Virus record (IMG/VR): IMGVR_UViG_3300032212_000613
Location: 1 to 42,292 of that record
DNA: 42,292 nt
Direction: 5' to 3' (one strand)
Origin: a virus
Taxonomy: Duplodnaviria > Caudoviricetes
A program made the translations under genes and the position numbers. The notes below the pieces were generated by a model, which was not told the origin of the DNA, made no database searches, and saw only the letters and a program-made list of their open reading frames with translations. Below, one piece after another: positions 1 to 42,292 of the stretch. Positions within the stretch are counted from its first letter, which is position 1, and each line of letters begins with the position of its first letter.

Positions 1-76
1 ACAGCGCAAAAAGAAAGCGCTTGTGTGAACAAGTGCCGACATCTGCTACCGGGCCAGCCCCGGTATACATTATTGA

Positions 77-153
<77 letters not shown>

Positions 154-157
154 AAAT

Positions 158-192
158 AAAGCCCTTAACTCAATGAGTTAGGGGCTTTTTTG
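158..192 (+). terminator. Rho-independent terminator after the tRNA (possibly bidirectional)
   Basis: AAAGCCCTTAACTC-AAT-GAGTTAGGGGCTTT hairpin followed by a T run. Confidence 0.8.
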
Positions 193-219
193 ATTCTTAG
201 GATATGTGCCGAAATGGCC

Positions 220-241
220 CACTGGAATCACTATGGAATCA
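220..241. repeat. Tandem direct repeat TGGAATCA x2, possible integrase arm-type sites
   Basis: TGGAATCA at 223-230 and 234-241 (11-bp period), about 70 bp inside the tRNA 3' end. Confidence 0.4.
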
Positions 242-270
242 TGCGGGAGCGAAAAACTGCGTAAAAGTTG

Positions 271-981
271 CTATTTCTGATTCCATGCCCATTTAAACCC
301 CTTTGGGCTCAGGGGCTGATGACCTGGAATATACTTGAACCAATTCTCTACTCCTTGCGCCTGTGCTTCAGTAAGAAATAGACGCTTGTGGAGAGAGGCT
401 TGAATATCTTTCAGCCAGTCCTGCTTTTCCGACGGTAAGGACAAGAGCGTTCGTTCGATACAGCAATCATAACCGTAAACAGCTTGGAGGTTGTCAAAAC
501 CAAATTTTGTTCCGACGCTCTTTCGTACAACATTGAGAAGATGAGCAATGCTGTCTTCTGGCAAGGAATTAGTCTCTTCAAACATATCAGCGTAGGCGGA
601 AAAACGCCCGTAGCCTGCTGCTGGAATATGGGCCAACTTCCGCTGTCGAAGAAGCAGATAGGTGACCGCCCGACGGAATTGCTTATCAGCTATGTTCGTA
701 TCATTATTTCCGCCATGTTTAGTGCCGGTGCTTCCACGCCCCGTCCCAGGTTCATTTTCTGGACCTGGGGCAGCCTTAGTGAAATCAGGAATCTCTCTAA
801 GTAAACGTTGTCCTTCGGGATCAAGAGCATTTTTTGCGCATATGGGCCCGTATGGAAATTCTTGTCCAAGATTATCTCGCAAAATTATTGCCACGTTGGA
901 TGTCAGCTTACGAGGGCAAACATGGCAGGTCTCATCAAAAACGAAATCTCTTCGAATAGGAGTGAATGCTGTATTGGACAT
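271..981 (-). CDS. Hypothetical protein with N-terminal putative Zn-ribbon (CHVC...GPIC)
   Basis: 236 aa; ATG directly follows the immA-like stop with a GGAGG RBS. Confidence 0.75.
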   Translation of the reverse strand: MSNTAFTPIRRDFVFDETCHVCPRKLTSNVAIILRDNLGQEFPYGPICAKNALDPEGQRLLREIPDFTKAAPGPENEPGTGRGSTGTKHGGNNDTNIADKQFRRAVTYLLLRQRKLAHIPAAGYGRFSAYADMFEETNSLPEDSIAHLLNVVRKSVGTKFGFDNLQAVYGYDCCIERTLLSLPSEKQDWLKDIQASLHKRLFLTEAQAQGVENWFKYIPGHQPLSPKGFKWAWNQK

Positions 982-1914
982 TTATCCCCTCCATTCAAAC
1001 TGATCGAAGGTATCCCAATCCCGTGGGCCGTCATCTAATGGGGAAGTGGGAGTATCTTCGAACAGTAGGATTGAAATTGACTGTCCAAGCCTGTTGGAAA
1101 ACACGGTCAATTCCTCCACGGGTTCGTTGACGCGTGGAAAACACCATATGCCGTTTGGCAGCTGAATAGCTTTATTAGTCTCGCCATACTGGGCTTCCGG
1201 CCCTTGGCCTGCAATGGACCCGTTAGGGATCGTCATCCCTGATTTGATGAAGACCCCCGTTTTGAGGGCAGCTTGGCTGGCGCGTCCCCACAGAGCATAG
1301 CCGTCTCGGGCCACTACCATGGCAGCCCGCATATGGGTGAAATCGATCCACTTTCGAATGGCTGCGGTCAAAGATACGCCATACCTGTCAGTTATATGGC
1401 CGAGCAGGTCAATCGTAATCTCCTCGCCATCGACCTGTTGGCGATAGTCGTTCATAGGCATCAAAAGATAAGAAGCGAAAGTATCCGCTTCCTCTTCCTG
1501 GATTTGATGACTTTTGCCCCAGAGATTCCTTTCCAATGGTGTGCAGGAAAATTCTTGCTGTGCTTCAGGGGAGATGACTTTGTCCGCAAAGTCAGATGCA
1601 GATAGTGGCTTACGGTGAAGAAGGTAGTGGCCAAATTCATGAGCCAATGTAAACCGTTCACGGCCTGGATATTCTGTATTCGTATTGTGGATGATGTGCC
1701 ATTCGGCTTTTTTCTTATGGTGCCGCAGCATGCCCTCGAAGCCTTCCAAGTCACCGCCGACAACCTTGGTAATAGGATCTTCGTGGTTTTTGGATCTCTC
1801 CATAGCCAATTCCCCAACATCCACTGGGAATCGCTCTTGGCCCAAAACCATGTCGAGCATGTTGGATAAATCGTTGGCAACCTTCGCGGGGGATTTTCCG
1901 ATAGTATCGGTCAT
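982..1914 (-). CDS. ImmA/IrrE family zinc metallopeptidase (CapP-like)
   Basis: R-ERFTLAHEFGH (HExxH), downstream EEEADTFASYLLMP, YGVSLTAA helix motif. Confidence 0.92.
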   Translation of the reverse strand: MTDTIGKSPAKVANDLSNMLDMVLGQERFPVDVGELAMERSKNHEDPITKVVGGDLEGFEGMLRHHKKKAEWHIIHNTNTEYPGRERFTLAHEFGHYLLHRKPLSASDFADKVISPEAQQEFSCTPLERNLWGKSHQIQEEEADTFASYLLMPMNDYRQQVDGEEITIDLLGHITDRYGVSLTAAIRKWIDFTHMRAAMVVARDGYALWGRASQAALKTGVFIKSGMTIPNGSIAGQGPEAQYGETNKAIQLPNGIWCFPRVNEPVEELTVFSNRLGQSISILLFEDTPTSPLDDGPRDWDTFDQFEWRG

Positions 1915-2237
1915 TCATCCTCGTCTTCATCTAGGAGCTCCAGCATTCGCTTGAGCTTTTGTTTTGTCTTGTCCGGCATTCCTCTGTATTTGCGGAAAAA
2001 CTCCTGATCAGACGCATCGATTTCCGACACATTTTCTGAGGCCAGAAGGTATTCCATAGTGGTGTCTAAAGCCTGCGCAATGGCTTGCAATTTTTCTGCC
2101 GACGGGCGAGCAGAGTCTTTGTTTTCAAGCTCCCACATATAACTTTTGCCAGATCCAATCGCTCCAGCAAGCTGTTCAAGAGTCAGCCCTTTTTTCAGGC
2201 GTTGTTCTCGAATCCTCTCTCCGAGTGGCGTAGGCAT
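1911..2237 (-). CDS. XRE-family HTH repressor (CapH/ImmR-like), 108 aa
   Basis: LGERIREQRLKKGLTLEQLA...KSYMWELEN...PSAEKLQAIAQAL; start at 2237 with GGAGGA RBS; 4-nt overlap with the peptidase. Confidence 0.92.
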   Translation of the reverse strand: MPTPLGERIREQRLKKGLTLEQLAGAIGSGKSYMWELENKDSARPSAEKLQAIAQALDTTMEYLLASENVSEIDASDQEFFRKYRGMPDKTKQKLKRMLELLDEDEDE

Positions 2238-2294
2238 TATTCCTCCCATTATTCGCCAAAAACCGTAGGTTCGGTATAGCGTTATTTCTAATCC

Positions 2295-2323
2295 TTGACA
2301 AGCATCACTGTCCGACATAGATT
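2295..2323 (+). promoter_or_regulatory. Sigma70-type promoter of the rightward operon
   Basis: TTGACA (2295-2300), 17-bp spacer, TAGATT (2318-2323). Confidence 0.65.
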
Positions 2324-2406
2324 CGCCAAGGTTCGCTACAGCATTACTTTTGTTGATGTAGTGGCAGAATTTTGTGAAACAAGATTGTTCAATGAAAGGA
2401 ACAAGC

Positions 2407-2676
2407 ATGGCTCGAAAAGAACGAGTAACCCGTGTGATTGATGGTGACACTTTTGAAACCGCCAGCCGTAAACGCCCTATCCGCCTTGCTAATGTGGATG
2501 CTCCGGAAAAGGGAACCCGTGGCGGTGCTGCTGCGACCAAGGCATTGAAATCGATGATTGAGGGAGAAACCGTTTCCGTTGATACGGTCGCTCGCGACGT
2601 CTATGGCCGTTCAGTTGCCAAGGTCAAATTGGGTCGCCGCTCTGTCAACAAGGCGGTCAAAGATCGCCTGAAGTAA
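2407..2676 (+). CDS. Short thermonuclease (SNase-like OB-fold) protein, 89 aa
   Basis: VIDGDT, IRLANVDAPE and RDVYGR motifs; AAAGGA RBS. Confidence 0.85.
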   Translation: MARKERVTRVIDGDTFETASRKRPIRLANVDAPEKGTRGGAAATKALKSMIEGETVSVDTVARDVYGRSVAKVKLGRRSVNKAVKDRLK

Positions 2677-2739
2677 TTCTAGAGGGGCCGATTCTCTAGG
2701 AATCGGGCTCAGTAACATTAAAGGCTAAGGAGATTTAGC

Positions 2740-3912
2740 ATGGCCTCAGTGACGACCTTCATTCGTAACACGCCTGCCTCGTCGCTGCAGGCATATTTTG
2801 AACACACGGGCATTGCACTTTCGAACCCGATTAACTGGGATGGCCCAGAGCCCGAAGTGGTTAAAGGAACACTCCGGGCTGTCGATGACATGACAGACGA
2901 CGAACGCGCCCGTGTCCTCAATGATGCTGAGCGTGTTAGCGCCTTGGCAGATGACGCTGGGCAGACTGCGCTTTACAGTGTCGCCGAAGACCGAACTGTT
3001 TTGGATGATCTGGTCAACGGTCATGCGCGGTCGCTTTGGATGTTCCTGAATGCACCGACCTTGTTTCGCTTTGCCGAAGAGGTGCGTTTCACGGACGAGC
3101 GTCGGCGTGGGCGTAGTTGGGATGGCTTTATGGCTCCCGCCAACCTTGATCTGAACCGTGATGCCGTGGCTCTTGAGGCATTCAAATCAGCTCTGCGGGA
3201 GCGGTTTTCCTCCAATAACATTCACATCGATGTTTTTAGCCGTCATCGCCCTACCTTTGATGGTGAAGACTGTGAATTGGTGCAGATCGTCATCTACCGG
3301 GAGGGGCTTCCCGATGCCTTTTTGGCGTTCGATGATGAAGGTGAATTAGTGCGCCGTGCGCGTCGGCCTGTATTTGAGGCGGCGATGACCTATGAACCGG
3401 AAACTGGCGTAATTGAGGTTGTGGCCAATGACCGCGAAAGCCGCGAAGAAATGGCGCGGTACATGGCGCGTGACCTGCTTGGCGTGGAGTTTCAGAGTGA
3501 GAAGGTTCCGCTTCGGAACTATGACCTATCGGTTCTCTTGGCCCCCCATCCGTTCCAGACGGATCCAGACGACGGGATTGAGTCTGTGGAGGTGAAGCAT
3601 TTGCGTTTGATGCCGTTCGATAACAATGGCGAGCGCGTCACTCTTGAATGCTTGCGCAAAGCGGATCGGACCATCTGGAAAATGTCGGCAGACCGGTTCG
3701 GCGCAAACGACCCTCTGGCTGGCGGCTGGGTAGCAACCCAGGCCAAATTGACCATCAAATTCCATCCTAAGGGTTCGTCAAAACGTGGACGCACTTTGCC
3801 GCTGACGATCACCATGCCGCACGGGTGTAACTTGAAGGATCAAACAGAAGAGGAGCAGTTGATTGGTGAGAGGTATCTGCGCCGTTGGGGCATCTTGAAT
3901 GACGTTGACTAA
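2740..3912 (+). CDS. Hypothetical protein, 390 aa, no recognised domain
   Basis: Long ORF with AAGGAG RBS, overlaps the next gene. Confidence 0.85.
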   Translation: MASVTTFIRNTPASSLQAYFEHTGIALSNPINWDGPEPEVVKGTLRAVDDMTDDERARVLNDAERVSALADDAGQTALYSVAEDRTVLDDLVNGHARSLWMFLNAPTLFRFAEEVRFTDERRRGRSWDGFMAPANLDLNRDAVALEAFKSALRERFSSNNIHIDVFSRHRPTFDGEDCELVQIVIYREGLPDAFLAFDDEGELVRRARRPVFEAAMTYEPETGVIEVVANDRESREEMARYMARDLLGVEFQSEKVPLRNYDLSVLLAPHPFQTDPDDGIESVEVKHLRLMPFDNNGERVTLECLRKADRTIWKMSADRFGANDPLAGGWVATQAKLTIKFHPKGSSKRGRTLPLTITMPHGCNLKDQTEEEQLIGERYLRRWGILNDVD

Positions 3913-4843
3913 TGTGGTGCCGTTTTCCAGGTCAGATGTCCAACTGGTGCAGTCAATCCTGCAGACACCTGATGCGTTGATCACCGGTGTGGCTTTGGAT
4001 GGATTTCATAGTCGTTCGGCAGAAGCGCTGAAGGTATCAGGTGTCTTGCAACCGGACGGGCATCAGCTTGCAGCAGTTTCGCTTTCTGACCATGACGATG
4101 AAGCCATCACTGTAACCTGGTCGCCGGAGGAGGGTGGCTACGGCTATTTCAGTCCGTCTGCCGGATGGGTGGCAGTGCCTTCCGACAGGCTCACATCCTT
4201 TTCGGTCAACTATTCCGTATTGTTTCAGCTTGTGTTGAAGGCTCTGGGTGTTTCGTCACAGAACGATCCGGAAGAATTGGTGCCGGGTCTGGTTTGGGAA
4301 GTAGGGGATGTCCGCTTGCCCGGTCGTGCCAAGCGTATCCCGATCTGGATTGCTCGGCGACTTGCGGTCCCAGCTGTCTGGTCGGCGTTTGCTAATACTG
4401 CGAAGGAGAGACCAGCTCCAGGTTTGCGGGTAGTCATAAATTTGACGGCAGGCCGTGTGAACGAGGCGACTTTCCGTGGCCATGAGATCATCAATCTTCA
4501 TGACGTCATCGGAGCTGGTCTGGAAATAGATCCAGACATTTTGGTAGCTCGAGTTTCTTCTGGAGCCCCGATCTCCGATGCTCCGATCATGGTCAATGCG
4601 GACGGTGCTTCGGTCAATGTTCGGGGCAAAATGTATTCTTTTACCGGTGTGAAACAACGGGCCATCATTCGTCATCTGTACCAGGCATGGCAATCGGGCG
4701 AACCTAAATGCCAGAAGATGGTTGTCTTTGAGGCTGCGGAATGTGGTGCCACGGTGAATACACTCGCAAAAGCCTTCTCTGGGAGGTCAGATTGGCGGGA
4801 GTTTATCCAGGAAAAGGACGGATATTGTTGGATCTCGCTTTGA
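3899..4843 (+). CDS. Hypothetical protein with C-terminal putative winged-helix DNA-binding domain
   Basis: 314 aa; C-terminal beta-strands plus KQRAIIRHLYQAW helix and terminal hairpin resemble OmpR-type wHTH topology (pattern only). Confidence 0.75.
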   Translation: MTLTNVVPFSRSDVQLVQSILQTPDALITGVALDGFHSRSAEALKVSGVLQPDGHQLAAVSLSDHDDEAITVTWSPEEGGYGYFSPSAGWVAVPSDRLTSFSVNYSVLFQLVLKALGVSSQNDPEELVPGLVWEVGDVRLPGRAKRIPIWIARRLAVPAVWSAFANTAKERPAPGLRVVINLTAGRVNEATFRGHEIINLHDVIGAGLEIDPDILVARVSSGAPISDAPIMVNADGASVNVRGKMYSFTGVKQRAIIRHLYQAWQSGEPKCQKMVVFEAAECGATVNTLAKAFSGRSDWREFIQEKDGYCWISL

Positions 4844-4873
4844 GGTGAAAAAATAAATTCTTCAAAAATGATG

Positions 4874-4919
4874 TTGGAGTACTCCGAAAATGGAGTTATA
4901 TTGAATTCAGAAATGGAGG
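4874..4919 (+). promoter_or_regulatory. Promoter/operator of the Xre-RES pair
   Basis: TTGGAG-N17-TATATT overlapped by palindrome GGAGTACTCC (4876-4885) and ACTCC-N6-GGAGT (4881-4896). Confidence 0.55.
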
Positions 4920-4924
4920 TGCAA

Positions 4925-5362
4925 ATGGCTTTCTCTCATGCTTATCCCGCTACTCGGCACCAGATTGCCCCGTTAATCGATTTATCTGATCGAGCTGAAC
5001 GTGATCGTCTGAGCTCCGGAGCTATCCGGGCATTTTTCAATATCATGGAGCAGTGGAAGGTCCGCGATGAAGCGGCCAGGCAATTGCTCGGTGGGGTCTC
5101 CAATGGGGCCTTTTACGCCTTGAAAAAGGGTGGAGATCGCACGTTGGACGAAGACAAGCTGCGCCGAATCTCCTATCTGGTCGGTATCTTCAAAGCTTTA
5201 AACATCATCTATAGCGAGGAGCTTGCCGATAAATGGATGCAGCTTCCCAACAAAAATCGGATCTTTGGCGGGATGACCCCTAAAGACTATTTAGTCCATG
5301 GGGGGCTTCCAGCTTTCGCGACCGTTAGAAAGCTTCTTGATGCTCGGCGGGGTGGCCATTGA
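4925..5362 (+). CDS. Xre/MbcA/ParS-type antitoxin
   Basis: HTH-like N-terminus and WMQLPNKNRIFGGMTP...LLDARRGG toxin-binding motif; GGAGGT RBS. Confidence 0.88.
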   Translation: MAFSHAYPATRHQIAPLIDLSDRAERDRLSSGAIRAFFNIMEQWKVRDEAARQLLGGVSNGAFYALKKGGDRTLDEDKLRRISYLVGIFKALNIIYSEELADKWMQLPNKNRIFGGMTPKDYLVHGGLPAFATVRKLLDARRGGH

Positions 5363-6051
5363 GCTTTCCCGGTACAAGCAGGATCCGCCAACTCGATACT
5401 CATCGGATGATTCCTTCGAAATACAGTGAGAACGGGGACAGTGTCCTCGTTCGCATTGCCGATGATGACGACCACCTCCAGAGCATCTTCGATCTGGATC
5501 ACGCTACAAATGATCGACTACTTGCAGAAAATGATCTGCTTCCCGGAATCGGTGTTGATGAGTTGGTATTCAGTGTTCCGTCTTACCGGATCATCAATGC
5601 AGCATTTACACACGCCCACCCACTGGGAAGCCGGTTTAATGGTCCGGATCGGGGTGCATGGTACGCGGGATTTGAGTTGGAAACATCACAAGCTGAGATC
5701 GCCTGGCACAAGTCGTTAGAACTTGCCGAAGTCGATTGGCTGAATGAAAGCGTCACTTATGATGATTACCTAGCTGACTTCGGCGGTGAATATCATGATA
5801 TCCGAGGAGATGATAGATTTTCCGATTGCCTGAGCGTCGACAGCTATGTTGCATCTCAAGGATTGGCCGATCGGCTTCTCGCTGAAGCTTCCCCAGGCGT
5901 GATATATCCAAGTGTGCGTCATGCCGGTGGCGATTGTCTTGCCTGCTTCCGCCCCGCCCTTGTTGGCAATGTTCGGAAAAGCGCTCGATATCGTTTTACA
6001 TGGACTGGTAAACCCGAGCCCGAAATTGAGCTTGAAGAGTCCTATATCTGA
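5359..6051 (+). CDS. RES-domain toxin (NAD+ phosphorylase family)
   Basis: GSRFN...GAWYAG...AEIAWH...YVASQ...GVIYPSVR motifs (R, E, S); overlaps the antitoxin stop. Confidence 0.9.
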   Translation: MSFPGTSRIRQLDTHRMIPSKYSENGDSVLVRIADDDDHLQSIFDLDHATNDRLLAENDLLPGIGVDELVFSVPSYRIINAAFTHAHPLGSRFNGPDRGAWYAGFELETSQAEIAWHKSLELAEVDWLNESVTYDDYLADFGGEYHDIRGDDRFSDCLSVDSYVASQGLADRLLAEASPGVIYPSVRHAGGDCLACFRPALVGNVRKSARYRFTWTGKPEPEIELEESYI

Positions 6052-6080
6052 CCCGTTGAAAGTCTTTTAAATCATCTATG

Positions 6081-6106
6081 AGCCGTCCCATTGGGGCGGC
6101 TTTTTT
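6081..6106 (+). terminator. Rho-independent terminator
   Basis: AGCCGTCCC-ATT-GGGGCGGCT followed by a T run. Confidence 0.75.
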
Positions 6107-6131
6107 CGTTTCCGGCATCGATAAGGTGATT

Positions 6132-6171
6132 CCTACCTTCTGCCCTACCTTCCGCCTCCCCGGCTCCTCCC
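6132..6171 (+). repeat. Four phased CCT(A/C)CC direct repeats upstream of the early operon
   Basis: CCTACC at 6132 and 6144, CCTCCC at 6155 and 6166; spacing 12/11/11 bp. Confidence 0.65.
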
Positions 6172-6225
6172 CCCACAACCGCCATTCTCCTCCCAGGTTT
6201 TCGAACAGCCCCCAAGGAGGACTCC

Positions 6226-6435
6226 ATGGCTATTAAACATCTCAATCAGATCGAATTGGCCGATCGCTGGAATATCAGCGAGCGCACGCTTGAGCGCTGG
6301 CGGTGGACCGGCGAAGGCCCCGCCTATCTCAAAATCGGTGGACGGGTCGTCTACCGGCTCGAAGACGTGGAAGCTTTTGAAGCAGACAACCTCTGCAAAA
6401 GCACCACCGAAACCCCGAACGATCTCTATGCGTAA
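6226..6435 (+). CDS. Excisionase/AlpA-like HTH DNA-binding protein
   Basis: LNQIELADRWNISERTLERWR...GPAYLKIGGRVVYRLEDV; AAGGAGG RBS. Confidence 0.88.
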   Translation: MAIKHLNQIELADRWNISERTLERWRWTGEGPAYLKIGGRVVYRLEDVEAFEADNLCKSTTETPNDLYA

Positions 6436-6445
6436 GGGGGCCGCT

Positions 6446-6934
6446 ATGAATATCCCCAACCGCATTCAAATTGATGATCTGAGCGCCATGGAGGTGGCGG
6501 ACATTGCCTCTCTGCCGGTCGAACAGCTGATCGCATTGCAAGGTGAAATTGCCGAACGCCTCACCATCACAAAGCTGATGAAGGATCGGTTCGACAGTGC
6601 CCTTGAGTGCCGTTTTTCCCTTCAGGCGAGAGAAGCTCGCGCAGCCCAGGGCAAAGACACGGGCACGGTTCGCTTCCATGAAGGTCTGGCGCAGGTCGTT
6701 GCCGATCTTCCCAAAAAGGTTTCCTGGGACCAATCCCAGCTGTCTCAGCTTGTCGAGCGCATGAAGGCCGAGGGCGATGACCCGGCTGAATACGTCGACA
6801 TCACCATCAAGGTTTCCGAACGCAAATACGCCGCATGGCCGAGCCACATCCGCTCGGCGTTTGAGGGCGCAAGGACTGTGCGTGTCGGCAAAGCCTCCTA
6901 CCAACTTTCCCTGAACGATGAGGTGCAATCATGA
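6446..6934 (+). CDS. Phage hypothetical protein (early operon)
   Basis: 162 aa, RBS-like AAGGGGG, ATGA coupling to the next gene. Confidence 0.8.
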   Translation: MNIPNRIQIDDLSAMEVADIASLPVEQLIALQGEIAERLTITKLMKDRFDSALECRFSLQAREARAAQGKDTGTVRFHEGLAQVVADLPKKVSWDQSQLSQLVERMKAEGDDPAEYVDITIKVSERKYAAWPSHIRSAFEGARTVRVGKASYQLSLNDEVQS

Positions 6935-7227
6935 CCGCCAAGACCAAACTCGAACGTCTGCGTGAAGACAACAGCTATCTCGCGGATATTCCCGATACCA
7001 TCCGGATCCCACCTTTGGGCGATCGCCAGGAAGAGGTGATCAAACCCATTGAGGTAGCGTCCATTGATGACATCGCTTTTGCCCAGCTGGCCCTGCAGGC
7101 CAAATCCTCTGCGCTTTACGGAGAAATCGATGCGCTGCGTCGGGTCTACGACATGGCCCGCAAGAACGGATCCTTGGGGGCAGACAATGCCCTTGATGCG
7201 GTGACTTCGAAGAAGGGGGGCAAGTGA
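6931..7227 (+). CDS. Phage hypothetical protein
   Basis: 98 aa, GAGGTG RBS, translationally coupled at both ends. Confidence 0.75.
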   Translation: MTAKTKLERLREDNSYLADIPDTIRIPPLGDRQEEVIKPIEVASIDDIAFAQLALQAKSSALYGEIDALRRVYDMARKNGSLGADNALDAVTSKKGGK

Positions 7228-8108
7228 TGACGCTTCCCATCATTTCCGCCGACGAACGGTTGTCTGAGCAGCGCGGCATTAAAGGCTGCATCTTCGGCAA
7301 ATCCGGTATCGGCAAAACCTCACTGCTTTGGACGTTGGATGCCCAGTCCACCTTGTTCTTTGATTTGGAGGCAGGGGATCTGGCGATCGAAGGTTGGTCA
7401 GGAGATACTATTCGCCCGCGCACCTGGATTGAATGCCGTGATTTCGCGGTCTTCATCGGCGGTCCAAACCCGGCCTTGCGTGACGATCAGGTCTATAGCC
7501 AGGCCCACTATGACGCGGTTTGTGAGCAGTTTGGCGATCCGGCAGCGCTGGATAAGTACCAGACGGTCTTTATCGACAGCATCACGGTTGCGGGACGTCT
7601 GTGTTTCCAATGGGCGAAAGGTCAGCCGCAGGCAATTTCTGAGCGCACCGGCAAGCCGGACATGCGCGGTGCTTATGGGCTCCACGGCCAGGAAATGATC
7701 GCCTGGCTCACGCACCTTCAGCACACTCGTGGCAAGAACGTTTGGTTTGTCGGAATCCTCGACGAGAAGCTTGATGATTTCAATCGTAAGACCTTCGTTC
7801 CCCAAATCGACGGCTCCAAGACCGGCAACGAACTGCCCGGCATCGTCGATGAAGTCATCGCCATGGCCGAAGTCAGCCCGGATGGCACGGATCCCTACAG
7901 AGCTTTTGTTTGCCACACGCTGAACCCGTTTGGCTTTCCCGCAAAGGATCGCAGCGGTCGGCTCGATCAAATCGAAGAACCCCACCTTGGACGTCTGATG
8001 GAAAAGATCAGCGGCCCTGCAAAACCGGCGGGTGAGAGGCTGACCTTTAGTCGCCCAGTACCACCTGCCGAGACCCCCAACCCTGAAGACGACAAAGGAG
8101 CACAGTAA
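7224..8108 (+). CDS. AAA_24 / Sak4-like ATPase (single-strand annealing protein candidate)
   Basis: Walker A GKSGIGKT, DLEAG, Walker B VFIDSIT, AKDRSG motif. Confidence 0.85.
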   Translation: MMTLPIISADERLSEQRGIKGCIFGKSGIGKTSLLWTLDAQSTLFFDLEAGDLAIEGWSGDTIRPRTWIECRDFAVFIGGPNPALRDDQVYSQAHYDAVCEQFGDPAALDKYQTVFIDSITVAGRLCFQWAKGQPQAISERTGKPDMRGAYGLHGQEMIAWLTHLQHTRGKNVWFVGILDEKLDDFNRKTFVPQIDGSKTGNELPGIVDEVIAMAEVSPDGTDPYRAFVCHTLNPFGFPAKDRSGRLDQIEEPHLGRLMEKISGPAKPAGERLTFSRPVPPAETPNPEDDKGAQ

Positions 8109-8110
8109 TT

Positions 8111-8734
8111 ATGACTGGTGCATGGAACGACTATAACGACGCGGAATCCCAAACATCCTACGACCTGATCCCAAAGGGCACCATTGTGCCGGTGCGGATG
8201 ACCATCAAGCCGGGTGGTTATGACGATCCGGCTCAGGGCTGGACAGGTGGATACGCAACCCACAACGATACGACCGGCTCGGTCTATCTGAACGCCGAGT
8301 TTGTTATCCTCGAAGGTCCGTTTGCCAAGCGTAAGGTCTGGAGCCTGATTGGGCTCCGCAGCCTCAAGGGGCCTGAGTGGGGCAACATGGGCCGGTCTTT
8401 TGTGCGCGGTATCCTGAACTCGTCACGAGGCCTTTCCGACAAAGACAATTCCCCGCAGGCGCAGGCTGCTCGCCGTATCAACGGTTTTACGGATCTGGAT
8501 GGCATTGAATTCCTGGCCAAGATTGATGTCGGCAAAGATGCCAATGGCGACCCGAAAAACGATATCCGGTTTGCGGTGGCTCCCAACCATAAGGACTGGG
8601 ATACGTTTAAGTCTGGCGGTGGTCTCTGGATGCCGAGCCAATCGGCTCCTGCCACAACGGCCCAGCCGATGGCCAATGCCAACACAGAAGCGCAACCGGC
8701 TTCAAACCCCAATCGCCCGTCTTGGGCTCAGTAG
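8111..8734 (+). CDS. Putative phage ssDNA-binding protein (DUF669-like)
   Basis: Follows the Sak4-like gene; OB-fold-like core with flexible P/A-rich tail ending RPSWAQ. Confidence 0.6.
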   Translation: MTGAWNDYNDAESQTSYDLIPKGTIVPVRMTIKPGGYDDPAQGWTGGYATHNDTTGSVYLNAEFVILEGPFAKRKVWSLIGLRSLKGPEWGNMGRSFVRGILNSSRGLSDKDNSPQAQAARRINGFTDLDGIEFLAKIDVGKDANGDPKNDIRFAVAPNHKDWDTFKSGGGLWMPSQSAPATTAQPMANANTEAQPASNPNRPSWAQ

Positions 8735-8746
8735 GGGGGGCTGGTC

Positions 8747-10423
8747 ATGTTACTCCGTCCCCGCCAGAAAACCTTCGTCGAGCGCAGTGTTCAAGCGCTC
8801 GGCGAACACGGCAACACACTGGCTGTTGCCTCCACCGGATTTGGTAAAACCATCGCGCTGGCCGGTGTCACCGGTCAGCTGCTGAAAGGCAATGATGCCA
8901 AGGCCTGTGTGCTTGCCCATCGCGATGAGCTGACAAGCCAAAACGAGACAAAGTTCAATCGGGTCAACCCGGGCCTTAGCACCTCGGTCGTCGATGCCAA
9001 GACCAAATCCTGGCAGGGGCGGACCACGTTCGCCATGGTTCCGACCTTGGCGCGTCAATCCAACCTTGCTGCCATGCCCGCACTTGACCTTCTGGTGATT
9101 GACGAAGCCCATCACGCGGCAGCCGACAGTTACCGTCGCATTATCGATCAGGCCAGGGACAAAAACCCGGACGTTAAGATTTTCGGTGTGACGGCTACTC
9201 CCAACCGGGGAGACAAGAAGGGGTTGCGTCCGATCTTTTCCAATGTTGCCGATCAAGTCTTCATTGGAGAATTGGTTGCTTCCGGACATCTGGTGCCGCC
9301 GCGCACCTTCGTGATTGATGTTGGCGCACAGGAAGCACTCAAGTCGGTTCGCAAGACCGTTGACGACTTCGACATGATGGCCGTGGACGCCATTATGAAC
9401 AAAGCGCCGATCACGGATGCTGTGATCCAGCACTGGCGGGAGAAGGCGGGTGATCGTCAAACCGTTGTCTTTTGTTCAACGGTCGATCACGCCCGCAATG
9501 TGCGTGACGCTTTTTGCACCCAAGGTATCCAGGCCGCCATGGTTTATGGCGACATGGGCGCTGCCGACCGGCGCAATGTCCTCCAAGCCTATGAGCGGGG
9601 GGAAACCCAGGTTCTGGTCAATGTCGCGGTGCTGACCGAAGGTTGGGATCATCCGCCGACCAGTTGTGTCGTTCTGTTGAGGCCGTCTTCTTATAAATCC
9701 ACCATGATCCAGATGGTCGGGCGTGGCCTGCGTACCGTTGATCCCAGCGAACATCCGGGCGTGGTCAAAAGCGACTGCATTGTGCTCGATTTTGGCACCT
9801 CCAGTCTTCTGCACGGCAGCCTTGAGCAGGACGTAAATCTTGATGGCAAGGTGGGCTCCGGTCCGGCCTTGACCAAGGAATGCCCAGAGTGTGCAGCCAA
9901 TGTACCGCTGGCCGTCATGGAATGCCCGTTGTGTGGCTACCACTTCCAATCTGAGGGCAAGGAAGGCCAACAGCCGATCTCTGACTTTGTCATGTCGGAA
10001 GTGGATCTGCTCAAACGTTCCAGCTTCCAATGGTGCGATCTCTTTGGCGATGATGCGGCGCTGGTCGCAAATGGCTTCAACGCATGGAGCGGGGTTTTCT
10101 TTCATCAAGGCCGCTGGCATGCCGTCGGCGGTGGCAAGGGCCTCAAATTGCATTTGCTGGCCATGGGTGAGCGCACCATTTGTCTGGCCGCAGCCGATGA
10201 CTGGCTGAATGAAAACGAGACCGATGAAAGCGCCCATAAATCCCGTTCCTGGCTCAATCAGTCCGTCACAACTCGTCAGCTCCAATTCTTGCCGCCCGAA
10301 TACCGTCAGGATTTTGGCCTGACCCGGTATCACGCATCGGCTCTGCTGACATTTCAGTTCAACAAGGCTGCAATCACCAATCTGGTGTTGAACGCCCCTG
10401 AAGATAGCCGGAGGGCGGCATGA
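8747..10423 (+). CDS. SF2 DEAD/DEAH-box helicase with C-terminal Zn finger
   Basis: STGFGKT, IDEAHH, TATP, LTEGWD, QMVGRGLR, CPEC...CPLC. Confidence 0.93.
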   Translation: MLLRPRQKTFVERSVQALGEHGNTLAVASTGFGKTIALAGVTGQLLKGNDAKACVLAHRDELTSQNETKFNRVNPGLSTSVVDAKTKSWQGRTTFAMVPTLARQSNLAAMPALDLLVIDEAHHAAADSYRRIIDQARDKNPDVKIFGVTATPNRGDKKGLRPIFSNVADQVFIGELVASGHLVPPRTFVIDVGAQEALKSVRKTVDDFDMMAVDAIMNKAPITDAVIQHWREKAGDRQTVVFCSTVDHARNVRDAFCTQGIQAAMVYGDMGAADRRNVLQAYERGETQVLVNVAVLTEGWDHPPTSCVVLLRPSSYKSTMIQMVGRGLRTVDPSEHPGVVKSDCIVLDFGTSSLLHGSLEQDVNLDGKVGSGPALTKECPECAANVPLAVMECPLCGYHFQSEGKEGQQPISDFVMSEVDLLKRSSFQWCDLFGDDAALVANGFNAWSGVFFHQGRWHAVGGGKGLKLHLLAMGERTICLAAADDWLNENETDESAHKSRSWLNQSVTTRQLQFLPPEYRQDFGLTRYHASALLTFQFNKAAITNLVLNAPEDSRRAA

Positions 10424-10426
10424 CCC

Positions 10427-10831
10427 ATGGTGACTTCAGCAAACGCTGCCACCCGTTTGAGGTTATGGCATCCGCGCGGGGAACTCTGTGCCGTCTGTCG
10501 GCAACCCACCCGTGGTTTTGGCTGGTTCGACCGCCATTCATCGAAGCGTCCGCGTATTCAGCGGTGGTTCTGCTCCATGGACTGCCAGGGTTTTTGGTCG
10601 CGCTTGGCGAAGGAGGGCTTGGGCATGGTTGATCTGACCGAACAGGAAAAAGCCGCCTTGCGCAATGCCGTCAAAATGCTGGCGGAAGTGATGGAAGAGA
10701 TCGGTTGGGAGACCCGCCTGATAGATCTCACAGAAACCCAGGTTCTCACCCTCGCTGAAGTCTGCGTTGGCGGGTTTCAGGACGCCATGTTGTCGATTGC
10801 CAAAGGCGAGGACACGGAGGTCCCATTTTGA
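10427..10831 (+). CDS. Phage protein with Cys-rich N-terminus (DUF6511-like)
   Basis: CAVC...FCSMDCQ followed by DLTEQE...EVPF. Confidence 0.7.
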   Translation: MVTSANAATRLRLWHPRGELCAVCRQPTRGFGWFDRHSSKRPRIQRWFCSMDCQGFWSRLAKEGLGMVDLTEQEKAALRNAVKMLAEVMEEIGWETRLIDLTETQVLTLAEVCVGGFQDAMLSIAKGEDTEVPF

Positions 10832-11592
10832 TGCTGGACTACAATTCCTCCCAAACATTCGCCGATCAGGTGAACGCTCATATTGATGAGGCTTTGGTCG
10901 CTGAAAACCAATGCCAGACACCACGCCAGTACCTCGGCGGCTCCCGTCTTGGTGTTGCCTGTGAACGCGCTTTGCAATTCGAATACGCCCAGGCCCCGAA
11001 GGACGATGGTCGGGATTTCGATGGGCAAACCCTGCGGATTTTTGCTGCCGGTCACGTCTTTGAGGACCTGGCCATTGATTGGCTGCGCAAGGCTGGCTTC
11101 GAGCTCTATACGACCAAAGGCAATAAGCCCGGTGGAGAGCAATTCGGTTTCAGTGTCGCGGGTGGCCGTATTCGTGGTCATGTGGACGGCATAATCAACG
11201 CAGCCCCAGTCATGGATGGCTTTCCAGCCCTTTGGGAATGCAAATCACTTAATAACAAATCCTGGAACGACACCGCTAAACGCGGGGTCACGGTATCCAA
11301 GCCGGTTTATGCCGCGCAGATCGCCACCTACCAGGCCTATATGGAAGCCTCGGTTCCGGGCATTTCTCAAAACCCGGCACTGTTTACCGCCATCAACAAG
11401 GACACGGCGGAACTTCACCATGAGCTGGTTGCGTTTGATGGCGGACTCGCCCAGCGCATGAGCGATAAAGCGGTGCGCGTCATTCAGGCGACGGAAGCCG
11501 GTGAGTTGCTGCCCCGTATCGCGCAATCGGCTGATTTCTTCGAGTGCAAATTCTGCGACTGGTCTGATCGGTGCTGGAGAACCGGCGGATGA
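10828..11592 (+). CDS. PD-(D/E)XK Cas4-like phage exonuclease
   Basis: C...GHVFE...GHVDG...WECKS...QIATY...CKFC...C. Confidence 0.85.
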   Translation: MMLDYNSSQTFADQVNAHIDEALVAENQCQTPRQYLGGSRLGVACERALQFEYAQAPKDDGRDFDGQTLRIFAAGHVFEDLAIDWLRKAGFELYTTKGNKPGGEQFGFSVAGGRIRGHVDGIINAAPVMDGFPALWECKSLNNKSWNDTAKRGVTVSKPVYAAQIATYQAYMEASVPGISQNPALFTAINKDTAELHHELVAFDGGLAQRMSDKAVRVIQATEAGELLPRIAQSADFFECKFCDWSDRCWRTGG

Positions 11593-13793
11593 GCAATGAG
11601 GTTGTAAACATTAATGATTGGCGCGACTTCAATTCAGCAGCACCTCAGCGCCAAGACGATGCTCGCCAAACAGGGCTCTCGGTTGAAGAGATTAAGGTGC
11701 GCCTCAATGCCAATTTGCGTGGCCTTCTGTCCTACCTCTATCCCGCAGGTGTTTTTCGTCATGGCAAATTCCTGGTTGGTGATGTCCGAGGCAATAAGGG
11801 CGAAAGCTTGAGTGTGGAGCTATCCGGGCCCAAAGCCGGGATGTGGCATGACTTTGCGACAGGTGAGGGCGGTGACGTGCTCGCACTTTGGGCTGCGGCA
11901 ACAGGGCGCAACACCCAATCGGATTTCCCTTTGTTATTGGATGACGTTCGCCAGTGGCTGGGCGAGCCGCGATCTGAAACTGTCCCCGTTGAGCCGGAGC
12001 GTGCCGTGCCGATGGACGAGTTGGGGCCGGTGACAGCCAAGTGGGACTATGTTGATGGCGAGGGCGCTCTGTTGGCCTGTGTCTATCGCTATGACCCGCC
12101 CAGCGGAAAGCAGTTTAGGCCCTGGGACGTTTCATGCCGGAAGATGAAGGCTCCGGATCCGCGACCACTTTATAACCAGCCCGCCATGAAATCCGCCATG
12201 GATGTGGTGGTGGTTGAAGGCGAGAAGGCGGCAGATGCCTTAATCAGCCAGGGCGTTTGTGCCACCACAGCTATGAATGGGGCCAAGGCACCGGTTGAGA
12301 AAACTGACTGGTCACCGCTTTGTGGCAAACGGGTCTTGATCTGGCCCGACAAGGATGCAGCAGGTTGGCAGTACGCGGAATCTGCTGCCGAGGCTGCTCT
12401 TGGTAGTGGTGCCCTTTCCGTCGCTATTCTTATGCCGCCTCTGGATAAACCAGAAAAGTGGGATGCGGCGGACGCTGTCGATGACGGCATGGATATTGAT
12501 GCCTTCATTGCCAACGCACCGCGTCAATCCATCGTAAGCCCTAGGTCCAATGCGCAAGCCTTTAGCCTGAAGCAGTTGCTGGGTGATCGCTCTGCCATGC
12601 CGGACGACATCATTGCGCCTCGTGTCCTGACGCCATCAGGACTGCTGGTTTTCGGCGGTGCGCCCAAGGTTGGTAAAAGTGATTTTTTGCTCTGCTGGCT
12701 AGTTCACATGGCTTCAGGCATTGGGTTTCTGTCCTTTACGCCACCGCGTCCTTTGCGCGTTTTCTATCTGCAGGCCGAAATCCAGTATCACTACCTCCGG
12801 GAACGCCTTCAGGACATCTCATTGCAGCCTGAAGTGATTCGGCACGCCCATGACAATCTCGTCATCACACCGCAGCTCAAGCTCATTTTGAATGAAGCGG
12901 GCGTTGAGACGGTTGGCGCTTTAATCCGAAAACACTTCCCCGATGGGCTGGACATCATCGTCATTGATCCGATCCGAAACGTCTTTGATGGCGGTGAAGC
13001 GGGACCCAGTGAGAATGACAACAACGCCATGCTGTTCTTCTTGCGTGATCGCGTTGAGAAACTTCGAGACGCTGTGGACCCGGACGCTGGCATCATTCTG
13101 GTCCATCACACCCGCAAGCTCTCTAAGAAGCAAGTCGATGAAGACCCGTTCCAGGCACTCTCTGGCGCTGGGTCACTCCGGGGCTACTACAGCTCGGGCA
13201 TGATCCTGTTTCGCCCTGATGAAACGCGCTCTGAACGCAAGCTCATCACGGAACTGCGCAACGGCCCAGCCCTGGCGGCAAAGATCGTCGATAAGGACGG
13301 TGGGCAATGGATCGAAATTGATCCGTCGTCGGAGAGGCTGATTCGTCAGGAATATGGTGAGAAGCTCGATGCCGAACGTCTGCGTAAACGCGATGTCATT
13401 CTTCAGGTTCTCTTCGAAGAAGCGCTGGGCGGACGGGTTTACACTGCGACCCAATTTGCCGAGCGGTTTGAAAACCGGGCTGGTTTGGGTGGCCGGAGCA
13501 CCATTGCCGAGCGTGTCAGTGTTCTGACCACCAAAGGCTACATCAAATATTTCCGCAATCCGGAAGATCACGATCTGCCGCCTCTGCCACGCACTCGCTA
13601 CGGCTATCTCTGTGTTGAAGGCATGCAGCTGGGTGAGGCCGAGGACGTTGTGGATGAGGAAACTGGTGAGGTTTTCCAAAGCGTCCATCAGCTCCTTCCG
13701 ACCCATTACAAGTGCCACCAGTCAGGGGCCGTTCTGGAGGTCGAAAGCCCGCATAATTGGGTCTATCACGATGAGGAGATGGACCATGAATAG
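11589..13793 (+). CDS. Primase-helicase fusion (TOPRIM + RepA/AAA_25 helicase)
   Basis: VVVEGEKAAD and WPDKD TOPRIM motifs, Walker A GAPKVGKS, IIVIDP, LVHHTRK, SGAGS. Confidence 0.88.
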   Translation: MSNEVVNINDWRDFNSAAPQRQDDARQTGLSVEEIKVRLNANLRGLLSYLYPAGVFRHGKFLVGDVRGNKGESLSVELSGPKAGMWHDFATGEGGDVLALWAAATGRNTQSDFPLLLDDVRQWLGEPRSETVPVEPERAVPMDELGPVTAKWDYVDGEGALLACVYRYDPPSGKQFRPWDVSCRKMKAPDPRPLYNQPAMKSAMDVVVVEGEKAADALISQGVCATTAMNGAKAPVEKTDWSPLCGKRVLIWPDKDAAGWQYAESAAEAALGSGALSVAILMPPLDKPEKWDAADAVDDGMDIDAFIANAPRQSIVSPRSNAQAFSLKQLLGDRSAMPDDIIAPRVLTPSGLLVFGGAPKVGKSDFLLCWLVHMASGIGFLSFTPPRPLRVFYLQAEIQYHYLRERLQDISLQPEVIRHAHDNLVITPQLKLILNEAGVETVGALIRKHFPDGLDIIVIDPIRNVFDGGEAGPSENDNNAMLFFLRDRVEKLRDAVDPDAGIILVHHTRKLSKKQVDEDPFQALSGAGSLRGYYSSGMILFRPDETRSERKLITELRNGPALAAKIVDKDGGQWIEIDPSSERLIRQEYGEKLDAERLRKRDVILQVLFEEALGGRVYTATQFAERFENRAGLGGRSTIAERVSVLTTKGYIKYFRNPEDHDLPPLPRTRYGYLCVEGMQLGEAEDVVDEETGEVFQSVHQLLPTHYKCHQSGAVLEVESPHNWVYHDEEMDHE

Positions 13794-13817
13794 GGGGCAA
13801 ATTTTCGGCTGTGACTT

Positions 13818-14004
13818 CTGGAGTCCATGGAGTCCAGACATGCTCTGGATTCAAAGATTCAATGAAAACAGTCGGTTAGGGTCAATTCAGAAATCCAGCC
13901 GGATTCCTGTCTGGATTTCTGGATTCCTGACGAAACGTGAGGATTTCAGCGGCTTTCAGACCCCAATCAGAAATCCAAGTGAATACCTCCCCCTAAAGGG
14001 GGAG
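13818..14004. other. Putative phage replication origin (repeat cluster plus hairpin)
   Basis: CAGAAATCCA at 13888 and 13968, inverted at 13912; several TGGA(G/T)TC copies; CTCCCCC-TAAA-GGGGGAG hairpin at 13987-14004. Confidence 0.5.
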
Positions 14005-14109
14005 AGGGCTACGCCAGCGCTGACGCTTGGCGAACCCTCTTCGCCGTGGCGGTCGATCCTGTCCGGCCATTTCTACCATCAGCATTGTTCAATCAACATG
14101 GAGGCAATT

Positions 14110-14631
14110 ATGCCAGCACCAACCTCTGTCCAAATTCCACCTGACCCGTGTGACGGTCCACTCAAAATACTTGCCCTGGATCTCGGCACCAAAACCGGAT
14201 GGGCCGTCTGCTTACCGGATCGGACCATCACAAGCGGTATTGCCGAGTTCAAGAATGATCGCTGGCAAGGCGGTGGTATGCGCTTCCTGCGGTTCAAGCA
14301 ATGGCTCACCGAGGTCAAACAAATGGCCGGTGGTCTGGATACGGTCTTCATTGAGGAGGTCCGTCGTCATGCCGGTGTCGATGCCGCCCATGTCTATGGC
14401 GGATTTCTCGCCCATGTGACTGCCTGGTGTGAACACCACGCCATTCCTTACGAAGCTGTTCCGGTCGGCACGATCAAACGTCACGCAACCGGCAAAGGGA
14501 ACGCCAACAAGGAAGCCATGATTGAGGCCGCTCGCAAACGTGGGTTTGACCCTGCCGATGACAATGAAGCAGATGCACTGGCAATCCTTGATTGGGCGAT
14601 GGCCAATCGTGGTGGAGGGTCGGATCAATGA
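14110..14631 (+). CDS. RuvC-like Holliday junction resolvase
   Basis: ILALDLG, FIEEV, IKRHATGKGNANK, DNEADALA; GGAGG RBS. Confidence 0.85.
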   Translation: MPAPTSVQIPPDPCDGPLKILALDLGTKTGWAVCLPDRTITSGIAEFKNDRWQGGGMRFLRFKQWLTEVKQMAGGLDTVFIEEVRRHAGVDAAHVYGGFLAHVTAWCEHHAIPYEAVPVGTIKRHATGKGNANKEAMIEAARKRGFDPADDNEADALAILDWAMANRGGGSDQ

Positions 14632-14885
14632 ACGGCGAGATGATGCTCAAACAGGCGGCCGCTGTTGTCGGTAATCGCCGTGAGACTTACGGCGAGCCAT
14701 CTGCCTCCATGGCGGCCATCGCCAAGCGCTGGTCAATTACGCTGGGCCAGCCGATCACGCCCTCGCAGGTGGCCTTGTGCCTGATCGATTTGAAACTGGC
14801 GCGACTGGCTCATGATCCTCAGCATCTCGACAGCATGGTCGATATCGCTGGCTACGCCGCCGTGTTGAAAGAGGTGAGCCGATGA
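14628..14885 (+). CDS. DUF6378-like phage protein
   Basis: RRETYG...LKLARL...HLDSMVDIAGYAA. Confidence 0.75.
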   Translation: MNGEMMLKQAAAVVGNRRETYGEPSASMAAIAKRWSITLGQPITPSQVALCLIDLKLARLAHDPQHLDSMVDIAGYAAVLKEVSR

Positions 14886-15076
14886 GATGGCACCCTCCCG
14901 GATATGGCGGCACGCGCCGCAATGCCGATCAGGTCAAGCGTGACGGTTGGCAGGATCAGGGCATGTTGGCGGTTTCCATTGAGGATGAGCGCCTGACCTG
15001 GCCTGAGAAGGAACTCGTTCGCCAATTGGGCGACAGGCTCTATGGCAAACGAAAGGAAGAAGCACATGAGCAATGA
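14882..15076 (+). CDS. Phage hypothetical protein
   Basis: 64 aa, GAGGTG RBS, ATGA coupling. Confidence 0.7.
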   Translation: MRWHPPGYGGTRRNADQVKRDGWQDQGMLAVSIEDERLTWPEKELVRQLGDRLYGKRKEEAHEQ

Positions 15077-15509
15077 TCCATGGACAGCCTCCCTTGTGGA
15101 GGAGCGGTTGGCGGAAGCCGCAGGGGTGTTGAAGCGGCTTCCGGAGGAAAAGGTGCAAGGCTATTTCTCGGCCTGGCCCGACGTTGTTCACAACATCCAT
15201 GAATCCTTTGGGTGGCATGACCCGGTGCTGCGCAGGCCCTGGCCGTCTCCGGGATCCATCGACAGGATGGATGAGGCGATGCAATGGCTGCAGTGGCTCG
15301 AACGGGACGTTGCCAAGATTTGCTGGTTTCGGGCGGCAGGCGAGCGCTGGAAGAAGATCTGCGGACGCGTGGGATTGCAGCGCACGGCAGTCCATCAACG
15401 CTATCTTTTTGGCCATTGCGTCATTGCCTGGAAGCTTAACGGTCATAGGGTGCCGCGTAATTGTTCGCGCCGCAAAGTGATAGAGATGGTCCAATCGGCG
15501 AAGGGGTGA
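15066..15509 (+). CDS. Putative late-gene transcriptional regulator (DUF6362-like, sigma region-4-like HTH)
   Basis: PSPGSIDRMDEAMQWL...WKKICGRVGLQRTAVHQR; last gene before cos and the late genes. Confidence 0.7.
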   Translation: MSNDPWTASLVEERLAEAAGVLKRLPEEKVQGYFSAWPDVVHNIHESFGWHDPVLRRPWPSPGSIDRMDEAMQWLQWLERDVAKICWFRAAGERWKKICGRVGLQRTAVHQRYLFGHCVIAWKLNGHRVPRNCSRRKVIEMVQSAKG

Positions 15510-15524
15510 GTAGGGCATAGAAAG

Positions 15525-15576
15525 GTGTTCGGCGAACACTTTTCGCGCGGACAAAAACGGCGGTTTAGGGTACATT
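15525..15576 (+). promoter_or_regulatory. Putative late promoter with upstream palindrome
   Basis: GTGTTC-GGC-GAACAC (15525-15539), then CGGACA-N17-TACATT. Confidence 0.45.
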
Positions 15577-15657
15577 TTTTGCCAAGCTTGCGAGAGGCGC
15601 GTCCGGGACGGGATGCCCACAAAGCAACGAAATTCCATCGAATTTGAGCGAAGTCAC

Positions 15658-15859
15658 GGGTCCTTCCTGGCCGATATCCTATGCGGGCGGGCTCAGCGCG
15701 GGATTTTCCTAGTGACGCCCTGAAAAAAGCCATTTCGTTTCGCTTGGGGCAGAGCCCCCATCGCGGTCTGTCCGGCAGAACCTTTGGCGATGCGGCTGTC
15801 GCTCACATGATCGACAAAACGAAACCGTATCCGAGGTCATTTCGTTTCAAAGCGAAATG
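15658..15859 (+). other. Lambda-like cos site (cosQ, cosN, cosB-like repeats)
   Basis: GGGTCCT at 15658-15664; GGGCGGGCTCAG-CGCGGG at 15685-15702; CATTTCGTTTC-type repeats in both orientations downstream. Confidence 0.7.
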
Positions 15860-15894
15860 CCGCCGGTCTTTGCCATCCATTTATCGAGGTCACT

Positions 15895-17151
15895 TTGAGC
15901 GCACAGATCATCAATGTTGGTAACAAGGTCGAGATGGTCGCTGTTGGCGATCTGGCTTGTCATCCAGAAAACCCGCGTCGGGGGAACCTTGATGAGATCC
16001 GCTCCAGCATCCGTGCAAACGGATTTTATGGTGCGTTGGTCGTTCAACGCTCCACCGGTCACATTCTTGCTGGCAACCACCGCTTCATGGCCGCCGAGGC
16101 CGAGGGGCTGGACAAAGTGCCGGTCATTTATGTGGATGCCGATGACGAAGATGCAAAAGCTATTCTGGTTGGCGACAACCGCCTATCCGATTTAGCAGAA
16201 AACGACCCCGAGCTTCTGGCTGCCTTGCTGCAGGCGATCCAATCCCGCGATGAAGGTCTGATTGGCACGGGCTATTCAGATGACGACCTCGCCCAGATGC
16301 TGGCGCAAGCCGCTGGTGACATGGGGGCTGAACTCGAAGGCGAAGATGATATTCCAGATACCCCGGAACAACCGGTCGCTCAGCCTGGAGATCTGTGGGT
16401 GCTTGGCAAGCATCGACTGATCTGTGGTGATGCAACCGTTGCCACCGACGTGGAGAGGTTGCTTGGTTCGGTCAAACCGCTGCTTATGGTGACCGACCCG
16501 CCCTATGGGGTCGAGTATGACCCGAACTGGCGGAACAAGGCTGGAGCCGCAACGACTAAACGCACAGGCAAAGTGCTCAATGACGATCGTGCCGACTGGT
16601 ACGATGCCTGGGTCTTGTTTCCAGGTGAAGTCGCCTATGTCTGGCATGGAGCTTTGCATGCGACGACGGTCGCCGACAGTTTGGAACGTGCACAGTTTAA
16701 CGTTCGCTCCCAGATCATCTGGGCCAAGGAGCGCTTGGTTCTGAGTCGGGGTGATTATCACTGGCAGCACGAGCCTTGTTGGTACGCGGTCAAAAAAAAT
16801 GGCAAGGGTCACTGGGCCGGGGATCGCAAACAAACAACGCTATGGCAGGTTTCCAGCCGCGACCAGGACGCTGAAACGGTTCATGGAACTCAGAAGCCAG
16901 TCGAATGTATGCGTCGTCCGATTTTAAATAACTCGAGCCCGGGTCAGGCTGTTTATGAGCCTTTCATGGGATCGGGAACGACCTTGATCGCGGCGGAAAG
17001 CACGGGGCGGGTCTGTTATGGTGTGGAATTGAATCCGGCTTATGTAGATGTCGCTATTACACGATGGCAGAACATCACCGGTCAGAAGGCTATTTTGGAC
17101 GGCGAAAACCGTTCGTTTGAAGAGATTAATAACAAGAGGTCGGAAACGTGA
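15895..17151 (+). CDS. ParB-N domain + N4/N6 DNA methyltransferase (beta order)
   Basis: HPENPR...GNHR ParB motifs; TDPPY, HGTQKP, EPFMGSGTT. Confidence 0.9.
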   Translation: MSAQIINVGNKVEMVAVGDLACHPENPRRGNLDEIRSSIRANGFYGALVVQRSTGHILAGNHRFMAAEAEGLDKVPVIYVDADDEDAKAILVGDNRLSDLAENDPELLAALLQAIQSRDEGLIGTGYSDDDLAQMLAQAAGDMGAELEGEDDIPDTPEQPVAQPGDLWVLGKHRLICGDATVATDVERLLGSVKPLLMVTDPPYGVEYDPNWRNKAGAATTKRTGKVLNDDRADWYDAWVLFPGEVAYVWHGALHATTVADSLERAQFNVRSQIIWAKERLVLSRGDYHWQHEPCWYAVKKNGKGHWAGDRKQTTLWQVSSRDQDAETVHGTQKPVECMRRPILNNSSPGQAVYEPFMGSGTTLIAAESTGRVCYGVELNPAYVDVAITRWQNITGQKAILDGENRSFEEINNKRSET

Positions 17152-17375
17152 GACAGTCCAGGCGTATGTCCTTTTTGGAATCACTGACCAATGTCGCTGT
17201 CGGTTACGGCGTGGCGGTCACGGCGCAAATTGCAGTGTTTCCCCTGTTTGGTCTGGAAGTCTCCCTATCGGACAATCTGGTGATCGGTGCGATCTTCACA
17301 GGCATTTCGATTTTGCGCAGCTATACCCTGCGCCGGATCTTCGAAGAAATTCGGGTGCTGAAGGTCTGGGGCTGA
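17148..17375 (+). CDS. Small two-TM membrane protein (DUF7220-like)
   Basis: QSRRMSFLESLTNVAVGY...RSYTLRRIFE; GTGA overlap. Confidence 0.75.
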   Translation: MRQSRRMSFLESLTNVAVGYGVAVTAQIAVFPLFGLEVSLSDNLVIGAIFTGISILRSYTLRRIFEEIRVLKVWG

Positions 17376-17376
17376 C

Positions 17377-17817
17377 TTATGCCTCATCGTAAATCCGATA
17401 GACCTGCTTACCGCTGAACGACTGCTCGTTGACTACGTTGAGGCCGAGTTTTTTGCGCAGCACATTGCTGATCGCCCCGCGCACGGTGTGGGGCTGCCAG
17501 CCGGTGACTTTCGTCAATTCTTCGATGGAAGCGCCCGAGCCGATTTGAAGCATATCAATCAGGATAGACTGTTTGGTGATCCGCTTGGGTTTGGCCGTTT
17601 TGACCTTATTGGTAACGGTGGCCTTTGGCGTTTCGATCCTGGTCAAACCAGCGGCCTGAAGGATTTGTTCGTGGGTTAGCTTGTGGTCGTTCATCAACTC
17701 CATGACCCGATCAACGGCCTTCGATTTGTAATTGAAGGATTTGGCAGTGGTTGGCGTCCCGGTGATGGTTTCGATCGCACGGGCCAGTTGGCTGACTTTG
17801 AGATTTCTGATTTCCAT
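17377..17817 (-). CDS. DUF3489-like wHTH protein
   Basis: TKQSILIDML...GASIEEL...TGWQPHTVRGAIS...KKLGL...YRI; AAGGA RBS. Confidence 0.8.
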   Translation of the reverse strand: MEIRNLKVSQLARAIETITGTPTTAKSFNYKSKAVDRVMELMNDHKLTHEQILQAAGLTRIETPKATVTNKVKTAKPKRITKQSILIDMLQIGSGASIEELTKVTGWQPHTVRGAISNVLRKKLGLNVVNEQSFSGKQVYRIYDEA

Positions 17818-17821
17818 GGGT

Positions 17822-17998
17822 TTATCCTTTGTTGGAATTCTGTTGTCCGAGTTCAAAGGCTTCGACGAGGGCTGCTTTGATGGACCAGACGGCGACGTCG
17901 TGAAAATCAAGGTTGTCACTGTTTCGGGTTTCCAGTGTCTCGATCTGAAGGTGATTTGAGGCGATGGCTGATAGGGCCAGTTTTATGTCCTTGTTCAT
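17822..17998 (-). CDS. DUF6900-like small protein, 58 aa (not in the ORF track)
   Basis: Manual translation: MNKDIKLALSAIASNHLQIETLETRNSDNLDFHDVAVWSIKAALVEAFELGQQNSNKG. Confidence 0.8.
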   Translation of the reverse strand: MNKDIKLALSAIASNHLQIETLETRNSDNLDFHDVAVWSIKAALVEAFELGQQNSNKG

Positions 17999-18013
17999 CG
18001 GCGGGCTCTCTAC

Positions 18014-18262
18014 TCAGTAGTTTTCTTTGAAGGCGTAAAAGCGGACGATCTTGCCACCCGGAAGGTTGACCCGGGTGATCGGCGCATCGAGGTCAATTCG
18101 GCTGGTGTCGATCATGTCGGTCGCTTGGCATTCGGTTTTGCCAGTGTGGTAGCCGATGAAATAAGCGACCATTTCAATGAGTTCGTCCTGACTTGAGGCC
18201 CGGTTCCAGGGGCGGGGCAATTCGGTGCTGCCGTCGTTCATCATGATGGCGATGTTGGTCAT
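18014..18262 (-). CDS. Hypothetical protein
   Basis: 82 aa, AAAGGA RBS, first gene of the antisense moron. Confidence 0.65.
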   Translation of the reverse strand: MTNIAIMMNDGSTELPRPWNRASSQDELIEMVAYFIGYHTGKTECQATDMIDTSRIDLDAPITRVNLPGGKIVRFYAFKENY

Positions 18263-18363
18263 GGTTTTTCCTTTCGTTTCAAGCGTTTGGCTGAATTCAG
18301 TAGCGCTCTTAATCGAAGGATCATCAAGTCTAATAGACTGTAATTAATCACTTTTTGGCGGCC

Positions 18364-18939
18364 ATGTCGGATAACACTCAGCCCATTTCCGTGATCTCGA
18401 GCCTGCTCGATATCTCCGAGCGGCGGGTCCAGCAATTATCGAAGGCCGGTGTCATTCCGAAGGCGGCAAGAGGTCGTTACGAGCTTATTGGCTCTGTACG
18501 CGGCTATATCCGCCATCTGCGCGATCTCAATCTGAAGGGAGAGGCGGGGAACGCCGATTATGGAACGGAACGAGCCCGGTTGGTGAAGGCCAAGGCCGAT
18601 CTGGCAGAGATGGAAGCCTCGCAGATGCGAGGGGATTTGCTCTCTGCTCCTGATGTGAAAGTGGCCTGGACGGAAATCGTGGCGCTGATGCGGGCACGGC
18701 TGCTGGTGCTGCCTGACAAAATCGCACCGGTGGTTCATGAAACGACAAGCCTCAACCAAGCAAGGGACGTCATCAAAAAGGCGATCCACGAAGTGCTCAC
18801 GGAAATCGCAGAAACTGACGTTGAAATCGTCCCTCACATTGATGGGGACGACAGCACTGCAAAAGGTGGCGAGACAGACGCTGGAAGCGGCAGCTCCGCC
18901 CCCAGATCTAACCGTAAGCCAGTGGGCGGACAAGAATAG
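18364..18939 (+). CDS. Terminase small subunit (Nu1-like)
   Basis: N-terminal wHTH (LLDISERRVQQL...GRYEL) and coiled coil ERARLVKAKADLAEME. Confidence 0.85.
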   Translation: MSDNTQPISVISSLLDISERRVQQLSKAGVIPKAARGRYELIGSVRGYIRHLRDLNLKGEAGNADYGTERARLVKAKADLAEMEASQMRGDLLSAPDVKVAWTEIVALMRARLLVLPDKIAPVVHETTSLNQARDVIKKAIHEVLTEIAETDVEIVPHIDGDDSTAKGGETDAGSGSSAPRSNRKPVGGQE

Positions 18940-20779
18940 ACGGTTGAGCTCTGAAGCGAGCTCCGAGCCCGGGCAATGGGCAACGGAACGCGCTGAATAT
19001 CAACGGGGCATCATGAACGCCATTTCCGATGCCTCGGTGGAAACCGTCGTAGTGAAGACTTCGGCCCAGGTCGGCAAGACGGAATGCATCCTGAACACGG
19101 TTGGTTATCACGTCGATCAAGACCCATCACCCATCATGGTGGTGATGCCGACGGAACGCGACGCCGAGACCTGGTCGAAGGACCGCTTTGCTCCTATGGC
19201 GCGGGATACGCCGTGCCTCCACGGGAAGCTGTCGGATCCAAAGTCTCGGGATGGATCGAATAAGATCCTGCACAAGAAGTTTACGGGTGGTCATCTGACG
19301 ATCGTTGGTGCTAACGCACCATCGGGTCTGGCCATGCGTCCGATCCGGATCTTGCTGTGCGATGAAGTCGATCGCTATCCGCCCAGTGCCGGTGCGGAAG
19401 GTGATCCGGTTAATCTGGCTCGCAAGCGGACAGTGACGTTCTGGAACCGCAAGATAGTTCTGGTCTCAACGCCGACGATCAAGGGCGTGAGCCGGATTGA
19501 TGCGGCTTGGGAAGAGAGCGACAAACGCAGGTTTTGGGTTCCCTGTCCGGACTGTGGAACCCATCAGGTTTTGCGATGGGAACAGGTCCATTGGGAAAAG
19601 GACGCTGGTGGTGTCCATCTGCCGGAAACGGCTCACTACGTTTGTGAGGATTGTTGCTCCATTTGGTCTGATGCTCAGCGGTGGTCTGTAATCCGTCATG
19701 GCGAATGGCGAGCAGAAAACCCTTTTGCCGGGATCGCGGGTTTCCATCTGAACGAAATTTATTCGCCATGGGTTCGATTGGAAAACATGGTGCGGGCATT
19801 TCTGTCTGCCAAAGGCCAAGGGGCCGAAGGTATGAAGACCTTCGTGAACACCTCACTGGGTGAGACTTGGGTCGAGACCGGTGAAGCCCCGGACTGGGAG
19901 CGTTTGTACGATCAGCGCCAGCAATGGTCGCCGGGAACGGTCCCAGAGGGCGGTCTGTTTTTGACGGCGGGAGCCGATATTCAGAAAGACCGCATCGAAG
20001 TGGATGTCTGGGCCTGGGGTAGAGGCATGGAAAGCTGGTTGGTGGATCACATCATCATTGATGGTGGTCCACATGATCCAGACCCCTGGCTGAAACTTGA
20101 AGCTCTTTTGGATCAATCCTGGCCCCATGCAAGTGGGGCATATCTTCGTATCGCCAAACTGGCGGTCGATACCGGCTATGAAGCGTCGGCTGTTTATGCC
20201 TGGGCTCGACGGGTCGGTTTTGGTCAGGTTGCCCCCATCAAGGGCGTTGAAGGGTTCAATCGATCCAGTCCGGTTTCTGGTCCCACGTTCGTTGATGCGA
20301 CCGATGGCGGCAAGAAGCTTAAACGCGGGGCTCGGCTTTGGACGGTTTCTGTCTCAACCTTTAAATCCGAGACCTACAGATTTCTTCGGGCAGCTCGTCC
20401 GACGGATGAGGAAAGAGCCGAGGGAGCCGAGTATTTACCCGGTACGGTTCATTTGCCGACATGGGTGGAGACAGAGTGGCTCAAACAGCTGGTTGCTGAG
20501 CAGCTTGTGACCGTGAAGAACAAGCGCGGTTTCACACGCCTTGAATGGCAAAAACTGCGCGAGCGTAACGAAGCTCTGGACTGCCGGGTGTACGCCAGGG
20601 CAGCCGCTTGGATTGCGGGAGCAGATCGATGGTCTGATGAAAAGTGGTCGGACCTGGAGGATCAGCTTGGTGTTCCGACTGGAGATGCCGAAGCAGCGGG
20701 CATGATCAACCGACCATCCCATCCGCCAATGGAAAAACGCCGTTCGGATTGGTTAGGTCGGCGGGACAATTGGTTTTAA
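18842..20779 (+). CDS. Terminase large subunit (lambda GpA family); start uncertain (18821 or 18842)
   Basis: SAQVGKTE Walker A, LCDEVDRY Walker B, STPT, CPDC, GADIQ, NEALDC. Confidence 0.95.
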   Translation: MGTTALQKVARQTLEAAAPPPDLTVSQWADKNRRLSSEASSEPGQWATERAEYQRGIMNAISDASVETVVVKTSAQVGKTECILNTVGYHVDQDPSPIMVVMPTERDAETWSKDRFAPMARDTPCLHGKLSDPKSRDGSNKILHKKFTGGHLTIVGANAPSGLAMRPIRILLCDEVDRYPPSAGAEGDPVNLARKRTVTFWNRKIVLVSTPTIKGVSRIDAAWEESDKRRFWVPCPDCGTHQVLRWEQVHWEKDAGGVHLPETAHYVCEDCCSIWSDAQRWSVIRHGEWRAENPFAGIAGFHLNEIYSPWVRLENMVRAFLSAKGQGAEGMKTFVNTSLGETWVETGEAPDWERLYDQRQQWSPGTVPEGGLFLTAGADIQKDRIEVDVWAWGRGMESWLVDHIIIDGGPHDPDPWLKLEALLDQSWPHASGAYLRIAKLAVDTGYEASAVYAWARRVGFGQVAPIKGVEGFNRSSPVSGPTFVDATDGGKKLKRGARLWTVSVSTFKSETYRFLRAARPTDEERAEGAEYLPGTVHLPTWVETEWLKQLVAEQLVTVKNKRGFTRLEWQKLRERNEALDCRVYARAAAWIAGADRWSDEKWSDLEDQLGVPTGDAEAAGMINRPSHPPMEKRRSDWLGRRDNWF

Positions 20780-20790
20780 GGAAACTTTCG

Positions 20791-21000
20791 ATGACGTCTT
20801 GGTCAGATACAGAACTGGCGGCGCTGAAACGCGCCTATGCCAGCGGGACGTTGCGTGTCAGTTATGAAGGCAAATCCGTTGAATACGGTTCAGCGGAAGA
20901 TTTGATCAGCCGGATCCGAACCATTGAGCGGGAAATTGCCGGAAGCAAGAAGCCTCTACCGATTGCCGGGTTTGCGGGATTTCGTCGAGGCAATTCCTGA
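20791..21000 (+). CDS. Head-tail joining protein (gpW-like)
   Basis: LKRAYASGTLRVSYEGKSVEY, between terminase and portal. Confidence 0.85.
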   Translation: MTSWSDTELAALKRAYASGTLRVSYEGKSVEYGSAEDLISRIRTIEREIAGSKKPLPIAGFAGFRRGNS

Positions 21001-22496
21001 TGACCGTTAGCTGGTTGGATAAAGCCGTCGCGGTATTTGCACCCGTCACTGCCACAAAGAGGGCCTTGGCCCGTCAGGCGTTTGAAGGGCTCGCGCGTGG
21101 TTATGATGGTGCGTCCAAAGGGCGCAGAACGGATGGATGGCGAACAGCAGGGACCTCTGCCGACACGGAAGTCGGCATGGCCAGTGCCTTGTTGCGCGAT
21201 CGCATGCGGGACCTTGTTCGCAACAATCCCCATGCGGCCAAGGCCGTGTCCGTTTTGGTTAACAATATCATCGGCGCAGGCATCATGCCCCGAGCGGTTT
21301 CGGGTAGTGAGACGCTCGACAAGGCTGTCAACAAACTCTGGGATCAATGGTCTCGTCAATGTGATGCCGATGGTCAATTGGATTTCTACGGCCTGCAGAC
21401 CTTGATTTGTCGTGAGATGGTCGAGGCCGGGGAGGTGTTGGTTCGCCGCCGTATGCGGAAGGCCTCAGATGGTCTTAACGTTCCGATGCAGCTCCAAACC
21501 CTTGAAGCAGATTTCCTGGATGCGACACGCAACGGAGAAACTGCCGGGAAGGATCGCCTTGTTCAGGGTGTGCAGTTCAACGGCATAGGACAGAGAAAGG
21601 CCTATTGGATTTATGAAAGCCACCCGGGTGACGCCTATGGTGCCATTCAAGGGGGCTTCCAAAGTAAGGCAGTTGCCGCCACCGATATTGTGCATGTCTA
21701 TGAAAAGCAACGTGTGCAGGTTCGCGGTGTTCCGTGGGGTGCGCCGGTCATTCGGTCTTTGCGTGACCTTGACGACTATGAGGTCGCCGAGATTGTTCGC
21801 AAGAAAACGGAAGCCTGTGTTACGGCGATTGTCTTTGGTGATGATGAATCCCAACAAGGCGTCGCTCCGGCGGTCACCGATGCCGATGGCAAGCGGGTGG
21901 AGCAGTTTGAGCCGGGACTGATTGCATATGCCCGTGGCGGCAAGGACATCAAGTTTAACCAGCCAGCTGCAACGGGTGGCTACGGCGAATATAAACGCGC
22001 AAGCCTCCACACCATATCGGCGGGTTTTCGGGTTCCTTATGAATTGCTCACCGGTGACTTGAGCCAGGTGAACTATTCGTCAATCCGTGCCGGTCTCGTC
22101 GAGTTCAGGCGCATGATTGATGCTGTTCAATGGCAGTTGTTCATTCCCATGCTTTGCCAGCCAGTCTGGAACTGGTTTACCGAGGCGGCATGGGTGGCTG
22201 GCCACATTCCTGAGCCAGTGGTGCCGGTTGAGTGGTCGCCACCGAAATTTGAAGCGGTCGATCCCATGAAAGATGCCATGGCGGACCTGCTCTCTATTCG
22301 ATCCGGCACCATGACATTGGCGGAAGCCATCGCACGGCAAGGCCGAAATCCTGATGCCGTTCTGGCGGAGATCGCCAGTATGAACACAAAACTGGATGCA
22401 GCCGGGATCGTTTTGGACTCAGACCCAAGACGGGTCACCAAAACCGGCAGTGCGCAGACCACAGACGCCTTTGCTGCGACCGACCCCACAGACTGA
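21000..22496 (+). CDS. Portal protein, lambda gpB family
   Basis: RDLVRNN, QVRGVPW, VPYELLTGDLSQVNYSSIRAG, VDPMKD. Confidence 0.95.
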   Translation: MTVSWLDKAVAVFAPVTATKRALARQAFEGLARGYDGASKGRRTDGWRTAGTSADTEVGMASALLRDRMRDLVRNNPHAAKAVSVLVNNIIGAGIMPRAVSGSETLDKAVNKLWDQWSRQCDADGQLDFYGLQTLICREMVEAGEVLVRRRMRKASDGLNVPMQLQTLEADFLDATRNGETAGKDRLVQGVQFNGIGQRKAYWIYESHPGDAYGAIQGGFQSKAVAATDIVHVYEKQRVQVRGVPWGAPVIRSLRDLDDYEVAEIVRKKTEACVTAIVFGDDESQQGVAPAVTDADGKRVEQFEPGLIAYARGGKDIKFNQPAATGGYGEYKRASLHTISAGFRVPYELLTGDLSQVNYSSIRAGLVEFRRMIDAVQWQLFIPMLCQPVWNWFTEAAWVAGHIPEPVVPVEWSPPKFEAVDPMKDAMADLLSIRSGTMTLAEAIARQGRNPDAVLAEIASMNTKLDAAGIVLDSDPRRVTKTGSAQTTDAFAATDPTD

Positions 22497-22509
22497 AATC
22501 GAGGATCAG

Positions 22510-24537
22510 ATGGATAAGACCATTGAACTCCCGGCCATGCGCCGGGCGGCGGAGCTTGCGCCGAATTCAGCGGATCAGGAGGCTCGAACCATTGATGTTG
22601 TTTGGTCTACCGGCGCTCGGGTTCGTCGCCAACCCTTTCTGGGCGACCCATACGACGAGGACCTGAGCCTGGATGCGGATCACGTTCGTCTGGAACGGCT
22701 GAACGGAGGTGCTCCGTTTTTGAAGGTGCATGAAACCGGGGAGCTGAATGCTGTCATCGGCTCGGTTGTCCCAGATAGCGCTCGTCTTGAGAACGGTCAG
22801 GGCATTGCGACAATCCGCTTCTCTGAGCGCGACGAGGTCGAGCCGATCTGGCGCGACATCGTCGCCGGTCACATCCGGGCCGTTTCCATTGGTTATCAGG
22901 TTCATCGCTATGAGGTGAGCAAATCAGAAGCGGGCAGGGAAGTCTGGCGAGCTGTTGATTGGACGCCTTTTGAAATCTCTGCCGTGCCTGTTGGCGCTGA
23001 CCCTGCCGCAGGTTTCCGGTCCAACCACACCACCCAAACACATGAGTGCGTCGTGCAACGTGGCGACACTGATGATTGCAGCAAAAGGAATTCCACCATG
23101 CATGACGACGATATCTCCACCACCGAGGAAACCGATATGACCGAAGATACCGTGAGCGCAGAGGAAGCTCTCAAGGTTCAGGAATCGCAGGAAAAGCGAT
23201 CCATTGAGCAACGAAACAAGACGCCTGATGTCCAGAAACCCGACGCGGATGCATTGGTCACCAAAGCCCGTGATCTTGAGCGGGAACGTGTTTCGACCAT
23301 CTTTGATCTGGCAGGCAAACTTGATCTGGAACGCAGCTTTGCCGACGATCTGGTAAAACGCGGCGTCTCGCTTGAGGAGGCACGTAAGGTCATTCTTGAT
23401 CAGGTTGCCACCAAATCCGAAGAAACCCGAACCTTCTCGCAGGTTTCCGTTCCCCTTGGCGGTCAAGATGAACGTGTCACCCGTCGTCAGGCAGTGACCA
23501 ATGCGTTGTTGCATCGCTACAGCCCGACCCTGTTCCCGTTGGAAGATGCGGCCCGTGAATATCGAGGTATGACCCTGATGGAATTGGCTCGGGAAAGCCT
23601 TGCCAATGCGGGCGAGAACACCCGTGGTCTGTCCCGAGACGAAGTTGCGACCCGCGCACTCCATTCCACGTCGGATTTCCCGGAGATCCTGGCCGCTGTC
23701 ACCAACAAGACGCTTCGTCAGGCTTACGATGCCTATCCCCGGACCTTCACGCATTTCTGTCGACAGGTTCTGGCCACGGATTTCAAGGCCATGCACCGGG
23801 TCCAGTTGGGCGAAGCGCCTCAGCTCTTGAAGGTCAACGAAAGTGGCGAATTCAAACGGGGAACGCTTGGCGAGTCCAAGGAAAGCTACCGTATCGAAAC
23901 CTATGGCCGGGTGGTTGCCATTACCCGTCAGGTTTTGATCAACGACGATCTGGACGCCTTTACCCGGATCCCCGCCATGTACGGCAACTCCATCGCTCAG
24001 CTTGAAAGCGATGTTGTTTGGGGCATCATTACCTCCAATCCGGCGATGGCCGATAACAAAGCGCTCTTCCATGGTGACCATAAGAACCTTGCCGGGACCG
24101 GCGCTGCGCTGTCGGTGGATGCCGTTGGTGCGGCTCGTGCCTCCATGGCCAAACAAACTGGTCTGGATAAGAAGACGGTTTTGAACATCCGTCCGTCTTT
24201 CCTGATCGTTCCTGCCGCTTTGGAATTGAAGGCCGAGCAGATGGTGGCACAGAACATTGTACCCGCCGACACGGCCAATGTGGTGCCCCAGTCCATTCGC
24301 ACGCTGTCGCCGATTTCTGAACCGCGTCTGGATGCGGTGAGCGAAACGGCTTGGTACTTGGCAGCCAACCCGAACCAGATCGACACCATCGAATATGCCT
24401 ATCTGGAGGGCCAACAAGGAGCCTATATCGAAACCCGAAACGGCTTCGATGTGGATGGCGTTGAGATCAAGTGCCGATTGGATTTTGGGGCCAAAGCCAT
24501 TGATTGGCGTGGACTGTTCAAGAACCCCGGCGCGTAA
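22510..24537 (+). CDS. Prohead protease / scaffold / major capsid fusion protein
   Basis: Protease motifs (H...VSIGY...WTPFEISAVPVGAD), acidic linker, capsid domain STSDFP...TYGR...ITRQ...INDD...DFGAKAIDWRG. Confidence 0.92.
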   Translation: MDKTIELPAMRRAAELAPNSADQEARTIDVVWSTGARVRRQPFLGDPYDEDLSLDADHVRLERLNGGAPFLKVHETGELNAVIGSVVPDSARLENGQGIATIRFSERDEVEPIWRDIVAGHIRAVSIGYQVHRYEVSKSEAGREVWRAVDWTPFEISAVPVGADPAAGFRSNHTTQTHECVVQRGDTDDCSKRNSTMHDDDISTTEETDMTEDTVSAEEALKVQESQEKRSIEQRNKTPDVQKPDADALVTKARDLERERVSTIFDLAGKLDLERSFADDLVKRGVSLEEARKVILDQVATKSEETRTFSQVSVPLGGQDERVTRRQAVTNALLHRYSPTLFPLEDAAREYRGMTLMELARESLANAGENTRGLSRDEVATRALHSTSDFPEILAAVTNKTLRQAYDAYPRTFTHFCRQVLATDFKAMHRVQLGEAPQLLKVNESGEFKRGTLGESKESYRIETYGRVVAITRQVLINDDLDAFTRIPAMYGNSIAQLESDVVWGIITSNPAMADNKALFHGDHKNLAGTGAALSVDAVGAARASMAKQTGLDKKTVLNIRPSFLIVPAALELKAEQMVAQNIVPADTANVVPQSIRTLSPISEPRLDAVSETAWYLAANPNQIDTIEYAYLEGQQGAYIETRNGFDVDGVEIKCRLDFGAKAIDWRGLFKNPGA

Positions 24538-24561
24538 CACGGGCTTTTCATAATCATTTCT

Positions 24562-24599
24562 GACGAGACGGGCGGCCAATAGGTCGCCCTTCGTCTTTT
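24562..24599 (+). terminator. Hairpin/terminator after the capsid gene
   Basis: GGGCGGCC-AATA-GGTCGCCC core with GACG/CGTC extension and TTTT. Confidence 0.5.
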
Positions 24600-24616
24600 G
24601 GAAAAGGAAACCTTCC

Positions 24617-24952
24617 ATGAAAAACTACATTCAACCCGGCCATACCCTCACGCTTGCAGTTCCCTACGATGTCGCTTCCGGCGGGGGCTTCCTGCTTGGC
24701 GGTATTTTCGGTGTTTCAAACATTAGTGCGGTTGCTGGCGAAGAGGTCGAGGCAAGCCTTGTTGGCGTCTTTGATTTGACCAAAGCTGCGTCTCAAGCCT
24801 GGAGTGCTGGTGACAAGGTTTATTGGGATGACACCAATAAGGTCGTGACCAAAACGGCGACAAGCAACACCCTTATTGGTGTGGCCGTTGAAGCCGTTGG
24901 TGGCACGGCCAGTGAGACCATTGGGCGTGTTCGCTTGAACGGCAGTTTCTGA
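24617..24952 (+). CDS. DUF2190 capsid cement/decoration protein
   Basis: MKNYIQPG...GVFDLTK...GDKVYWD...VRLNG. Confidence 0.85.
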   Translation: MKNYIQPGHTLTLAVPYDVASGGGFLLGGIFGVSNISAVAGEEVEASLVGVFDLTKAASQAWSAGDKVYWDDTNKVVTKTATSNTLIGVAVEAVGGTASETIGRVRLNGSF

Positions 24953-25266
24953 TGACTGCTGTGGGCATGGCGATGGATGTGCTGTTTGGCGATCCGAATA
25001 TCGCATCTGACGGTCTCTACATTCCGTCCGGTGAGGATGCCGTGCCTGTACGTCTCATCGCTCGACGGCCAGATGAAATTATTGGTTTTGGTGAAACCCG
25101 GGTTCATTCAGAGACAACTCTGTTTGATGTCAGGGTTTCTGAAGTGCCTGAGCCAAGGCCTGGCGACCGAGTGACTTTCAATGAAAGAAGCTATGTCGTG
25201 CAGGGGGAACCTGAACGCAAAGACCCTGATCGATCGGTTTGGACACTGGATGTGAGGCCTGCATGA
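24952..25266 (+). CDS. Head-tail joining (closure) protein
   Basis: Position and PRPGDRV...VQGEP...WTLD pattern. Confidence 0.7.
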   Translation: MTAVGMAMDVLFGDPNIASDGLYIPSGEDAVPVRLIARRPDEIIGFGETRVHSETTLFDVRVSEVPEPRPGDRVTFNERSYVVQGEPERKDPDRSVWTLDVRPA

Positions 25267-25916
25267 AGCTTGCGGCCTCCATTGTCGATTCCATGAAAGC
25301 CGATCTTAAAGCTGAATTACGCCAAATTGAGAAAGCGGTTACTGGTGGGGTCAAAGATGCTGGTGACGGGCTCAAGGGCAGTCTTCGGCGTCAGGTGATT
25401 TCTGCTGGACTAGGAACACGCTTGGCCCGCACCTGGCGAAGCCGGGCATATCCAAATAAGGGCTACGATGCAGCGAACCTTGTCTGGTCAAAAGCACCGC
25501 AGATTGTCCGAACCTTTGATCGAGGAACGGTCATCAAAAGCAAGTCTGGCTTTTGGTTGGCCATTCCAACGGCTGCGGCTCCGAAGCGAGGTGTTGGGGG
25601 AAAACGGATAACACCATCCAATTTTCCTGAGCATCGGTTTGGGCCACTGAGGTTTGTGTATCGACGAGGACAGGCTTCCTTGTTGGTCGTCGATGGCGTT
25701 CGTGTGAGCGGCAAGACGGGTCGCGTTGGGCGTCGTGCCAAGGGTGGTTCGTTCACCAAAACAGGTCGCATCAAATCAGGGATCACCACGGTGGTGATGT
25801 TTGTGTTGGTACCACAGGTGAAAATGCCCAAGCGCCTGGATGTGCGCCGCGCAGCGGAAACCTGGTCTCGCCGAACACCGCACCTCATTGACCGCCATAT
25901 GAAAGGGCCAAGTTAA
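25263..25916 (+). CDS. Neck/tail completion protein (DUF6441-like)
   Basis: Basic 217-aa protein, WLAIPT and LVPQVKMPKRLD motifs, position. Confidence 0.7.
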   Translation: MKLAASIVDSMKADLKAELRQIEKAVTGGVKDAGDGLKGSLRRQVISAGLGTRLARTWRSRAYPNKGYDAANLVWSKAPQIVRTFDRGTVIKSKSGFWLAIPTAAAPKRGVGGKRITPSNFPEHRFGPLRFVYRRGQASLLVVDGVRVSGKTGRVGRRAKGGSFTKTGRIKSGITTVVMFVLVPQVKMPKRLDVRRAAETWSRRTPHLIDRHMKGPS

Positions 25917-26188
25917 TCAAACAGGTCGGAATGTGTGCCGGTGCGGATCAAGGTGACCGAAGTTTCGTCTTCGTCCCAGATCAAAAGCCAATCTGGCTCA
26001 ATGTGACATTCCCAGCATGGCTTCCAATCGCCAGCAAGACGATGGGGCCTGTTTTTGGGCTCAAGCGCTTCGCTTGAGGTGAGTTTGTCGAGAATGTTTT
26101 CGAGTTTGCTGAGGTCTTTTCGGCGTTTCTTCGCTTTTTTGAGGTCCTTCTTGAATTGCGAAGTGACCAGAAGCTCACGCATCGTCAA
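25913..26188 (-). CDS. yafQ: YafQ-family (RelE superfamily) mRNA interferase toxin
   Basis: FKKDLKK...HRLAG...ECHIEPDWLLIW...RTGTHSDLF. Confidence 0.92.
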   Translation of the reverse strand: MTMRELLVTSQFKKDLKKAKKRRKDLSKLENILDKLTSSEALEPKNRPHRLAGDWKPCWECHIEPDWLLIWDEDETSVTLIRTGTHSDLFD

Positions 26189-26438
26189 TGTCGGCCATCA
26201 GGTCTTTGACACTGCCGTACTTGGTAAGGCCATCTTTGTTGCTGGCTTGGCGCATTGCTTCAAGAGTCTCCGCATTGGGTATTTTGACCTCAAAGGGAAG
26301 ACCATGATGAAGGCTAACCTGCTTGTAGAACAATGTAATTGCCTCGGTGGCTGATAGGCCAAGGGCCGCAAAAACCTCTTCGGCCTCATGTTTGAGGTCT
26401 GGTTCGACACGGGCGCGGATCATTTCTGTTTTGGGCAT
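26175..26438 (-). CDS. dinJ: RelB/DinJ antitoxin
   Basis: IRARVEPDLKHEAEEVFAALGLSATEAITLF...GLPFEVKIPNAET; AAGGAG RBS. Confidence 0.92.
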   Translation of the reverse strand: MPKTEMIRARVEPDLKHEAEEVFAALGLSATEAITLFYKQVSLHHGLPFEVKIPNAETLEAMRQASNKDGLTKYGSVKDLMADIDDA

Positions 26439-26458
26439 GGTTCAACTCCTTATGTCCA

Positions 26459-26487
26459 TAATGTACCACATTTGGGGAACAATTCAA
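26459..26487 (-). promoter_or_regulatory. dinJ-yafQ promoter/operator
   Basis: Minus-strand TTGAAT-N16-TACATT overlapping imperfect inverted repeat TGTACCACA-N2-TGGGGAACA (26462-26481). Confidence 0.5.
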
Positions 26488-26488
26488 G

Positions 26489-26923
26489 GTGTCGAGTAAA
26501 ACCGAGCAGATTTTAATGGCTCTGCAGTCGGCTCTAAAGGCCATTTCAGATGTCACTGTCGAGCGTAATTCAGCTGTGCCGGAGAAAATCCCGTCTGCTG
26601 GACTAGTCATCCTTCGCGATGGCATCGCCGATGAGCCGGAACAGCCTTTAGGTGGCTTTGGCGGAATTTATTGTCGCCAGGATGCAGAGATTGAGATCTA
26701 CGTCGAGAATGGTGATGCCGCATCCCGCGACGCAGCCTTCGACACCCTGCTGCAGCAAATCGGCACCGTTCTTGATGCCGATCCAACACTGGGTGATTTT
26801 GTCTTCGGCATGACGTACAGCCGACCAGAAATCGATACTGAAGCGGTGGTTGGAGGTCCGGCCATTAAGGCTGGCACATTGATCGTCGCCGTTGAGTTTG
26901 AAGCCGACACCGCGCTTGGCTGA
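26489..26923 (+). CDS. Tail terminator protein (gpU-like)
   Basis: Acidic 144-aa protein immediately upstream of the tail tube gene. Confidence 0.7.
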   Translation: MSSKTEQILMALQSALKAISDVTVERNSAVPEKIPSAGLVILRDGIADEPEQPLGGFGGIYCRQDAEIEIYVENGDAASRDAAFDTLLQQIGTVLDADPTLGDFVFGMTYSRPEIDTEAVVGGPAIKAGTLIVAVEFEADTALG

Positions 26924-26949
26924 TCTTTTTACTATCTAGGAGAATACCT

Positions 26950-27900
26950 ATGGCCCGAGCCTATGGTTCGAGCGCCACGCTGCTGCTCAAGCGGGAAACC
27001 GCTTATGGGCAAGCGGCCAGTGGCGACTATATCCGCATGCCTTTTAATCGCTGCACTCTGGGTTCCGAACAGGGCCTCATTGATGACCCTGTTTTGGGAC
27101 AAGGCCGCGATCCGCTGGCCCCCTTACAAGACGTAATCAATGACGAAGGTGAAGTAGTAGTGCCGATGGATCCGCGCTATCTCGGGATTTGGCTCACCGG
27201 CTTGTTTGGTGACCCGGCCACTACGGATAACGGCGATGGTACGTTTGACCATGTGTTTGCTTCGGGTAATGACGCTTTGCCAAGTTACACGGTCGAGGTC
27301 GGCATGCCTCAGGTTCCGGCTTTCTTCCAACATACTGGCGTTGTGCTGGGATCCATCGCACTGGAGTTTCAGAGATCGGGCGCGGCGGCGGCAACGCTTG
27401 GGGTCATCGCCCAAGGCGAAGTTCGCAACGATACGTCCCAAGGCGGAACGCCGACATCTCTGGCTTTCACACGGATCAGCCAGTTTCAGGGCGCCATCAC
27501 CCGGGGTGGTAATCCGGTCGGCAATTTGACCGGTGGGTCGCTCAATTACTCGAACAACCTCGAGAAAATCGAAACCATCCGTTCTGACGGCAAGATCGAT
27601 GGGGCCGACCCCACAGTGGCGGCTTTGACAGGCCGCATCGATGTGCGGTTTTCAGACACGACCCTGATTGATCTGGCTGCAAATGGTACGCCGGTGGACC
27701 TGACCTTCGGCTACACGGTTGGCAATGCCAGCGTCATGTTTGCTGCCCACGAGGTCTATCTGCCGAAGCCCAAGCTGGCCGTTGATGGTCCGGGTGGGGT
27801 TCAGGCCAGTTTCGATTTTCAGGGCGCACGCAATGAAGCTGCGGGACGCATGCTGGATGTCACCCTCACAAACGATCTGGATGGGAGTGACTACGTATGA
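26950..27900 (+). CDS. Major tail tube protein
   Basis: MARAYG...ETAYG...LGSEQ...GRDP...YLPKPK...GPGGVQASFD; AGGAG RBS. Confidence 0.85.
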   Translation: MARAYGSSATLLLKRETAYGQAASGDYIRMPFNRCTLGSEQGLIDDPVLGQGRDPLAPLQDVINDEGEVVVPMDPRYLGIWLTGLFGDPATTDNGDGTFDHVFASGNDALPSYTVEVGMPQVPAFFQHTGVVLGSIALEFQRSGAAAATLGVIAQGEVRNDTSQGGTPTSLAFTRISQFQGAITRGGNPVGNLTGGSLNYSNNLEKIETIRSDGKIDGADPTVAALTGRIDVRFSDTTLIDLAANGTPVDLTFGYTVGNASVMFAAHEVYLPKPKLAVDGPGGVQASFDFQGARNEAAGRMLDVTLTNDLDGSDYV

Positions 27901-28460
27901 TCTCCGTAAAACAACCCTGTGAACCGTTCGATATTGAACTTCCTTATGGGGTCACGGTCACCGTCAAACCGCTGACCACGGCTGGTATGGCGGCGGCTCA
28001 GGCGTCAGCCCGCCGGCGGGTTGAAGCTTTGGAATTCCAGCACAAAGAAATGATTGAAGCTGGATTGCCTGTGGATGGGCTTCCAGACTTTGCCGACAAG
28101 GCCGAACACGACGGTGTTTTTCAGGACCTGTTGATCAAGGAATTGGCCGTGCGCCATATCACGTCCTGGTCTGGCATTGAAGATGATCCGCCCGCTGGAC
28201 CGGAAACGGACAGCAATCAAAAAAAATTAGGGGCGCAAGCCCCGGTGACGCCGGAAAACATCTCCGCTGTTATGTCACTCTATCCTGTTGGGGAACGGTT
28301 CTTTCAGGAATTCACCCTGAAACAGGTGCTGCTCACCGCTGCAAAAAACGGATACGGGCTCTCTGCCGCTGGCACTTCCAGCCAGGCGGAGGGCCCCAAT
28401 ACTGCGAAGGGTGTGAAACAGACTGTGGGCAAGCCTGCCCAAGACGCCGATACGCCCTGA
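27897..28460 (+). CDS. Tail assembly chaperone (gpG-like)
   Basis: Lies between tube and tape measure genes; contains slippery heptamer A AAA AAC at 28343-28349. Confidence 0.8.
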   Translation: MISVKQPCEPFDIELPYGVTVTVKPLTTAGMAAAQASARRRVEALEFQHKEMIEAGLPVDGLPDFADKAEHDGVFQDLLIKELAVRHITSWSGIEDDPPAGPETDSNQKKLGAQAPVTPENISAVMSLYPVGERFFQEFTLKQVLLTAAKNGYGLSAAGTSSQAEGPNTAKGVKQTVGKPAQDADTP

Positions 28461-28672
28461 TCACAGATGAAGAATATGAAGCCTGGGACGTGCTGCAAGC
28501 CTGTCTTGGTCAGATGCGGGTGACTGCGTCCGGCCATGTGCTCGGCATTGATCTGGGCGTGGCTCTTCAAATCGCGAAAGCCCGTGGAGCAGACCTTTCG
28601 ACCACCTCTGAACTGTTGCAAGCGGCAGAGGCCGGTTTGGTTGAAGCTATGAACACACGAGAAGAAACCTGA
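28343..28672 (+). CDS. Tail chaperone gpT-like -1 frameshift extension
   Basis: -1 frame open from the slippery site to TGA at 28670-28672: KRIRALCRWHFQPGGGPQYCEGC...WDVLQACLGQMRV... Confidence 0.75.
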   Translation, partial: KKRIRALCRWHFQPGGGPQYCEGCETDCGQACPRRRYALITDEEYEAWDVLQACLGQMRVTASGHVLGIDLGVALQIAKARGADLSTTSELLQAAEAGLVEAMNTREET

Positions 28673-31203
28673 TGGCCAAAGCCAAACATACATACGCCGT
28701 TCGTTTGGCGGTCGAGGGTGGCAATAAGGTCAAAGCCGAGCTCGTCAATGTGGGTGAAAGTGGGGAGCGATCCCTCAAAAAGATTGAACGCGCCGGTGGT
28801 AAGGCATCGCGCGGCTTGTCTTCACTTGGGGAACGGGCCCGAATGCTGACCACAGGCATGCGAGCACTTGGCGGGGCCTTGGTGGGCGCGGCTGCCGTGG
28901 GTGGTCTCGCGACACTGATTGATCGGTCTATCTCTGCCGCCGATGCCATTGGCAAAACGGCAGACAAACTAGGTGTCGGCATTGAGGCGCTTCAAGAATT
29001 GCGATTTGCCGCTCAGTTGGCAGGCGTCCAGCAACAAACACTCGACATGGGATTGCAGCGTTTTACCCGGCGAGTGGCTGAGGCTGCCAAGGGAACAGGT
29101 GAAGCCAAACAGGCATTGACCGATATGGGTATCGCCCTTCGTGATCAGCATGGGAATATCCGTCGCTCTGAAGATTTGCTTAACGATGTCGCTGAGGCCT
29201 TCAAACGCACTGAGGACCCTGCCGAGCGGCTGCGCCTCGCCTTCAAGCTGTTCGACAGTGAAGGTGTGGCCATGGTGAATATGCTGGTTGGTGGTGCGGA
29301 CGCGCTGGAAGCGACCCGCCGTCATGCGCGCGATCTTGGGATCGTTTTGGAAGAAGATTTGGTGCGCAATGCTGAGAAGGCGCGTGACCAGTTAGACACA
29401 CTGGGCAAGGTGGTTTCTGCCAACCTGACCCGAGCTATATTGGATTTGGCTCCGGCCATTGCCGATGTCTCATCGGGCCTTGCTGATTTGGCGGCTGATG
29501 CGGCCACCACCTACGAGCAGATCAAGCTGGCCTTGTCCGGTGATTTTAATTTCGAGGGCCTGTCGGAACGCTCGACGCGGCGTATTGTCGAAGAACGCCG
29601 CCAAGAGCTTCAAGAGATCGCTCGAGAGCTCAATGAAATCGGCGACATCGGCTTTCTGGATGATCCCATTGCCTGGGGGCGCAAGGTAGCACTGGAACGC
29701 CGCCTTCAGGAACGGGTCGAACAATACCGCCAGTGGTCAACCAAACTTGCACTCATGCAAAGGGAGGATGGCGATAATGCGTTAGAACCTGATAGCACCA
29801 CCACACCTGATGCCATTGAGGCTGATATCCGATCCGCCCAAGACCGGTCTCGACGCATTGCGCAAATTGAAACTGATCTTCAACGCCAGCTCTTTGAGGC
29901 GACCCATCAGGGGGCAGATCGGATCCGGGCGGAATATGAGCGCCTCGTCTCTGAAATGCAGGGTTTGATTGAGCCGGGCGGCGGCAATCTGGATCAGGTA
30001 GGCGAAATCATGGCCCGGGCGGCAGCTGTTCGTGATGCCAAACTATCCCGTCTGGCTGAACAGGAAGCCGAAGCCGAGCGCAGAAAACAGGCTGCCAATA
30101 CACGGATCATTGAAGGTCTGAGGGCCGAGCGGGATGAATTGGCATTGACTGATCGGCAGCGATTTATTTCACAGGCGCTTCGACGTTTGTCTGCCGAGGC
30201 GACGGACGCCGAACGGGCTCAGGTCCAGGATCTCGCAGGAGCTCTTTTTTATGAGAAACAGGCTATTGAGGCCAGAACAAAGGCCGAAGAAGACGCAGCC
30301 CGTATCCGTGAACAAGGGAAAACGCTCACTGAAGAGCTTCGAACGGCAGAGGAAGCCTATGCCGCCGAGATCAGAAAACTAAATGAGCTGTTAGCCGCAG
30401 GAGCCATTAATCAGGAAACCTTCGCTCGAGCTTCTGAGCGGGCCTATGACCAAATGCTCCGTGCCAGCCAGGACTGGTCGGCTGGTGTTGTCCGGGCTTT
30501 GCGAGACTATGCCAGGGAATCATCCGACGCGGCCCAGCAATTTGAGCAGGCAACCTCCCGGGCTTTGAAAGCCAGCGAGGACGCCTTTGTTCAATGGGCG
30601 ACTACCGGCAAAGTGAGCGCGTCTGATCTGTTTAACTCCATCGCGGAAGAGGCCTTGCGGGCGGCTTATCGCATGGCGGTCATCAAGCCCTTTGGGGCCT
30701 TGTTTGAGGGCATTTTTGGTTCCATCGCTGGAAGTTTATTCGGTGGATCTTCCGGTATGGTCGGAGATTTCCCAGCACCAGGACCTGTGCAAGTGGCTCA
30801 TGTCGGTGGCGTCATTGGATCGGATCCATTGCCGAGCCGATCTGTCCACCCGACGGTCTTTGACAATGCGCCACGTTTTCATGGTGGCGGTGTGGTTGGT
30901 AACGAAGTGCCGATCATTGCCCGGCGTGGCGAGACGGTTTTTACACCGGGGCAGATGCGAGCTCTTGGTGCTGAACTGGGCCAAAAGCCGGAAGTGAAGG
31001 TCAACGTCCATGTTGATAACCGGGCTCCAGGCACGGAAGCCAGGGCGCAGTGGCGTTCAGACGGCGGCGGTGGTCTCCGGCTCGACATCATTGTGGAGCA
31101 GATCGAAGGACAAATTGCCCGCAACATCGGTCGTGGCGAAGGCTTGGCCCCGACCATGGAGAGACGCTACGGGCTCAATCCGGCAGCAGGGGCGTATCGA
31201 TAA
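28672..31203 (+). CDS. Tail tape measure protein
   Basis: 843 aa, Ala/Glu/Arg-rich helical, C-terminal FHGGG...EVPIIARRGETVFT motif. Confidence 0.92.
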   Translation: MAKAKHTYAVRLAVEGGNKVKAELVNVGESGERSLKKIERAGGKASRGLSSLGERARMLTTGMRALGGALVGAAAVGGLATLIDRSISAADAIGKTADKLGVGIEALQELRFAAQLAGVQQQTLDMGLQRFTRRVAEAAKGTGEAKQALTDMGIALRDQHGNIRRSEDLLNDVAEAFKRTEDPAERLRLAFKLFDSEGVAMVNMLVGGADALEATRRHARDLGIVLEEDLVRNAEKARDQLDTLGKVVSANLTRAILDLAPAIADVSSGLADLAADAATTYEQIKLALSGDFNFEGLSERSTRRIVEERRQELQEIARELNEIGDIGFLDDPIAWGRKVALERRLQERVEQYRQWSTKLALMQREDGDNALEPDSTTTPDAIEADIRSAQDRSRRIAQIETDLQRQLFEATHQGADRIRAEYERLVSEMQGLIEPGGGNLDQVGEIMARAAAVRDAKLSRLAEQEAEAERRKQAANTRIIEGLRAERDELALTDRQRFISQALRRLSAEATDAERAQVQDLAGALFYEKQAIEARTKAEEDAARIREQGKTLTEELRTAEEAYAAEIRKLNELLAAGAINQETFARASERAYDQMLRASQDWSAGVVRALRDYARESSDAAQQFEQATSRALKASEDAFVQWATTGKVSASDLFNSIAEEALRAAYRMAVIKPFGALFEGIFGSIAGSLFGGSSGMVGDFPAPGPVQVAHVGGVIGSDPLPSRSVHPTVFDNAPRFHGGGVVGNEVPIIARRGETVFTPGQMRALGAELGQKPEVKVNVHVDNRAPGTEARAQWRSDGGGGLRLDIIVEQIEGQIARNIGRGEGLAPTMERRYGLNPAAGAYR

Positions 31204-31221
31204 TCAGAAGGGCCTAAGCAT

Positions 31222-31701
31222 ATGACAATCACCTGGCCCAAGACCCTGCCGCTTCCAACGATTGATGGGTATGGCGTCCATCCTGGCGAAGCGATCCTTC
31301 GCACCGAGATGGAGGCTGGCCCCGCTCGTCAACGTCGGCGTTTTACGCAGGTGTCAAGCCGTATCTCTGTGCGTTGGCTGTTTCGTCGCGAGCAATTTGC
31401 ACTCTTTGAAGCCTGGTATCGCTGGCATGCCAAGGAAGGCGGAGAGTGGTTTGAAATCGATCTTATGGGCGGACTTGGTCTTGTCGGCCATGAAGCCCGA
31501 TTTACGCGCCAGTTTGAAGCCCGATTGAAAAATGGGGTTCTCTGGGAAGTCACTTCCGATCTGGAGATCCGGGAGCGGCCCACACTGGATGGGGATGCCC
31601 TCGACATCTTCCTTGAAAATGATCCGGCTCTCTTACTGGCGACTATTGCTGATTTGAACACACTTGTTCACCAAAAACTGCCGGGCCCAATGGCCTGGTA
31701 A
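31222..31701 (+). CDS. Distal tail protein (gpM-like)
   Basis: WPKTLPLP...RTEMEAGPARQRRRFT...FEAWY...GGEWF, directly after the tape measure gene. Confidence 0.75.
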   Translation: MTITWPKTLPLPTIDGYGVHPGEAILRTEMEAGPARQRRRFTQVSSRISVRWLFRREQFALFEAWYRWHAKEGGEWFEIDLMGGLGLVGHEARFTRQFEARLKNGVLWEVTSDLEIRERPTLDGDALDIFLENDPALLLATIADLNTLVHQKLPGPMAW

Positions 31702-31714
31702 GGGAAATCTATTT

Positions 31715-32575
31715 ATGTCTTTGCAAACTGATCTTGCGGCTGCCGTTGCACAAACCACGGCGGACGGACAGCTGCTGCACCAAATCGTCCATGGTGATGA
31801 CCAATCCGTTGTCCAAACGGAAGGCGGGTCCGTCAAAACCGTGGCGAAGGCTATGGCCGATGTGGATGCCCAATTGCAGGGCAGCCTCACAACGTTGGAC
31901 GAGATGGTGGCTTCGGCAACCGAAAGCGAAGCGCAGGCTGCCACCAGTGCGGCCAATGCTCTCTCCCACGAGGAAAGTGTTTCCAATAGTGCTGTGGCGG
32001 CAGCGACCTCGGAAACCAATGCCGAAGCCAGTGCTCAGTCAGCGGCGGAGAGTGCCGATGCCGCAGCATTGAGTGCCGCAAACGCTCAAACTTCTGAAAC
32101 CGGAGCGGCTTCTTCTGCGGCGGCCTCTGGCCAAGCGCAGGTCGCGGCTGAACAAGCAGCGGCCAATGCCGAGCAATCGGCCCAAACTGCAGCAGCCTCT
32201 GCCCTGTCAGCCGAAACGGCGTCCAGCTCTGCCACCAATTGCCAGGGTATTGCCCAAGGTCATGCGGAAGCGGCAGCCCTTTCTGCGCAGAACGCGGCCA
32301 CCTCTGAAACAAATGCATCGAATTCCGAGGCCAATGCCGCCCAGTCGGCTTCACAGGCCGAAGCTTCTTCTCTTGCGGCGAGCTCATCCGCTGCTGAGGC
32401 GCAAACGGCGGAAACCAACAGCACGTTCTGGGCTGGTGAAGCAGAAAGTGCGGCTGTTGCTGCGGAAGCGGCAGCGGTCATTGTCGCAAATGCCACCGGT
32501 CTTGATCTGCAAACTCTGATCGTATCGGCCAGACGTGGATCGGACTATCGCGCCCTTGGCATTGAACTGTTTTGA
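31715..32575 (+). CDS. Tail fibre/arm protein: N-terminal anchor + Ala/Ser-rich coiled coil
   Basis: IVHGD...QTEGGSVKTVAK anchor-like motif, then repeated A(A/Q)TSETNA-type units. Confidence 0.7.
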   Translation: MSLQTDLAAAVAQTTADGQLLHQIVHGDDQSVVQTEGGSVKTVAKAMADVDAQLQGSLTTLDEMVASATESEAQAATSAANALSHEESVSNSAVAAATSETNAEASAQSAAESADAAALSAANAQTSETGAASSAAASGQAQVAAEQAAANAEQSAQTAAASALSAETASSSATNCQGIAQGHAEAAALSAQNAATSETNASNSEANAAQSASQAEASSLAASSSAAEAQTAETNSTFWAGEAESAAVAAEAAAVIVANATGLDLQTLIVSARRGSDYRALGIELF

Positions 32576-32586
32576 GGGAACCTGTG

Positions 32587-32985
32587 ATGACGACACTTGC
32601 TCATTATCAAACGCTTAAAACGGCTGAAGCCAATGCGTTCTCGGCCATCAGCGCCAAGCTGGATCAAGCCAATCTACGCATGGACGACTTCGCCCTCATG
32701 GTGAAAGCCGTGGAGCTCATGGAAAACATCCAGAATCCGGCGGCCTATGAAGCTCTGAAACAAAAGATCGCCCAGAAATCCGTCGGGTTCTATTCCCCGG
32801 ATTTGAGTGGGGAGGATTTGCTCATGCTGACCCGGGCCACTCGCATCGGCGACGTGCCCTTTGGTGGCGAAGAGCGCTGGAAACTGATGAACCGGGACAC
32901 CAGCAATTTGGACCTCGTCGGTGACGTCATGGTCGGAGAGCGATCCCTTGAAGCCTTTGGCGAAAGCGTCCTTGAAAATCTGTAA
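32587..32985 (+). CDS. Hypothetical protein (adsorption cassette)
   Basis: 132 aa, GAGGGA RBS. Confidence 0.7.
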   Translation: MTTLAHYQTLKTAEANAFSAISAKLDQANLRMDDFALMVKAVELMENIQNPAAYEALKQKIAQKSVGFYSPDLSGEDLLMLTRATRIGDVPFGGEERWKLMNRDTSNLDLVGDVMVGERSLEAFGESVLENL

Positions 32986-32999
32986 TTGGAGAAACATCC

Positions 33000-33566
33000 A
33001 TGCCCATCACAATCCCACCTATTCCGGACACGTCGCCTTTTGCGACCTTTGATGAAGATATCGACATCTTCAGCAATTCGAAGGCCAAGGACATCCCAGT
33101 CAAGCTGAAAGCCATCACCGAAGCCTTGAAGGCGCATATCAATACCCTCTGGCTTGCCACAGCGACCGGGTTTGTGAACGACACGGTCATTGCGGACCTG
33201 AATACGGCGCTTGCCAACATCGAGGCCTTCAACAACGCCTTGGAAACCCAGATCAACGATCAATTGGCCGAGTTTGAGGTCAATCTAGGGAACTACTTAG
33301 GCGTTGGGGCCGGGTATTCGGTGGATGCGGCTAACGCGGCCTTGTTCACCGGCACCATCGTTTCCGGTGATCTGACCTATGACAACCTGGGCCGGGTCAT
33401 CACAATCCAGCAAGGGCCGCGTCTCGTGGACAACATCACCTATGACGATCAAGGCCGGATGACGGGTTATGACGAAATGCTGACCATTGGTGGCATCGAC
33501 TATGCCCGCAGCTTCACTTTCACCTATACGCCCGATGGGCAAATCGACGCCATCACGGAGGTCTGA
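33000..33566 (+). CDS. Hypothetical protein: coiled-coil N-terminus, YD-like repeats at C-terminus
   Basis: TYDNLGRV, TYDDQGRM, TYTPDGQI; GGAG RBS. Confidence 0.75.
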   Translation: MPITIPPIPDTSPFATFDEDIDIFSNSKAKDIPVKLKAITEALKAHINTLWLATATGFVNDTVIADLNTALANIEAFNNALETQINDQLAEFEVNLGNYLGVGAGYSVDAANAALFTGTIVSGDLTYDNLGRVITIQQGPRLVDNITYDDQGRMTGYDEMLTIGGIDYARSFTFTYTPDGQIDAITEV

Positions 33567-33568
33567 CG

Positions 33569-34912
33569 ATGGATATTCTGACGTTTAACGCTGTCAAACA
33601 GCAGCAACACCACCTGAATGCGGATCTCTTGGATCCGTGGAAACAAGCTGCGTTTGCCGTGGTGACCATGTCCAGTTCAGCACCTTGGGGCACCATTGTT
33701 TACAATCATTACCTTCAGGAAGTGGGCCGTCAAAACTATAACAACAGTGACTACACGCAAGGCTGTACAAGCAGCATGGGAACGGAATTCTTCAATAACT
33801 GGTATTCCTACGGTCAGACCAACTCAAACATTTCCTCGACGGATTCATCCTATGGTGACAATACAGCTCGCTGCGGTCATTTAGGGCATATAGCCCTGGC
33901 AGTTGCCTCTGATGGAACCATGGTCGGTCGTGCTGCACCTCATGCGGCGACGGCACTTCGCAATGTCGGCGTTTGGGTCAATAACAAGACCAATAAGAAC
34001 CTCGCCTTGTTCATGGAAAACCAATATGCCGGGGTCGCGCCGCGTGCCATTGCGCCCGGGCGTTTGTCTGGCACTGAGGGCTGGCACCTGGCCTGGACGG
34101 CAAACAAGTTCTACGCCCAGAATGATTTCGGCACCTACAACAAGTACGGGATGATCGGATACAACGAGAAGACCCGCACCCTTGTGATCAATGAAAACAC
34201 CAATGGCGGGACGGGCATGCGGTTGCATGTTTACTCAAACGTTGCACCGTTCGATATCCATGCTTCTGACCGCAAAACCTGGTTCGATGCCTTAGACGAG
34301 GCCAATCACACATTCTTTGACTGGACGGCAAACTCGGCTGGCTACAGTGAAAGTTTGTATCGTGCGGTCATCGTTCCTTGCGATGACGGTAAGGTGATCA
34401 TCGTTCGGATGGAACCCCACAGCTATTGCATGCTGGATCGGTTCACGCCGGATGGGGCCGGTGGCTTTACGCAAGAAGCGACCCACACGCTAAGCACCAC
34501 CACGTCCTATGGGATGGAGCAAGGGGATCGCAACGGCATCCGCTTCCAGATCTCGAACGACGGCAAATACGTCATTTGTTATCAGCCCTATTACTACTAC
34601 GGGGCCGGGGCTGAGGTGTTCCTGATCCGAGTGTCTGACGGCAAGTATGTTTTCTTGCAGCACCAGGATAGCAGCTACGGGCGTTCGTTTGCGCCGATCC
34701 GTGACAGTGACTTCATGATTTCCTATAGCCCGAATTCTGACAGTGGCTATGGCATCTATATGTCGCACATCGACACCAAGAGCATTTTTGAGACGATCGC
34801 CGACAAGGGCGACATGAGTTCCAAGGTGCCCGGCTTCAATGTCTACATCTTCGACAGCGCCTATCACTCCACCAACTATCCCTACATCGTGCCGATCATC
34901 GGAGGTAACTAA
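33569..34912 (+). CDS. Putative receptor-binding protein, beta-rich (Tyr/Ser/Gly/Asn-rich)
   Basis: 447 aa, GGAGG RBS, short beta-strand patterns (FQISNDGKYVICYQ) suggestive of a propeller. Confidence 0.65.
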   Translation: MDILTFNAVKQQQHHLNADLLDPWKQAAFAVVTMSSSAPWGTIVYNHYLQEVGRQNYNNSDYTQGCTSSMGTEFFNNWYSYGQTNSNISSTDSSYGDNTARCGHLGHIALAVASDGTMVGRAAPHAATALRNVGVWVNNKTNKNLALFMENQYAGVAPRAIAPGRLSGTEGWHLAWTANKFYAQNDFGTYNKYGMIGYNEKTRTLVINENTNGGTGMRLHVYSNVAPFDIHASDRKTWFDALDEANHTFFDWTANSAGYSESLYRAVIVPCDDGKVIIVRMEPHSYCMLDRFTPDGAGGFTQEATHTLSTTTSYGMEQGDRNGIRFQISNDGKYVICYQPYYYYGAGAEVFLIRVSDGKYVFLQHQDSSYGRSFAPIRDSDFMISYSPNSDSGYGIYMSHIDTKSIFETIADKGDMSSKVPGFNVYIFDSAYHSTNYPYIVPIIGGN

Positions 34913-34914
34913 TC

Positions 34915-35352
34915 ATGGTCGATAAAATCAGCTTTCCCCATAGCGACGACTGGGGCGTGATTAGCCCGAGCGGTCAGTTCAAGCTGCCTGTGCCGTCCAA
35001 GCTCGGTCACCGTTTTCAGTTGGTCGATGGCAAGGTGGTCGATCGCTATGGCGGCGTCACGGATGATGAGGTCAAGCAGCAAGACGCCGATACCGTGGCA
35101 TCTCAACAAGCGACGGACTTGGAAGCGGCACGATCAGCTTTGATCGGTCGGGTTAAATCAGAGGCTGGTGAACGGATTGCGTCAACCGATTGGAAAGTGG
35201 ACCGTGCCAGAGAGCGAGACGCCCTGAACAGCACGACCACCTTGCAAGACGTTTATGCCGAGCGTGAGGCCATCCGAACAGCCAGTGATGAAGCAGAAAC
35301 CGCCATTGCTGCGCTTGCCACAATGGAAGAGATCCAGGCTTTCACTTGGTAG
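34915..35352 (+). CDS. Tail fibre assembly/chaperone-like protein
   Basis: DWKVDRARE...REAIR...EEIQAFTW C-terminus typical of fibre assembly proteins. Confidence 0.65.
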   Translation: MVDKISFPHSDDWGVISPSGQFKLPVPSKLGHRFQLVDGKVVDRYGGVTDDEVKQQDADTVASQQATDLEAARSALIGRVKSEAGERIASTDWKVDRARERDALNSTTTLQDVYAEREAIRTASDEAETAIAALATMEEIQAFTW

Positions 35353-35380
35353 CTCTCGCATTTCCAATCGAACCCAATCC

Positions 35381-35402
35381 ACCGGCCTTGAGCCGGTTTT
35401 TT
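35381..35402 (+). terminator. Rho-independent terminator closing the adsorption cassette
   Basis: ACCGGC-CTTGA-GCCGGT-TTTTT. Confidence 0.7.
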
Positions 35403-35421
35403 AATGTCTGCGTTTTGACCG

Positions 35422-35964
35422 ATGCCTGATCCAACACTCAGCCAGGCCATCCGCGAGGCCTATGCAGCCGCGCCTTCAGATGTGGTGATCCTGCATACAC
35501 TCGAATTGCGCCATCCAGCTTTTGTTGATGACGACGGAAGCCCGACGGCCATTCGGGTGGTGCGAGATCACCGTGATCTGGAAGCCCGCCTGGAGGCGTC
35601 TGCCCCCGTAAACGGTGGCGAGATGGTCACCTTCGTTGCTCTGGCCTTTGATTTGTCTCTGCCGCCCATTGATACGGCCCCCGTGCCCGAAATCACGGTC
35701 ACGTTGGACAACGTCAGCCGTGAGATCGTTCGCCATCTGGATGCGGCTGCCGTTTCTCAGGATAAGATCGAAATCACCTATCGACCTTATCTCTCCACCG
35801 ATCTGGAAGGACCGCAGATGGATCCGCCGATCACGCTGGTGCTGACCGAGGTTGAGGCCAATGCCCTACAGGTGACCGGACGGGCTCGGATGTTGGATAT
35901 CGGCAACAAGGCCTTTCCAAGCGAGACCTATACGGCCAAGCGGTTTCCGGGGCTGACGCGATGA
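35422..35964 (+). CDS. DUF1833 minor tail protein (gpL-like position)
   Basis: AIREAYAAAP...TLELRHPAF...IRVVRD...YRPYLSTDL...RFPGL. Confidence 0.85.
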   Translation: MPDPTLSQAIREAYAAAPSDVVILHTLELRHPAFVDDDGSPTAIRVVRDHRDLEARLEASAPVNGGEMVTFVALAFDLSLPPIDTAPVPEITVTLDNVSREIVRHLDAAAVSQDKIEITYRPYLSTDLEGPQMDPPITLVLTEVEANALQVTGRARMLDIGNKAFPSETYTAKRFPGLTR

Positions 35965-36365
35965 CGCACTGGGCCGAAACCTATATTGGCATCCCTTGGG
36001 CGGCAGATGGCGAAGGGCCGGACAGTTTTCACTGTTGGGCTTTCGTTTGTCATGTGCAGCAGCACCAGTTTGGCCGTGAATTGCCACCGATCCCAAACCC
36101 GGAAGACCTTCTCGCGATTGCCAGAGATTTTCGTGACCACCCTGAGCGCAAACGGTGGGACCTCGCCCAAGACCCAAAAGAAGGTGATTGCGTTCTGATG
36201 CGCCAGGCGCGTTATCCGATCCATGTCGGTGTTTGGCTGGATGTGGATGGCGGCGGGGTGCTGCATTGCGCTCAGGAATCCGGAGTTGCTTTTCAAACCC
36301 TTTCGTCCCTGTCTGCCAATGGCTGGTGGGTCGAGGGCTACTACCGATTTGTTGGAACCGATTGA
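35961..36365 (+). CDS. NlpC/P60 tail-associated peptidase (gpK-like)
   Basis: YIGIPW...FHCW...HVGVW...VLHC. Confidence 0.85.
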   Translation: MTHWAETYIGIPWAADGEGPDSFHCWAFVCHVQQHQFGRELPPIPNPEDLLAIARDFRDHPERKRWDLAQDPKEGDCVLMRQARYPIHVGVWLDVDGGGVLHCAQESGVAFQTLSSLSANGWWVEGYYRFVGTD

Positions 36366-38695
36366 TGCTCGCTGCCGTCACCCTTGTCAGAAATCCGTTC
36401 TATCCGGAGCGGGACCGGGAGGTGTGTCCGGTCTTAAGCCCTGTCACGGTACGCGGGTGGCTCGACGCTCAGGGCATCAATGAATTTGATCGACCGACGA
36501 TCTGCCTCTTTAACGGCCAGGCTGTTTTGAGGGCTGATTGGAAAACCAGGCTCATCAATGACAATGACGTGGTCGCTTTCGTGACCTTGCCTCAAGGAGG
36601 CGGCGGTGGAGGCGGTGGGGGAAAGAACCCGCTACGCACAGTCCTATCCATCGCGGTCATGGTAGCGTCCTTTGCTCTTGGCGGCCCTCTGGGCGCGGCC
36701 ATGGGTATTTCGGCCAATGCCGGGGCGGCTCTGGGTATTGGTGCAGGCGTTCTCCAACAAGCCATCGGCGGGGCGATTATTTCGTTGGCAGGGATGGCGT
36801 TGATGAATGCCGTCGTGCCTGCGCCTAAGCCATCTGTGCCGTCGTTGAGTTTTGGATCCGTCGGTGCGCCACCGGCACCCAGTCCGACTTACTCTTTGTC
36901 GGCGCAAGGCAACGAGGCTCGCCTCGGCCAGCCGATCCCGGTTCTTTATGGCCGCCATCTGATTTATCCCGATCTTGCGACCCAGCCCTATCAGGAATTT
37001 GTGAATAATGAGCAGTACCTATTTCAGCTCCATGTGATTGGCCAGGGTGAGTTTGACTTGGAGCAGGTTCGCATTGAGGACACGCCCATTAAGTCTTTCG
37101 AAGAGGTGGAGACTGAGATCGTTGGGCCCGGTGGCAGTGTCACATTGTTTGAAACCGATGTGGTCACCGCGCCTGAGGTCGCCGGACAGGAACTGCGCAG
37201 CACCGGCGATGGTGGGGACTGGGTTGGACCATTTACAGCCAATCCTGCCGAGACCAAAGCCGGTCATATCGGCATCGATGTGGTCTTCGCCAGGGGGCTC
37301 TATTACGCCAATGACAGTGGTGGGCTGGATACCCGTAGTGCCCAATGGGAGGTTCAGGCCCGGACCATTGATGATGAAGGTCTGCCGATCGGTGAGTGGG
37401 CATCGCTGGGCACAGAGAGCTATACAGCTTCAACCAATTCAGCTCTCAGGCTCAGCTATAAATACGTCGTTCCGTCCGGGCGCTATGAAGTGCGAATGGT
37501 CCGCCTTGATGCGATTGATACCTCATCGCGTACTGGACATGAACTGCGCTGGGGCGCTGTGCGCTCATATCTGGAAGGCACACCGGATTTTGGCAATGTA
37601 ACGCTATTGGCCGTCAAAATGCGGGCGACCGATAACCTGTCTCAACGATCATCACGCATGATCAACTGTGTGGTCACCCGTAAGCTCTCGATTTGGACCT
37701 CTGAAGCCGGATGGTCATCGCCTGAACCTACACGTTCCATTGCTTGGGCTTTTGCCGATGCATGTCGGGCGTCTTACGGCGCTGGGTTGGCTGAGACCCG
37801 AATGGACCTTCAGGCATTGACAGTATTAGATCAAACCTGGTCGGCAAGGGGTGATACCTTCGATGGTGTTTTCGACAGCACCATGACGGTCTGGGAAGCC
37901 CTGATCCGTATTGCCCGTTGTGGTCGGGCCGTTCCCGTATTGCAGGGGGGGGTGGTGCGGCTATTTCGGGATGCGCGGCAGACCTTGCCCGTGGCCATGT
38001 TCAGTTCCCGCAATATCGTCAAAGGCTCATTCAAGATTCAATACATCATGCCAGGTGATGATACGGCGGATGCTGTGACCGTGGAGTTTTTCAATTCCCG
38101 GACATGGAACCCCGACGAGGTCACATCCAGTCTTCCGGATAGTGCAGCAGAAAAACCAGCCAAGGTGATGCTGTTTGGTTGCACCAATGAACCCCAAGCC
38201 AAACGCGAAGGGCTCTACATGGCGGCGGACAATCGTTATCGTCGAAAGCTCGTCTCTTGGCAGACAGAACTGGATGGTCTGATCCCGACCTATGGTGACC
38301 TGGTGGCTGTCACGCATGATATGCCGCGATGGGGACAGGGTGGTGAAGTGGTTTCGTGGGATCCGGAAACTGAAATTTTGGAAGTGTCAGAGCCGTTGGA
38401 TTGGTCGGAGGGAGTCGATCACTACATCGCCTTGCGCCGTCGCGATGGCAGCCCAGCCGGGCCGTTTAAGGTTCAGGCGAATGGCGATGACATGAGATCT
38501 TTGAGCCTCATGGAAGCGCTGGATTTCGTGCCTTACACCGGCACGGCAGAAGAGCGCAGCCACTTTGCCTTCGGACCCGGGGAAGCCTGGAGTGCCAAGG
38601 CGCGTGTGATTGCTGTCAGACCTCGTGGTGAGCAGGTCGAGATTACGGCAGTCGGTGAGGATGTTCGTGTCCACGAGGCCGATCTAGCCGCCTGA
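36365..38695 (+). CDS. Tail tip / host-specificity protein (gpI + gpJ-like fusion)
   Basis: Ubiquitin-like N-terminus ending PQGGGGGGGGKNPL, NEARLGQPIPVLYG, TRSIAWA, GDLVAVTHD; TGATG overlap. Confidence 0.88.
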   Translation: MLAAVTLVRNPFYPERDREVCPVLSPVTVRGWLDAQGINEFDRPTICLFNGQAVLRADWKTRLINDNDVVAFVTLPQGGGGGGGGGKNPLRTVLSIAVMVASFALGGPLGAAMGISANAGAALGIGAGVLQQAIGGAIISLAGMALMNAVVPAPKPSVPSLSFGSVGAPPAPSPTYSLSAQGNEARLGQPIPVLYGRHLIYPDLATQPYQEFVNNEQYLFQLHVIGQGEFDLEQVRIEDTPIKSFEEVETEIVGPGGSVTLFETDVVTAPEVAGQELRSTGDGGDWVGPFTANPAETKAGHIGIDVVFARGLYYANDSGGLDTRSAQWEVQARTIDDEGLPIGEWASLGTESYTASTNSALRLSYKYVVPSGRYEVRMVRLDAIDTSSRTGHELRWGAVRSYLEGTPDFGNVTLLAVKMRATDNLSQRSSRMINCVVTRKLSIWTSEAGWSSPEPTRSIAWAFADACRASYGAGLAETRMDLQALTVLDQTWSARGDTFDGVFDSTMTVWEALIRIARCGRAVPVLQGGVVRLFRDARQTLPVAMFSSRNIVKGSFKIQYIMPGDDTADAVTVEFFNSRTWNPDEVTSSLPDSAAEKPAKVMLFGCTNEPQAKREGLYMAADNRYRRKLVSWQTELDGLIPTYGDLVAVTHDMPRWGQGGEVVSWDPETEILEVSEPLDWSEGVDHYIALRRRDGSPAGPFKVQANGDDMRSLSLMEALDFVPYTGTAEERSHFAFGPGEAWSAKARVIAVRPRGEQVEITAVGEDVRVHEADLAA

Positions 38696-38718
38696 AATTT
38701 AATTCAAGGAGAAAGCCT

Positions 38719-39009
38719 ATGAACTGTCCTTCAACGAAGGACGGGCATGTCGTCATGCCTGAGGAAGAATTTGAGCAACTGCTCGAGTTGGCCGCCGAGC
38801 GTGGTGCGAAGCGGGCGCTGGCGGATGTTGGCCTGGTCGATGAAGAAGCAGCTGGTGATATCCGTGATCTTCGCTCCCTGCTTGGTGCTTTGCGTGTGGC
38901 CAAGCATACCGCCTGGTCGACCATTGTTCGCCTCGTCACCACAGGGGTTTTGATCGCCCTGATGGCGGGGGTGGCCATAAAACTCAAACTGTTTGGGGGA
39001 GGTCACTGA
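38719..39009 (+). CDS. DUF6127-like small membrane protein (lysis cassette)
   Basis: AAERGAKRALADVGL...DIRDLRSLL plus C-terminal TM helix; AAGGAG RBS. Confidence 0.8.
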   Translation: MNCPSTKDGHVVMPEEEFEQLLELAAERGAKRALADVGLVDEEAAGDIRDLRSLLGALRVAKHTAWSTIVRLVTTGVLIALMAGVAIKLKLFGGGH

Positions 39010-39404
39010 TGCCTGCATTCTCCGAAAAATCCATCGCCAAGCTTTCCACCTGTCACCCGCTCTTGCAGCGGGTTTTTCATGAGGTGGTGCGGGAATTTGA
39101 TTGCACCATCCTTGAAGGACATCGAGATAAGGATCGCCAAAACCAGATGGTTGCTGAAGGAAAAAGCCAGGTTCAATGGCCTGACGGAAAACACAATACG
39201 GTCCCGTCTCTAGCCGTGGACGTAACGCCTTATCCCATCAAATGGGACGATCGAGAACGACAGACATTGTTCGCGGGTTATGTCCTGGCCACCGCCAAGA
39301 CCATCGGTGTCACTTTGCGCTGGGGTGGGGATTGGGATCGTGACACTGAGGTCCGCGACAACAGTTTTGATGACCTTGTCCATTTTGAAATCGTGGAGGA
39401 CTGA
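39009..39404 (+). CDS. Endolysin, M15 family Zn peptidase (L-Ala-D-Glu type)
   Basis: EGHR...Q...GKS...KH...SLAVD...RWGGDW...DLVHFE. Confidence 0.88.
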   Translation: MPAFSEKSIAKLSTCHPLLQRVFHEVVREFDCTILEGHRDKDRQNQMVAEGKSQVQWPDGKHNTVPSLAVDVTPYPIKWDDRERQTLFAGYVLATAKTIGVTLRWGGDWDRDTEVRDNSFDDLVHFEIVED

Positions 39405-39407
39405 GCC

Positions 39408-39818
39408 ATGTTGGATAAATTGATAGGTGGAGGCCTTGTCACTGCTGCAGAAGGTGTTGCCAATATTATCGATCGCTTTGTTGAAACCGATGAGGAAAAA
39501 CAAGCGGCTGATCTGATCAAGGCAAAGCTGATGATGAAGCCCAGTCTGGCCCAAATTGAACTCAACAAGGTTGAGGCTGGACACCGTTCTATCTTTGTTG
39601 CCGGTTGGCGTCCCTTTATCGGCTGGGTCTGCGGGCTCGCCCTTCTTTGGCACTTTATCCTGTTCGATCTGCTGACTTGGGTGACTGTGAATTTCTTCCC
39701 CCATGTATCCGAATTGCCAGAGCTCACTGGGACGGAGACGCTGGTTACTGTTCTATTGTCGCTGCTCGGCTTGGGGGCCATGCGGACGGTAGAAAAGTTT
39801 GGGGGGAGGGCAAAGTAA
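39408..39818 (+). CDS. 3TM-type holin
   Basis: QIELNKVEA...FVAGWRPFIGWVC...LLGLGAMRTVEK. Confidence 0.88.
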   Translation: MLDKLIGGGLVTAAEGVANIIDRFVETDEEKQAADLIKAKLMMKPSLAQIELNKVEAGHRSIFVAGWRPFIGWVCGLALLWHFILFDLLTWVTVNFFPHVSELPELTGTETLVTVLLSLLGLGAMRTVEKFGGRAK

Positions 39819-39898
39819 GAAAAATTTTCTTAATAGCTTGAAAACAATGAATAAACGAGCGTGTATCGAGTGTCGAAATCTTGAGCAGGTAAAACTAC

Positions 39899-40198
39899 AT
39901 GACGAAACGATTCACAACAAAAATTGTCGAAGATATTGTCTCTGAAGGAGTCAGTGATCGCGAGATATCCCAACTATTGGATATAGCGGCTTACGCTGTG
40001 GAATCCATTGCTCCTACGCTTGCAAAAACGGCTAGTTTCGATATGTCTGATTTTTCATTGGCAAAACAGCGCGGTGTCATAGGCTATAAGCTGCTCTTAA
40101 CTCGAGAAAAAACAAAGGGGCACGAAAGTTGGATTGCAGCGTTTAAAAGCGGGGACAAAAGTGTAAGGATTATGTTGGTTGTATCAACGCAAGGTTAA
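39899..40198 (+). CDS. Hypothetical protein
   Basis: 99 aa, CAGGT RBS-like site, more AT-rich than the phage core. Confidence 0.55.
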   Translation: MTKRFTTKIVEDIVSEGVSDREISQLLDIAAYAVESIAPTLAKTASFDMSDFSLAKQRGVIGYKLLLTREKTKGHESWIAAFKSGDKSVRIMLVVSTQG

Positions 40199-41133
40199 AA
40201 ATCCGGTGGTAAATCCCAATCCTTAGGACGAGGATCTTCCGTTTGATGGAATTGCCGAACCAGTTTTAGAAATTGAAGGAAATCCTTATTCTCCTCTGTA
40301 AGACGATTGCAGGTTGCCCAGTCTACTTCAAGCCTCTCTCGTGCGGGGATCAATATTTGGCTTTCAGTCGGGTTTTCCGGGTCGATTTGGATCAATCCGA
40401 TGCCATGTAATGAAAAGAGCATTCGTAACTCCTTCAATGTGTCTGTGCCTTCGATCTCTGCGGCTGCAAGATATCCAAAATTTGCCCATGACGAATTTGA
40501 GACTGCCTGAAAAAAAGACTCACGGACGTTAGATCGATTTAGAAGAATTTTTACTTCAAACGACCAGAGCTTGGTTTTCTTATCGGCATATTCTTTGACC
40601 AGATCCTTTACTTCCTGATGCCAGTCGGCTGTCAGGTTCTCCATTCCTACAATGTCGGGGTAAAGCCATTTGTTGCCTTTTGGGCCATGCCTATTAGATG
40701 ATCTCTTTTCATCGATCCGCTTGGAGTAAACACTAAACTCAGACCACAGGTACTCGGAAAGCAAAGGGTATAGATCAGCTTCTTTCAGCGTCCCGCTTCC
40801 GGCTGCTAGGGATTGGGATGTACTTGTTTCTTCCGCCTCAGCAACTTCAGCTTGGTCAGTTTTTTCTGTCCAGTAGTATTGCCGAGGCCGCCCTTCCGTC
40901 GTTTTTAGTTGAGAATCTCGCCGTTGTAACGACGGGCGCTGAGAGGCAATCTCACGAATAATCTGCTGCACGAGGTCGTCATCAGTTTGGATAGATGCGC
41001 TATTTTCTTTCTTTTCCTGACACTCGGCAGGAAAATTCTCAAATACCCACTGAGCTATTTGGCGAGCAGTAAACTTTTGTTCTGCGCGCTCAGATAAAAA
41101 TCCGACAACCGTCTTAGCAAGATTTAGTCCCAT
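40195..41133 (-). CDS. hrgA: HrgA/COG2958-like protein (N-terminal HTH + restriction endonuclease-like domain)
   Basis: EADLYP...IDEKRS...NKWLYPDIVG...SFEVK...FQAVSNSSWANFGYL. Confidence 0.8.
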   Translation of the reverse strand: MGLNLAKTVVGFLSERAEQKFTARQIAQWVFENFPAECQEKKENSASIQTDDDLVQQIIREIASQRPSLQRRDSQLKTTEGRPRQYYWTEKTDQAEVAEAEETSTSQSLAAGSGTLKEADLYPLLSEYLWSEFSVYSKRIDEKRSSNRHGPKGNKWLYPDIVGMENLTADWHQEVKDLVKEYADKKTKLWSFEVKILLNRSNVRESFFQAVSNSSWANFGYLAAAEIEGTDTLKELRMLFSLHGIGLIQIDPENPTESQILIPARERLEVDWATCNRLTEENKDFLQFLKLVRQFHQTEDPRPKDWDLPPDF

Positions 41134-41149
41134 AGTATTTTCAATTCCC

Positions 41150-42292
41150 TCAATTTGGCCCGGTCGCTGAATGGTTCTCTGATTTTACACCAGCTTTGGT
41201 GTTCCCAGTTTCTTTTGAGGAACCTCCCAGCTGGTCATAAATCTGACTGCCCAGCCACTTTGAAACCAGCTCCTGTAAGTCGGGTTTGCTCATGTAGTCG
41301 GTAAACAACTCCTCGTTTAGCTCCATGCGTTCGATGAAAAGAGATTCAAGAACTTCGCTAAAAACCAGCTGAAATTTGTCGAGAGAATTTACCTCTGCAG
41401 CCCTGCGTAAGGTCTCATTTTGGCTAGCTGCTTCAGCAATTTGGTCAAAGAAAAGCTGGTCCGCTTCCGTCAGTTCGCCGCCAAAACGTTCATTGATAAG
41501 GTCGACCAGTCGGGACAATGGAACGTCTTCATCTCTTGCCATCCCCGTGCCGACCTCTCGTGGTCCGTCGAGCGGCGTAGCCTGACCTTCTTGTAATTTT
41601 ATGGACCCCTCACTTATCTTTTGCAGACGGTAGTAATCCAGTTCAACCTCTTCGTCGAATTGGTAACCTGGGCCGTTTGGTCGTTTGGGTAGTTTCAACG
41701 CCAGGTGTCGTAGGTAGGTAAACAGTTTCTCCAGATCACTATCCTGATACGGGATTACCTGACTCAAGAAGCTGTAAAGATTGCGAAAAGCCTGAGTTTT
41801 GCCGCGCCACAACTCGCTTTCTTCTTCGTCATTGTTTTGCATATCTGCAAAACGCGCCACAGCCTGATCAAGAATGGCGTTCATATTCTTATGGTCAGTT
41901 GGACTCTGACGACGTTTGGGAGCGAAGAAAATTTGAACGAACGCATCCACCTCTGTTTCCAGGTATATTCCCGAAGCGTCCAACTCGGCCTTGATCTCGT
42001 AAAGCCGATCTGAATCGACTTCTTCACCCATCACCGAACCTTCATAATACTGTCGGAATGCCTCCTGAATCTCGTCAGGGTCGTTTACGAAATCCAGAAC
42101 AAAGGTGTCGTCCTTCAGCGGATGTGTTCGGTTGAGGCGTGACAAGGTCTGCACGGCTTGAATTCCCGCCAGTCGTTTGTCGACATACATGGTATGCAAT
42201 AAGGGTTGATCAAAACCAGTTTGGTATTTTTCCGCCACCAGCAGCACACGGTACTCTGGCTTGGCAAAAGTCTCCGGCAATTCTTTCTCTTT
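41150..42292 (-). CDS. hsdR: Type I restriction enzyme R subunit, C-terminal part (5' end outside window)
   Basis: LLVAEKYQTGFDQPLLHTMYVDK...AVQTLSRLNR...FVLDFVN. Confidence 0.92.
   Translation of the reverse strand, partial: KEKELPETFAKPEYRVLLVAEKYQTGFDQPLLHTMYVDKRLAGIQAVQTLSRLNRTHPLKDDTFVLDFVNDPDEIQEAFRQYYEGSVMGEEVDSDRLYEIKAELDASGIYLETEVDAFVQIFFAPKRRQSPTDHKNMNAILDQAVARFADMQNNDEEESELWRGKTQAFRNLYSFLSQVIPYQDSDLEKLFTYLRHLALKLPKRPNGPGYQFDEEVELDYYRLQKISEGSIKLQEGQATPLDGPREVGTGMARDEDVPLSRLVDLINERFGGELTEADQLFFDQIAEAASQNETLRRAAEVNSLDKFQLVFSEVLESLFIERMELNEELFTDYMSKPDLQELVSKWLGSQIYDQLGGSSKETGNTKAGVKSENHSATGPN

Follow-up and report, generated by a model that had tools for sequence, protein, structure and literature searches.

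A CapH/CapP sensor, two overlapping genes (here A and B) and an array of four short boxes probably form a two-step prophage induction switch, a reading to which we give a probability of about 70%. The switch lies in the window, the whole 42,292-nt stretch of a Caudoviricetes virus record (IMG/VR IMGVR_UViG_3300032212_000613) analysed here (Table 1). DNA damage or single-stranded DNA would activate the peptidase CapP, which would cut the repressor CapH, a behaviour taken from the known CapH/CapP family. CapH presumably binds the two repeats flanking the promoter at 2295-2323, so that its cleavage would allow A and B to be made; B, likely aided by A, would then bind the boxes at 6132-6171 and turn on the early operon. 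Gene context, the array of boxes and the way these co-vary with B make such a prophage wake-up switch likelier than anti-virus defence. The original prediction had suggested a two-step lytic switch with the 390-aa and 314-aa proteins as activator; gene context and a co-varying repeat promoter favour this idea, with activation itself a prediction. If correct, the switch would explain how a large group of prophages is induced without CI or Cro.

Table 1 Features of the A/B locus, with positions in the window
Feature	Position	Strand	Support
tRNA-Met(CAT); likely host integration site	77..153	+	tRNA-Met upstream in 5/9 close relatives examined
236-aa ORF directly behind capP; variable cargo slot	271..981	-	no family match
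CapP, 310 aa, Zn metallopeptidase with cysteine switch, predicted ssDNA-sensing	982..1914	-	PADLOC capP E 9.6e-64; PDB 7T5T E 2.5e-48, aligned
CapH XRE repressor, 108 aa from its own ATG	1911..2237	-	PADLOC capH E 8.9e-29; PDB 7T5U E 6.5e-17
Putative CapH operator 1, upstream of -35	2267..2287	+	21-nt direct repeat with 2329..2349, 81% alike
Sigma-70-type promoter TTGACA-N17-TAGATT for A/B operon	2295..2323	+	sequence; TTGACA in 88/96 distinct homologous capH intergenic regions
Putative CapH operator 2, overlapping predicted transcription start	2329..2349	+	repeat; GTTC downstream in 86/88
Mini SNase-fold nuclease, 89 aa, first gene	2407..2676	+	PF00565 E 6.5e-8; aligned to thermonuclease at motifs DGDT, RL, VDxPE and YGR
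Protein A, 390 aa: N-terminal helical domain and two alpha/beta domains	2740..3912	+	AF2 pLDDT 87; PHROG 37634 (unknown function)
Protein B, 314 aa: alpha/beta domain between two wHTHs, the C-terminal one (228-314) of OmpR/PhoB type	3899..4843	+	AF2 pLDDT 85.8
Xre/MbcA antitoxin and RES toxin; cargo between B and early promoter	4868..6051	+	family matches
Intrinsic terminator-like hairpin between A/B operon and early operon	6080..6102	+	sequence
Four tandem boxes, starts 6132, 6144, 6155, 6166; CCTACC x2, CCTCCC x2	6132..6171	+	predicted B sites over -35 position
-10-like hexamer CATTCT, 17 nt after last box start, without canonical -35	6183..6188	+	fixed offset in relatives
HTH_17 excisionase-like gene, first of early operon	6226..6435	+	PF12728 E 2e-10; phrog_66
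Early recombination/replication operon: Sak4-like AAA_24, helicase, DUF6511, Cas4-like nuclease, primase-helicase	6446..13793	+	family matches

Judged by its sequence, the capH/capP pair is a true CapH/CapP with a cysteine switch. The two adjacent genes, divergent from the operon, encode an XRE HTH protein and an IrrE-like peptidase that match both PADLOC models and the PDB structures, in agreement with the original prediction of an XRE protein and an HExxH ImmA/IrrE peptidase of CapH/CapP type. CapP has the motif HEFGH (H92, E93 and H96), C124 and E140, so that HExxH and the glutamate needed as zinc ligands are both present. The cysteine foreseen between them is C124, which aligns with the switch cysteine C113 of Thauera CapP (PDB 7T5T). 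Of the CapH residues of Lau et al., S32 and R44 are kept and R40 is a lysine, while F81-R82 resembles the cut site between F82 and R83 and is a putative cleavage position. The system described in the available text of Lau et al. 2022 (10.1101/2022.04.27.489752; PMC13228613) likewise couples a divergent XRE repressor to an ssDNA-activated M78 peptidase with a cysteine switch, and the window proteins, as aligned, keep its DNA-binding and catalytic residues. However, the operon in the window appears to be a phage core module rather than CBASS, and the switch loop of its CapP carries a 15-residue insertion. As had been noted before, CI and Cro are not visible: in the record, estimated to be 72% complete, no S24 (CI/LexA) peptidase was found and CapH was the sole HTH_3 match.

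The divergent promoter named in the original prediction is present and its -35 hexamer is widely kept (Table 1), although by itself such a promoter is not beyond chance in the window, where 3 promoter-like sites were found compared with 5.4 expected in shuffles. At the place of operator 1, 86 of the 88 homologous promoters that have TTGACA carry a GTTC half-site, and a full palindrome, GTTCG-N5-8-CGAAC, was found in 80 of 96 homologous regions and is degenerate in the window. A search for host SOS boxes upstream of A at 54 loci gave only four scattered matches.

Across related loci, which are not independent samples, B follows A wherever there is room (151/151), and the two are fused in one locus (L207, 745 aa) and in phage AcaML1 (Gp6, 751 aa). 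An HTH_17 gene follows A/B in 114 of 114 loci, with a further early gene in 109, and in distant relatives A/B still has a serine recombinase on one side and the early operon on the other. The loci include L001 of Thalassospira profundimaris WP0211 and L050 of Rhodobacter capsulatus. The original prediction had asked whether homologous pairs always precede a phage early operon; A also lies outside phage early regions at five loci (L161, L209, L212, L214 and L238). When loci were selected through the early gene AAA_24, 11 of 32 had no A or B in the fetched DNA. Upstream of A, 119 of 122 loci have an XRE protein paired with an M78 peptidase (93 CapH/CapP and 26 co-directional); distant loci instead have LexA-like S24 repressors (9 loci), a fused XRE-M78 protein (2 scanned) or a WYL protein (1), and some have no known sensor upstream of A. 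The sensor upstream of A/B is interchangeable, being CapH/CapP, ImmR/ImmA-like, LexA-like or WYL. The A family comprises 1,600 representatives at 50% identity, and a sample of 401 genomes from one phylum had it in 37, the search-centre genome among them. Members named from Pseudomonas, Stenotrophomonas, Burkholderia and Methylococcus are all annotated as hypothetical.

Ahead of the early operon, the window holds a feature absent from the original prediction, a box array with a -10-like hexamer at fixed distance. The boxes, spaced 11-12 bp apart, are the sole array of four in the window, both strands considered; 5 of 500 shuffles scored as high. In relatives, 79 of 85 distinct promoters have nAnnnT at an offset of 17, compared with three or fewer at each other offset between 8 and 27. 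A period of 11 was the best in 80 of 148 distinct upstream regions, with 68 of the 148 failing to beat all 20 shuffles. Clear arrays were present in only 9 of 17 A/B-bearing loci and in none of four without A/B. AcaML1 had no clear array (33/100 shuffles), and at L228 and L210 boxes remain at the HTH_17 promoter although A/B lie elsewhere. A loose pattern of a GC run plus a T run, resembling the hairpin upstream of the boxes, occurs in 71 of 110 loci, a count that has no chance control.

Box type tracks the predicted recognition helix of B better than it tracks A or the adjacent gene. In nearest-neighbour prediction of box class (n = 140), residues 284-297 of B, which make up this helix, were correct in 137 cases, the B C-terminal domain in 133, A in 107 and HTH_17 in 90; with near copies removed, correct predictions numbered 130-137 for B, compared with 75-82 for A and 45-58 for HTH_17. 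Loci L002-L004 are 98-99% identical to the window in A and 99-100% in HTH_17, whereas B is swapped and the boxes are changed; L004-type boxes read CCTCCC, and those of the L013 type TTCTCCC. Independent pairs came out 12:0 on the tree of A and 6:0 on the tree of the N-terminal part of B. This co-variation is not proof of binding, as B and the boxes are linked and a single exchange could carry both. The idea that N287 alone sets the code was considered and rejected as unproven: this residue had been chosen post hoc, other B columns score equally and L228 has CCTACC boxes without N287.

The two overlapping ORFs were correctly predicted to lack a well-characterised sequence family. They overlap by 14 nt, and neither A nor B matched Pfam, NCBIfam or any PADLOC 2.0 model (library from 2023), with one stray PADLOC match among 90 diverse A homologues. 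A PDB sequence search with a diverse A profile returned only noise, and 50,697 phage records searched by tblastn with A and B gave no match, a blank that reflects limited sensitivity, as profiles later recovered the AcaML1 fusion. Foldseek matched A to CENP-N (E = 1e-4) and RdgC (E = 1.7e-3), with overall E values of 1e-4 to 2e-2 and phage RdgC also among the matches; structural comparison gave Z = 8.1 for CENP-N (rmsd 5.3 over 165 residues), 6.8 for YejK and 5.3 for RdgC. A is predicted to be RdgC/CENP-N/YejK/RexA-like, its two alpha/beta domains may be duplicated ring-forming ones, and it is likely a co-activator or DNA clamp. The winged helix attributed to the 314-aa protein is there, but not singly: B is modelled with one at each end and an alpha/beta domain between them. 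OmpR-family effector domains fill the match list of its C-terminal domain (residues 223-314, Z = 5-6.8, best rmsd 3.2 over 83 residues), its ESM Atlas neighbour is Trans_reg_C (0.88), and B is predicted to be a sequence-specific activator. The best scores, Z = 8.1 for A and 6.8 for B, are middling, in a range that the tool calls a common arrangement. The best-kept residues of the middle domain of B are W133, G136 and R153, and no conserved catalytic acid set was found there. We do not claim a dead restriction-nuclease fold for this domain, because the matches are weak and mixed (Can2 E = 0.11, Cdn1 Z = 5.5, XPB Z = 6.2).

Provided that B activates, it is slightly likelier than not that A dimerises into a DNA ring and, replacing a receiver domain, clamps B or makes it multimerise. 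In the manner of an OmpR/PhoB effector domain, B may sit head-to-tail on the boxes and could recruit sigma-70 polymerase where the -35 is missing. PhoB and OmpR similarly place a winged helix on 11-nt direct repeats head-to-tail, with sigma-70 contact (available text of PMC4415409). Unlike them, B has an N-terminal wHTH and an alpha/beta domain in the receiver's place and a partner gene that is always present; no receiver domain of B was matched in Pfam, and structural matches are confined to the effector domain. The circuit also resembles SetR-SetCD of SXT/R391 ICEs and AcaCD, in which, according to the accessible part of PMC4344509, a damage-cleaved repressor governs an activator encoded by two genes, which occupies the -35 position in promoters that have no canonical -35, the xis promoter included. 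A/B and the boxes match this in sequence geometry only, with a site at the -35 position, no canonical -35 and genes behind a repressor of the damage-cleaved type. However, SetCD and AcaCD are described there as FlhCD-like with one 19-bp site, whereas the window has four 11-bp repeats; A and B have no Pfam match to FlhC or FlhD, neither is among the fold matches listed, and the predicted folds point elsewhere. If the switch is real, SetR-SetCD logic has been reached with unrelated proteins. The two-domain ring fold predicted for A is shared by RdgC, lambda RexA, CENP-N/Chl4 and YejK, among which RexA is a prophage protein favouring the lytic state (available text of PMC11077077). Identity to A in the fold matches is 7-15%, and the partner B would be a soluble DNA-binding protein, not membrane RexB. 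If the two-step reading holds, the RdgC/CENP-N fold would gain a role in transcription activation.

More tentatively, and at somewhat under even odds, A/B may represent a new heteromeric activator class, in which an RdgC/CENP-N-like DNA ring is paired with an OmpR-type reader, and reprogramming of the reader's recognition helix goes hand in hand with that of the four-box target. A/B would then act as master lytic switch in a prophage family that is widespread but almost uncultured, and any of four interchangeable damage sensors could be wired to it. On this reading, some published 'CapH/CapP + DUF2188' operons taken as candidate defence systems would in fact be prophage switches, and the cassette could be co-opted, as at L161, to drive defence operons. 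A literature search, with most subscription journals outside its coverage, found no paper on the A/B pair.

The three-gene abortive-infection system of the original prediction now seems highly unlikely. On that view A/B, induced by DNA damage, would pair a ring sensor with an effector in the style of GAPS4 or RexAB and would include SNase or DUF2188 as an additional component. CapH/CapP does govern CBASS and other defence operons, an operon of CapP, CapH, two hypothetical proteins and DUF2188 is given as a likely defence system (Lau et al., available text), and the cargo slots of the element carry real defence genes. GAPS4 (PMC13748975) also has two genes, sometimes fused, one for a ring subunit that carries a helical domain and one for its partner; the model of GAPS4b is that of a DNA ring whose helical domain serves for docking, and GAPS4b_N is a weak ESM Atlas neighbour of A (0.78, chance range). 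Yet GAPS4a is the first gene and has an N-terminal active HGxD-SxK nuclease, whereas B is without the motif and has a wHTH at its N terminus and the OmpR-type one at its C terminus. Abortive infection is further opposed by the PADLOC results for A, B and the A homologues, by the missing catalytic acid set in B and by the presence of SNase in just 7 of 141 loci, and it leaves the fixed position, the box array and the co-variation with B unexplained. The Extensimonas perlucida 'DUF2188 + hypothetical protein' operon, classed as a likely defence system but not tested (Lau et al. Fig. 6F; PMC13228613, available text), has the same inventory as 103 of 141 relatives, and its two hypothetical proteins may be A and B. 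If the prophage switch is correct, guilt-by-association with CapH/CapP can misfile such switches as defence systems.

It is improbable that B binds the boxes but represses from them, or that it uses them like iterons to act as an initiator or in excision. The co-variation indicates at most binding, tandem winged-helix proteins on direct repeats also serve as replication initiators, and the next gene is excisionase-like. Nevertheless, a -10-like hexamer at fixed distance without a canonical -35 is the geometry described for SetCD-activated promoters, lysogeny could not be maintained by a repressor that CapH itself keeps switched off and the phage has its own primase-helicase. We also think it unlikely that B activates alone while A, as a non-specific DNA ring of its own, keeps B inactive until damage is sensed, blocks RecA in the manner of RdgC or stabilises lysis in the manner of RexA. 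RdgC dampens RecA and RexA biases the lambda switch to lysis (PMC11077077, available text), A carries little information on box type, and the loci without a known sensor would fit; the strict A-B pairing, the gene overlap and the two fusions point instead to one functional unit. The pairs of protein and site predicted for the two-step switch lend themselves to a direct test with a single reporter.

The nuclease-like first gene of the operon was confirmed as an SNase fold and is equally short in relatives. Its slot holds SNase in 7 of 141 loci and DUF2188 in 103, with ORF clusters c4, c20 and c29 taken as other frames over DUF2188. The gene positions of the proposed three-gene operon stand, but SNase, A and B are not a single unit: the nuclease slot is exchangeable and A plus B form a fixed phage module. 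Between B and the early promoter, RES is found in 7 of 160 loci and AbiEi/AbiEii in others, and the mini-SNase and Xre/RES genes are likely passengers in two cargo slots. The slot behind capP is occupied in relatives by McrBC, GmrSD, Abi_C or UvrD genes. The Xre/RES toxin-antitoxin pair (4868-6051), directly downstream on the strand of A and B, was missing from the original prediction.

A PADLOC match and alignments to PDB 7T5U and 7T5T place the sensor of the window, the XRE repressor CapH and the M78 zinc peptidase CapP, both encoded on the minus strand, among CapH/CapP pairs (Lau et al. 2022, 10.1101/2022.04.27.489752; PMC13228613), as originally predicted; the five ORFs and the TTGACA-N17-TAGATT promoter also lay where they had been placed. 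S32 and R44 are retained, as are the switch cysteine and the zinc ligands, in agreement with the proposed cysteine switch in CapP. Likewise, no CI was visible: the record, estimated to be 72% complete, contains no CI/LexA-type peptidase, and its only XRE match is CapH. The promoter is bracketed by two 21-nt repeats. Of 96 distinct homologous regions, 88 carry TTGACA and 80 a GTTCG-N5-8-CGAAC palindrome; from their sequence, these repeats and palindromes are putative CapH operators.

XRE-M78, LexA-like S24 and WYL families are known DNA-damage sensors. XRE and M78 proteins were found upstream of A, the 390-aa protein, in 119 of the 122 loci with room for them (93 divergent CapH/CapP, 26 co-directional). 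A scan of further loci, covering 69 of 100 candidate ORFs with near-duplicates and small ORFs excluded, found LexA-like S24 repressors (9), fused XRE-M78 proteins (2) or a WYL protein (1) in this position, and at several loci no known sensor was detected upstream of A. The sensor upstream of A is exchangeable. At loci L214 and L238, CapH/CapP and a truncated A are followed by umuDC-like genes; in these decayed elements, a mutagenic polymerase seems to be under the control of the sensor. In a Ralstonia prophage (L162:3450-7334), a Type II CBASS (patatin, CD-NTase, E2/E1) is divergent from A, and no capH/capP was detected.

The loci examined for A were the 80 best of 103 from genomes and the 80 best of 101 from viruses, redundancy retained. 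B, the 314-aa protein, came after A in all 151 loci where 1 kb or more of downstream sequence was available, and all 114 with at least 6 kb carried a downstream HTH_17 gene, 109 of them with an additional early gene. As to the question first raised, whether such pairs always precede a phage early operon, HTH_17 followed at each of these 114 loci; other A homologues are found on a plasmid and in integrase elements lacking early genes. DUF2188 occupied the slot before A in 103 of 141 loci and an SNase in 7, the other 31 having no recognised gene there; the slot behind B held Xre/RES or AbiEi/AbiEii, or was empty. Variable slots around a constant A-B order indicate that the fixed component is A plus B, and the three-gene operon first proposed does not hold as a unit. 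The SNase of the window, whose 89-aa length recurs in relatives, retains its catalytic motifs but has neither the C-terminal helices nor a signal peptide; as SNase exchanges with DUF2188, both may be damage-induced accessory effectors. A-B fusions were found at L207 and in AcaML1 Gp6. With 1,600 representatives of the A family, and A in 37 of 401 sampled genomes, the feature is real and widespread.

The window has a single four-box array, located before the HTH_17 gene; an equal or higher score came from 5 of 500 shuffles. Among 148 distinct upstream regions, period 11 came out on top in 80, counting ties, and 80 scored above every one of 20 shuffles. The early promoter at the boxes has no canonical -35; of the 85 distinct promoters that have a box 55-64 nt before the start codon, 79 carry an nAnnnT hexamer beginning 17 nt downstream of where the last box starts, and at other offsets (8-27) at most 3 promoters had it. 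Pho boxes stop roughly 10 nt short of the -10. They are described as direct repeats of 11 nt to which a winged helix binds head-to-tail (PMC4415409), and SetCD sites as standing in for a missing -35 (PMC4344509).

The box core (CCTACC, CCTCCC, TTCTC(C/T)C, TGAGGAA, CCTCAG or CCTAA) tracks the C-terminal helix of B. In a nearest-neighbour test on the 140 of 148 loci with an assigned box class, B residues 284-297 gave the correct class for 137 and the B C-terminal domain for 133, compared with 107 for A and 90 for HTH_17. Three loci (L002-L004) share 98-100% identity with the window in A and HTH_17 and 26-27% in the B C terminus, and their boxes are altered. Of the 52 loci whose B has N287, 47 carry at least two CCTACC boxes, against 0 of the 96 without it, the box classes and this residue having been selected after inspecting the data; L228, with CCTACC boxes and no N287, is an exception. 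Independent pairs split 12:0 on the A tree, where 4 more were tied, and 6:0 on a tree of the B N-terminal part, where 3 were tied. B and its boxes could travel together through linkage; at L228 and L210, however, repeats judged by eye remain at the HTH_17 promoter with A/B located elsewhere, a pattern that linkage alone would not predict.

We favour a two-step induction switch, with a probability of about 0.7, in which DNA damage would yield single-stranded DNA and CapP would cleave CapH, activating the promoter from which A and B are produced; B on the four boxes would then recruit polymerase and turn on the early promoter. The circuit logic is that of SetR-SetCD. The predicted fold of B (pLDDT 85.8) has a winged helix at both ends, the C-terminal one resembling OmpR/PhoB effector domains (Z up to 6.8). 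B might instead bind the boxes without activating, which the co-variation would equally accommodate; given the hexamer at a fixed distance from the boxes, we think this unlikely. A (pLDDT 87) is predicted to begin with a helical domain, followed by two alpha/beta domains, with CENP-N, YejK, RdgC and RexA as best matches at middling scores (Z at most 8.1); RdgC, RexA and Chl4 are described as a single fold group (PMC11077077). A is likely a ring that would clamp or multimerise B. That B alone activates and A has a separate role would fit the stronger tracking of boxes by B, and is similarly improbable beside the constant A-B order; A might alternatively be inhibitory or RexA-like.

Slightly less probable still is a defence system, the other function originally suggested. 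Lau et al. list, among likely defence systems, an operon with the same gene inventory. Across 147 alignment rows, the B middle domain showed no conserved set of catalytic acids, and early genes follow most sampled pairs. Neither A nor B matched any named family tested, our search of literature listings found no publication on the pair, and passages of PMC3826726 and PMC5567305 contain nothing on it. A/B is probably a new activator family, and the proposed activator comes with a directly testable target, the four boxes.

The window spans 42,292 bases from a tRNA-Met onwards and carries the early genes of a long-tailed phage along with those for head, tail and lysis. Its nearest relatives among the best-scoring loci come from genomes of Thalassospira and related alphaproteobacteria, so the virus is likely a prophage; the recombinase found in relatives is absent from the record. 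Family searches gave no match for the 236-aa ORF next to capP.

Features of the window and of one related locus
Feature	Position	Remarks
Unknown ORF, 236 aa	271-981	cysteine pairs; begins at capP stop; same slot in relatives holds restriction/Abi genes
Promoter	2295-2323	
SNase, 89 aa	2407-2676	
Terminator-like hairpin	6080-6102	precedes box array
Four boxes	6132-6171	starts 6132, 6144, 6155, 6166
312-aa unknown gene and C-terminal part of type I HsdR	40195-42292	minus strand; beyond lysis genes
A-B fusion, 751 aa, AcaML1 Gp6 (JX507079.1)	L325:3281-5536	after HTH_17 and PIN pair; divergent from early operon

To assess occurrence from the early genes, we took the best 80 of 359 AAA_24 loci plus AcaML1 and evaluated the 32 with at least 4.5 kb upstream: A or B lay upstream in 17 and on the opposite strand in 4, and 11 had neither. 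The module is common, not universal. Clear arrays were present in 9 of 17 A/B-bearing AAA_24 loci compared with 0 of 4 without A/B, and no clear 11-bp array was found in AcaML1. On plasmid CP013100.1 (L161:7989-12670), A and B, CACACC-type repeats and CATAAT are followed by a multi-ubiquitin/JAB/ThiF operon in place of phage genes; at this locus the cassette may control a defence operon of the ubiquitin-like type. At L217, L219 and L220, very distant A homologues precede a gene for a sigma-70 region 2 protein, with the early genes next; this may be a variant that relies on its own sigma factor.
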